DNA of 64,000 bases, from the NCBI RefSeq assembly GCF_036971445.1, contig NC_091482.1, forward strand, positions 5,022,001 through 5,086,000. The letters run 5' to 3'. The position numbers and the translations under genes are program-made. Origin of the DNA: Narcine bancroftii (lineage: Eukaryota). Below are positions 1 to 64,000 of this stretch, one piece after another. The notes under the pieces were generated by a model. It had not been told where the DNA came from and ran no database searches. It saw only the letters and a list, made by a program, of their open reading frames with translations. Numbering within the stretch: the stretch's first letter is position 1; each line of letters starts with the position of its first letter.

Positions 1-4
1 ATAG

Positions 5-1060
5 ATAGATGCAGCATGACCTGCTGAGTCGCCAGCATTTTTGGGTATTGCACTAGATTGTCGCATCTGCAGATTCTCTTGCTTCTTACCACACACTGAA
101 TCAGTTATAAATCTTAGTGACTCTCCTCTTTGGAAATCATCATTCTGACTGCAATTTTGACCCTTCCTCCAATTCTTCTGGCTTTTTAAAAAAAATAAAG
201 CATTTGAACTCTTATAAACCAAAGTGGGACATTCTGAGTTAAATTTGTTGAGCGGTTACTTGTGGAATTTTTTCTTAGGACACTGGTCCAAAGGCCACTG
301 ATCATTCTGTTGCTATCATTTACTCAAAGAGCAGTCAGTACTGAAGTTGTCCTTGAATACTGACAAACCTCCGACTATTACCTGCTAATCGTAGCTATTA
401 AAGGTTGCACCACCGTCCTGATAGAAGAACCCATCAACATTTTGGGCCAGGACCTTTCCTGTTCCATGTCTCCTTAAACAGTGCATTCATATAGAAACAA
501 GTCTTTTTGGAAAATGATAACTAGAATATGCATTTTCTCTAAAACTATCTCCTTAAAAGCTCCACAATTGGCTCAGTTGATTGCAGCACACTGCCACTCT
601 GATCAGCCCAAGCTAGCCCATTAGTTATTCATTCTGATAGGGATGGGCTCTTCTATCAGGACAGTGAGGCAACCTTTAATTGCCATGATTGACTGGTGCT
701 AGTCACAGGTCTGTCTAAAGTTCAAGGTCAACCACAGTACTGACTGTTCTTTGAGTAACTTCTAGAAGCATAATGTGTGGTCAGTGGCCTGAGAAAAAAA
801 ACTCAGCAAATTTAACACAAAAAAATGTTCCACTTTGGTTTTAAGTCCAAATCCATCATTTTTTTAAAAAAAGCCAAAGAATTGGAGGAGGAGTCAAAAT
901 TGCAGTCAGAATGATTTTTAAAGAGGAGATTTATAACTGATACAGTGTGGGTGACCCAAGCATTGTTGGCAGAAGTGGTAAAATCTGTAGATGCAGGGTC
1001 TAATGCAAAACACAAAAGTGCTGGAGAAACTCAGCAGATCACGCAACATCCATAGGAAGT
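5..1060. repeat. ~1 kb imperfect palindrome (arms ~5-435 and ~642-1060) with Penelope-type terminal motifs at the outer ends
   Basis: Reverse-complement matches seen by eye, e.g. CATTCTGACTGCAATTTTGAC (141) vs GTCAAAATTGCAGTCAGAATG (893), and GTCCTGATAGAAGA (415) vs TCTTCTATCAGGAC (649). Confidence 0.75.
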
Positions 1061-1749
1061 AAAAAGTCAGACCCGAAACGAGAGTCGCCTTTTACTTCTT
1101 ACAGATCTGTGTGACCTGCTGAGTTTCTCCAGCACTCTGTGGTATTAGCCCAGTGGACTACAGCCAAGAGTTCAGACTTGGAAGGAACTTACAAAGGTAC
1201 AGGTTGGCAGCAAATTATCTTCTCCATAAAAGATGATGGATCAAGACGATCAGAACGGAAGCACTTACTTCATCTTCCAGACACCCAAAAACTTCAGATG
1301 TTGTAAATCCTAAATAAAAGCAGAAGATGCTGGAAGCATCTAGTGGGTCAGGCATTAGACAGAAACAAAGAACCTCAAGTGGAAAAGCAAATCCTTTCTC
1401 TCCCTACTGATGCTACATGACTTACTTATTGATTCTAGCATTTTCTGTTTTCACTCAGAAGGAGGTGATAAACTTGCATCTAACTTCCAGTGGAAAGTAA
1501 AAGGAAGAATCAAGTGCTGTTTTCACCCATATCATTGTGGAGGCTTTGGGTCAAAAGGTCAGGGCTAGGGTAGACTTTGAATTTATGGTTGTAAAAGTTA
1601 GGATTAGGGTCTGCTTGGAGCTTGTGGTCTGAGGGGGTTAGGGATGTAGAATCCTGTTTAAAAATGTACCCCGAGAAGCACCTGAACAAGCAAAGCCAAA
1701 CACAACTTAAACAGCTATTTTTTTTGTTTGTTTGGTACATAAATAGGGC

Positions 1750-1950
1750 AACACAGTTAGCAAAGTGGTTCGTGCAACACTGTTACACACACCAGTGACT
1801 GGGAATGGGGTTTGAATCCTGTGCTTTCCTCCATGTGCTCCTGTTTCCTCCACCATACAAAAAATATACTGGGGGCTGCAGGTCAATTGGGTGTAATTGG
1901 GCGGCATAGGTTGGTGAGCTGAAAATGGCCGTTACTGTGCTGTCGGTCTG
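1750..1950 (+). mobile_element. tRNA-derived SINE, degenerate copy
   Basis: Shares body motifs (GGTTTGAATCC, GTTTCCTCCCACC, GTCAATTGGGTGTAATTGGG) with several other copies in the window. Confidence 0.55.
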
Positions 1951-3569
1951 AGAAAAAGCCATCCATATATTTCATTCCACGTAGGACCACAAATCTGAAA
2001 AATAAACAAACTTTCCACATTTACATCTGTGGGTTGTTAACCATGTAATATTCTATTCAACCTAATACTAATTTAAAATGGCTAAGAATCAATATCATAG
2101 ATCTGATTAGATATCTCATACACACACACACAGGCTATTGCATTGAGTTACTGATTAGCGATTGCAATCACAAATTGCCACAGCCCACTAAAGTTAATGA
2201 ACATTGGAATCTGTTCATGGTGAAATAAATCTAATGCGAGGGGAGCAAACATTAAACACTCCATGTTTGGTACTATTCTAACAAGTCAGAGCCAAGCAGT
2301 GTTAGTTGTGGGGAGGATAGGGTGGAGTGGTTTTGCTCCAGGATGGAGTCAGAAACTGGACAACTTCACTTGGGTGAAATGCACACACTGGTTTCTCCAG
2401 CAGAGCGCTGTGACAGTGGTTGATTTGTCATCCCAATATCCCTCACCTTGCTTTAAGTTCTTTGGGCGCTGACTGGCTCTTTGAACAAGTAATCATCATT
2501 GCGAGTTGAGCCCAAACCGTGATGGGAATTTGCATTGGGAAAGGCTTGGCTCCATGTGCGATGCAGCCATCCTTGCTCTCCATGGTCAAGCAGAGTAAGA
2601 TGAGCAACTTTGGACATCACACGGCATTCCTCCCCTTCAACTCAACAAACCAATGATAAATACATCTTTCACAGCCAGCCTGTCTGTCTTCAGCAATCTC
2701 TGAACATAAACCCAAGATGTTTCTGGGATTTGGGGCTCACATTTGCTCTAACTGATATTAGAGCCAGAACCACCAGGCTAAGAAACAGGTTCTTCCCAAA
2801 TGCAGTGAGAATACTGAATTACTATGAACTGTTCAAACAAACCCTCCTAGATTCCACTCTTTATTAACAATATTTACTCATGCATTTGTATATACATCCT
2901 GCATATGTTTGTCCGTATGTATGCTTGCATGTTTTTGTACTGAGGATTGAAGAATGGTGTTTCGTCAGGTTGTATTATCGGATAATAATAAACTTGAACT
3001 TTATTATCCCTGTTTCAGTCTTGTTTTATTATGGTAATTTAATTTTTACAATTGTATAGTGGTGTATCTTACCTATCTGTTTGGCTGCAGCAAGGAAGAA
3101 TTTTAGTGAATCTGTACATTGCACTATGTATATGGAAATAACCTCACAATGATTTTGATATGCTGGGACTTTTTTTTTACCTGGCACATAGGAGGCTGAG
3201 GAGGATCTAATAGAGATATACATAATCAGGAGTTGGTAGAGATAACTTAAAGAGTCATTGTCTTTTTTCCAGGATAGGGGAATCTAAAGAAGGCAAAAAT
3301 TTAATCCTTTGGACTCGATGCCCCAGTTTTCAGGGACTACCAACAAGTGCATATTCTCTCTGTGTCCAGGTTTCAGGGACTGACTTTATACCCAACCCAC
3401 CAGCTGGTTCATAATGGTTTTTATACTGTAGTTTACCCATGGACCCAGTCCGGAGTATATATTAAGGAAGGTTAAAAATGGCCAGAGTTCAAAAGGTTAA
3501 GGTTTAACCAGAGGGGCATCTTCTTCATGAACTTTGACAATTAATTAGACAATTACAGGGACAATTACA

Positions 3570-4387
3570 AAACTCAAAACGGTCAACCAGTTTACCTATC
3601 TCGGCTGCACCATTTCATCAGATGCAAGGATCGACAATGAGATAGACAACAGACTCGCCAAGGCAAATAGCGCCTTTGGAAGACTACACAAAAGAGTCTG
3701 GAAAAACAACCAACTGAAAAACCTCACAAAGATAAGCGTATACAGAGCCGTTGTCATACCCACACTCCTGTTCGGCTCCGAATCATGGGTCCTCTACCGG
3801 CATCACCTACGGCTCCTAGAACGCTTCCACCAGCGTTGTCTCCGCTCCATCCTCAACATCCATTGGAGCGCTTTCATCCCTAACGTCGAAGTACTCGAGA
3901 TGGCAGAGGTCGACAGCATCGAGTCCACGCTGCTGAAGATCCAGCTGCGCTGGATGGGTCACGTCTCCAGAATGGAGGACCATCGCCTTCCCAAGATCGT
4001 GTTATATGGCGAGCTCTCCACTGGCCACCGTGACAGAGGTGCACCAAAGAAAAGGTACAAGGACTGCCTAAAGAAATCTCTTGGTGCCTGCCACATTGAC
4101 CACCGCCAGTGGGCTGATATCGCCTCAAACCGTGCATCTTGGCGCCTCACAGTTTGGCGGGCAGCAACCTCCTTTGAAGAAGACCGCAGAGCCCACCTCA
4201 CTGACAAAAGGCAAAGGAGGAAAAACCCAACACCCAACCCCAACCCACCAATTTTCCCCTGCAGCCGCTGCAACCGTGCCTGCCTGTCCCGCATCGGACT
4301 TGTCAGCCACAAACGAGCCTGCAGCTGACGTGGACTTTTACCCCCTCCGTAAATCTTCGTCCGCGAAGCCAAGCCAAAGAGAAGAGA
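3570..4387 (+). mobile_element. RTE-clade LINE, 5'-truncated young copy (RT C-terminus and 3' end)
   Basis: Uninterrupted frame ...AFGRLHKRVWKNN...LRWMGHVSRMEDHRLPKIVLYGEL...CSRCNRACLSRIGLVSHKRACS*, typical of RTE/BovB-like ORF ends. GAA-rich tail. Probable TSD ACAGGGA (3555-3561/4388-4394). Confidence 0.85.
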
Positions 4388-4789
4388 ACAGGGATAAGAA
4401 AGGTCTGGAGGTATACAGGCAAAAGGGGCTTGCTTGCTTAGCATGGATAAGATAGGCTGAAGAGTCCATTTTCATTGTGTATAACTCTGGTTACAAGATC
4501 TTTATCGGTTATCTGCTGATCTATGTACATTTGGAAAGACCAATTTTAAAACAAAATCTTCCTCATCATGCACAAGTGTAGACATGATGTTATAGTGTGC
4601 TAGCAGGAAAACAGTGGAAACTCTTATTTAGCACCCATCCAGGAAAACAGAGCATAAACAAGTGAGATGGTAAGGATTGGGTGGGGTAGGAAGATAGGAA
4701 GGATGGAAAGAAGGTCACCCCAAACACTGCATATCACTGTGGGGTGAGTATCAAAGGTAATAAAACATAAAAATATATACCTGTGAGAG

Positions 4790-7440
4790 AGTGTGGGGGG
4801 AGGGGTGGGAAGAGCATGGGGAGGGGGAAGGAGGGAGGGGAGAAGAGGAGGGAGGGGAGGGGGGAGAAGAGGAGGGAGGGAGGGAGGGGGAGAAGAGGAG
4901 GGAGGGAGGGAGGGGGAGAAGAGGAGGGAGGGAGGGAGGGAGGGGGAGAAGAGGAGGGGAGGGAGGGAGGGGGAGAAGAGGAGGATGGGAGGGGAGGAGA
5001 AGGGGGAGAGAGGGAGGGAGGGGGAGGGGGGAGAAGAGGAGGAGGGAGGAGAGGGGAGAAGAGGAGGGAGGGAGGGGGAGAAGAGGAGGGAGGGAAGGGG
5101 AGAAGAGGAGGAGGGAAGGGGAGAAGAGGAGGGAGGGAGGGGGAGAAGAGGAGGGGAGGGAGGGGGAAAAGAGAGGGAGGGAGGGGGAGAAGAGGAGGGA
5201 GGGAGGGGAGAAGAGGAGGGAGGGAGGGAGGGAGGGAGGGAGACGAGGGAGGGAGGGAGGGAGGGAGAAGAGAGGGAGGGAGGGAGGTGAGGGAGGAGGA
5301 GAAGAGGAGGGAGGGGAGATAAGAGGGAGGGGAGGTGGAGAAGAGGAGGGAGGAAGGGAGGGAGGGGGAGAAGAGGAGGGAGGGAGGGGGAGGAGAAGAG
5401 GAGGGAGGAGGGAGGGAGGAGGGGGAGAAGAGGAGGAGGGAGGGGGAGAAGAGGAGGAGGGAGGGGGAGAAGAGGAGGGAGGGGGGGAGAAGAGGAGGGA
5501 GGGAGGGGGAGAGAGGAGGGAGGGAGGGGGTTGAGAAGAGGAGGGAGGGAGGGGGGAGAAGAGGAGGGAGGGAGGGGGAGAGAGGAGGGAGGGAGGGGGG
5601 AGGAGGAGGGAGGGAGGGGAGAGAGGAGGGAGGGAGGGGGAGAAGAGGAGGGAGGGAGGGGGAGAGAGGAGGGTAGGAGGAGGGGAAGAGGAGGGGGGGG
5701 AGATGGAGGAGGGAGGAGGGGGAGATGGAGGGAGGGAGGGAGGGGGAGATGGAGGGAAGAGGGAGGGGGAGATGGAGGGAGGGAGGGGGAGATTGGAGAG
5801 GAGGGGGAGTGGAGGGAGGGGGGAGATGGAGGGAGGGAGGGGGAGATGGAGGGAGGGAGGGGGAGATGGAGGGAGGGAGGGAGTGAGAGATGGAGGGAGG
5901 AGGGAGGATGGAGGGAGGGATGGAGGAGGGAGAGATGGAGGGAGGAGAGATGGAGGGAGGGAGAGATGGAGGGAGGGAGATGGAGGGAGGGGAGAGATGG
6001 AGGGGGAGATGGAGGGAGGGAGGGAGGGGGAGATGGAGGGAGGGAGGGTAGGGGGAGATGGAGGGAGGGAGGGAGGGGGAGATGGAGGGAGGGAGGGGAG
6101 ATGGAGGGAGGGAGGGAGGGGGAGATGGAGGGAGGAGGGAGGGGGGATGGATGGAGGGGGTGTTGGAGGGGGATGGGAGGGAGTGGAGGGGATGGTGGGA
6201 GGGAGGGAGGGAGGGAGATGGGAGGGGAGGGAGAGGGAGATGAGGTGAGGGAGGGAGGGGGTGATGGAGGGGAGGGAGATGGAGGGGAGGGTGGGAGGGG
6301 TGAGTGGAGGGAGTGGAGGGAGGGGTGGAAGGAGGGAGGGTGGTGGTGGGAGATGGAGGGAGGGTGGGAGGGGGAGTGGAGGAGGGGGGGGAGATGNNNN
6401 NNNNNNNNNNNNNNNNNNNNNNNNNNNNNNNNNNNNNNNNNNNNNNNNNNNNNNNNNNNNNNNNNNNNNNNNNNNNNNNNNNNNNNNNNNNNNNNNNNNN
6501 NNNNNNNNNNNNNNNNNNNNNNNNNNNNNNNNNNNNNNNNNNNNNNNNNNNNNNNNNNNNNNNNNGGAGGAGGGAGGGGGAGATGAGGGTGGGAGGGGGA
6601 GTTGGAGGGAGGGTGGAGGGGGGAGATGGTGGGTGGGAGGGTGGGGGAGTGGAGGGGAGGGAGGGAGGGGGAGATGGAGGGAGGGAGGGGGAGATGGAGG
6701 GGGGAGGGAGGGGAGATNNNNNNNNNNNNNNNNNNNNNNNNNNNNNNNNNNNNNNNNNNNNNNNNNNNNNNNNNNNNNNNNNNNNNNNNNNNNNNNNNNN
6801 NNNNNNNNNNNNNNNNNNNNNNNNNNNNNNNNNNNNNNNNNNNNNNGGGAGTGGAGGGAGGGAGGGTGGGGGAGATGGAGGGAGGAGGGAGGGTGGAGAT
6901 GGAGGGAGGGAGGGAGGGGGGTGATGGAGGGAGGGAGGGAGGGGGAGATGGAGGGGAGGGAGGGGGAGTGGGGGAGGAGGAGGGGGGTTGGGAGGGGGGA
7001 GGGGGAGATGGAGGAGGGAGGGGAGATGGAGTGGAGGGAGGGAGGGGAGATGGAGGGAGGTGGGAGGGGGAGATGGAGGGAGGGAGGGAGGGGGAGATGG
7101 AGGGAGGGGGAGATGGAGGGAGGGGGAGATGGAGGGAGGGAGGGAGGGGGAGATGGAGGGGGAGATGGAGGGAGGGGGAGATGGAGGAGGGAGGGAGGGG
7201 GAGATGGAGGGAGGGGGAGATGGAGGGAGGGGGAGATGGAGAGAGGGGGAGATGAGAGAGAGGGGGAGATGGAGAGAGGGAGGGAGGGGGAGATGGAGGG
7301 AGGGGAGGGAGGGGAGATGGAGGGAGGGAGGGGGAGATGGAGGGAGGGAGGGGGAGATGGAGGGAGGGAGGGGGAGATGGAGGGAGGGAGGGAGGGGGAG
7401 ATGGAGGGAGGGAGGGAGGGAGGGGGAGATGGATGGAGGG
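4790..7440 (+). repeat. G/A-rich low-complexity minisatellite (GGAGGGAGGGAGGGGGAGAAGA grading to GGAGGGAGGGAGGGGGAGAT) with two assembly gaps (6397-6565, 6718-6846)
   Basis: Seen directly. It explains all the long Pro/Ser-rich and Gly/Glu/Arg-rich ORFs here. Confidence 0.95.
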
Positions 7441-8060
7441 GAATTGCAGCGCTTCTTCAGGTTGGACATCATGACCGGGGCTCGCCACTCTCGGAGGAGG
7501 GCAGGCAGCACCGGAGAAGGCGGGCTGTGTTTCCCGGGACCACGGGGAGCATCAGCGGGCGAGAGAATAGGAGTGATCGCCATCTCCCGCTGCGGCCCGA
7601 GTCGCCCAACATCCTCGTCTCCCCCACGCCCCCCCCCCCCCCCCGGCCGCAGTCCGCCTTCTGTTGCCGAGGTGACGGCCGCCTCACTCACCCCCGCGGT
7701 GCGAGATGTGCCGGCACCTGAACCTCTGGCGCTTCTTGCGGTGCAGTAGCGTCGGGCACTTGAGGAGCAACGCCGCCGAAAGGACGTAGCCACCGAGGGT
7801 GGAGAGCAGGCAGACCACGGCTGACATTTCCTCGTCCATCCACCGGTCCAGCGAGCCCGGAGGGGAGGGGGGTGGGAAGAGGAAGAGGGGGTCGACACAC
7901 GGCTGCGTCCCCTGAAGGGCGACTGGCAGCCGGCGTCTGCCGCCGCGCCTGCGCACACGCCCCCGAAGGCGGCTCGTTCGCCGATGGTTGCGTCACCACC
8001 GCCTCCCCGGAGAGGACAGTCTGCGCATGCGCGAATACTTGGCGGCCCGAGGCTCATGTT
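7440..8060 (-). promoter_or_regulatory. CpG-island promoter of GDPD1 with NRF1 motif
   Basis: CpG-dense around exon 1. TGCGCATGCGC at 8022-8032, and a related GCGCCTGCGCA near 7945. Confidence 0.7.
7692..7827 (-). CDS. GDPD1: Glycerophosphodiester phosphodiesterase domain-containing 1 (GDE4), coding exon 1
   Basis: MSAVVCLLSTLGGYVLSAALLLKCPTLLHRKKRQRFRCRHISHRG resembles the human GDPD1 N-terminus (LLSTLGGY...LLLKYPTLLH...HISHRGG). Ends in phase 1 at a G|GTGAGT donor. An in-frame ATG at 7839 is an alternative start. Later exons were not found in the window. Confidence 0.93.
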
Positions 8061-10306
8061 AGCCAATTTATATCAACCACCTCCTTCCACCATAAAAGAG
8101 TGCAAGAAAAAGTCAAAGCGAGGCAGGGCCTTGGTTCACTGGTCATTCAGGAATGTGATGGCCAGGGTGGTGGGGGGTCCTCGAGGACAGACACCGCCAC
8201 TTGTCCTTGTCCTCAGTGGCGCAAAGTCTGGTCAAGTTAACAACCCTCGGTGGCCCTGATTAAAGTACATTCATCATGGACCACTACGACATACACATGT
8301 CTTTATTGGCGACATAACTCCCACTCCTCATGAGCAATAGATTGGTTCACAGATCACAACTGCAGTTACCAGTCTTGTTTAAAAACTGTATTTTGTTTCA
8401 TCATTGTAACGTCCACTTGCTCGAAGCAAGCTGACTCGGTTAATAAATTTGATAATTATCCTATACCAAAGCAAGTGCAAACCTAGGACCCATCACTTGG
8501 TGTCGTGTTGAAGAGCAGCAATCACTGTCCAGTTAGCAAACAAAACCTGTTCCTTTGATAGAAGACCAATAGCATGTTAGTTTTAGCTGGATGAAGTATG
8601 GGTACAAAAAAGTCTAATCCCTGTTGATTTGTATTTTAATGTACTTTAAATGTCAGATTTATAATGTGAGAATAATTCACACTATCAAGATGACATATTA
8701 ACATCCTTAGCAAGAACAAACCCCACACATGATAACACGAATTTCAGTCAGTGCTCCCACAACTTCATCCATCTCATTTGCCCTGACCCCAGCCAACTTC
8801 TTTCCACACAGTTCAGATCTTTCCATTTGACCATGAAGGCAAGTTACCAGACTATCAGATTTATTCAGAAAAGGTGCTTTCTTAAGAGGAAAAACCTCAA
8901 CCAAAACACAGCTGGCAGACCTAAAGGCTGGACTGTTATCACACTCCCTGACTGGAACATCAGAATTTCTAAGCACCAAATTGGTTGATTGTTTTAAGAT
9001 TTCTGGAGTTTCCCCTCATGAAAGCTTCCCAAGGGCACTTTCACTGCAACTGGCTTTCATTAATGGGCCTTGAACGATTTGTCACTGGAACCTCGAAAAC
9101 GATGAGCAAATTCAAGTTAGTTCAACCATCATGACTTAGCAGTAGCTGATGCAAACTAATTTCACGAATCCGAATCCCTGTTCAAACACCTCAAGTGCTC
9201 ACTGGTGGCTAAGACTTGAAATGGCGTGTAACATTTCAGGTGTTGTTCAACCTACTCTTCTATACTGAGACAGCGAGAATGAACAAATCTTTGTCATGTG
9301 ATTTTGTTCTCCATTATTGGATGAACTTAAAAAAAAGTGAAGTCAAATGAGGAAACTATCATCTGACAAAACTGCTTTCAGCCATGAGACCACCGCAAGA
9401 GATTGAAAACCAGACAAAAATTAGACTCAATGTGTACCCAAGAAGACTGAATGAAATGGGAATCTATCACTGAGGTCTCAAGCGCAGTTAATGATTTGAA
9501 TGAATTATAAACCATGAAGACCTTTAGAATGCTATTCTTAAACTCATTAACACGTTTGTGCACGGCATTGTCTGTGATAATTTAAAATGGTTCAAAGAGC
9601 ACACACGTCTAAAGTTAAACTTTTATCTGGAGATAAATCCTCAATGAGACAAATGTAAAACACATGTTCTGGACCTTCCCTAGATTAGAAAAATTTTGAA
9701 ATTTTAAATAACTCTTTTTGGAAAACTTTGGGGTGATGATGTTATACTCACTTCAATGTCACATTTTATCCTCTCCATTAATGGCCAGACGTGCAATTTT
9801 GATTAAATGGAAAGACAATATTTCACCTACACATGCACAATGGCTAAGAGATATTGTTTTCTTTAAACTTCAAAAAAAATTAGATATGCTTTTATTGATT
9901 CAAATATTAAATTCCAAATTATATGGGGCTCATTTGTAGACCACTACTATAACCTTAAGAGTTAATGTTGATTTGGAATTTTAGCACGGTGCTGTCTCTC
10001 TCCAAGATTATGCCATTAAATGTCAACCTTGCTTAGAGGAAGCAATTAGAATTTATCCTTTTTTGTATTTTTTTCTCTTTTTTTAGGTTCTACTGTATGT
10101 GCTATTTCTACGTATGATCATTATTATTATAACTTTTACTAGTTCTGCAGCACATAGAATTGTATTGTTCATTTTTTTCTATTGAATATCAATAAAAATA
10201 TTTTAATAAGAAAGAACACTTATTTTGCAGCTAATACTGATGTAATCAATCTGCATCACCAACCGCAATGAGTGCTTGTACTCACAACATGAATGGGCGA
10301 GAGCAC

Positions 10307-10312
10307 TTTATT
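10307..10312 (-). terminator. Candidate SMG8 polyadenylation signal AATAAA
   Basis: TTTATT on the + strand about 350 nt past the SMG8 stop codon. Confidence 0.5.
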
Positions 10313-10658
10313 GGAAAACAAAGTGGGACTTCCCCTCATCAAAAAAAAAATTCAGAGGAACCTTTTGACTGAAGCAGGCTTCACATCATCTTTGACTGGG
10401 AAACGAGTGGTCAAGTGTACCGTAGTAGAAAATGCCTGTTGTTTTAGCATCTCGTTTCAAAAGTGTCCTTAATACTTTCGGTCAAAAGAATGCATGCTCA
10501 GGTTTTGCTTATCAAGTCTATGGGTGAAATGATTCGTACCCACAAGAGCATTTAGTTCAACCTTAATTGTTTGGGGCTCTCTGTTGGGTAAACAGATGAA
10601 GGGAAATGTGTTTTTTTTTTAAAGAAAGAACCAGCACTACATAATCACAGAGGTATCA

Positions 10659-10856
10659 TCACTGTGGGATAGCTTTAAGGATACCCCGCTGCACCCGGTA
10701 ACTCATCAGTGGCTGGTTTTCCTTTGGGGGGAAGCAAGGTCCACGGTCCGTGACATAGGCATAGGGGAAGCGGAGCACCCAGAGTCCATCCGATGGAACA
10801 GGTATTTCCTGCCTCTCAGGGTAAAACACAGGGCACGGCGGGGGTCCAGGCTGAAC
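10659..10856 (-). CDS. SMG8: SMG8 coding exon 4 (last)
   Basis: VQPGPPPCPVFYPERQEIPVPSDGLWVLRFPYAYVTDRGPCFPPKENQPLMSYRVQRGILKAIPQ*. Acceptor TTTTGCAG, phase 0, 198 nt. Confidence 0.95.
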   Translation of the reverse strand, partial: VQPGPPPCPVFYPERQEIPVPSDGLWVLRFPYAYVTDRGPCFPPKENQPLMSYRVQRGILKAIPQ

Positions 10857-11149
10857 CTGCAAAAGGCAAACAAAAAATTCATCTTGCAGTTAAAAATAAA
10901 TAATGCTTACATATGCAAGTTTTTTAATACATCTAGATTTTCTCAGACAATTGCAAGGTTGAAACACAAGGACAGACAACCATGCTTATCTTTGGTTTTT
11001 ACCACAGTGACATTTCCGAGTGAAGTACAACCCACAAGGTTCCTTGAAAATGAAATCATGAGTTTTCAGAAACATGACATCTCAAAATTGCTTTCTGCTT
11101 CCCTTTTCCAAAACTATTTTCCAGCTTTCTTTGGGTTAGGACCCTTTAT

Positions 11150-13110
11150 TGAGACTCAAATCAAAGATCCTGACTGAAGTGTTCATTGATCATTTCTCCC
11201 CACGAATGCTGCCTGACCCTCCGAGTTTCTGTTTCTCTTTTCGTTTGCTCAACATTCCAACGTGTGCCGTCTTGGCTTTTCCAAATACTTATTAACTTTG
11301 TTAAGGCTTTTGTCGCTTCCATTCTTTCAGGCAGTGACCTCCAGCCCTTTCCCACCCACACCTTTATGACTTCTGGGCACACCACGATACCAAATTCCAC
11401 TTCTGTCTCCTCCATCTCTGCCTACTTCCATGAATCTCCACCCCACCCAAGACCCCTTCTGCTTTAAGCCTTCTTCCTCCTGGACACCTTGTCCTGGCAG
11501 AAAATTTCAATTTACCTCTGGATGCGATACCTCACATGCCCTTCATCTCTTCAATGACTTCAGATTTCCTGAACTGCACCACCTCATCCCCATACAGAAG
11601 GCCTTAAAGTGCTTCGCTTCTTTCTTGTCCAGAGACCTGATCAGTCACCCTCTACCACCCTCCTTCACCTAGCAGAACTTGTCCTCATTCTAAAGAACTT
11701 CTCCTTTAATTCGTCTCACTTCCTCCAAATCAAAGGAGTAGCCATGGGTACCCATATGGGTCCCAGCTACACCTACCAGTTTGTGGGCTTTGTGGAGCAA
11801 TCCATACTGCAAGCCTTCACAGGCTGAACCTCTTGACTCTTCCTCCAGTATATTGATGACTACATCAGGGCTGCCTCAAGCACCCACGATAAACTTGTCA
11901 ACTTTATTCACTGTGCAGCCAAACTCATCTGGTCAATCTCTGAAAACACTCCTCTTTTTGGATCTCTGTCTCCATCTCAGAAGATGAGCTTTCCACTGAT
12001 ATATATTACAAACCCACCAACTCCCACAACTACACTTCCTCACACTCTGTCCCCTTCTCTCAATTTTCTGCTCTCATTTTGAGGTCTTCCAGAAATGTTG
12101 CTTCCCCTCCAACACCATCAACTCAGCCCTCATCTCTTCTATTTCACACTCATCTGCCCTGGCCCGCACTGCCTCCCAGATGCAACAAAACCAGAATCCC
12201 CTTTGTCCTCACCTACCACCCCACTAGCATCCACATCCAAAACATTATCCTCCTGAATGTCTAGCACTTACAACAGGATCCCACTACCAGAGACATCTTC
12301 CCCACTCCTCCCTTCCATAGGGACTGCTCCCTCCGTGACTCCCCCGTGCACTCATCCCTCCCCACCAATCGCTCCCCCCCCACCCCCCCGGCACCTTTCC
12401 CTGTGGCCGCAGGAGGTGCAATACCTGCACCCACACCTCCTCCCTCACCACGGTACAGGGCCCCAAGCAGGCCTTTCAAGTGAAGCAACAGTTCACTGTG
12501 TATTCACAGGATTGATTTACTGCATCTGATGCTCCCTTTGTGGCCTTCTCTACATCGGAGTCACAGCGCAGACTGGGAGAACACTTTGCTGAACACCTTC
12601 GCTTCATCCGCACCAGTGACAGAGACTTCGCAGTTGCCAACCATTTCAGTTGTGACACACCCTCATACTCAAATGTCTATCCTTGGCATTATGTACTATC
12701 CCACAAAGGCTACCTGTAAATTGGAGGAACAACACCTGATTTTCCGCCTGGGCACTCTCCAGCCAGATGGCATTAACGTCGACTTCTCTGGTTTCTGCTA
12801 ACTTGCCTTCCTCTCCCCCTTCCATCTCTCCTCTCCCCTTCCCTCTCGATTTAACCAGCCATCCCTCCCCATCTTGCTTGCTGCTGTTCCCCCTTTTTCC
12901 ACCTATTACCTCCTGCCTCCCCCCCCCCCTCCACTTTTTGATTTGGACACCTGGGAACATTTTTCCATTCCTTGTTAAAGGGCTCTAGCCCGAAACGTTG
13001 GTTATGTATTTTTATCTTTGCTATACGAAGGACCCTGCGTGACCTGCAGCAGTTTTGAGTATTTCACTACAATCGCAACATCTTTAGACTTTCCTGTTCA
13101 ACTTCAGATC
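11150..13110 (+). mobile_element. Penelope-like element remnant (RT and GIY-YIG fragments, terminal hammerhead-like motif)
   Basis: LAELVLILKNFSFNSSHFLQIKGVAMGTHMGPSY (PLE RT), a YCI..CGL.YIG GIY-YIG-like fragment, LEEQHLIFRLGTLQPDGINVDF, and AAGGGCTCTAGCCCGAAACGTTGG near 12978-13001. Confidence 0.85.
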
Positions 13111-13136
13111 TATGTTCCCTGGCTAGGGGTGGGGGG

Positions 13137-13143
<7 letters not shown>

Positions 13144-13177
<34 letters not shown>
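13144..13177 (+). repeat. (AG)n microsatellite
   Basis: Seen directly. Confidence 0.9.
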
Positions 13178-13181
<4 letters not shown>

Positions 13182-13574
13182 GGTTCTTCCTGTTTACTCT
13201 CCTTTGTAATGTTGTGGACCTCAAGGTTTCTCCTGAGCCAACTCTGTTCCAAAATTAAATAACCCCATCCTTCACTCTTCATTACAATTTTTCAGCCCTG
13301 GTGACATTCTTCTCTGCGTCCTCTTCAATCACATTGGATCACAGGAACATTTCCAAGAAAACACCCGTCCCCTACTTTCCCTGCAGCTTTACAAGCTTCC
13401 CTTCCCAATTCTGAAGTCTTCCATTTGAAACATTGATTTTACTTCTCTTCCCATCAATGCAGCTTTACCTGAGCAAGGTTTTCTCAACTACATTTGCAGA
13501 CAATTTGACTTTCCCCAAAACTAATCTTTCCTCGCTCATCAACTACACCCCGTCAATAAACTCAGTTTGCAACT

Positions 13575-13800
13575 GCAGCATGGTTTGCCTCGCGGTTAGC
13601 GCAATTCTGTTGCAGTGATTGCGACTGAGGATTGAATCCAGAGCTTTAAGGATTTTGTATGTTCTCCCTGTGCCTGCATGGGTTTCCTCCAGGTGCTCCA
13701 GTTTCTTCCCACCCTTCAAAGTATACGGGAATTGTAGGTCAATTGGGTGGCACAGGCTCGTGGGCTAAAATGGCCTGCAACAGTGATGTATGAATTAATT
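13575..13800 (+). mobile_element. tRNA-derived SINE
   Basis: GCGGTTAGCGCAA head, GGGTTTCCTCCAGGTGCTCCAGTTTC core, and the shared 3' part. Confidence 0.65.
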
Positions 13801-13916
13801 TTTAAAATTTAAATATTTCCAAGGATTCCACCAACTTTCTGCCTAAACCTCAAAAAAGAGTTTACACTCAGCCCTCGCTCTTAACAGATTCAGCAATTTT
13901 GCTCTAGCATAGGCTC

Positions 13917-14589
13917 TGTAATGGAGAGGCAGCATCCACCACCGAGTGGCGCTGCTGCGCTCCCGTTCGGAGGATACTCTACCCGCCAGGCAAGGTCAAA
14001 GACTCACCCCAAGCCATCAAGGTGACCCTTACGATTGGCCCACCTAAATCACCAGGTGCTGCAGTCCAGGCAGCCCGCCCAGACTCAGCCCTGACCTTCA
14101 CCCAATTGGCCCAGGTGAATCACCTCAGTTCACCCCTGCTGAGCCTCTGCATTTGGTTTCGAGCCATTGGCCGCAGCAACCAACGGGGCCCACACTGACC
14201 CTTATGATTGGCCCCCCCATCTTTTCCTCCAGAACTATAAAGGACCATGTGCCCCTTTGGACTCTTCGTGGCATGTAAAGTATCACCTTCCACACTGGGT
14301 TGGGGTGAGTCTCAGGGCTAGGTCCAAACTGGTCAAGGGATGGGGGCACGTAACATCACCTTGATCAGATTGCTAAATGTGAATGCTCTTGTAACTTCCC
14401 TAGTTTCTGTCGGTTTCCCTCTTGTCATCCGAAAGTGTACATTTACCCCCTGCGTATTGTGTATGTGTAGAAGTTTGCTTGACATATCGACCCTGTTGTC
14501 TCAATTCCATCCCTGAAATAAACATGTCCTTTGTACCTGCACTTTGGTCTGGTTCTTAACCTGTGGGACCCACACAAACCCAAACAACA
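13917..14589 (+). mobile_element. Solo LTR
   Basis: TGTAATG...AACAACA termini, internal TATAAA and AATAAA, near-perfect 5-bp TSD GGCTC/GGTTC. Confidence 0.7.
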
Positions 14590-15108
14590 GGTTCACACTA
14601 GCACGATGAGCTGTTTTTGATGCTGATTGAATGATTAGTTTTGGTTAAGATCGCAGGCTACAATTAAAGTCCCCAGACCTATTTCTGAGTACCCCCTCTC
14701 CCCCCCCCCCCCCCCAACTTACCACCATAACGTTGTGCTTGCAATCAGAGGACAAAGTTGCTGCGATTGTCATGTCTACTGAACGTGAGGCATATGTATC
14801 AAAAGCACAACACTTCTTGAATAGCAAAGTGTCAGCTCAGGTCATAGGCTTCAAGTTTTGGAAGTCAGACAAGATGCTTGGATTCAGAAACTATTCACTC
14901 AGCTACAATTGATATTGTTTGATGGTAATGCAAATCCAATTAAGTCAGTGAGAGGACACAACATTTACATTATGAAATACTGCAGCTTAGAGATTGCAAT
15001 GCTCAAGAGCATCTGATTTTGCTCAATAAAAAAAATTAAATCAAAGTGATAAATGTGACTGAGAAATGGAGAAGTATCTTACCCTGATAAATGATTGATG
15101 GTCTATGG

Positions 15109-15699
15109 CAGTGGTCCTCAACCTTTCCCCCCCACCCCCCCCAACTCACATACCACCTTAAGTAATCCCTTACTATCCATGGAGCACCTATGGCATAGGA
15201 TGCCATACTGTGGTTAGTCATCATCATGGCTATCCCTCGTAGTCGAGGATGATGGCCCTTGTTCCATTGTTCCACCAAGCGAAGATGCCTGAACATGTAT
15301 TTGTTTAATAAGTACTTGATGTGCATTCCAAGAAGCTCACAATACTCCACAAATCAACCAACTAGTTCAAATGGTTTGGAAACCATGACGATTGGAGCTG
15401 ATGGATTTGTTGCAGTCTTTATCTGCCTTCACAGTCGTTGAATTTTAAGCAACTTTGTCCGCTTGTTCCACCATTGGGGGGGTTTGGTTGGATTGTTCTT
15501 TGTCGGGGTCCTCACCCTCGACCTTACTGCCATGGGAGACGTTAGCAGGAGCAGAGCTCCAGATGGCATCACCCTCTGGATTACAGGACCACACAAGCTT
15601 CTCCACCACAACGAGGTGATAATCCACAGAGAAGTGTGGTTAGTAAGAAATTACTTAATGTGGTATGTGAGTGGGGATAAAAAAGGTTGGGGACCACTG
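15109..15699. mobile_element. hAT-type MITE with a nested retroposon insertion (15219-15634)
   Basis: TIRs CAGTGGTCCTCAACCTT / AAGGTTGGGGACCACTG, 8-bp TSD GTCTATGG/CTCTATGG. The nested insert is flanked by TGTGGTTAGT duplicates and has a (CAT)n end. Confidence 0.7.
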
Positions 15700-16340
15700 C
15701 TCTATGGTTTGGGGAGTCAAATTTAACTTAGTATTTCACAGAAAATATGGGCATATGGAACTGTGAATCAACTATAAATTAAATAAAATATTGGAAAGAC
15801 TTTTTGAGTCCTTTGGACAGTTGCTAGGAAGCAAGGATTTCACTAAGACAGCTCCAGTATTGGAAGGCTCACTGTTCTATTGAGGCCTTCGATGCTTTTT
15901 AAAACACTTGTCAAGCATCGTAAACTTTCATTCAGAAGCAATGCTTCCAACCTCTTCTTCAATGTCACCAAGTGCATTTCAGTCTTCGCATTTTCAACTT
16001 GCCATCAAAAAATATTATGCTGACCATGTACAATTTTCAGCCATGCCTGTCTCAACAGTACCAATGTAAATTGCCAGGTCAACAATTCCTTTTTGATTTT
16101 GCTTATCCAACTGTCACAATGCACCTGCAAGCTTCGACCACTTCGTGATTCTGCAGTGTAACTTTCGAAAGTTTCTCTGTCCACACTATCACAGATGTAT
16201 TTAAAAGTAATCCACTAACAGTTTACCCAGGCTATAAATACTACATTTTTTCATTACACTAATACATTTCTAATATGATGTACTAAACATTATCTCAAAT
16301 ATCCACATCATTGCTGGCAGACTTATTGCTAAGCTTTTCG

Positions 16341-17149
16341 TCCTCTATTACGTCACTTAATAGCAGGTTTGAAGGGACACTTATTAACCATTACATTCAC
16401 TTCACAGCTAAAATAAGCTTAAGGGGCAAATTGCAATGTCTTCTGAAATCTCAACCAGGAGTCTACTCTCATGAAAATAATGTTATGAGTATTGCTTTGT
16501 CCAGATAAAAGTACTGAAACAAAACCCAAGAACAACATACAGTATCTGGCATCCAAGTGGAATGTTAGAGGTCGGACAAGTAAATTTGTTGGGATGCCTG
16601 AAATTGCATGTTGCGTGGATTGGCGAACTCACCACAAAGGGCGCTAATTTCAAACTTTTGTACTTTTAAGATTTATACATACAGCACAGTAACAGGTCCT
16701 TTCGGCCCATGAGCCCATGCTGTCCAATTGCACCCAATTAACCTACTACCCCGCTATGTTTTGAAGGGTGGGAGGAAACCAGAGTCCCTGGGAAAACCCA
16801 CACAGATACTGGGAGAATGTCCTTACAGACAGCGTAGGATTGGAACCCCTGTCCCGATCCCTGGCGCTGTAACAGCTTTACGCTAACCGCTACGCCAAAT
16901 GTGCCGCCCTATTTTACTTGTTTATTTTCCGCAATTTTTTTTGATGGTTGCTCAAGGCTGCTGGTTGCTTGAATTTAGGATAACGGGGGTATTTTATTGT
17001 AGTATGCAGTGACAGTTGTCTCATCTTGTCTCTGGTTGAGATTTCAGAAGACATTGCAATTTGCCCCTTAAGCTTATTTTAGCTGTGAAGTGAATGTAAT
17101 GGTTAATATGTGTCCCTTCAAACCTGCTATTAAGTGACGTAATAGAGGA
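16341..17149. repeat. 118-bp near-perfect inverted repeat (16341-16458 / 17032-17149) in SMG8 intron 3
   Basis: The arms are reverse complements with one mismatch seen. Confidence 0.9.
16678..16910 (-). mobile_element. tRNA-derived SINE nested in a Tc1/mariner-type MITE (~16538-17003)
   Basis: Reverse complement of the SINE consensus (GGCGTAGCGGTTAGCG head). Flanks resemble the MITE at 55624-55850. Confidence 0.65.
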
Positions 17150-17332
17150 ACCAAATATATGCTGATCAACTCTGGGTCTAATCTCAATAATCTTGGCCTT
17201 AATGCAAATTATAAACCACTCACAGTGTACTTTAATAGTTCAGAAGATAATCACAAGTCTGCGTTCTGAATTTCAGATAAAATGTGACAAGATTGCGATG
17301 CAGGTAAAGCAAATTCAGGCTTGCAATCTTAC

Positions 17333-18217
17333 CTGTGGCATAAGCATGATCTGCAACGGGGCGTCAGGAACCACAACGAACAGCCTCATGAGCTGGGCAT
17401 AGTGCGGCTTAAGTCCTCGGCCTTGGGAGGGAGACAGGATGTACAGGGGCATGTCCGAGGAAAGGGCTTTGATGGCGGATTCCTTTGGCCCACTCCCCAT
17501 TACTTTCATGATCTTTTCTGGACCAGAGCACATGAACCTGCGGCCGCGAGAGTCCTCGTACTCAAACCCAACAAATGCCCGAGCGACGTCATCCCTCCGT
17601 CTGCCTCGGCCAATTACGGTACTAGCCCGTTTGGCAGGTACGGACTTATTGGGGGCTGGCCATGAATTACTGTCCATGTCTACCTCTTCCTCGGACCTAG
17701 TTTTTATGACAATATCCCATGGCATCAGGTAGTTTGTCCCTGGTATGAAGCCGCTCTGGTCCAGGCCCCTGTGAAAATTGTACGCTTTGGAAGGGCCCAG
17801 TTTGACAAATGACCAACTGGAAAATTTGGGCAAAAGTCCCTTTGGGCAGCTGGAATTTAACATCCCAGGTAGGTACTCCACCGTCGACACTTGTCGATCA
17901 ACAATGCTGGGCCTCTTTTCTGGTTTAGCGTCACTGCCCTGGCCGTGAGCATCAGTGTGATCTCCCCCTGCGTGAGGATCGGGGGGAAATGTACCAAGAC
18001 TGTCGGTGGACTGCCCAAGGCTGAGTGCCAAACTGAGACTGGTGCTCTCGCCTTGAGTCTGGGCCTCTTTCTCCTTCATTTTCTCTCCTTCTCCCTCTTG
18101 TGGAGTGAACGAGGCTACAGAGGAATCATTCTTGGCTGGAGCAGGGTCAGGAGTGCTGGGCTGAAAGATAGGGAAATAGAAGTGCTCGAGCTTCCCGCAG
18201 CACTTCTCTTCTTGAAG
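17333..18217 (-). CDS. SMG8: SMG8 coding exon 3
   Basis: LQEEKCCGKLEH...STVEYLPGML...FSSWSFVKLGP...RAFVGFEYEDSRGRRFM...PDAPLQIMLMPQ. TTTGCAG acceptor, GTAAG donor, 885 nt, phase 0/0. Confidence 0.96.
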
Positions 18218-18959
18218 CTGCAAAGATTCATTTGAAAAAGAAAGTCAAATGTATGTTCACATCTAATACAAGTACATTCCTGTTTCTTGGTTTAAAATAA
18301 CAACAAAAGAGAAAAAGTAAAATCATAAGGCCTGCCCAGAAAATCTTCAGAGCACAAATAAACATCAAATGTGAAGAATTTACAGTTTCATTTATCTTGT
18401 TTTAAGAATAATGCACATGGCTCTGCCATCAGATTTCTGAATAAACAGCGAACTACAGACACTGCCTCACTTTCTCCTTTTTTCACACCATTTTAATTTT
18501 TAACGTGGTTTATGTGAATATTTGCTCTGCAAAACAACAAATTTCATGACATGTTCATGGCAACAAATTCTGATTCTGATTTTCAAATGCCACTGGCCAA
18601 TCCTACCTGCTTGTGGAACTCTGTGGTCAGTGGCGTGATGGTGATAAAAAGGCTCAGGTAGCAAATATGAAGGTCAAAACAAGGGAAAAAAAAATCAAAT
18701 GGTAATTAAATGAAAGAAATTGAAGATTGTGTTAAATAACTAAAGTCTGAACTTTAGCATTATGTACTTCATTTCTTTTTTTTAAATTTGGAGAGAAAAA
18801 TTGTGCTGAAGCTTTATGAGTGGCTCCCTGTAGATTTTCTACTTCAACGCTCTGCAGTTGCTCTACTCGGCTATCCCTCTATTTGCGTCTGAATCTTGCT
18901 TGCTTTACCCTCTAAGAGATGGCTAACTGGTCTACTCAGAAATCGAGCTCTATCACTGT

Positions 18960-19430
18960 TTCTTGGTACATCTGACAATAAACTTGAACTGGCCACCATT
19001 CTGTCAACTTCCTACAGGAGATCATCGAGAGCATCCTGACCGGCTGCATCTCTGTGTGGTACAGTTGCCGTAGGGGAATGAATTGGAGGTCAATCCATAG
19101 GACCATAAAAGTGGCAAAAGGATCCACCCCTCCTATCCATGTGATTTACTGGGATCGTTGTTTAAAGACGGCTCACAAAATCTGTGAGGTCTCCTTCCAT
19201 CCCACATGCAGCATTTTCCACGGGCAGTGAGAATGCAGAATGACATTTGAACTGTTAAAACAACTCACCATGACTCTACTACTTATTAATGACATTTATT
19301 TTAATATACAGTATGTATTTCAGTTCTGTGCGGATATATCATTTGTCTGTATGTGCGTTTGCACCATGGACTGGAGAATGCTGTTTCGTCACGTTGTACT
19401 GTTACAATCTGATAATAAATAAATTTGAAC
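18960..19430 (+). mobile_element. Degenerate LINE 3' fragment (Rex/L2-like; related copies at ~2760-3000, 23560-24005, 49080-49715)
   Basis: Shared FYR..IESILTGCI.VWY-type coding remnant and a shared 3' UTR ending CAATAAA-CTTGAAC. Confidence 0.55.
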
Positions 19431-20089
19431 TTGCCTAAAGTTAATGCAGGACACCAATAAAAAAATCCAATTTTGCCCATATGAATAAAAATCAAAGGAG
19501 CGTTCCTGAACACAACTAAAAAAAAACCCAGAAACATTTAGAAGACATTTTGACAGGTACTTTGCCAGGAGAGGTGGACAAGGATAGGACCAAATGCAGG
19601 CAAATGGAACTTGCTTGGTTGGATAAATTAGACCAAAAGGCATGTTTCGATGCTGTAGTACTCCATGACTAATTTGTCTCAAAGGCAAGAATATGATTGA
19701 CTAAACCGTGCTAATAATATAAATTTGGCCATTACTGTGACTCCTGATATTTGTGATCTTTCAGGAAGATGAAGGTTCAAGTCAACCTTGCAGAATTCAG
19801 ACTGAAACTGAAGAAGTGGCATCCTTTGCATGCGTGGATAATTGAAAGCGTTGTTGACTTTTTCAGGTGGACGTATTCACCTCTTTGCACTGTTAAAGAA
19901 GAGCAAGGCAACTCTTCCCATTATCCTAAGAACAGATGGTCCACTGATGTCATGAATGAACAGGTTATTTGTGAAACATTGTAGCTTTCACTCTGGCAGT
20001 TACATTTCATTGACAGTGACAACAACTCAAAATAACTTAATTGGCTGGAAAATGCACTCCTACCCAGGTGAAAATCCAAGTTTTGCCTC

Positions 20090-20450
20090 ATTGGAAACAT
20101 TTTGAATGTTGAATGGTCTGGACAATATAGATGTGGCAAAGTTGTTTCCCATGGTAGGGAAGTCAAGGACAAGAGGAAACAACTTCAGAATTGAAAGGTC
20201 CCCATTTAAAACAAGATGAAGAGGAATTTTTTAGCCAGAAAGTGGTGAACCTCTGAAATTTGCTGCCGCAGGTGGCTGTGGAGGTCAGGTGGTTGTAAGA
20301 TTGTGAGGTATTTGAATAGTCAAGGTATTAAAGGTTATTGGCAGGGGGGTGGGGCTGAGTGGGGGAATGGATCAGCTCATGATGGAATAGCAGAGTGGAC
20401 TCAATGGGGCAAATGGCCTCCTTCTGCTCCTATATCTTATGGTCTTCTTT
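20090..20450 (+). mobile_element. CR1-like LINE 3' fragment
   Basis: GAGGAATTTTTTAGCCAGAAAGTGGTGAACCTCTG motif and 3' tail CCTCCTTCTGCTCCTATATCTTATGG. Confidence 0.6.
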
Positions 20451-20659
20451 ACCAAACAGGACACTCAACCCAACCATGCAAATCCCAGACAGAAGTCAAT
20501 ATCACCCAAAAAACATGTCCCTTTTTAATTCCTATTACTGGGAAAGTAGAGAAAGAGCTGCAGTAAATACAATAGTTTCTCCAGCATTGTTTTTACAAGA
20601 TATTAATCACATACAGCTCACCAGGTCTGTCTGTAATTCAGAGAAAATTCTGCCGTTAC

Positions 20660-20805
20660 CTGGTAAAAATCGTAATTGCCTGACTTGATGTCGAAGGGGT
20701 CATCACGAGGGGCTTGCCTGCGACCACAGTTGCAGGAACTGGTGGAGCGGGCACGGCTGTTGTGATATAGCACAGGCGGGTTTCTGTCAGGCTCTGGCTT
20801 CTCTC
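20660..20805 (-). CDS. SMG8: SMG8 coding exon 2
   Basis: (G)EKPEPDRNPPVLYHNSRARSTSSCNCGRRQAPRDDPFDIKSGNYDFYQ. 146 nt, phase 1 in and phase 0 out, CTTGCAG/GTAAC sites. Confidence 0.96.
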
Positions 20806-22544
20806 CTGCAAGAAAGGGCACCAAACACATAGGATACACATTTTTTTGAAATAAGTGTCTTCCATTTGACCAGCAGTGGCCAAATCTTTTTGGTTATGGG
20901 CCACATACAGGCAAATATTAGGAGTCATGACCCAGCAGTTTTCAACCAGTTATACTGCAAGACCAAAAAACCCCTGTGCCATAGAAAATTCATTTTCTAA
21001 CAAAATAACTATGATACTTGTGATCAGTGTTACTGTTGACATTACAGTAGTTTATTAATGTGCTCACATACTACAGTAAGCGTTTCTGTATCTGCCGCTC
21101 TTATGTAATTTTTAATGTAATTTAAATGAAGCCAATAAAACTCATTCAAAAAGCAGTGCAAAATAAGAACAGAAGATTAAGAAAGGGACAAGCCATCTCC
21201 ATTCCTCCACAACTCTCAGTGAATACAGTTCATGGCCCAAGTGTCCAATGAAATGAATATGATGGAGTTTGTAAATCTGTAGATAGACTATTAAAGATAA
21301 CTATTTAAGAAAACAAATTCCTTGCAAATTAAACAAACCCACTTCCTCTTGACTTATGTGAAAAAGTATTCATTTTCCCCACTGTATGTGAAATTTTCGG
21401 GACTCCCTTACTATTTTCCGACTTTTCAGTTTCACCATGTTTAATCAACTGAGGTAAATGTTTTAATCGCTGAGTAATGTTTCAACGGTCGGAAGAATTG
21501 CAATGTACATACAGTGCAAATTATTGTTAGTAACTATTTTCTACATGCCATATTCCATTTTTTAAATTCACCCTGGACCACATAAAAATGAGCAAAGGGC
21601 TGCCACTGGTTCAGGGCTGCATTAGAAGTTTCCCTGTTGTTGTGATTGGGGTGAGGAATACAATCTACCCTGATTGATGATAACACACACCTTACACGTG
21701 CTGTGCCATTACTTTCATACTTCTCTAAGCTTTTTTAAAAGCTTGCAATGATAATGATGCAGGCAAATGCTCTGGAACCTTCACAAACTGCAATGGGAAG
21801 TTACCAGAATGGATCAAGGACTTGTGGAGAGATGGGGGTTGTTTCCTTTGAGTCGAGAGGGTTAAAATGCAAAATGTCATCAACACTCAGTAGGGCAGGG
21901 AGCATCTGTGGAAGGATGACTGTTTATATCAAAGATCTAGTCAGAATTGGAAGAGAGAGAAAATAAAATTTTAAGTAGCAAAGGACATAGGAGGGAAACA
22001 GTGAATGAATAGAATAAAGAGATAAATTTGTGATAAGTTTACATCAGTGTTGCCGTGTGGATGAGTTGTAAGAATTATCTGGTGAAATGGGAGTAGTACA
22101 AGAGGAGAAAATGCAAAGTCTACGCTGGCAATAACAGGGCTGGGTCATGTCTAATAGATCAGACAATGAATGGAGAGGGAAAAAAATTGAGCCAATATCA
22201 TAGATAGATGACTTACAATAGAAATGTCCATTTCCGATACAGAGACAAATTTAAGGGTCAATGCAAGGAAATTTATTGTTTCAAAAAGCATTGCAAAATG
22301 TTCTTTTTGGGAAGGGCAGTGGGAGCAGATTCAATGGTAACATAAGAATAGGGAAAAATAATTGAGGGAAAAAAATTGCAACTCTGAGAAAAGAGGGAGT
22401 GGGATTAATTGAACAGGATTGGGCCAAATTTTCCTCTACAGTACTTGGTTAACTTGCAATTTGCTTTGTGGAGAGTACAGTATGACCAAGATTCATATAA
22501 GCTCCATTTTCAAATTTTGACCATCTTGGCCTGGGAAGAAAGGT

Positions 22545-23040
22545 GTTGGCTGACCATGCCTGTCAATCTAATATACCTCCATTAAGTAATCTTTCATCCT
22601 CTGTTACTCAAAAGGGAAAAGTCCTAGCTCAGTCAACCTTTATTCATGAGACACATTTTCCAATCATCTTGGTAAATCTCCTCTGCACCCTCTCAGGTTC
22701 CATATCCTTCCTATATTGAATAGACGTGAATACAATACTCCAAGTGTTGTCTAACCAGGGTTTTATAGACTAAAACATTACCTCACAGGTCTTGAACTCA
22801 ACACCCCATCCCAGCGAATGAAGGGGTGCACTCCACATGCCTTCTTAACCACCTTATCAATTTATTCAGCAACTTTGAGCAACTATTGATTTCGCCCCAA
22901 GATCCCTGTTCCTCCACATTGGAAAGAATCCTGCCATTAACCACATACTCTGCCTCCAAGTTCAACCTTCCAAAATGCATCACTTCTCAGTTTTCCAGAT
23001 TGAACTCTATCTGCCACTTCCCTTCCCAACTCTTCATCCT
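22545..23040 (-). mobile_element. CR1-like LINE RT fragment
   Basis: MHFGRLNLEAEYVVNGRILSNVEEQ resembles the CR1 RT C-terminal region. Confidence 0.6.
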
Positions 23041-24267
23041 ATGTTCTATTGTAACCTATGCCTTGAAACAAATAGAATTTGCCGTGACCACTCTCCTGCT
23101 CCGTCAGAAATGGAAGATCGTGACTTTGGTTCAACATCTTCTCCGAATGACCACCAACCCGCAATTGTCATAGGCCCTAATGCAGTGCGAGGACTTTTCA
23201 CATCAAGAGTATAAAGAAGACAAAAACAGAGGGAGAGAATTAAAAAAATTGTCAGCAGAAATCACCACTGCTCTCAGGCCAAGTAATCAACCTGAAATCT
23301 TTACTGTTTCTTCACAGATTCTGAGCCAGTCAAACACACTTGCTTTCTTTCCCTCTCAGTTCAGATTTCCAGCATCCGTCTTGATTTGCTTTTATATCCA
23401 CTTGTAACCAGATTTTAGTTTTATTTTCCAGAGATATTCTGCAATTAGCAAATGTGGTGCACACAAGTGGTCCAAAGTGACTCTCCCCCTATTCGAGGGG
23501 ATCAGCATTTGTACATGACTAAGAATAACAACAAATAGTTCCTTGGAGTTCACTTAACTAGTGACCTACTGTGGACACTCAACATCTCCCACTTGTCAAG
23601 AAGGCACAAACAGTGACTGCACTTCCTGAGAAGAATGAAGCGGGCAAGGCTACCATTATGTCAACCTTCTCTAGGAGTTCTATTGAGAGCGACTTGGCCG
23701 GCTGCATCACAGTGTGGTACGGTTGCTGCAGAGAAATGGATCAGAGGTCAATCTTTAAGAGTGACAGAGAGGATCACTGGAGTCTCGCTCCCCTAGTCAC
23801 TATCTACACAGCATCTTTCAGCTGGTCCCATCAGGGAATAGATAAAGTCAGCATTTTAATTATTTTGTATGTTTGAATACTTGTCCTGTATATGTAGTGT
23901 TTGGCTGTACGTGTTTTTAGTTATGTGTCTGCATGTTTTGCACCGAGGACCGGAGAATGCTGTTCCGTTGGGTTGTACTTGTGCAATCAGACAATGATAA
24001 ACCTGACTTAATGGATTATTCGATACTATAATGCATGTGCTTCCCCACATATCTGCCCTCACAGAAAGTTCATTTGTGAGAAATAACTGGTGGAAAGGAT
24101 GCAGGTGAGAGTTTCTGAGGTTCGTCCTTGTGAGATAAAGCAATCGCCTTTATCACAGTCTCCCTAAAATCCTACTTTGATTATCATTTGATATATCTCT
24201 GGTGTTTCCTCTAATCTCTGTTCATTTACCGTTATTATCAATCCCCAAGCTCGGACTTCTGATTTAG

Positions 24268-24520
24268 GACAGCACGGTTGACGTAGCGGTTAGTGCAATG
24301 CCTTTACAGCAACAGTGATTGAAACGGAGGTTCAAATCTCGCGTTGTCTGTAAGGAGTCTTTACGGTCTCCCCACGTCTGTGTGGTTTTCCCCATTGGCT
24401 CCAATTTCCTTCCACCCTTCAAAACGTACTGGGGATGTTGGTTAATTGGGTGTAATTGGGCAACACAGACTCATGGGCTGAAATGGCTTGTTACCGTACT
24501 GTATGTCTAAATTTAAAATT
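24268..24520 (+). mobile_element. tRNA-derived SINE
   Basis: GCACGGTTGACGTAGCGGTTAGTGCAATG (A-box-like), GGTTCAAATCTC (B-box-like). Confidence 0.75.
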
Positions 24521-24964
24521 TAGTGACCAGATGAGCTTTCAGCACCTGGTCTTCCAGTCAACCAAGGGACTGCAAGATTTCCGCAATTCTGAAGTTTGTC
24601 TGAATTCTATGGATGATGAGATTACAACACTTTCTACTCAAAAATTGATGTTGATAATAATGCAGACATGCCTTGGTGCTTCCTTGCACCATACAAACTT
24701 TAACATTAAGAACACTACATTTGGCTGTATGTTACAATTATATTTAACTCACTTCATGCCCAGCATGAAGTGAGCTGGCTTACAAGATGATTTTTTAATT
24801 AGTTATATAATTATCCCAAAACACAGCATGCTCCTGAAGTCACAAATAGACTTCCCGGTGTGGGAGGGCAATAGAAAACTTCCTTCCTAAAGTTGTAAGG
24901 GAACATGATGAACATTTGGAATGAACCACTTTGTATTATAGATTTTAAAAATTTTTAAATTTAG

Positions 24965-25197
24965 ATATACAGCACATTACAGGCTCTTTAAGCCCACGAG
25001 CCCGTGGCACCCAATTAACCTACAACTCTCAGTACATTTTTCGAACAGTGGGAAGAAACCGGAGCACCCAGAAAACCCATGCAGACACAGGAAGAACGTA
25101 CAAACTCCTTACAGACAGCGCAGGATTCGAACCCTGGTCCAAATCGCTGGTGCTGTAACAGCGTGGTGTTCACCACTCTACGCTAACCGAGCTGCTC
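24965..25197 (-). mobile_element. tRNA-derived SINE
   Basis: Reverse complement of the same family; GGTTCGAATCC B-box. Confidence 0.7.
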
Positions 25198-26424
25198 AAC
25201 GTTTCGTTTCCTGATATGAACCTACAAAGCAACAGTAATTGAAGTCAATCTTCCCATTCAATTCAAAACAACATGAAAACTAAAAACACGATGCTGGAGA
25301 AACTCAGCAGGTCAAACTAAAAGAAATAGGGATTGCAGGAGAGCAGTTAGAAAGATTCCCACAGAACTCCCTTCAGAGAGCAGAGGAGAACTTCTTCAAA
25401 CCAGGCGTTCTTTGAAGAGAATTAGCAGGTTTTTCCAACGGAATAGAGCAAAACACAGTCTACAGACGCAGTGATCAATGTAAAAACACAATGCTGGAGA
25501 AATGGGAGCAGCAGGGATTACATGAAAACTGGTTGAGTGAACAACTAGACTACAAACTCAGTTTGTTTCAGTAAATGCAAAATATACTGTTAAATACATA
25601 TTCTTCTTGGTTTATCCTATTTTAATAGATTATCTTTATTAAACAGAGTCATACAGCAAAGAACAGGCCTTTTAGCCCAACCCATCCTTCCTGCTGAGTT
25701 GCCATTCAGGGCTAGTGCCGTCTACCTGCATTTGGTCCCTTGCCTTCTAAACCTTTATTATGCATTAATTTGTTCAAAAACACAATTGTCTGTGGCAGTG
25801 TTCAAGGTCCCTTTATTGTCATGTAAGAAAAACAGTGCACCATTACACAGAATTTGCTTTAGACTGCCGTAAAACAGATTCGCCATCAGCAAAAACTGCC
25901 TGAAGCATCTCAGAGTATAAGAGCCATATCAACATTTAATATATTTTAACAATGGTGTGGAATGTATCCCTCCATTAGACCAAATGGGAAGTCAGCCGAC
26001 TTTTGCTAGTGTTGGAGTCTTACCCAGATTGCTGCCAATAAGAGAACCCTCTAGTGCAATTACTAAGCCATTCAACTTGAATATACAATCATCCAACACC
26101 TTCTCCCAATAGGCTGCTGATGCAATGCACCAAAGGACCAGGAAAGAGCCAGATAATAGAATTGGAGAATGGAAGAAATTACCCAAATAATCAAGGGGGA
26201 GGTGTGTGAGGTAAAATTGAGAGATCAAGAAAAAGGGAGAAGAAGATATTGAGAGATAATAAAAATACATCAAAACAGAAACACATTGACAGCTTCATGT
26301 ACCAGAGAGGGGAGGGGTAGAGAAAAACTCTCATTCAGATGCTTCCTGCAAGAACCTTTGAGGCTTAAAATTCTTCCCCTCACCTTACTCCCGACTAGAT
26401 TCCCTGTACTTGCCTGTAACCATA

Positions 26425-26685
26425 TGACAATAACAGCACGGAAACAGGCCAATTTGGCCCTTCTAGTCTGCACTGATCCAAGTACCCTCCTCTAATCCCA
26501 CCTACCAGCACTCTGCCCATATCCCTCCATCCTCCTCCCATCCATATACTTATCAAACTCTTTCTCAAATGTCAAAAGTGACCCTGTTTCCACCACCTTT
26601 CCTGGAAGCCCATTCCACACAGTAACCACTTTCTGAGTGAAGAAGTTCCCCCTCATGTTACTCCTAAACCTTTGCCCATGTCCTC
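26425..26685 (-). mobile_element. CR1-like LINE 3' end
   Basis: RGNFFTQKVVTVWNGLPGKVVETGSLLTFEKEFDKYM is a CR1 ORF2 terminus motif. Confidence 0.7.
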
Positions 26686-28162
26686 TGTACTTTCTGTTGG
26701 TCTCCATAACAAAAGAAAGATGTACTTGCCTTGCAGTTAATTCAGTGAAGATTCATAGCATTAACTTTTAGAGATGAGGGGGTTTTTCCCAGGTGAGTTG
26801 GAGCAAAATTGAAGTCGACAAATGAAGCAATTTCCTTGAAACACATCATCGAGGAGGATTTTCAAGGTAGAATCCCCTAGAATCTAGAACTAGACTCAAA
26901 GGAAAGGACTGAATACTTAAGAATCAAGATGAAGGGAAATTCCACTCAGAGAGTTGCAAATACCTCTGAGGGCCCTGGATGCTCAGTTGCTGAACATATC
27001 CACACAGGGATCAATTGTGCAAAACACAAAAGTGGTGGAGAAACTCAGCAGGTCATGCAGTGTCAATAGGTATATAACCAATGTTTCAGATTGCCCTACA
27101 ATCACAATGTCTTCAAACTTCAGAGTCTTCAGGCTTTCTCGTTTACCAAGGGTCAATAGATTGGGTGGATTAAGTGAATCACAACTTTAATCATCCACCC
27201 TGAGGATTGAGATCTTATTTAACGTCAGAGCAAGCATAGGGGCTGTGTCACTATTTACCATCTGTTCCTTATTCACGAGCTTAGGTTGTGTGAAAATTAG
27301 TGGATCACAGTTATTCTGCAAGCAACACTGATCTAACTCAAAAGGGAAAATATATTTTGTTTCTATTTATGATGATAACCTCTGAGCACAATGTTTCTAG
27401 CATATTTTTGGCAAGATAATGTTTTGAATCGAATCGTCTGTTCTCACATGTACAAAAATACAGTGAAAAGCTTTGTTTTGTGTTCTATCCTGGCAGTCAA
27501 CATTCTCAAGTACAGCAGGTAGATCAATAATAAAAGTGCAGAGGATCAGGTAATCAGGACAAGGTGCAGGGAGAAAAAATACAGCTAAAGAGTGCAGGAG
27601 AATCTTCTTTTGCCAATGAGAGATCCTAATAAATTTGCAGAATTGCTGGTACATCTTGTCTAGACTCACAGGTACCAATTACAGAGTGCAAGAACATAAG
27701 AAATAGGAATAGGAGTTGGCCATCTGGCCCGTCGAGCCTGCTCCGCCATTCAATGAGATAATGGCTGATCTGATTATAGGCTCATCTCCATCTACCTGTG
27801 TTTTGCCCATATCCCTTAATTCCTCAACTATGAATAAAATCTATCCCTGTTTTCAGGGACTACCAACAAATGCATACACTCTGTGTCTCAGTTTACAGAG
27901 ACTACCAACACTTCATACACTCTGTGTCCCAGTTTTCCGGGACTTTTTAAATACAACCATCAGTTGGTTTGTACAGATATTCTGCAGTTTACCCATGGAC
28001 CCAGTCTGGAGTATATATTATGAAAGGTTAAAAATGACCAGAATCCAAAAGGTAGCTTACAAAAGGATGGGTTATTGTAGTGTATTTGCAATTAATTTAA
28101 TTCCCCTCTCCTTCAAAGACTTAAACTAAGCCAAGGTGAAAGCTTCCTAATGTATGGCTCAC

Positions 28163-29681
28163 CTGGTTTTGGCAGCAGATGGAATTTATGAACACAATGT
28201 TGGTCTGTTAAGCTTCTCTCTTCACACAACTGGTGCCCATTACTCCAGAACTTGTAGCAATCTTCATGCAGTTGCATGGCATACTTTTGGAAGGCTGGTC
28301 CACGGGCATGCTGACTGTAAACACGCAGGGCTTGGGCCAACTGGTTCTTGTGGACAGTCGTTGTGTAATGGTGAGGCAGGTTAGACTGATAGGCACTGTG
28401 TGCCAGAGGCAAGGCCTTCTGGCAGCGGTTTTCAGAAAACTTATTGTCTGCATCCAAAAATCCTTCAAGTCCTTTTAATTGGATCTGTATCTTAGAGGAC
28501 AGATCTCCTGAAAGAAATCCCAGCTCATCTTCCCTCCAATTTATCATCACGTCATAGAGCTTCGAGGCCACGGAGAGCCAGTTTTTATAGGCAGGAAGCT
28601 CAAAATGCGATGGCTGTGGATTCCTCCCAACACTGTCCTCAAAGCCCTTTTTAGTCAACACCAGCTCCACGTGTTGCCACAGAAACTCCTTCAATGTGCA
28701 GTCCACCAGCTGCCCACTGGAACTGTTGAGGTTGCTTTCCAGTATGAAAGATGGCTGGCGGACGTGCCTCATCAATTGATAACGCCGTGACCCTGAAATC
28801 GGGAGAGATTCATGCTCCCTGATGGCACAGTTCGTTTTCAGTTGACCAATCAACATACTGATGGGGTCTTCCCCTTGCCCAGCTACAACGTAAACAAAAG
28901 CTTGGTTGGCAGGAACAGTAAATAGGCAGTTAATACTCTGGTTCGTCAGTACTCTGCTCTTTCTGAAAATTCTGTAAATCTGATCTTCCAAGGCATGCTG
29001 CAGTCTCCTTTTAGGAGAGTGTTTTTTGGGTTTATCCAGATTGGAAGGGTCTAGGCACTTGGGCTCGACTTTCAGAGCTCCATTCAGCTGGAAAATAAAG
29101 AGGAGCCTCGGAGGGCAGGGTCTGCAATTCAATCGCCATTCCTTCCCCACTGGGCAATCTTTAATCGTGCTCTTCAGATACGGAAGAACCTTTTGCCTGA
29201 GGTTGTCCAGTGCTCGGAAGACGCGGTCGTACGTGATGTCGAAGGAGCAGGTGGGGTGGACCAGGAGGAGGATGTGCGAGACGGAGAAGAGGTAGAGGAG
29301 GTGGATGCAGTGAAGCTTCTCCTCCCCTTTCCAGAACTCGTGGGCCTCGGCGTGGGAAACGTCATCCGCCAGGTCCCTGCAGGCCTGCAGCAGCTGGTAG
29401 TTGTCGCAGACGGCGGTCAGGATCAGGTAGAGGACCTTGCTGTCCTGGTTGTAGTAGCACTGCAGCAGGTTGTTGCCCTGGTGATGCTCGTTCATGAGGG
29501 ACGGGTACAAGGGGAAGACCGGCTTGTCGCACAGAGTGTTGACGATGGCGTATTTCTCCGCGCTCAGGTCCATCGTCTTGCCGAAGATGCCGACCACACA
29601 CATCTCTTCATCCTTCCAGGCCACGTCCTCGACGTCTGAAGCCAAAGCCGCCCTCAGGAGCCTGGCTGCCACCGCCGCCAT
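28163..29681 (-). CDS. SMG8: SMG8 (NMD factor, SMG1 complex subunit) coding exon 1
   Basis: MAAVAARLL...MCVVGIFGK...CRPCPPRLLFIFQLNG...HSPKRRLQHALEDQIYRIFRKSRVLTNQS...FSENRCQKALPLAHSAYQSNLPHHY...KFHLLPKPG. AAGATGGCG start context, G|GTGAG donor. The four exons join in frame to 915 aa. Confidence 0.97.
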
Positions 29682-29900
29682 CTTGCTTACCCGCCGGCCC
29701 TCAATCACTTCCGGGGGAGGAACTACGGCGCCCAAGGACAGTTCCGCACGTTCATGTCCCACCGTTCATTTCCTCCGGGGGGGCAACAAAACCGCAAGGG
29801 CTTGCAACCCATCCCCCCCCCCAACACACCTTACAAACGGGAATCCAACACTTCCTGTCGGTTGCAAATGGGATGCTCGGCCTCCCCCCAACTCACAAAT
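29670..29900 (-). promoter_or_regulatory. SMG8 CpG promoter with YY1, ETS/GABP and ZNF143-like motifs
   Basis: CAAGATGGCGGC over the start codon, CCGGAAGTG near 29706-29713, ACTACGGCGCCCA near 29722-29734. Confidence 0.6.
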
Positions 29901-30889
29901 TGCTTTTTCTAACCTGAAGCATGTGTATAGAGGCGGTCCCGGGCCGTGCCAATGATAACTCACAATAAACAAGTTGAAAACGTCATTTGCTCTCAGCATT
30001 TCTGCATCTGCTCAAAGACAAATGTTAACATGCGGAGTGTGAATCATAGCTCTCAGGACTGGAAGGAGAACGAACGCTTCTTACTCAGGACAGGGTTCTG
30101 GGTTTAGGAGGGAAACCAGGGTTTGTAAGTGAGCAGATGGGAGGCGTGGCCAACACCCCATCAGTGAATCCCACTTCACTGCAACGTGCATGGATATAAG
30201 ATTTCTTTCTGCCTCCGACGCGGAGACTCAGCCAAAGTGGTGTCGTGTCTCCGCAGTGACATGGTATTTGTTTAGCCCATTCCAATTTAATTGCAGATTT
30301 TAACATCATCCATTATGAATTTTACCTATTTTCTATGGGGAGAAACGATACCTCGATCTTCATGACGTTCAGTGGCAACCTCAAATTGTTACATCCTCAT
30401 CAGCCAGTGGAATTTTTTTTCTATCCAAACCCCTCTCGATTAAAAAAAAAACGAGGGCACCAGATTCACTGACAGGTTGCAGCTCACCTCCTCTCCCAAC
30501 ATTAATAGAAAAATATCCAGATAGAAATTACTGTACTCATTACACACCGTGACCACACTTACAGAGGAGTTAAGCACCTGTGCGGAACAAAATGTAAAAT
30601 GAGAGCTTGGGCCACTTGGAGCATTTTTGTAGTATGTGACGTTCTTTACACGTCTTCGAAGGGATGCAACCTGTCTATTTCTCCAGTGACACTAAATAGT
30701 ACTGTGCTGTATAATGCAACTTTTAAAAAAATTATAAAGCAACCATTCAGTTAGTGAGACACATACAAATTGTTAAAGGAAAGATGCTAACACAACTCAA
30801 ACTTTAAATAGTACTGTGGAGAATCCCAGGTCACCTCACCAGAGCAAATCATTCAGTACATTCAAGACAGAAGTAGATAAGTTCTTGAT

Positions 30890-32260
30890 AAGACCATAAG
30901 GCATTGGAGCAGAAATTGGTTATTCTGCCCCACCATTCAATTATGAGTTGATCCATTCTCCCCATAATCTTTGATGCCCTGGCTCATCAAGAACCCATCA
31001 ATTTAAGCCTTAAATACACCCAATGAGCTGGTTTCCACAAGCATCTGTATCAACAAATTCCACAGATTTCCCACCCTCTAGCTGAAGAAATTCCTCTGCA
31101 TCTCTTTTCTAAGTGAACACCCTTCAATCCTGAAATTGTCCTCTCATCCTAGACTCTCCCATCTTGGGAATAAACTTTCAACATTCAAAATGTTTCAATG
31201 AGATCCCCCCCTCATTCTCCTAAATTCCAACGAGTACAGACCAAGAGCTATCAAACACTCCTTGTATGACAACCTTTTCATCCTTGTGAACCTCCTCTGA
31301 ACCATCTCCATTGTCAGCACATCTTTTCTGGAATAAGGAGCCCAAAACTGCTCACAATACTGTGAGGTCTCACTAGTGCCTTATAAAGCCTCAACATCAC
31401 ATCCCTGCTTATACTCTATTCCTCCGAAATGAATGCCATCTGGTTGGAGAGTGCTCAGATGGAAAATAAGGTGTTGTTCCTTCAAGCTGCAAGTGGTCTG
31501 GGTGGGATAGTACACAAGGCCATAGACAGACATATGAGCATGGAAGTGTGACTCAGAATTGAAATGGCTGGCTACTGGGAGGTCTCTGTTACTGTAGCAG
31601 AGGGAACTGAGGTATTCAGCAAAACATTCTCCCAATTTACGATTGGTCTCTCCAATGTAAAGGAGAAACGGATGCAGTAAATCCGTCCTGCAATTTCAGA
31701 AGTGAATATAAAAGCAAGGTTGTAATGTTGGGGCTTTAAAGCATTGGTCAGACCACATTTGGATACTGAGAACAGCTTCAGGATCCTTACCTATGGAAGG
31801 ATGTGCTGGCATTGGAGTGATCCAGAGGAGGTTTACAAGATTGATCTCAGGGATGAGATGGTTAATATAAGAGGATGTTCACTGGCTCTGAGCCAAATTC
31901 CCTGGAATTTAGAAAGGAGTGCAGATTTAATTGAAATGACTTAATGTTGAAAGAGCAAGATAGAGTGGATGTGGAGACATTTTCAGTAGTTGAGTCTAGG
32001 ACCAGAGGGCATAATTTCAGAATTAAAAAAGATATCATTTTTGAACAAAGATAAGAAGAAATTTCTTCATCGGAGGGTGGTGAATCTGTAGAATTTGTTG
32101 CTACAGGTGGTTGCGGAAACCAAGTCATTGGTCACATTTAAAGTAGAAGTTGATAGATTCTTGATTAGTTATGGTGTCAAAGGTTATGGGGAGCCACAAC
32201 TCTATTAGCAGAGCAGCCCCATGGATCAAATAGAAAATACTGCTCCTACATCTGATAATC
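30890..32260. mobile_element. Cluster of CR1-like fragments (both orientations) with a Penelope-like GIY-YIG fragment (31435-31700, minus)
   Basis: DLPVASHFNS...KEQHLIFHLSTLQPDGI (PLE), plus MVRPHL and CR1 3' motifs. Confidence 0.6.
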
Positions 32261-32849
32261 TATTGGTCAAACTAAAATTCTCCTAGCAACACCCTCACAT
32301 TTTCTCCAGTTTCTCTTGGTGTGTTATCTTTAACGTAGGGTGGTGATTGACTGGGGTTTAATCTGGTATTCTTGCTTCGCCTGATATTGACAAGAGTCAT
32401 ATTGGTGTTGTTAAGCTCCTTTTTTACTACATTGCCCGAGTCCCCCCCCCCCCACACCATGGTTTTTGCTTCCACTTTGGAAATAGGGCACAACTTCTCT
32501 TTATTACCAATCCCTCATTCATCCCTAGAATAATTTTGAGAAAACTATCTGAATGTTGGTTATATCTGGGGGCAGGATTAAGATGGCCATGTGGTAAATC
32601 CATGAAATCTACTTCACAGCATTAGATACACAAATCAAACACTTTCAGACTTAGAAAATGCTAACTACGTTGAAAGGGAAAGGAAGTCTTTATTCAATTT
32701 GGTTAACCGTCCTGTATATTTGTGCTCCTGTCTACAGGTTGTCTGGTTAGAAGATGAACAGAGAACACAAGCAAATGGCATTTCACAGTTTGTTATTGCA
32801 GTTTTGTTTTGACAGGAGATCTCTGCATCTGACTAATTACAACATACAT

Positions 32850-32866
32850 TTTATTAAATGTTTATT
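32850..32866 (-). terminator. Tandem AATAAA signals, candidate PRR11 polyadenylation site
   Basis: TTTATT at 32850-32855 and 32861-32866, at the end of a ~2 kb AT-rich, repeat-poor stretch after the PRR11 stop. Confidence 0.5.
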
Positions 32867-34836
32867 AAAATAGAAAAAGCACATACAATGCACTAGAATA
32901 TAGGCCAAAGCCCCAAGTGCATTTCATAGACAAATGTTATAAAAGGCAGTCAATATAAAAATTCATTTTAAAAAGTTAACTTAAAAACTTGACAGCATGA
33001 CCTATTTTAACATTACAACCACTGGGAATAGTGCAACCTTCTGCCATGGCTTGATTTTTTTTGAGATTAATTTACTTTGTATCAACATATCTATACTATG
33101 CAAAATAAAAATGTGCAAATTTTAATTGAAGAAATTTACAAAACCTTGAAACAGACATTTCAAATGCTCCAGAATATAATGAAAAAATCTAAACCAATAA
33201 TTTGAAATCAATTTCTGGATAGGTCATTCTTCGTACACTCCTATCATTTCCAGTTACACTGTCCAAAGTTGCTCTCAAACATCGAGCAGTGCAACAAGCA
33301 AAAATTTAAAAACAGCTTTTCATTGCAAATTTGAACAAATCTAGCCATTTATTGTGTTCACTGCATTTAAATCAATTTGAAGAGGAGCCAGAATGGAAAT
33401 AATATCAGCAATCCTAATTACAATCTTCTTTTCCCAGTCTTTCAAAACCAGAATAGGAATGGCACTGGATAAATAGCAAAGCAACCGTTTGTTGGGCTCC
33501 TCAGTCTTGCTAATTTAGTAAGAATCCCCACAGATTTAACAAGATGTACACAACGCTGGAAAAAATCCAAAATGTCCTAGTGATTATTACAGCCAACATC
33601 TGCTTAATTTGGCAAAAAAGCAATTTAAATTGTTGTTCATCTCTAATTAAATAGTAGGTGCAATTTTGGAATCTCCATTCTAAACTTTGTGAATAATGAT
33701 TACTGTGGAATGTCCCAAATTATTTCACCACTTCAAAGCCAGAAAATTTTAAATAACAGTAAATTAAAAATGAAACAACTTTATGGGGTCAGAACCTGTT
33801 AATACAGAGACCAAGAAAAACCCTAAATTATTATTTTATTTTATTTTTTTACAATTGAATATCAAGATTTCCCAATCATCCTGATCCTGAATATTTGACA
33901 GCATGGAGTATCCCAGGGTGGAAAAGTTTAAATTGTTCCAAGCAAAGTCTGGTTACTGATAAAATGCACTGTGGACAACTGGAGTTTTGTAAAAACACAA
34001 AGTATTTCCAAACAAAAAAAGTAACTTCAATTTGTACAACAGAAAATGTAAACACTTAATTATCAATCAGATAATTACTGAAAATTTATGATTGACAATT
34101 AAGCCATTCCCCTAATATTGAGGCACTAATTTTCACACCCTCCCAGTCTTTGTGAAGAATTTATTCTGCTATGAAGTTCTGTTATCAAAGGTTTTGTTTG
34201 TGATTAGTTTACTTACTATTGCCACCAAATGTGGCCTAGCGGGCTCCAGGAACATTAATTTCAAATTAGTCTCAATAACTAGATTTCAATAATCAGATTT
34301 TAAGGAAACAAACTACATGAAAAGTTGTTTCCAGATATCATTCCCCCACCCCTCCAAATGATCAGATTTTTTTTTTTGGAATCCAATTATTTAAAAGTAG
34401 GGGAATTAGAATTAAATAAGTGAATAACTAATACCAAAAAATGAAACATCTTTCATCTAAAACCCCAAATTTTAAAATAACTCAAAGCAGTACTCTAAAA
34501 GGTAGTTACTGTATGAACAAAATTCAATTGAAAATAGAGCCATTCCCCTGAAAAAGACAATTAAATAATTTTAACTGGCTGCCTCAGAGAATAAATAGTC
34601 TTTTCCTCTATTCATCTGCAGATCCACTCTGGACCAGTCCACACCATGTAACTAGACCAACAGCAAAAGTTAAAAGTGACGCACCATAGCTATAGCAGCT
34701 GACCAGAATAGTTATCAAATGAAATTGAAAGTACAGTATTTCTAAACAATGTGTATATTAAAATGTAATTTTTCCAAAGGAAAACTTAAGATTTACATGC
34801 TTTGTAATTTGGCAAAAAAATATTGCACAAGCAAAA

Positions 34837-34911
34837 TTAAGAAGTATTTTGTTCATCAAAGCTGGTGTTTGGCGAGGAGCAGCAACGAGGAGGAGTTTTG
34901 GGATGAGCCAT
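34837..34911 (-). CDS. PRR11: PRR11 last coding exon
   Basis: MAHPKTPPRCCSSPNTSFDEQNTS* matches the human end LAHPRSPTP...SSFDEQN. CTGTTTCAG acceptor, phase 0. Confidence 0.9.
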   Translation of the reverse strand: MAHPKTPPRCCSSPNTSFDEQNTS

Positions 34912-35218
34912 CTGAAACAGAGCCCAAAGTTTGTTAACTTGAACAGTACCCAGATATCAAAGTATTGATACTAAAGAGAAAATGTCAATAGTTCACAAAT
35001 CATGGAAATACAGCTATTTATTAGTCTCGGTCAGAAATTCCACAACAATCCTCCATATCTTCCTCATTGCAAGAGATAGAACTTTTGCATAAATTAATGT
35101 CAGGTTGCAGCGGTAATATTTAAACTGTGAAGTGACAATATTAAATTATCACTCAATTTAAGTTTTTAAAAAAGAACTTTGTTGTAACACTAAGACTATT
35201 CTGGCAAATTAATGCCAG

Positions 35219-37037
35219 TGTAGCAGGGTTGCTACGGTTATAGCTCCAGGTAGAAAGAAGACTCGCTCAACAAGGAAGTGTAAATCAACACTGACTTTAT
35301 TGGGCTGGCTATTAAAATGTCATCGAGGTACACGAAGGCGAAGTGCAGATCCCTTTGTGAAGTCTGAGCTACATTTTTCAGCCCAAATGGAGGAGTTCGA
35401 ACAATCCAGAGGGTTATGATGGCAGTTTTGGGAATGTCATGGGGTGAACTGGGATCTGATGAAAACCCCTGATGTGGTCCACCTTAGATTAACGGTGAAG
35501 TCCTGGATATGGGGCACAGGATATCTGCTGGGTGTGGTGACCATCTTTCGAAACTCTTCTCTAGCCAGGTTGAGTTTCTCGGGGGAAGACTCCGCACCCT
35601 GGGGAGGAGAGGAAGGCCCTCCATAATAATTTGGTTTCTCACCCAGCGTTTGGGTTCTGCTGAGTTGAAATGGGGGACAGTGGTGGAGGGGAATTCCACT
35701 AAGACTTGAGCAAATTCATTGTCGGCAGTACTTACTGAGTGTAGATGGGGGTTAGTAAGTTTGGAGTCCTTAGGCGAGCGTCTGAAATGTCCAGGTGTGT
35801 ACCAGCTGACACCCTTAATGTCCATCAGTAGTGAGTTGACTCTCAGGAAATTAGTACCCAGTGATGGTTATTGCATGGCCACACCTTGTTGCTGTGATTT
35901 TCTAGGCTGGATGGGGGAAGGACACTGTACTGTGCCACAGTGTCCACCAAGAAACTTTGGCTTAACAAGTCTTGGATGTGGAGGAGGCTATGCAATATGT
36001 CAGCCTTGGCATTTCTCTGGAACGCGCAGAGGGAGTTACAGCAATGGGCCTCAGTACCCCACTGTTGATGATAGAAACAGTACTTCTCACTGATGGGGTG
36101 CTTCGGTTGGTCGATGGGCTTCCTGGCAGAGCGTTGCTGATAAGGTGCCCGTCACCTGTTAAAGTAAAACACAGGCTTACATCTTTGCCACCCACAGCAC
36201 GTCTGCTCAGGCAGCCATCCTCCTGGGATCATCAAAGTCTTCCTCAGCGATGAGCAGCCAGATGTCTTCAGGCAGCCATTCCAGAAAGATCTGCTGGATC
36301 AGTGGGCAGAGGAGTGGCCATCGTTGAGAGTGAGTATGTCGCTCATGAGGGCGGAAGGGGTCCTGTCCCCAAACTGTCAATGTGCAGCAGTTGGGCCACA
36401 CACATGTACTTTGTGAGCCCAAGCATGTGGGTTACCAGCTCCTTGATGGCCACATACTTCCTCTGCTCCGGGAGATGCTGGAGGAAGTCTATGATGTGGG
36501 CTGCAGTGTCTTGATCAAGGACACAGACTATGTGGTAGTGGCGCATGTTGTCTGCGGAGATCCGGCAAAAGGCAAACTGCGCCTCAGCCTGCTGGAACCA
36601 CACCTGTGCCCAGCAGCTTCAAAACTATGGTGTTGATTGTAAGCTGTTCATCATTGGGTCCAAAGTGCCATTTAGATCAGTCAGGGGTCATTACTGTAGT
36701 GGGTTCACTCCGGTTATAGCTTGAGGTAGAAAGAAGACTCACACATCAAGTGTAATCAACACAGACTTTACTGGGCTGCAGTTCAGCCTTTTTTTTCGGC
36801 AGCCAGCCATGTCATCACCGGGGCATAGCTTGAGCGAGGCTGGCTGCTGATTGGTTGTCCCTTATGCACTGGCCCAGATTGGACTCCCCAAGATCCACTG
36901 GCCCTAATTGGCCGATTTGACCGCTATTCCCATGGCCTTTTGGAGCGGGCGTCTCTTCCCACGTGCTGTCTGCCTGATCGTCGTGTTCGACAACTGTTGG
37001 CTGCGTCAGCCTGTGGAGTGGACCACAAGCCACTACA
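35219..37037 (-). mobile_element. Internally deleted Gypsy/Ty3 LTR retrotransposon (5' LTR 36695-37037, partial 3' LTR 35219-35310, gag/protease/pol remnants)
   Basis: TGTAGTGG...CCACTACA LTR, shared GGTTATAGCT..AGGTAGAAAGAAGACTC in both LTR copies, gag-like WFQQAEAQF, frameshifted pol, imperfect 4-bp TSD CCAG/ACAG. Confidence 0.8.
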
Positions 37038-37665
37038 ACAGTACATATTTGGTCATTTTGGAGAAGACAAAGTACAAGTTTTAAATTATGAATTGTTCCA
37101 AAACAAAAACTCCAAAAATACATGAATTAACCTTCGATAAGTGCAAGTGCAGATGAGGAGATAAAAGACATTTTGAGGCCAAACAATTTATCCTGTTTTG
37201 ATACATCAGGTTGACTAGGAGCTCATGAGCATTTTTATGACAGGATCAAGAACAACAAGGACTCATCACTGTGCTCAGTGAAATGGGCAAAGCAGCAAGA
37301 ATTGGGAGGCAAGTTGGTAAGTAAATTGGCCACTGTGCATTGCCCCTTTTATGGATGGAGAATCAGGAGTTAAATGGACACAGAAGGAATAGGTTACAAG
37401 GAAAAAATGGATGAAATGGGACAGATCCACAAGAACCAACATAGACTAATAGGCCAGATGGCATCCTTTATCACAGGGATTTTTCAATTTCAATAGGCTT
37501 TTACAAAGTAAAAGTGCAGCTACAGCAGGAAAACACTTTTCTGAAAGATGGAATCATTTTCAAACTATTCAGGGTCAAGATAGAATAGACTGATGCGATT
37601 TGCTCAAGACAGGAAGTGCAAACAGCAATATTCACAGAGGAAATATATACTGTAGGCATTACTCA

Positions 37666-37756
37666 TTAGGGAGATACTAAAAATGCATCACACAAGTCAG
37701 AAGAGCTTATGTTTGGAGGAAAGCAACAAGGAGCAAGAAGTTTGGGATGAGCCCAT
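37666..37756 (-). pseudogene. Degenerate duplicate of the PRR11 last exon (pseudo-exon or alternative terminal exon)
   Basis: The homologous frame reads AHPKLLAPCCFPPNISSSD versus AHPKTPPRCCSSPNTSFDE, collinear at nucleotide level. Confidence 0.6.
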
Positions 37757-37844
37757 ACATCCTACTCTTTTTAATTCTGGTTGATGGACAAGATAGAGAG
37801 GCTGATTATTAACCAAGGGAAATGCAATGGAGGTGGACAAGCCC

Positions 37845-38410
37845 ATGAGAGATGAGAGGAGAATTGGGCCATTCAGCCTGCTCTGCCATTCGAATGAAGG
37901 CTGGTTATTCTTCCTTTTAACCCCTTTTTTCTGCCTTTTCCCCATTACCTTTTACCATTCAAGAACCCATGAATCTCTGGTTGAAATTTACCCAACGACT
38001 TGGCCTCCACAGCTGCCCGTGGCAACAAACTCCACAGATTCACCACTTTCTGGCTGAAGAAATTTCTCCTCATCTCTGCTCTAAAGGGATGTCCTTTTAT
38101 TCTGAGGCTATGCTCTCTGGTCATAGGTAACATCTTCTCCACATCCACTCTATCCAGCCCTTTCAATATTTGGTATGTTTCAATGAGATCCCCCTCATCC
38201 TTCAATACTCCAGCAAGTATAGGCCCAGTGTCAAATATTTTGCACAAGTTAACTCCCTAATCTCATCCTTAATAATGAACTCTAGAATCTTGCCTAGCAC
38301 TGAAGTCATGCAAACCAGCTTAGTTTATTTTTTTTTTGGCTTTCTCCATTCTTAAAAGTGCAGTGCACTTGCAATTTTGTAGTCCTTCAGAACCATTCCC
38401 AACTCTAGTG
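37845..38410 (-). mobile_element. CR1-like LINE 3' fragment
   Basis: GDLIETYQILKGLDRVDVEKM...RRNFFSQKVVNLWSLLP is a CR1 ORF2 C-terminus. Confidence 0.75.
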
Positions 38411-38596
38411 ATTCTGGACACCTTGATAGTCTCTCCCTGAGACTAATGGCAATCACTATTTAGAGAACACCATGGAATTATACCCAGCATATATTCAATG
38501 CCCTCAAGATGAAATCAGAACAAAAAAATTGTCATAAATGAGCGAACAAGGGGGTCTAAAACATTCCTCGTCTATATGATGATGCAACATGGAGAG

Positions 38597-38835
38597 GCAT
38601 TGTTAGCAATGTGGTTAGCACAACGCTATTACAGCGCCAGCGACCTAGGTTTGAATAAGTCGTTGGCTTTAAGGAGTCTGTACATTCTTCTTGTGTCTGT
38701 GTGAGTTTCCACCAGGTGCTCCGGTTTCCTCCCACCCTTCAAAATGTATGGGGGGGGGGGAGATGAAGGTTAATGGGGTATTTGGGTAGCACAGGCTCAT
38801 GGGCTGGAAGGGCCTGTTACTGTGCTGCATGTCTA
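38597..38835 (+). mobile_element. tRNA-derived SINE
   Basis: GTGGTTAGCACAACGCTATTACAGCGCCAGCGACC head and shared core. Confidence 0.7.
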
Positions 38836-38954
38836 TATTAAAAAATTAGAAACAGTTTAAATATTTTGGAAAAAGGAGGCATTTCATTACAATAAAATGG
38901 ACAAAATGCTGGAGGAAGAACATGAAAGCAAATGATTTGCTTAAGCCAAGTTAC

Positions 38955-39048
38955 CTCAAATTTTCGTTTTAACGCTTGGGCCATGACTGGTGTTAATCCT
39001 GTCCCTGTGTCCTTGTTCTCCTTGTAGAGGGGTGTTCCACCAGGGCTT
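38955..39048 (-). CDS. PRR11: PRR11 coding exon 8
   Basis: (R)[31 protein letters not shown] matches human RSPGGTP...[22 protein letters not shown]. Phase 2 in, phase 0 out. Confidence 0.95.
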
Positions 39049-39429
39049 CTAAAACCAAACACCATTTAGGGTAACCAACCATAGCATTCTACATCTCAAA
39101 ATAGACAAGCATATATTATTCGTTTACAGGGCAAGGAGTCAACAAATCCATGTTTCTGAACATCAATTTTCGTAATTTTTGTGAAATAGTGCATCTTGCT
39201 CACAATTTTATGAACATGGTTCAGTCACTGCAAAACACTGTGGGCATAGGTTATTTAATTATGTTAAAGCTTATTAACTTGCATTTGCTAACACAAATTG
39301 GATTTGCACTTAACCAGTGCTTGGGGTAACAGCAAGCAGCAAAAACATTGCTGTGAACCATATCAACCAAAATGTATACAAACGTTTCTCATTAAATATA
39401 CACAGTGGCATTTTCTCCCTTTCACCCCC

Positions 39430-42255
39430 CCCCCTTCAAAACTATAAATATTCAACATATACAATAAAACCATAAAACAATGTCTTCACAAAATGAAAAA
39501 TAAACAAGAAAAATGCATCACCTGTTTTTCACACTGAATCAAATCATTTGTCTTCTTATCATTTTAGAGGGTGGAGGTCCGAGGCAAGCTCTCTCTGTTA
39601 CGTTCCATGTATGGTTCTCAAATTTGTTCAAATAATGTGACTATTTTTAAAATTATGTTTTTTTTTCCAATGGAATACACTTATTCATTTCCATGTACCA
39701 TTGCTGTATTCTCAGGCTCTCTTCCATTTTCCAAGTTGACATTATACACTTTTTTGCTACTGCTAAGGCTATCATAATGAATCTTTGTTGCACTTTATCC
39801 AATTTGAGGTCTAATTCCTTACTTCTTACGTTACTTAAAAGAAAGATCTCTGGATTTTTTGGTATGTTATTTTTTGTAATTTTAGTTAATATTCACTGTC
39901 AGAAGGCAAAGGAGGAAAAACCCAACACCCAACCCCAACCAACCAATTTTCCCTTGCAACCGCGTCTGCCTGTCCCGCATCGGACTTGTCAGCCACAAAC
40001 GAGCCTGCAGCTGACGTGGACATTACCCCTCCATAAATCTTCGTCCGTGAAGCCAAGCCAAAGAAGTTAATATCTGATTTAGATCTTCCCAAAATGTATT
40101 CATTTTTGTACATGCCCAAATTGTATGTATTGTTGTTCCCATTTCCTTCTTACAGCGAAAACATCTATCTGATAATGTTGGATCCCATTCTTTTAATTTT
40201 TGAGGAGTGATATATAAATTTGTGAAACCAGTTATACTGTACCATGTGTAACCTAGTGTTTATTGTTAACTAATATGGCTACACCTCTCGCTTTTGAATT
40301 ATATGATGCTGCCGCTACGTGTCCTACCCAGACTCTCTTTAATTTGTTATGTTCCACTTCAGTTAGATGTGCTTCCTGCACAAATGCTATATTTATTTTT
40401 TATTTTTCAGTAAATTTAGTAGCCTCTTCCTTTTAATTTGGTTATGTATTCCATTAATGTTTATAGTCATATAGTTCAACGCAGCCATCTTATATCTTGT
40501 TTACACCTCTTTTCCACTTCCCCCATTTTCATCTCAATTTTCCCTTTTTAAATTCAATGTATGACAACACATTTAAAACATAAAATACTCCAACAATTCC
40601 CACACCTTAACCCCAAATGCCCCTTATCTGAGTTGCCCCTTATCCCTTGCCAGGCAACCACAATTTCCCTTTCCATTCTTCTTTTCCCTCTTTATTTCTT
40701 TACACATACATTGTTTTTACATCTTTATATATACTTTATCACCTTTCTTCATTCTTATTACATCTCTCCTTCTCTCCTGCAAACACTCTGCAAATTGTTG
40801 CGCTTCCTCCAGATCCAAGAACAGTCCGTTTTGCTCCCCAGGTATAAATATTTTAAGTACGGCTGGATGTCTTAACGTGAATTTATAACCTTTATCCATA
40901 AAATTGTTTTCGCTGCATTAAACTCTTTCCTCTTTAAGAGTTCAAAACTTATGTCTGGGTAAAAAAAAATCTTTAGACCCTTGTATTCCAATGGTTTATC
41001 TTCTCTAACATTACTCCTTGGCCGCTCCAATATATTTTCTCTTGCTGTATATCTCAAACATTTTACTAAGATGGATCTTGATTTTTGATGTGTCTGCGGT
41101 TTTGGAGCTAGTGCTCTGTGTGCCTTTTCTATTTCCATTTCTTCCTGCATTTCTGTCGTTCCCAGGACCTTTGGGATCCATTCTTTTATAAATTCCTTCA
41201 TATCTGTGCCTTCTTCACCCTCCTTCAGCCCCACCATTTTTATGTTGTTACACCTACTATAATTTTCCAACATATCAATTTTCTGAGAAACTTTTGTGAC
41301 TAACTTTTTTGTCACTTTCTTCCTATTTTCCTCTTAAGTCATTTACTTCCATTTCTACAGCCGTTTTTCATACTTCCACATTTTATACTCTTTTCCCTAT
41401 TTCTGTCATGACCCGTTCTAAACTTTGCATTTTTTTTTAATTGCACTAAATTCTAATGACAACCATTCCTTTAATGCTCTTATTTGTTCTTCAAAAAAGG
41501 CTTTATCTATATTCTGTCCATCTGTTTTTCCTTCTATTTCTCTGAAGATCTTGGTGGTCTTCTTCCTCTTCTTCTGTGTCTGTACCTGTGTTTGTGTCTT
41601 CTCCTCTTCTTTGTATCCGTGTCTCTTCTGATTCTCTTGATGAGTTTCTTGTATCACTTTGTCAGGCCTCTTCTTGCTGGTCCTCTTGTTGTTGATCTTC
41701 CCCTCCTGGGCTGCTCATCTGTCGGGCCTCCTGCTGCTGCTGCTCCCCTTGCTGTTCACCCAGTCAGCATTCTTCCTCTCCTTGTTCCTCAGTCCCTCTC
41801 CTGCCGCCTTCCTCATCTTCTAGCTGAGAGCCCCGGTGTCGGGCGTCCCTCAGCGGGTTGCGCCGTGGTTGCCTGCTCCTCGGCTGAGCCCCCCTCCCGG
41901 CGGTGTTTCCTTTTACCTTTGATTGCGCAGTTGCGCACTTTTGTTTGACTCAGAGCCATTTCTGAGGTCCACTGGTCAGGGGGCTCGCGACTCTGCAGAG
42001 CCGGCACCAACCTCTGAGATCGGGCGCTCTTCGCCACCATGGCTCCCTGTTCCTTCATGCAGGTAAGGCCTTCTTTTCTTCCCCCCCGTTGTTTTTACTT
42101 TGTCCTTCTTTGGTGCCATCTTCTTTCTCTTCTCTGCAACTTCATCTTCTAATTCTTAGACTTTATATTTGCTAAGCTTAGTCTTTTCTTTACTTTTCTT
42201 TCTGGAGAGGGCTGGTTTTACCCAACCGGCCACTACTCCATCATATGACTCCCCT
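39430..42255 (-). mobile_element. L1-clade LINE remnant (5' UTR, ORF1, start of APE endonuclease; internally deleted)
   Basis: ORF1-like LENYSRCNNIKMVGLKEGEE...EIEKAHRAL...IFFYPDIS. ORF2 start MAALNYMTININGIHNQIKRKR...AFVQEAHL near 40490-40260. Confidence 0.8.
39893..40064 (+). mobile_element. RTE-clade LINE 3' end inserted in the L1 remnant
   Basis: Nearly identical to 4198-4380. TSD AGTTAATAT (39884-39892/40065-40073). Confidence 0.85.
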
Positions 42256-42261
42256 CCCAAA

Positions 42262-42475
42262 CAGCCATTCTCAATGGGGGTCCCACAGACCCCCTGGAGG
42301 CTACAGCACATTGAAGTAAATGTGTTTTTTTCTCTTCACCTCATGTACATAAATATTTTTTATGTTTTTATATAGTCAGTAGGAGAGATGTTACAGTTTC
42401 ACAGGGAAGGGGGCCCATAAACTGAGCAGAGTCCTGGGAGGGTGGGGATAGCCAAAACAAGGTTGAGAATGGCTG
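42262..42475. mobile_element. hAT-type MITE
   Basis: TIRs CAGCCATTCTCAA / TTGAGAATGGCTG. Confidence 0.55.
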
Positions 42476-42874
42476 GCTTAGGGAGATAAAATTAAAAAAT
42501 GTAAAAGAACTGCAAGTCCCAAGAGGGCTTGACAAGATGTGTTGGGAAGTTTTCTCTGGTGGGAGAAGCTCAAACAAGGGAAATTTAACTCCAAGAGGGC
42601 CGTTCATTTTAAACAAAGGTAGAAATTGCTTCTTGCAAACTGTGGTTAATCTCTTAAATTTTCTGCCCCATAGGTGGTGGAAGCAAAAATCATTTTTTAA
42701 TTTTATCTCCCTAAGCCAGCCATTCTCAACCTTGTTTTGGCTATCCCCACCCTCCCAGGACTCTGCTCAGTTGATGGGCCCCCTTCCCTGTGAAGCTGTA
42801 ACATCTCTCCTACTGACTATATAAAAACATAAAAAATATTTATGTACATGAGGTGAAGAGAAAAAACACATTTA
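42317..42874. repeat. ~185-bp near-perfect inverted repeat (42317-42501 / 42691-42874)
   Basis: The arms are reverse complements with only a few differences, and give near-identical ORF translations on opposite strands (FFNFISLSQPFSTLFWLSPPSQDSAQ). Confidence 0.9.
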
Positions 42875-44100
42875 GAGTGCAGGAAGATAAATATTTGATT
42901 GATCTAGGAAGAGGGATCAGGAGAAGTGACACTGATGAGATGAAGCCAGCAAGGATCAGCCATGATCTTATTAACTGACAGGGCAGGTTAAAGAAGCCAT
43001 TGCTCCCATTTTCTTGTGTTCTTGTGCAGACGCATCACAAAATCTCCCTTAACTGATATGGGCTGAATGGCAAGTGGGCTACAGTGTATTTGCTGGAAGA
43101 GTGGAAAATTAAGCAAGTTTCCCTCAATAATTAAATAAAATGACACACTTGCCATCCACCCTTCAGTTGGAGAGTATGTGTGGATATTAGGGATAAAGCA
43201 GACTATTTCCACAGCAAAGGTTCACTAGAAGTTTCAGATGTAGGTACTTATTGAAACACATCTAAAAAAGTACTTCTCTTGGTCCCCAAATATATCAGAG
43301 AAAAAGGAAATCTTATCAGTGTGAAACAACTGCCCATTGCTATCCAGAACACACTGCTATAACACAGATGATTGAAACAATTGGATCAAGTTATTTCCTC
43401 ACCTTCAAAGCAATTTTTTCTTGTACGAAATATTCATTGAATATGGCCAATACTAGCCAGGCTGGCATTTATTGTCAATGAGAAGATGGCAACAAATTGC
43501 CTTCTTCATTCCAATTAACAGAAGTACTCAAATGGTCCTTTTACAAAAGGTTTTGGGGATACGACTCAATGATAATGAAAGAATCTTAATGGTAAAAGTT
43601 GCAAGTTCAACGAGTGGTATTGAAGAATCATCAACGAGTGCTTCAGAGCATTATGCAAGAGATTCAAAAGACAAGCAGAGAACCAAAAGTGGGACAAGTG
43701 ATTTAGGGAAAAGTATGAGAACCAACGAAAATTGGCTGTTTTGTCTTTTATATGCTAATCTTTAAACACTATGGAAAGTACACAAAAGCAAGTGCAAAGG
43801 CACCCGATTTCTTCCTTGTACATGGCAGCAATATTTGGGGAGTTGGGAAGAGAAGGCACCCGCCATCAAAATACACATTAATTACAGTGAAAGGTAACTT
43901 CCAGGATAGTGATGGTGCAAGACTTGGCGACAGCAATGACACCTAGCGACATTTAGACTCCATCTGTTAGAGAAGATTTCTGCATTCATTTACTACGCAA
44001 ATCTGAGCAGTTTTTTTTTGCCATATGTAGGTTATCAATATAAATGGATCTTGCAATTAATGCAAGGATTAAATAAGAATCACAAAACACAAGCTATTAC

Positions 44101-44163
44101 CTTTCTATATTTACTTTCTTTAGACGTCGCTGGAGATGCAGCAAGGGTCGATGTGGAGTGATC
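44101..44163 (-). CDS. PRR11: PRR11 coding exon 7
   Basis: ITPHRPLLHLQRRLKKVNIE(R) versus human ITPGKSQMDLRKLLRKVDVER. CTTTTTCAG/GTAAT sites, phase 2/2. Confidence 0.88.
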
Positions 44164-44221
44164 CTGAAAAAGGAATACAAGATTTGCATCTACAATTTAA
44201 AAAAAAAAAAAATAAATATAC

Positions 44222-44496
44222 AAGAGACTTGGTCTCGCTGTATTGACCAGGCTGTGCTGCAACATCTATTCTTGGACATGATCCAACGACTGATAGGCAC
44301 GGGGGCTTTGAATGACCTGGGCTGAATCACCTCTCTTTGCACAACCTGGTGACTCCCAATTCCTCTACAGACACCATATTGATGCTCAACGTAGTGAGGA
44401 CACCTGCTTAACACAGGCCGCAGTAGCCCAGAACTCCTGGTCTCAAGCGATCCAACAGCTTCCACCAAGTAGCCGGATTATAAGCGTGCGCCCGGC
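44222..44496 (-). pseudogene. 7SL (SRP) RNA-derived retrocopy
   Basis: Minus strand reads GCCGGGCGC...GGATCGCTTGAGACCAGGAGTTCTGGGCT...GCATCAATATGGTG...CACCAGGTTG...GCCCAGGTC...AGCCTGGTCAATACAGCGAGACC..GTCTCTT, collinear with vertebrate 7SL. TSD CTACAATT (44190-44197/44497-44504). Confidence 0.9.
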
Positions 44497-45162
44497 CTAC
44501 AATTCATTTAAATGCTGCTTATTTACTTTAAACGAAATGCACTTTAATTAGAATATCACCACAGTTTAAACAAATGGTGAAAAGTCATTTACTAAACAAG
44601 ATAATTCTTGAGAGGAGCTTTCAACAACTGAACTATATTGTTTTCTTCAGGTCCATTCAAAATATGAATGAACAGTATTTTTCAGCTCTCAGTAATTCTC
44701 TGGTCAGCTAGAAGGCTAAAAAGAATCGTTATCTGAGATACAGATGTAATTCAAAGTGTGGTCTCTGAGATTTGGAATGAAACCCAGTTCCATCTGTACC
44801 CTCTAGTGAACCTAGAGGAGAAAGAGTTTCCATCCCTCAACCAACATTATTTAAACAGATTAGCTGATCAGTAATCACTTTGCCATTTGTGGGATCTTGC
44901 GATACATCAGTTGACTACTGCATTTTCCACATTCCAAAAATAACTAGACTTAAATAACAGCCAGCTCCATGTAAAACAAAGCCCTGGTTCTTTGAACATC
45001 CAACACAAATGAGCTTTCTTTTCATTTTTTATTCTTCCCCTATTTATCATAACTTAGTATTGACATTTAAAATGACAGATACAATTCAAATTTGAGATGT
45101 TATCTCATCTGCTTAAAAATACATTTCTGAATAAATCATTGCATACTATTAAAATCATTCAC

Positions 45163-45308
45163 AACAAATTCAAGTATTGACTAAAAGGATTTGTGACTTG
45201 CATCATTTTTGTCGTCTTCAGCTGTTGATTAGCTTTCTGCATCAAATTAAAGCTTTGTAGATCAGAGATTCTGACCAAAGGAGATCTTTTCTTTCCTGGA
45301 TTATCCAT
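45163..45308 (-). CDS. PRR11: PRR11 coding exon 6
   Basis: MDNPGKKRSPLVRISDLQSFNL...VTNPFSQYLNL versus human PLVTVSDLQHVTL. CCTAG acceptor; a GTGAAT donor gives the required phase 2. Confidence 0.82.
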
Positions 45309-46051
45309 CTAGGAACAAAGCACACAATTCATAGCATTTAGAATCATAGAACATTGCGGCTCAGACAAGAAATAGTTTATTTTTAAAAAAATTTTTAAAA
45401 AAAATCACAATTTTCATAGAACTGTCTCCAGACATATTTGTGGTTAGTCAAATTGTATATATCCAGACCAAGCAGTAAAATAAAATCTCCAGCACAATTC
45501 CATTTAGAAACAAACACAGAGGCAAGACATTTTGCCCAACTTGTCCGTGCCAGTGTGGATGTTCCAGTGAACTCTTCGGTCTTTTCTTCACGTTCCACAT
45601 TCTCACTGCTCTTTGGGGAAAGAAATTTCTTATGTTCTCTATTGGATTTATTGGTGATGTTATGTAGACCATCTCGTTAAGTAATATTACTTTCAAAGCA
45701 TGATCATCAGAAACAATCAGTACTTGTTCCCATTTATGGTTTTAAAACCGTTAAAGTTTGAAAGTAACTTGATTTGCAGCAACAGGAATAATTATGTATG
45801 CCAACTAACCTGTACATATTGGTGTTAGTTTGAAGAGTGAGTTAGAACAAATCTTACTGGAATTATGCTCTCTTTTGGTTGTTCTACTTTGTTCTGCGTC
45901 TTTCTCAGCTTCACATTAAGCAAATCCTTCACTGTAACAAATGGTGGACCATCTTTCTTCTCAAGATCCATCTACAACCACACAAGAGGAATCCTACATC
46001 AAATATCCTGCATGTAATAACAAAACAAGCTTTGATTTGACCATCACTAAC

Positions 46052-46147
46052 CTTTGTTAGTTCAATTCTGTCCACTGTCCTTTTCAGTTTTACTTGAAGC
46101 AAATCATTCATAGTTATGGATGGTGGTCTAGGAACTTCCTCACGATT
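46052..46147 (-). CDS. PRR11: PRR11 coding exon 5
   Basis: NREEVPRPPSITMNDLLQVKLKRTVDRIELTK versus human QITVKDLLTVKLKKT. Phase 0/0. Confidence 0.88.
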
Positions 46148-46154
46148 CTGTGAA

Positions 46155-47370
46155 TCAAGTAAAAACACAATGCTGGAGAAACTCAGCAGGTCAAACAATG
46201 TACATTTTAGAGCAAAGATAAAGATACATAACTCAAGGCCTGAGCTCTTTATCAAATCAAATTTATTGTCATTTGGTCAAACAAGTACAAACCAACTATG
46301 TTCTCTGGTCCTTAGTGCAAACTATGCACTCAACCAGACATTACACACATACAGACAAACAATACATATGCAGGACAAGTACTTATATATACACAAATAA
46401 ATAAATAAAATTTTGCTAATCAACAGCTAGTGTGAGGAGTTCCTTTTGACTTTCAGCATTTTCACTGTCCATGGGAAGCTGTTCCTTCTCAGCTTGGTGG
46501 CTCTGATACTCCTGCATTTCTTTCCCAATGGGAGCAGCCGAAAGATGCTGTGTGTAGGGTGGAAGGGATCCTCAATGATTTTGCGTGCCCTCTTCAGATC
46601 ATTTCAAGGTGAGGGGAAGGTACAAGCAAAATGTAGACAAAGGCCTGAACAAAATGAGGGGGGAGGGAAAGACAGGGGGAAAGGCACAGGCAGGAGGGAA
46701 TAGGTGGATAAGTGAGGGAGGGCACACCAGCAAGAAGAGGGAGGAGGCATGGATGGACATATCTGCATGGGAATGGGGGATAGAATTGAAATGGTTGGCT
46801 ACTGGGAGATCCCTGTCACTGATGCGGACACAGCAAAGATCTGCCTCCAGTCTCCAATTTAAAGATGACCACACCAGGAGCACAGAATGCAGGACATCAC
46901 TCCTACTATAATGTGTTGAATGCAGAGGCTGGTGAGGTGGTAGGTGAGGACAAGGGAAATCTGTTTTTTGTTCTGTGTGAGGACAGAGCAGATGAATGGG
47001 AAATGGAGGAGATGCAGGCAAGTGCTAAATTGGTGGTGGAGAGAAGCCATGGCTTTGGAATAAAGAGGACATTGCGAATGATCTGGACTGGAAGATGATC
47101 TTGGGAACAGTCACAATGGAGACAGAAGAATTGAGAGAAACGAATCAAGTCCTTGCAAGGGACTGGGTGTGAAAAAGTGTTGTCAACAGGGTTGTGAGAC
47201 TTGTTAGGTTTGTAAAAAAAGACTGTAGAAAGCTTGTCTCCCAAGATGGAGACAAAGATCAAGAAAGGGGAGAATGTCACCAAAGATGGACCAAGTGAAT
47301 TTGAGGTTGGGGTGAAAGCTAGCAACAAAGTGAATGAGGTTGACAAGTTCATCATAGGTCCACTAACAAT
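46155..47370 (-). mobile_element. Penelope-like element fragments interrupted by a LINE fragment
   Basis: ACACAATGCTGGAGAAACTCAGCAGGTCA terminal motif, DRDLPVANHFNS, and LSTVFFYKPNKSH RT-thumb-like remnant. Confidence 0.7.
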
Positions 47371-47914
47371 CAATATTTAGAAATGATTTATTTTTGAAGA
47401 CCATGCCCCAGATGAATAAAGTTACCAATTAAGCTTCCAAAAATCAAATATTCATTAGATTGACAGGAGGTTTTGCACAACATACCAGCATGAACTTGGT
47501 CCATGGTAGAATATGTCCAACAAGATGAAGTGAAATCAAAATATGAACCTACTTTTTAAAACAAAAAATCTACATTTGTTTGTTAAATCTAGCTGTAGTG
47601 GGGAAAAAAATCTTTCTCCAAAATTCCCTGGTGGTTTTGAAATATGTACCAAATTCTGACTGCCCTCTCTTGTTTTATTTGATAATTCTGCTGCACAGAA
47701 GCAAAAATTTAGAAATGCATGGCCAACCTGTCTCATTTTTCCCTTTTTGTAATTCCCTGTTGATGGGGAAGGTTGTGGCTTCATGATCACATTCTTAGGT
47801 TTGATCCAACTCTAAGAATAGATCTGAACCTGGATGGATACTAGGCAGAACATATTCTTTTAATTGTAGAATGATACTTTAATCAAAAGATTGGAACTCA
47901 TCCAGGCTGCTCAT

Positions 47915-48282
47915 TGTTAGGTCTGCTTTGTTCATGAATGAGTGAGACAAACACCAGGCTGAGTCGAAATCAGGGTTCTTTGTTCTTTATTACCGGATTG
48001 TAACACTTGCGACTAAACATGTTAGTCGGAGAATGCATTCTGCCGTTATCAGCAAAATGGTGATTTTTTATACCCTTGGATACATGCTTAGAACATCATC
48101 ATATCATTACTTGTCCAATGACTAAAACTGTTGCTATCCTTTCCCTGCTAGCTTCCTGCCTCTCAATCCATCAATGTCTCTCTTATCTTGTAAGTACAAG
48201 GATGCATTTACATCTTGTTACAGCCCTGTACAGGGCAGGGTAACTCCTTACACATTCCCATCTCATGATGTTTTACCTTACA
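47915..48282 (-). mobile_element. Solo LTR (Gypsy/ERV-like)
   Basis: TGTTAGGT...ACCTTACA termini, perfect 4-bp TSD TCAT, minus-strand TATAAA and AATAAA. Confidence 0.8.
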
Positions 48283-48912
48283 TCATCCAAAAGAAGCACT
48301 TTGACAGATCTTTACCTATTCACTTACTAAAGTGAAGAGCTTTCAAACCATGCTAAGTTGTCTCATTGCTGGTGTGGATTTCTTTATTTTAACCGTTTCC
48401 TCATCCTGAGTGTTGTTTTGTTAAAGATTCCACCAAATGCATGACCATTACTTTAACAGGTTTCCAGAATTTGATATTTCATTTGGAGACAACAAACAAT
48501 TGTGCAATTGTTTGAAGACACTTGGAATAGTCACAGAGTTTGAAATCACGCCTGTTGGCCCTGACCTCACGTCATCCATCAAGCAATCATTGATACTAAT
48601 CCTGCATGAATCCTACTTCTCATGTTCCCAGATCAACCATTCATCACACATTGAGGGGTAAATTTCAATAGCCAATATACCAGAAAACTTGGCATTTTGA
48701 GATGTCGAAGAACCCTGAGCACATTGAGGAAATCCATGTAGTCACTGGAAGAATGTGCAAAGGTCAGGATCAAACCCAGGGCACCACTAACAAATTCAGA
48801 TGCCACAAATAATAATAAAAAATGATTTTCTTTCAAAAAGTCACAAATAACTTAATAAAATTTAAGTTCTCGAGAGTCACCATCTCAGAGGATCTTTGCT
48901 GGAACAAACACA

Positions 48913-49076
48913 CAAGTACACGATCCTTAATCCGGACATCTAAAATCCAGCAAGATCCAAGATCCGGCACGTGGGGACTAGCGGTTGGGGGAGGTTACTT
49001 TCCGAAATCCGGAAAAATCAGAAATTTGGAACACACTGACCCCCAAGGCCTCCGGATAAAGGATTGTGTACCTGTA
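48913..49076. mobile_element. Tc1/mariner-type MITE
   Basis: Inverted ends CAAGTACACGATCCTTAATCCGGA / TCCGGATAAAGGATTGTGTACCTG. Confidence 0.6.
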
Positions 49077-49762
49077 ATGGCGTGAATAAAGCAATTCAGC
49101 GCCTCTACTTCCTCAGGAGTTTGCAAAAGAGAGTGTGTGCTGGATGGTGTGGATCTTTGATGATGGCTGCTGTAAAGGTTTGGTATGACATCAAAAAAAT
49201 AGCTGTATCAAGGTCTGGTATGGGGGACATCATTGTCCTTGAGTAAAAAGTCCTGCAAAAGGTAGTGGACATAGCTCAGGACATCACAGGCAAAACCCTC
49301 CCCACCATCAAGAACATTGACAGGATGTCAATGTTCCCACTAGGGAGCAACAGCAATCATCAAGAAACACATCATCTAGCACACGTTTTGTTCTTGCTGC
49401 TACCATCAGGAAAGAGGTCTAGGTGCCACAAGACTCACACCACCAGGTTCAGGAATAGCTGCTACCCCTCCATCATCAGACTCCTCAATGACAAACTCAA
49501 TCAGGGTCTCATTTAAGGATCCTACTTTTGCACTTTATTAATTTTTTTTCTCTCTATATTGCACGGTTTGTTTACATTTCTTCATTAGTTTACACGTGAA
49601 TGCGGAGTCAGTTGTATTTTAGCATTGCCAATAACTGGTAATTCTGCCTTGCCCGCAGGAAAAAGAATCTCAGGGTTGAATATGATGTTCTGTATGTACT
49701 CCAACAATAAATCTGACATTTAAAAACAAGTAGAATGCTTTCACAGCTCAGTATACACTCAC

Positions 49763-50005
49763 TTGCAAAAGTTTTTCGAATCTAGTCTTCCTCTGTATCT
49801 GCAGTGGCTTCTCTGTAAACAAAGAGGGAGGAGGTAGTGGAGGTGGGGGAGGTGGAGGAGGAAGAGCCTCATCTTGTGACTTTAGCAGAGTGTGACTAAC
49901 AATCGGTTCCACTGGCCATATTGGAATTTTATTGGGACCTGGTAGTAAGGAATCGATACGTTTTCGACAGCAGCACACTTCAGCAGCTTTTGCTGTACGA
50001 GGCTC
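49763..50005 (-). CDS. PRR11: PRR11 coding exon 4 (polyproline tract)
   Basis: EPRTAKAAEVCCCRK...ALPPPPPPPPLPPPSLFTEKPLQIQRKTRFEKLLQ. TTTGTAG/GTGAGT sites, 243 nt, phase 0/0. Confidence 0.9.
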
Positions 50006-50049
50006 CTACAAATAATAGAAAAGAATTCAGGAACAGCAACATTTGAAAC

Positions 50050-50294
50050 TCTTGGCGCCTCACAGTTCGGTGGGCAGCCACCTCCTTGGAAGAAGACCGC
50101 AGAGCCCACCTCACTGACAAAAGACAAAGAAGGAAAAACCCAACACCCAACCCCAACCAACCAATTTTCCCTTGCAACCGCTGCAACCGTGCCTGCCTGT
50201 CCATCGGACTTGTCAGTCAACAAGGAGCCTGCAGCAAACGTGGACTTTACCCCTCCATAAATCTTCGTCCGCGAAGCCAAGCCAAAGAAAGAAG
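50050..50294 (+). mobile_element. RTE-clade LINE 3' end
   Basis: Nearly identical to 4137-4385. Confidence 0.85.
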
Positions 50295-51844
50295 TCAATG
50301 CAAAAGAACATGCTGTAACCATATTATTCAATCCAAATTCATTCATTATTTTTACATATTCTTAAACTCACAATGACATGAGGAAGGTGTTGTTGCCTGG
50401 AACTGCCAGCAACTGCAAAAAGTTATTTGCAGGACAATGAATCAAAATCTTGGAACTCCCTCCTTATCAGTTCTATAGGAGCACTTCACCACAGGAAATG
50501 CAGTTGCCACGATCACCTTTTCCATTAGAAATGATGTGTTTGTTTCATCAGTGATACTTGCATTCCACACACTAATTAACACGAGGAGTGATCAGTTCAA
50601 AATAAATACCACCAGTTGCCAACTTCACATCCTTTCACAGGCCATGTCAAATATAGTAAAACTCTGATACTTGGTGCCCTTGGGGATGGTCGATGTAGGA
50701 CTCGTGCATTTTCAGTTGCTTGAGATTGTGTGCAAACTAATGGTGAGGAGCTCCAATTTTAAACTTCCATATTTTGAACCTACTTATTTTCCACAATTTT
50801 TTTGCCAGTTGTTTGAATTTCAAATAAGTCTTTCTGTACATTTTTTTTTTCTTTTCGCTAGTTTAGCTTAATCTGCCCTGACATTAAAGTCCCTTATTGT
50901 GGGATTTAGAACATGATCTCACATTGATGAATCATTAAAGCAGATCATTGACTTCACTGTTTCTCCTTCATTGAGTATTATGGGATAAATTGTGCAATCT
51001 CAGTGCACATTTTCTAACTCATCCAAACCTGTCCTTATTCCACTAGGTGGCAGGCCACTCCAGCAATCACTCAAAAGAAAGAGTTTTGAGAGAAAGTCTT
51101 CTCCATCACCTATATACCGGACTCTTTGAAAGTAATCTTACTTTATCCAGATTCAAAAATGATGGATCAGATTCTCTCTCAGTTATTTACCTTCAAATTA
51201 CAAGAGAATCTACTTATCGTCTCAGCTTTGAACTTTGATTTTTCATTTTCTAGCAGGTTTGATGTCTACATCCTTTTGTGTGCAGATGTCACAACTAAGA
51301 ACTGCAAGTGATGTCACCAGTATAGTTTACAGCCATTTTCAATTAAAAAATCCATGTAATACAAATTTTTAATCAAGGGGGCTTCATCCTTCACCACCCA
51401 TCATTTTGGCAACTCTGGTTACAAAGTTCAAGAAAGACGTCCTTCGTCTTGTCCATCCATCCCTCTGCCATTCAAAATTATTTGTCCAAGTTCTGGTAAA
51501 GTGTCTGACTGGAACTGTCACAACAGTTTTTCTCTCTCTCTCTGGAGATACTTCCTGATCTAAGCATTAATAACATTTTGTTTTTATTTAAAATGTTCTC
51601 TCACTTTACCATAAAGGAGCAACTAGTTTTCAAGGCAAAAACTAATCTTTGCCCTCTCTCACCTCGCAACTTTTACAATAAATGATAATTCAGCACAGAA
51701 ATGTTTGATTAAAATTGTGGAGATTTAAATTGCACTTCCCAAATTTTCTGTGCAATTCTGCCTTTCGGAAAAATCACGACACCTGATGTAAATGAAAATG
51801 CGTTGAAGTAAGTGTGGATTATCATATGACAAGAGAAAAATAAC

Positions 51845-51979
51845 CTGATGCTGTTCATTGACAATTTCTTGCATTTGCACAAGTTTGATCTCAAGTGATT
51901 CAACATGTTGCCTCAGTGCATTCAGCTCCCTCTGGTAAATGCGAGAAGGATACAGAGTGTCCTTTATTAATTCCAGTCC
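51845..51979 (-). CDS. PRR11: PRR11 coding exon 3
   Basis: GLELIKDTLYPSRIYQRELNALRQHVESLEIKLVQMQEIVNEQHQ versus human SLEVLKDTIFPSRICHREL. Phase 0/0. Confidence 0.93.
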
Positions 51980-54498
51980 CTGTAAATGCAAAGGAAACCA
52001 ATCAATTTTTCTAATTCTGCCCCTCCTGATTCATTTGGCAAGTCACATGTAACCAAGTCTAGATTAAAAAGGCTTTAGGTCAGAATTGTCAAGTAGTATA
52101 ATTTCCAAGTTAACAAGATCTCTTCCACTTTTCAGATTTTTGTAAGACTTTTCACAAGGTCCTTCAGGACATGGCAAGAAAATAAAAATTATGGGATCCA
52201 AGGGAAAGGAAAACTGGCTTCAAAACTGACTTAGGAGTAGCTTATCTATCAATCCCTCAATTTTAAAAATCAGTAATCAAAGACAATTGTGAGACTGTCT
52301 AAGATACTGTATTTAATGGAGGCCTTAAGAAATATCGCACTGCATCACAGAAATCATTTCCAAAGTAAAGAACTTTATATCAATATTGACAATTTGTGTG
52401 CAAAACTTTAATTTTCAGTGACATCTTATTATGCCTCTCAGAATTGCCTCGTGTTTGAAAAATAATGCAGCAATGCTTTCGTATGGGGAACAATCACAAC
52501 ACCTGCATAAATAGAGTATGTAGAATAACAGAATGAACAGGAGACTATAACCACAGATCCTTCAAAGGTAATCAATAAGTTGAAGAATAGGAATGCTTTC
52601 CTTTATTAGTAAAGGCATAGAATTAAAGAGTGGGAAGGGTATACAAGGACTGTTACAGCACTATCTGGAACTTGGGTTGAATCTATAAAACTGCCACATA
52701 TTATAGGAAGAATTTCACGAGAAGAACAGACTAGATTTATGAAAATGTTGCCAGTATTTTCTTTGGGATAGAGAAAATACTGAATTGAAGGTCTATAAAT
52801 TATAAAAGACCCCAATCAAATAAATGGCAAGAATTATTTCCATTAGCAGGAGGATCATAAACCAAGGAACATGGATCCAAGAGTAATTCACAAACGGGGA
52901 CAGGGGAGCCAAGGAAAAATGTCTTCAGCCTGTTTCTGTCCACAAGCGTGTATCAGGGAAAATATTTATTAACAGGTTTTAGACTGATAAACTTTTCTTC
53001 ATCAAGGCATCTTTATGGCTGGACATTAGATGTGTCTTTATTTCACAAATAAGATGCAAGGTGGTACAATCAGAAGGAAGACTGCATCAATCAAATTATC
53101 ACTGGTGTGTTCTTTGATTTATAAAGAGGGCCCAAAGAGAAAGAAGGCACATATTGCAGAGTGACAGACACAACATTCAGAGTGTTCTTTGCGATGAGTT
53201 CTGGCCAAGAGTTAAATGTTACATTTAAAGGGTTTCTTGCAAAAGGAATGAAGACGGCATTGACCATTTGCGTAAGGAGTGTAGTTACAGGTGACTCAAG
53301 GAGTCGTGTCGGATACAGGCTGCTGGTGACTGCAGTCAAAGGACTCACACCCTGCTGCAGACTGGCTGAAGGAGTACCAGGTATCAGAACCAGATGTAAA
53401 AGGGTGCTGAATGTTTCCAGATTGTGTTTGAAGCGTGCATCTGTAGCTTAGGTTGCTGATGGTTTGAACTGTGGAGTGCTGGAGGTGAAGACAAGGACCC
53501 TGGGAGACTCTCATTTGCTTCTCTTTCTCTGGCTGTAAGGAGCACTTGGCAATTTTTGCTGATAGTGAAACTTTGCCTTATGATAGTCAAAAGGAAATTT
53601 TGTGTAATATTTTCTGCTTTATTACATGACAATGAAATAATCTTGAATCTCTAAGAGTTCAGAGTGGAAGATGCATGATACAAAAGTCATGGTTAAGTTT
53701 AATATTTTTAAAATATAAAGTTAAAAGTTGTGATGTTTCATAAGCCTCAACTGATTTACCCCATTCTATTCAAGAGAAATTTGGACTAATTGTAGAAGCC
53801 ATCATTTTCTTTTTAAAAAAAAATATTTATTGTGACCTTGAAGCCTACGGACCAAGTTGCAAGAGATGGAATTTTACCAGGACAGGCATTGAGCTGAATA
53901 GCCTCTGATGTTGTAGATTTCTACAATTCTATTGATCAGGATATGATGATCACCAAATCACTGGGTGGCAAGGTTGACATAGCGCCAGCTTTTGGGACCT
54001 GGATTCAAATCCCACGCTGTCCTACCGTTTGAAATGTACCGAGGGTGGGGGTTAGGTTAATTGGGTTAGACCTGTGGGCTAAATGGCCCTGGTAACACGT
54101 CTCATATCTAAATTTAAAAATTTTTTTTTTTTAAATGCATGCACTTATGCCAAATGATTAGATTTGAGCTCAGGGACAATGGCTAGTTCATCTGCTTGAA
54201 GAGGAAATTATGGAGTGCTGGCGATTAGGATTTGGGTTTGAGAAGGGTGGCAGAAGAGGTGGGTGAGGAATGCATGGAGACAGGATAAAGCTCTACCTTA
54301 GATGATTTATGCTCATACATTAGAATGATTTATAGACTAGCTGCTGGGGCATAACAGTAATTGTGCAGACAAGCAAATTATGGGATTTGTAAACATCTTC
54401 ATCATCAGGGTCAGCTCTATCAAATCTGTGTAAGGAATATTACTGTAATATTTTGGGTTTTAATGCTTTCACCCCTCCTCAAATCAAACAACTGATTA

Positions 54499-55127
54499 TA
54501 CTGGACAACAAAAATATTGCTTTGTGAACACTTTGGGTGTATTTTATGGAATTTGGGTTTCTGATCACGAAAATCACCTTAAAAATTTTTCACATACACT
54601 TTTTTTTATATAAAAGATTTAACCTATTTTTTTGTGATTTCCTTTTATATTCCAAGTCTAATTCAAGCAGTCAAAATCAAAGTGTAACATGTCATTGAAA
54701 AATCATTTTCTGCATTTGCACTTGGACGTCTTCCCTGCTGATCTTGGTGCAGTCAGTGAGAAACACTGTGAAAGATTTCACTGGGACATTGCAACCAAGG
54801 AAAAGTGGCATCAGGGCAACTGGAATCCATCAATGGTGACTGACCATCGTTGGTCATGGACACGAGAGGCATCAGATGTGGAGTACAATGAAAATCAACA
54901 GCAAAACATTTTTAGGTCAGTTGAACAAACCCAATGTGTCAGCGTCATTATGCAATGAAACATGCTAAATTCTATAAAAGGTCATTGAATGTTTCTCCAA
55001 CTTCCGATGTGATACAGAAAATCTGAAAGTATTGATGTGCTCATCTTGAAATTGTCCATCATAATCCCCAATTTTTTATTTTTTTTTTTCATGATGCGAA
55101 CCTTTTGAAAACATTTGTTGTCCAGTG
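54499..55127 (+). mobile_element. Chapaev3-like DNA transposon, internally deleted
   Basis: MSLKNHFLHLHLDVFPADLGAVSEKHCERFHWDI...QGNWNPSM transposase C-terminus, TIRs (T)ACTGGACAACAAA / TTTGTTGTCCAGTG, TTA TSD on both sides. Confidence 0.8.
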
Positions 55128-55340
55128 TTACCTGTCATTGTCAGGTTTGCAAGAACCAGATTAAAAATAGTACTGGAGAACACAACATTAATTCCCAGTT
55201 TGTAGGTTATTTACAAAGACAGTACATTAAAAAAAATCACAATAGAAAATTATTGCACAAAACCAATTTGTTGGACAAAAGACTGGTTATCAAGTGTGAT
55301 AACTTTTACTGATTGAATTAGAGAATATTAGAATTTATAC

Positions 55341-55494
55341 CTGCTTGATGTTCCTTAGCCACCAGGAATACATGGAGTACACAACAGTCTTAAGAGGATT
55401 CAACAAATTCTTTACATTCACCAAAGAAAAGGGTCCAACAGGAACAGATTCATTCAGGAAGGAGTTGCTGCTATTAGTTGCGATTATGTCCTTT
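55341..55494 (-). CDS. PRR11: PRR11 coding exon 2
   Basis: (E)KDIIATNSS...NVKNLLNPLKTVVYSMYSWWLRNIKQ versus human VWSIYSWCQNCITQ. Phase 2 in, phase 0 out. Confidence 0.85.
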
Positions 55495-55623
55495 CTGGAT
55501 TTGAAGATAATACAAGCGAACCACAGAGAATATGAAAGTTAATTATGTAGCATAACAAACAAATGTCAAGTACTGTAACAAATGGTAGCAGAAGACTTGA
55601 AAGATCCTGCATGGTCCAATTAA

Positions 55624-55850
55624 TACAGTGAAAACCCCTGGTATCCAGTACCTATGGGGATTAGTAGATGCCGTATGAGTGAACTTCCTGGTTGCTTGCG
55701 ATTGCACGTTACGTGATTGGTGAACTAATGAGGCACACCCATTTTAAAGTTCTGTATTTTTTTTATAAAAAGAAATTTATTTTCTGCACTTAGCCGGTTG
55801 CTTAAGGCTGCCAGCTGCTTGAATTCCAGATAACAGGAGTTTTACTGCAG
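55624..55850. mobile_element. Tc1/mariner (Tigger-like) MITE
   Basis: TACAGTGAAAACCCCTGGTATCC / AGATAACAGGAGTTTTACTG inverted ends. Confidence 0.55.
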
Positions 55851-56869
55851 TTACATTTAGATAAATTAGCAATATAGTACCCTTCACAACTTTGGGATAC
55901 CTCTAAACACTTCAACAATGAAGCAATATAGAAAATGCAACCATTCATTTCTAACAAGATGTCAGAAGCAGAAAAGAACAGTGACCTTTCATTTCCATCC
56001 CCCCATCCAATCTTGCTTTAAATATCTATTTAAATCTGCATTAAACACTAAAGATTGTTCTTTGGAGTAAAAATTCATGGCACTCAAAATAAAATCAATG
56101 CACTTTAAATGATTGACTCCTTATTTTAAACAGTGAACCCTATTTCTAAATTGTTCCACAAAGACATATCCTCACCATATCCACTGTCAGAACTCAGGAT
56201 CTTGCATGCTTCAATCAAGTCGCTTAGCCTATCTAACCTTTCATCACACAATATCCATCCATTCTAGGTATTAATCTAGTAAGCCTTCTCTGAACTGCTT
56301 CCAATGTATTATCACCCTTGCTCAAATAAGGATACTCATGCAGTACATGGTATTCTAGATTTGGTCTAACAAATGCCCCATGTAACTGAAGCACAAGTTC
56401 ACGAATTTTGTATTCAATGACCCTATTAATAAATTATCATTTAGTGATAGCTTTTCTAATTACTTGCAGGATAACGATATGGAGTGTAGTCCTATTTCAC
56501 ACTGTGCCGATTTGACAAAGTGCTTCAGTCATACAGTCTGAACATTGTTAGATATGTACACATCTGTTTCAATTGTCATGTCAAGAATCTGCAACAAATG
56601 CTTGTGCTATGTACTGCTATGCTGAGAATCAAGGTGCAAACTTCTCATTTACTGCCCTTCCTTCGCAATGAATCACTTCAAAGTTCAGCATGGAGGGGCT
56701 GCCTTTGAAGGCTGTTGTTTGGCAGGCTTAGGCAAGCAGTCACTGGAATAGGGAGTTCAGGGATGTGCAGGCTTTTATTTTGACTACACCATGATCAATG
56801 GATCATTTTTATCCTATTGTCCCTGTCAAAACCTCCTGTTGGATGTTATGGAAACCGCTTTTTCCTTAT

Positions 56870-57275
56870 CATTAGGCAAGCTTCGCTGAGCTTCTTCGTT
56901 CTGTCTGCATCAGGAACACGGATCTCCCAGTCGCCAACAATGGACTGACAGGTCTGTCCATGGCCTCATGTACTGTCAAAGCAAGACTACCCAAAAATTG
57001 GATGAGCAACAACTAATTTTCCATCTGGGAACTCTCCAACCAGATGGCATTAACATCAACTTCTCCAGTTTCTGCTTGCCTACTCACCGTTCTCCCTCTC
57101 TTCCCCATCCCTGTGTCTTCTTTCCTCTAGCTCTCCATTCACAAACCCTTTGGTTTGAGCCCCTGCTCATACCTTGATGAATGGCTTAAGCCTAAAACAT
57201 TGATTATGTATCTTTATCTTTGCTATACGAAATACTGTTTGACATGCTGAGTTTCACCAACATTGTGTTTTCACT
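56870..57275 (+). mobile_element. Penelope-like element 3' fragment with degenerate hammerhead-like motif
   Basis: KLDEQQLIFHLGTLQPDGININF. ACCTTGATGAATGGCTTAAGCCTAAAACATTG at 57171-57202. Confidence 0.75.
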
Positions 57276-57482
57276 TTCCTCATCTTTGTTTAGCTACGTA
57301 ACTCTCCCCAGGGCAGAGGCTTCTGTATAGAAATAAACTCAATGGCTAGTAACCATCATGGAGAATGTTACCAATGTACACTGTTTGACCTGCTGAGTTT
57401 CTCCAGCATAGTGGTGTTACTTCAGGTAATCCAGAGTTATTTTGAAAGGTGAGCACTGGTTAATAGCCGAAGAGTGACTTAC

Positions 57483-57628
57483 TCTGATGTTTGGCAAGTA
57501 GTTGGCTTTGGCTTGCAGGTGTGTTGCTCTGCTGGCTGTTGTCGCTTATTGTTACTTCGTCCCTTCTTCATTCCTTGCCATTTTCTCATGAGCTTCCATT
57601 TTCTGCGACACTGATTCAGCTTGGACAT
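57483..57628 (-). CDS. PRR11: PRR11 first coding exon (exon 2 of the transcript)
   Basis: MSKLNQCRRKWKLMRKWQG... versus human MPKFKQRRRKLK. Acceptor TTTCTCCGCAG 2 nt before ATG, GTAAGT donor in phase 2. All 9 coding exons join in frame to 383 aa. Confidence 0.85.
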
Positions 57629-58159
57629 AGCTGCGGAGAAATAAAAAGGTATTCAGAAACTTTATTTAATCTAAGCAGGAAAAAGCAAACTCTCACTGTT
57701 CTGAAACACTCCACCAGAAGAAAGCATTATTGATCAAGAATGTAGTATGGAATTTTCTATTTCAGTTACCTTCCTAATTATTCTTTGGACCAACATTAAA
57801 AAATAGGCACAGGAGTAGATCATCTGGCCCATTGAGCCTGCTCAGCCATTCAATGAGATCATGACTGAAAAGTCACTATTATATAAAAAAAAATCAGGTG
57901 GAAGCTACCAACAATAAAAGGAAGTCCTGGCAGAATTCAGGATGCAGAAAGGCCAACGAGCTGGTAGAAAAAAAGGTTAGGGAAAAAGTTAAGGGCGAGG
58001 TCATAGAACTGGGGTGGTAAACCGCAGCTTGCAAGCCACGTGTGCTGTATAATTGACATATAATGTGCAGCTCGTGGGAAAAAATTGGGTGACACGGGAA
58101 CTCTATGAGGCAGTGCTCACAATGGTTATGCAAGTGGGCTTGGCTGATGATTGAAATTA

Positions 58160-58380
58160 CATACAGTAACAGACCATTTCAGATCACAGGTCCATACCAC
58201 CCAATTTACACCCCATTAATCTACATACCTGGTACTTTTTGTTTGAACGGTGGGAGGCAACCAGAGCCCCCGGCGAAAACCAACGCAGACACAGAGAGAA
58301 CTTAACTACTTACAACGTGGTACTCGACCCTGATCACCGGCACTGCAAAGGCGCATCGCTACACCAACCGTGCCACGGTG
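58160..58380 (-). mobile_element. tRNA-derived SINE
   Basis: Reverse complement of the GGCACGGTTGGTGTAGCG head family. Confidence 0.65.
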
Positions 58381-58975
58381 CAGGTGTCAATTCCCCTGTT
58401 TCTGGCGATCGCCGTCCACCCACGGGAGCTCCCGACGCCCCGGCCGCAGACTCGCGCCCGCCAGAGCTCCCAAATAACCACAGGCAATCACCACAGTAAA
58501 AAAGTGGTATGTATGCAATTTTACCCTAAAAATTGGGCTATTAAATTTGAGGTTTAAAAAAGATAGACATGAATACCATTCCATACATGCATTTCTTAAC
58601 ATTTTGAAACAAAATACGCACGGAAGAGTTGAAAAAAAAGGGAATTTCGTGACTTGCTCATGGCAATAAATCCCGGTTTTTGTTTGCAGTGTCTTCCCCC
58701 CACCCCCAACCCTAACCCTCAGACATCTGAAGTTTATGGTTCTGAGCAAGTTCGGCCAGTCCTGGTGAAGGATAAGGACAGAAGGACGATGTTAATACCT
58801 CCACAACAGTCAGCATCCCTCATGCTGAGGTACAACAGGCCAGAGGGGGAATACCTGCCGAGCGGACAATCAATAACTGCAGACACCATTAGGAACCACA
58901 TCGTCCATAAACACTCGACGAGCTCAAGTGAAGAGAGAGGGGGGCAAAAAAAATCTCTCCCTCCCGCCAACTCAC

Positions 58976-59005
58976 CTCAGATAAACTGAACGACGACGCC
59001 AGTTT
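58976..59005 (-). other. PRR11: Probable non-coding exon 1 of PRR11 (5' end approximate)
   Basis: Strong GAG|GTGAGT donor at 58976/58975, just downstream of the CCAAT cluster. Confidence 0.6.
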
Positions 59006-59387
59006 AAAATTAAACACGCGCATTCACCGGCCAATCGGAGCCGAGACCTTCATGAGCCGATTGACCAATCAGAAGAGCCTCGCTGCGATTCCACAAATGG
59101 GAGAACCACCGGGCTGGCCGCCTCGCCGTTTCGAGCCAATCCACGACGGCTTTTCTTCTCCCACTCCAACCGCGAGCGTCCAATTGAGAAGGCGGCGTAC
59201 TTGCCCCTGTTCGTCCAATCGCCAAGCCTGTTGCATTCCTCAGCGAGCCAATCAAGATCGGAATTTGCTTCCCCCCACCAACCGGAAAACCGAACCTGCC
59301 TCCGGACGGTCGAATCAGAAGGCACGATACATCTCGGCGGAAAAGGGCCCCTTTATCGGTTCGCCTTCGGAATGTAAACTATTCAAT
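59000..59387. promoter_or_regulatory. Bidirectional PRR11/SKA2 promoter with six CCAAT (NF-Y) boxes and a CHR-like TTTAAA
   Basis: CCAAT at 59031, 59065, 59136, 59180, 59215 and 59248. TTTAAA at 59003-59008. CpG-rich, between head-to-head genes. Confidence 0.85.
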
Positions 59388-59420
59388 ATGGAGACCGCGG
59401 TCAACAAGCTGGCAGGGATG
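59388..59420 (+). CDS. SKA2: SKA2 (spindle and kinetochore associated complex subunit 2) coding exon 1
   Basis: METAVNKLAGM|GTGAGC versus human MEAEVDKLELM. 11-codon first exon, head-to-head with PRR11 as in mammals. Confidence 0.85.
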
Positions 59421-59779
59421 GTGAGCGAGATTTTTTTTAATTCCAAAAAAAAATTATTTCATGCCAGAAACGAGTTTTAGGCAGGCGAAACGCGTTTTGG
59501 CGTGGAGAGTGAGACCTCGCGGTCGTAGGAAAAAAACTTAAAAAAAAATCCGCGCGCGCGCAGCGGGTGTATTTTATCGGCGAAAAACTTTAATTTGTTT
59601 GGAAGCTCTGTCCTGATTTGCATCCGGGTAATCGGGAGGGGGGGGGGTGCAAAAAATGGCGGGATTGCCAGCTCTGACGGGAGAATCTTTTCCCCACGCG
59701 GGGATGGCTTGGGGGAGAGTCAGTTTGTCGGGGAGGTTGCTGTAATAAAATAACAGGGATGCTGTGGTGAACGTGAGGG

Positions 59780-60301
59780 AAGGAAGGCCGCGGCATTCCG
59801 GCGTCGTCGCGCCTGTTTTCATTCGTCTTCAACGCCCCTCCCCCCTCCTCCTCCTCCTGCGCCCCGGGCGCGCTCGAGCCCGGCGCCGCTTGACAGTTGG
59901 GATGACGTCGTGACGTGTGCGTGCGCGCTCGCGCCTTTCACCGCGCCCCTCCGCCGGCGCTGTCGCTCGCTGGACGGCCGGCAGCTGCTGCGGGGCGGGC
60001 GCTCAGGGCGAATTCTTGGTCGGCGTTCTTCCTTCCTGTTGGAAAACCAACGCTGTCTCTGTGTGCACGAGTAACCGCTCCTGGTGCCAAATTCCCTCCC
60101 CAACTGGACAGGGAAGCTGAGGTGCGCGCCCCCGACGGGATAGGACATTATTGTAGTGGCTGTGTGCTGTCACCGCATGTTTGCAGCATGTTTCAATGAA
60201 AGACTTTTTTTCATTGCACTAGTCCTTGCGAATCATACCAAAAAGTACTTCATGACCTTAAAAATGTTGATTTAGCAAGGGGCCTGTCTGTTGGAAATAT
60301 G
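59780..60301 (+). promoter_or_regulatory. Second CpG island with tandem CRE-like sites and a candidate alternative first exon ending ATG|GTAAGT
   Basis: TGACGTCGTGACGT at 59903-59916, GC boxes, consensus donor at 60302. Confidence 0.5.
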
Positions 60302-60366
60302 GTAAGTAAAAACACGATGCTGGAGAAACTCAGCAGGTCAAACAGTGGACTTTATAGAGCAAAGAT

Positions 60367-61067
60367 AAAGATGCTTAACCAACGTTTCGGGCTTGAGCCC
60401 TTCATCAAGGTATAAAGATGCTTAACCAATGTTTTGGGCTTGAGCCTTTCATCAAGGTATAAAGATGCTTAACCAATGTTTCGGGCTTGAGCCCTTCATC
60501 AAGGTATAAAGATCCATTACCAATGTTTCGGGCTTGAGCCCTTCATCAAGGTATAAAGATGCTTAACCAATGTTTTGGGCTTGAGCCTTTCATCAAGGTA
60601 TAAAGATGCTTAACCAATGTTTCAGGCTTGAGCCCTTCATCAAGGTATAAAGATCCATTACCAATGTTTCGGGCTTGAGCCCTTCATCAAGGTATAAAGA
60701 TGCATTTCCAATGTTTCGGGCTTGAGCCCTTCATCAAGGTATAAAGATGCATTACCAATGTTTCGGGCTTGAGCCCTTCATCAAGGTATAAAGATGCATT
60801 TCCAATGTTTTAGGCTTGAGCCCTTCATCAAGGTATAAAGATGCTTAACCAATGTTTTGGACTTGAGCTTTTCATCAAGATATAAAGATGCTTAACCAAT
60901 GTTTTGGACTTGAGCCTTTCATCAAGGTATAAAGATGCTTAACCAATGTTTTGGGCTTGAGCCCTTCATCAAGGTATAAAGATTCATTACCAATGTTTCG
61001 GGCTTGAGCCCTTCAAGGTATAAAGATCCATTATCAATGTTTCGGGCTTGAGCCCTTCATCAAGGTA
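60367..61067 (-). repeat. 15 x 47-bp tandem array of Penelope-derived minimal hammerhead-like motifs
   Basis: Unit on + is AAAGATGCTTAACCAAYGTTTCGGGCTTGAGCCCTTCATCAAGGTAT; on - it reads ATACC-TTGATGA-A-GGGC-TCAA-GCCC-GAAA-CRTT-GGT. It is preceded by the PLE terminal motif at 60308-60366. Confidence 0.9.
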
Positions 61068-61949
61068 AGATTTCTCCAGCATTTTTAAAATTTCAACCAG
61101 ACTTTCATGCTTTACTATTGAAAATGAGAAGTCTTGGCTTGCCCATTTTAGCTTTGAATAAATTAAATATTCTTGGTTTATTGTGCTCTTCAATTTTAAG
61201 GAAACAAGATTACCTTCAAACCTTTGGACGGAACTGTTCCTGCCATGTAAGGGAGCGGCTTGAATTTTCATAATCAGTTTTAGACTAATTATTTTAGCCC
61301 AAATTATTTAAAATCCTTGCTCCAGGTAAAAGTGTCCAGCTGTCAAAAATCTTTTATTTGTGAATTACTTTGAAAATAAGCTTCATACGGATTGTTCTAC
61401 AGCTGGTGTTTAATTTTAAATTTTAGGGGTTATTTTGGAAATTGAATGTCAGGCCTTGGGTTCAGTCTTTAAGAAACACTGAATCTGAGCAATGATTCAT
61501 AACTTAATGTGCTACATACTCTTAACCTTAAAAAAAAATGGTTCTGTGTGGACTGCCTTGATTGGCTGTGTATAGTTGAGTAATTGAGGTGTTGGAGAAA
61601 TCCTTTACATGGGTGTGGATGTTTCTGCTTTCTGTACTTGTCTTTGACTTGGATGTTGTTAAGCAATATTTTTCTGGATAACTGATAAGTTCTTGAAAAT
61701 TGTTTTGAGGTAATGGTAAACAAACCTATGACCATCTGTAAAGAAAGCTAACTTTATTTTTTGCTAATTTGTGGGGAAACAAATACATTTTCTAAAATGA
61801 AAGAGGTTTCATATTGGTGGGGTGTCACATTCTTCTGTGTTATTTTTGGAGCATGGATTTCTATGAGTAATATTTCAGTTTGACATAATTGAGCTATAAC
61901 TGTTGATTTTGAAGTGCTTGTATCCTAACTTTGTAAAACAGATATATCA

Positions 61950-62205
61950 CCATATACAGCACAGAACAGGCCAGTTTGGCCCTACTAGTCCATGCCAGAA
62001 CAAATCCCCAACCTTCTCGTCCCACTGACCAGCACCTGGTCCATACCCCTCCAATCCTCTCCCCTCCATATAATTATCCAGTCTTTCCTTAAATGTCAAT
62101 AATGTCCTTGCTTCAACCACCTCTGCTGGAAGCTTATTCCACATCCCAACCACCCTTTGCGTGAAGAAATTTTCCCCCTGCAATCTCAAACCATGGCCTC
62201 TGGTT
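61950..62205 (-). mobile_element. CR1-like LINE 3' end
   Basis: TRGHGLRL..ENFFTQRVVGMWNKLPAEVVEARTLLTFKERLDNYM. Confidence 0.75.
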
Positions 62206-62342
62206 TCTACATTCTTATTTAATAAATTAAATACATGCAAATAGTTGGGAGAACAGGATGTAATCAGGTTCACTGTGGCCATAACAACTGATGAAAACCT
62301 GCTTGCATTTTATAAAATAAAGATATAACATGATATAATATC

Positions 62343-62575
62343 ATGGTTGGTGTAGCAGTTAGTGCAACTCCTTCGCAGCACAAGTGATCTGGACCATGGT
62401 TTGAATCCTAAGCTGTCTAAGAAGTTTATACGTTTTCCCCATGTCTGTGTGGGTTTTCTCTGGGGGCTCTGTTTTTTTCCCACTGTTCAAAAACTTATTG
62501 GGTGTATAGGTAAATTGGGCACCACGCACTTGTGGGCCAAAATGGCCTGTTACCATGCTGTATCTCTAAATTTAA
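62343..62575 (+). mobile_element. tRNA-derived SINE
   Basis: GGTTGGTGTAGCAGTTAGTGCAA head, GGTTTGAATCC B-box-like motif. Confidence 0.65.
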
Positions 62576-63289
62576 AAAAAATTCTTTTTCTAAATATGTC
62601 AGTACCAAACAGTAGAGTTGCCAGTTTTATTTATTGCCACCTTTTAGTTTGATACTGGTATTTGGTATCTTTTGGCATTAAATTCACTCATCAGTAAATT
62701 GATGTGCAGGGAGAAATCTGAGCTGTATTCAGGCGCAGCATGAATGAGCAATTAATCAGCATGAATGAACACTTACTTGAGGAGAGATAATTTCATGAGA
62801 AAAAAAATTTAAATTATTCTGGGAAAATGTTGTGCAATAGTCAAAGAATAATTTTTAATTTGGTTTGGTTTATCATTTACAGATCTGACTTTTTTCTTGG
62901 AATTTTGATACTCTGTGAGTTTGTGTATTGATGAAAAGTTAACAATAAAATATTGATCTCTTAGGAGAAAAATACCAGTGGTCCTCGTATTGGGAAATTT
63001 GTTTTCACAGCATTTAACTTTTGAATAGATAAAAGAGACATTTCACATTTGAAGAGCAAAATCTCTTAATTGATGTTATTTCATACATTAGAATTTAGCT
63101 GTTATGACTTGGCATGTTACTGATTTTTTTTTTCCTCCCCATATAAAATCGAGGAATGCAAATTTTGATCATCAGGTATTTGGTAATGTGATTATTTTGG
63201 TATTTGTCTTTTGTCTCAAGGACAAAGGAGGCAATTTATTCTTGGAATCGAGGAAGTGGGTGAGGTACGAAATAAATGCTCCACGTCAA

Positions 63290-63930
63290 TATCTACCAAG
63301 GAGAAGGGCATGGAGGGATCATGATAATCTGGAAAATGTTAACACATTGAGTCATTTTGAGACCGAGAAAGAGAGGGTCCTGTTTGAAGATCATTAAGGA
63401 GATTAAGTCCAAGAGCCTATTGGAATATATCCCAGGTATAGAAAGAGGCAACAGGTGAGGTATCTGAAGACTTGAGTGTTGTACCTTTGTTCAAGAAAGG
63501 AAATGGAGTTAATCTAGGAAATTATAGGCTAGTGAGCCTTGAATCCAGTGTATAGTCATTTGAGACGCTACCTGGGGCAGGATGTTTGCACATTTGGGAA
63601 GTTGTGATCAGATTAGGAATAGCCATCATTGTGAGGGGCAGGTCATGTCTTATCACTTTGACAAAGGTGGTTGATAAGGGTAGGGGTGTGGATGTTATCC
63701 ATATGGATTTTTGTAAGGCTGATGGAGAAGGTATGGATGGACTGGATCCATGGTGAATTGATAGTTTAGATTCTGAATTGGCTGGCCAATTTAAGATAGA
63801 AAGAAGATGGTGGTGGAGGAAGGGTGAAATTCTGGCTGGAGGCCTGTGAACAGTTGTGTTCCACCGGGATCAGTGTTGGGACCTCTGTGATTTATATAAA
63901 TGACTTGGCTGAAAAAGTTGGTTGGTGTGG
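63290..63930 (+). mobile_element. Degenerate CR1-like RT fragment
   Basis: VVPLFKKG...GNYRLVSL, VDVIHMDFCKA and VPPGSVLGPL motifs across broken frames. Confidence 0.7.
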
Positions 63931-64000
63931 TGGAACTAGGGAGTTTGTAGAGGGCTAACCAATAATACAAAAGGATATAAAGATACAGATATAGGTAGAC

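What the first reader, a model, noticed from the sequence alone, without database searches (positions are those of the whole stretch)
60308..61086. Tandem array of 15 hammerhead-ribozyme-like units in SKA2 intron 1 (retrozyme/satellite-like)
Seen: 15 head-to-tail units of 47 bp (unit 14 has a 3-nt deletion; units 2-4 recur as 5-7). On the minus strand each reads (U)ACC-UUGAUGA-A-GGGC[UCAA]GCCC-GAAA-C(G/A)UU-GGU(A). That gives a short stem I, a CUGANGA-like core with C3>U, a 4-bp stem II hairpin, GAAA, almost no stem III, and an NUH site. The array follows the ACACGATGCTGGAGAAACTCAGCAGGTCA terminus and is closed by an inverted TTTCTCCAGCAT. Established: Penelope-like elements carry minimal type I hammerheads that cleave as dimers via a palindromic ACGU, and hammerhead-bearing tandem repeats occur in newts and schistosomes. 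Inference: only the ribozyme module was amplified. Adjacent copies could form double hammerheads in cis and cut an antisense transcript into 47-nt monomers about 1.4 kb upstream of the PRR11 start. Caveats: only unit 1 keeps ACGU (the others have ACAU), and only units 1, 3, 4, 7, 8, 9 and 15 keep the core, stem II and GAAA together, so it may be an inactive slippage product.
Basis: partly seen in the sequence, partly recalled or inferred. Interest (0 to 1): 0.8.

Follow-up and report, generated by a model that had tools for sequence, protein, structure and literature searches.

The report
Decayed ribozyme minisatellite from Penelope retrotransposon
In an electric-ray genome, the tiny self-cutting RNA motif at the end of a Penelope-type jumping gene was copied fifteen times in a row next to a cell-cycle promoter; the array is real and has the shortest unit we could find described, but it grew as ordinary repeat DNA and is probably no longer able to cut.

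Summary
The array is real: 15 units of 47 bp at 60365-61067. Each unit is the minimal type I hammerhead motif of a Penelope-like element (PLE): the same motif sits in single copy, in sense, just behind decayed RT/GIY-YIG frames elsewhere in the window. The host is an electric ray or close relative (PRR11 exons 94-100% identical to Narcine bancroftii in 9 of 11 matches). The array grew in place at DNA level: units share derived alleles, a three-unit block is duplicated, and all stem II changes are one-sided. Cleavage is unlikely: no unit has a Watson-Crick 3-8 core pair (all readable units U3.G8), 6 of 15 lost G12, 14 of 15 lost the ACGU palindrome needed for the dimer helix, and the ribozyme strand is antisense to the putative SKA2 intron and upstream of the PRR11 start. 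Tandem hammerhead arrays derived from PLE ends are described in vertebrates (units 51-972 bp; 8 of 9 tested dimers inactive). New here are only the 47-bp unit, the U3.G8 core, and a side effect: 13 CCAAT and 14 TATAAA words 1.1-1.8 kb from a CCAAT-rich bidirectional promoter. Activity and transcription were not testable.

The parts
60365..61067 (-). Tandem array, 15 units of 47 bp (unit 14: 44 bp); each unit is a minimal type I hammerhead motif (about 36 nt) plus an 11-nt linker; 13 distinct unit sequences
60378..60411 (-). Unit 1 motif, the only one with core, stem II, GAAA and ACGU; predicted cut between 60381 and 60380 (GUU triplet); U3.G8 core; continuous with the element's 3' end, so probably the founder copy
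   Evidence: centroid fold is stem I plus stem II; cut site inferred from hammerhead numbering
60303..60364 (-). Single-copy 3' end of the PLE pseudo-LTR, downstream of the ribozyme in RNA sense
   Evidence: 77-98% identical to 10 other stretches in the window; alignment with copies behind RT/GIY-YIG frames
61071..61082 (+). 12-bp inverted copy of 60317-60328; either the inverted 5'-truncated piece typical of PLE insertions or the remnant of an older copy that served as target
   Evidence: PLE inverted pieces described in PMC8557442
60301..60306 (+). 6-bp word repeated at 61064-61069; candidate target-site duplication or junction microhomology, not decided
11588..13055 (+). Copy A: decayed, frameshifted PLE with RT then C-terminal GIY-YIG (11588-12798), followed in sense by a single copy of the motif (12967-13015; ACGU kept, position 8 is A, position 6 changed) and the element's end
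   Evidence: tblastn with RVT_1+GIY-YIG proteins, E down to 7e-49; blastn 81% over 89 bp to unit 1 and its flank
56882..57279 (+). Copy B: GIY-YIG C-terminal remnant (56882-57075) followed in sense by a single decayed motif (57169-57217, U3.G8) and the element's end; antisense in a PRR11 intron
46157..47376 (-). Copy C: RT and endonuclease fragments (47376-46746) and, about 490 bp further, a motif remnant lacking GAAA (46255-46218, U3-A8) and the element's end; sense to PRR11; the two pieces need not be one insertion
58794..58901 (-). PRR11 first coding exon (context)
   Evidence: 94% over 36 aa to the named reference P0271
59031..59252 (+). Six CCAAT boxes between PRR11 and the SKA2-like exon: the bidirectional promoter (context)
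   Evidence: CpG o/e 1.2 at 59001-60000; NF-Y control in human in PMC5372550
59388..59420 (+). Putative SKA2 exon 1 (ATG, 11 codons, GT donor); the array would lie in intron 1, ribozyme strand antisense
   Evidence: identity recalled and by gene order, not confirmed

Best explanation
A 5'-truncated Penelope-like retrotransposon inserted about 0.9 kb into the putative SKA2 intron 1, antisense to SKA2, leaving only its last ~110 bases: the minimal hammerhead motif and the pseudo-LTR end (shown by homology). A local duplication then copied 47 bp between two short A-rich look-alike words that bracket the motif, with 2 bp of exact microhomology (junction shown; slippage or repair inferred). Further slippage or unequal exchange expanded it stepwise to 15 units, once as a three-unit block (shown by shared alleles). 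Mutations, several of them CpG decay, accumulated before and during the expansion and were copied along (shown). The result is a PLE-derived minisatellite whose units still look like hammerheads but which most likely neither cleaves at a useful rate nor is transcribed on the ribozyme strand (inferred, not assayed).
For: Origin: single copies of the motif lie in sense 3' of RT/GIY-YIG remnants at 3 other places; of the 10 longer hits of the window's endonuclease piece that I scanned, 6 carry GIY-YIG and 3 of those also RVT_1, at E up to 0.01. DNA-level growth: 29 non-CpG minor-allele occurrences fall into 10 classes, 6 of them shared, against a mean of 24.8 classes if 15 copies had been made at once (0 of 20,000 simulations as low); the best three-unit block match (1 difference) has permutation p 0.003. 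No sign of ribozyme selection: all 9 changed stem II pairs (of 56 in 14 units) are one-sided, none compensatory; 7 of 10 non-CpG alleles hit the ribozyme part, 3 the linker, as site numbers predict (p 0.49); G12, the general base (PMC6155905), is lost in 6 of 15 units. Helix III: two-strand double-hammerhead energy is -16.9 kcal/mol for unit 1 with itself, -11.1 for 1+3, -7.8 for 3+3, -6.3 to -11.0 for other pairs tried (8 pairs); in the array, stem II halves pair with neighbours instead (own stem II probability 0.00-0.21 in 14 units). Literature: PLE min-HHRs are inactive as monomers and weak as dimers (PMC4209133); an anole PLE hammerhead cleaves only with the PLE protein and needs the 3-8 pair (PMC11167929); 8 of 9 Xenopus tandem dimers did not cleave and local tandem growth from a pLTR is the proposed origin (bioRxiv 10.64898/2026.07.22.740005).
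Against: Ten non-CpG core positions carry no substitution in any unit; by hand from those counts the chance is about 0.07, although the A/T-rich linker columns 1-8 are just as invariant. Seven of 15 units, including neighbours 3-4 and 7-8-9, keep core, stem II and GAAA, and 3 units (4, 7, 9) have a fourth stem I pair that unit 1 lacks. CpG enrichment is not significant by allele count (3 of 13, p 0.09). U3 is shared by all 4 readable loci and G8 by 2 of them, so U3.G8 may be a family trait of once-active elements rather than decay. Nearest-neighbour energies ignore core contacts and protein help; even unit 1 with itself lies 9.5 kcal/mol above its minimum fold. No expression data were seen.
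Confidence: 0.8

Rival explanations
1. The array is a live, ultra-minimal retrozyme: a minus-strand transcript folds into double hammerheads (perhaps with PLE protein as chaperone) and is cut into 47-nt units or at least once at unit 1, ending antisense transcription before it reaches the SKA2/PRR11 promoter.
For: Seven of 15 units keep core, stem II and GAAA; monomers fold stem I and II; dimer and trimer min-HHRs show low activity (PMC4209133); one of nine frog dimers was very active; a natural core with U3 and G8 plus an insertion is cited among halophile variants (PMC7151607).
Against: 0 units pass a strict core, 1 of 15 has the palindrome; helix III probability at most 0.001; one-sided stem II changes and G12 loss; PRR11 coding starts 1.46 kb beyond the array, so its transcripts should not include it (start site inferred from the CCAAT cluster).
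Confidence: 0.07
2. The array matters as DNA on the plus strand, not as RNA: the duplication junction creates a TATAAA word and the CpG change that destroyed the palindrome creates a CCAAT word, so the array is a chain of CCAAT/TATA pairs that binds NF-Y and tunes, or starts transcripts near, the NF-Y-type SKA2/PRR11 promoter.
For: CCAAT in 13 of 15 units and TATAAA at 14 of 14 junctions, all on plus; only 0.2% of circularised 47-mers from the window carry both on one strand; six CCAAT boxes in the native promoter 1.1-1.4 kb from the array; NF-Y drives the human pair (PMC5372550, passages).
Against: Noticed after the fact, so the 0.2% is not a test; 11% of 47-mers have CCAAT alone; the same CpG decay is seen in dispersed copies B and E; flanks of the array's CCAAT words differ from those of the native boxes and fit the recalled NF-Y consensus less well; the array lies outside the CpG island (o/e 0.26); PLEs are heterochromatin targets (recalled).
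Confidence: 0.06
3. The multimer was made in one retrotransposition event, by rolling-circle reverse transcription of a 47-nt circle or by telomerase-like reiteration by the PLE RT.
For: Unit length matches one ribozyme-to-ribozyme interval; such a circle route is proposed for PLEs and retrozymes (PMC4209133; PMC7229834).
Against: A one-time origin predicts private mutations; shared alleles reject it; the block duplication and the fixed place of the array inside one element with a single 3' end point to growth in place; a 47-nt circle would itself need a prior tandem.
Confidence: 0.04
4. Assembly artefact inflating one or a few units.
For: The window has 2 N gaps in another repeat; PLE structures trouble assemblies (PMC8557442); two unit pairs are identical.
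Against: 13 of 15 units are distinct, with nested shared changes and CpG-type differences, which mis-assembly does not make.
Confidence: 0.03

Closest known systems
Minimal type I hammerheads (min-HHR) in pseudo-LTRs of Penelope-like elements (Cervera and de la Pena 2014, PMC4209133; read parts 1-2 of 4, 2 of 3 supplements searched)
   Same: Short helix I, extra nucleotide between 9 and 10.1, G10.1-C11.1 pair, no helix III, palindromic 15.2/16.2 in the intact copies, position in the PLE terminal repeat, mostly solitary truncated copies.
   Different: Core is U3.G8 (two dispersed copies U3-A8, the variant reported for schistosome Cercyon elements); helix II is 4 bp, not 7-8; here the motif alone is arrayed 15 times at 47-bp period.
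Non-LTR retrozymes of vertebrates as pLTR derivatives (Li, Clavereau, Pollet 2026, bioRxiv 10.64898/2026.07.22.740005; read parts 1-3 of 5, supplements closed)
   Same: Tandem repeats carrying type I hammerheads, derived from PLE ends by local amplification; found in a chondrichthyan; most tested dimers inactive.
   Different: Unit of 47 bp is below their range of 51-972 bp; 15 units is above the 7 that three quarters of families reach; still attached to the parent's 3' end; would probably miss a canonical-core descriptor. Their tables might hold similar arrays; not seen.
Newt satellite 2, Schistosoma Sm-alpha, coral and axolotl retrozymes (PMC7229834, passages)
   Same: Head-to-tail type I hammerheads with weak helix III that work as dimers.
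   Different: Those have 220-350 nt units, canonical cores with loop 1-loop 2 contacts, and are expressed as circular RNA; none of that is seen or testable here.
Transposon-derived minisatellites (general class, recalled; satellite birth from PLE parts is discussed)
   Same: Stepwise local growth, shared variants, higher-order block.
   Different: The amplified piece happens to be a ribozyme motif.

Membership tests
PLE minimal hammerhead (min-HHR) | Located in the terminal repeat of a PLE, in sense to RT + GIY-YIG ORF | tested here: met
   Same motif 3' of RT/GIY-YIG remnants at copies A, B, C; RVT_1 and GIY-YIG on the homologues
PLE minimal hammerhead (min-HHR) | Helix I, helix II with G10.1-C11.1, extra nucleotide after A9, GAAA, UH, no helix III | tested here: met
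   5 of 15 units pass the descriptor, 7 of 15 keep core, stem II and GAAA
PLE minimal hammerhead (min-HHR) | Watson-Crick 3-8 core pair (C3-G8 or U3-A8) | tested here: not met
   0 strict hits in the window; 14 of 14 readable units are U3.G8
PLE minimal hammerhead (min-HHR) | Palindromic 15.2-16.2 for dimer helix III | tested here: not met
   Met in unit 1 and copy A only; 14 of 15 units are ACAU
PLE minimal hammerhead (min-HHR) | Self-cleavage in vitro | not testable with these tools
   Needs an assay
Rfam hammerhead families | Covariance-model match at gathering score | tested here: not met
   minimal PLE motifs may escape these models anyway (inference)
Non-LTR retrozyme | Tandem repeat whose units carry a type I hammerhead motif | tested here: met
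Non-LTR retrozyme | [quoted passage not shown] | tested here: inconclusive
   Units 3-4 pass only if U3.G8 and a non-palindromic 15.2/16.2 are accepted; none pass a strict core; their rnabob descriptor was not run
Non-LTR retrozyme | Expressed, self-processed monomers and circular RNA | not testable with these tools
   No RNA data
Non-LTR retrozyme | Dispersed family of the same unit across the genome | not testable with these tools
   One array in the 64-kb window; no eukaryotic genome collection available
Locally expanded minisatellite | Single locus, shared variants among units, block duplication | tested here: met

The most novel reading that the evidence does not exclude
Electric-ray PLEs use a hammerhead with a U3.G8 wobble core and U17 that cleaves with help from the PLE protein, and this array is the smallest hammerhead concatemer yet seen, a retrozyme caught at birth that cuts antisense RNA heading for the SKA2/PRR11 promoter; or, on the other strand, a ribozyme relic that was turned by one CpG change and one junction into a 13-fold CCAAT/TATA cluster acting on that NF-Y-type promoter.
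Probability: 0.1. Interest if true: 0.72.

Novelty: new member of a known kind. Interest (0 to 1): 0.3.

Why it matters
As it most likely stands, it is a clean, small example of the proposed first step from a PLE end to a tandem hammerhead repeat: parent end, founder unit, duplication junction and the order of mutations can all be read at one locus. It also warns that descriptor-based counts of 'active' retrozymes can include arrays that expanded after decay. If the U3.G8 core proved to be the working form across the ray's PLE family, it would widen the accepted hammerhead core; the array offers a ready natural series (one intact founder, six units differing mainly by loss of the palindrome, six without G12) to test the dimer model.

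Tried and rejected
Rfam: no hammerhead family at gathering score or at E up to 10 around the array. Pfam on 7 frameshifted PLE fragments: 0 of 7 matched; the eighth query, SMG8, matched. Word-index protein search with the endonuclease piece: 0 of 7 candidates passed; the HMMER library search did find relatives (313 at E 0.001); the ESM Atlas gave GIY-YIG only as a lead (31% of one cluster). Names and sources of the unnamed PLE-like hits could not be looked up, so the PLE clade (Neptune or Poseidon) is not assigned. Three of the 10 hits scanned were host proteins with a PLE piece fused in, and one had no family. SKA2: no match in PDB or Pfam (0 relevant of 40 stretches). CpG enrichment test not significant (p 0.09). 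DNA hairpins at the founder unit are no stronger than shuffles (z -0.27 and -1.00), so I do not claim that the stem II palindrome drove the duplication. A 20-of-22 match of the right flank to 37968-37989 had no PLE end beside it and was dropped. The bacterial promoter scan is not relevant to a vertebrate and was not used. A shifted register (second C as C3, inserted U) leaves a weaker stem I and was set aside by inspection. Literature: 'hammerhead ribozyme' + C3U + G8A gave 0 papers; the looser search listed no paper with 'U3-G8' among 15 shown of 342; Narcine + Penelope + genome gave 0; hammerhead ribozyme + minisatellite + tandem repeat + Penelope gave only the 2026 preprint; two elasmobranch searches were swamped by hammerhead sharks. 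So I found no report of this array or of a 47-bp unit, but the preprint's supplementary tables (closed) and one supplement of PMC4209133 (not searched) could hold one. Genome-wide copies, orthologous empty sites and expression stayed unchecked: no eukaryotic genome or RNA collection was available.

Full report
Observation. The array is in the sequence as described. Tandem Repeats Finder reports 60365-61067, period 47, 15.0 copies, 92% matches. Splitting it gives fourteen units of 47 bp and one of 44 bp, 13 distinct sequences among 15, with units 2=5 and 4=7 identical and 3 versus 6 differing at one CpG position. On the minus strand a unit reads as stem I arm, seven-base core, one extra A, a 4-bp stem II opened by G10.1-C11.1, GAAA, two bases, UH, and the other stem I arm. 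Seven of 15 units (1, 3, 4, 7, 8, 9, 15) keep core, stem II and GAAA; one of 15 (unit 1) keeps ACGU. A descriptor that also asks for three contiguous stem I pairs and allows U3.G8 finds five hits in 64 kb, all in the array, against 0.007 per 55 kb of shuffled sequence (150 shuffles). With a strict core it finds none, and Rfam has no hammerhead match.

Host and gene context. SMG8 is at 28113-29762 on minus. A PRR11 exon has Narcine bancroftii as best hit, followed by sharks, and that reference maps across the window on minus in 11 matches, 9 of them at 94-100% identity and two at 74-76%, with the first coding exon at 58901-58794. The window is therefore from an electric ray or close kin. Six CCAAT boxes lie at 59031-59248 in a CpG island, followed on plus by an 11-codon exon with a GT donor at 59388-59420, which I take for SKA2 exon 1 from recall and from the head-to-head order in human (PMC5372550, passages); no tool confirmed it. 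The ribozyme strand is thus antisense to the putative SKA2 pre-mRNA, and the array lies 1.46 kb upstream of the PRR11 start codon, beyond the promoter. Neither of the two divergent transcripts should carry the motif in sense (inference).

What the unit is. The unit and its left flank recur as single copies in the window. [quoted passage not shown] The same order, endonuclease remnant, motif, end, is seen at 56882-57279, and less tightly at 47376-46157. So the array sits in a 5'-truncated PLE copy: 60303-60364 is the element's 3' end and the motif is the min-HHR that Cervera and de la Pena found in PLE terminal repeats (PMC4209133, parts 1-2 of 4 read). The 12-bp inverted piece at 61071-61082 fits the inverted truncated copies usual in PLE insertions; a 6-bp direct repeat at 60301 and 61064 may instead mark a target-site duplication into an older remnant. 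I cannot decide between them.

How it grew. The unit begins and ends in similar A-rich words that share two exact bases at the junction. If all copies had been made at once and then mutated alone, the 29 non-CpG minor-allele occurrences would fall into about 25 classes; they fall into 10, six of them shared, and none of 20,000 simulations went so low. Two sub-lineages of seven and eight units are interleaved, and a three-unit block is repeated with one difference (permutation p 0.003). This is stepwise growth at DNA level with mutations copied along, which excludes a one-time rolling-circle or reiterative insertion and makes an assembly artefact unlikely.

Is it active? All 14 readable cores are U3.G8. 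The 3-8 pair is Watson-Crick in nearly all natural hammerheads and covaries to U3-A8 (PMC3088659, section 8; PMC4209133); breaking it abolished activity in an anole PLE ribozyme, which cleaved only with the PLE protein (PMC11167929, section 3 part 2). I found no paper that measures U3.G8 alone; a halophile variant with U3 and G8 plus an insertion is mentioned (PMC7151607), and a related insertion variant needed very high Mg2+ (PMC3088659, section 9). G12 is lost in 6 of 15 units and the core is deleted in one more. Of 56 stem II pairs in 14 units, 9 are changed, all on one side. Non-CpG changes do not avoid the ribozyme part (7 in 32 sites versus 3 in 11 linker sites, p 0.49). The dimer helix needs ACGU on both partners: the two-strand double-hammerhead energy falls from -16.9 kcal/mol (unit 1 with itself) to -11.1 (1+3) and -7.8 (3+3), and in the folded array helix III between neighbours has probability at most 0.001 while stem II halves pair with neighbours. 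Against this reading: ten non-CpG core positions are untouched (about 0.07 by chance, hand estimate, though the A/T-rich linker start is equally invariant); three units have a fourth stem I pair; CpG enrichment is only p 0.09; folding energies ignore tertiary contacts and protein help; and U3 is common to all four readable loci, with G8 in two and A8 in two, so the wobble may be a family trait.

Comparison. Tandem type I hammerhead repeats are known from newts, schistosomes, corals and axolotl, with 220-350 nt units, canonical cores and circular RNAs (PMC7229834, passages). A 2026 preprint (10.64898/2026.07.22.740005, parts 1-3 of 5 read) surveys 31 vertebrates, finds such repeats also in one chondrichthyan, gives unit lengths of 51-972 bp, derives them from PLE terminal repeats by local amplification, and finds 8 of 9 tested dimers inactive. 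This array looks like the short end of that class and shows its proposed origin directly. It is not filed as an active retrozyme, because the core pair and the palindrome were tested and not met, and expression could not be tested. Searches for a prior report of this array or unit size found none, but the preprint's tables were closed.

A side effect. On plus, the junction makes TATAAA 14 times and the CpG change that removed the palindrome makes CCAAT in 13 units, 1.1-1.8 kb from a promoter that NF-Y drives in human. Only 0.2% of window 47-mers carry both words on one strand, but this was noticed after the fact and the same CpG change occurs in dispersed copies, so it is kept as a rival at low probability.

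Verdict. Observation confirmed; interpretation partly supported. A PLE min-HHR turned into a local minisatellite, probably inert (0.8). New member of a known kind; interest 0.3. The most novel reading not excluded, a working U3.G8 ultra-minimal concatemer or an exapted CCAAT/TATA cluster, has probability about 0.1.

Noticed in passing
window 60411-61019 and 60426-60990 (+): TATAAA at 14 junctions and CCAAT in 13 units, created by the duplication junction and by a CpG change.
   Followed up: partly
window 12967-13015 (+) and 46218-46255 (-): Two dispersed copies have A at core position 8 (U3-A8, the Cercyon-type covariation), whereas the array and copy B have G.
   Followed up: partly
window 46150-46255 (-): The only copy lying in sense to a host gene (PRR11) has lost GAAA, and its end abuts the acceptor of a PRR11 exon, apparently supplying the pyrimidine tract. 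One case only.
   Followed up: partly
window 11588-12798 (+), 31399-31665 (-), 46746-47376 (-), 56882-57075 (+): Four decayed PLE coding remnants in 64 kb, and at least 10 short copies of the element's end: the family is very abundant here.
   Followed up: partly
window 1007-1134: A small palindromic element made of two inverted PLE ends around half a hammerhead motif, MITE-like in look.
   Followed up: no
window 44222-44496 (-): SRP (7SL) RNA-like copy, 115 bits, diverged, probably a pseudogene, in a PRR11 intron about 40 bp from an exon match at 44100-44186.
   Followed up: no
window 4825-7440: Long purine-rich GGGA-type repeat with two N gaps.
   Followed up: no
window 59500-60100: The CpG island extends about 0.7 kb beyond the putative SKA2 exon 1, with a second GC-rich peak that could be an alternative promoter or exon.
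   Followed up: no
window 16400-16460 and 17030-17090; 42368-42824: A local inverted duplication of about 60 bp, and near-identical overlapping frames on both strands at 42368-42824 suggesting an inverted repeat element.
   Followed up: no
P0008, P0031, P0130: Three database proteins with host domains (NYAP, RecQ5, GPCR) contain a PLE endonuclease piece, probably gene-model read-through into PLE copies.
   Followed up: no
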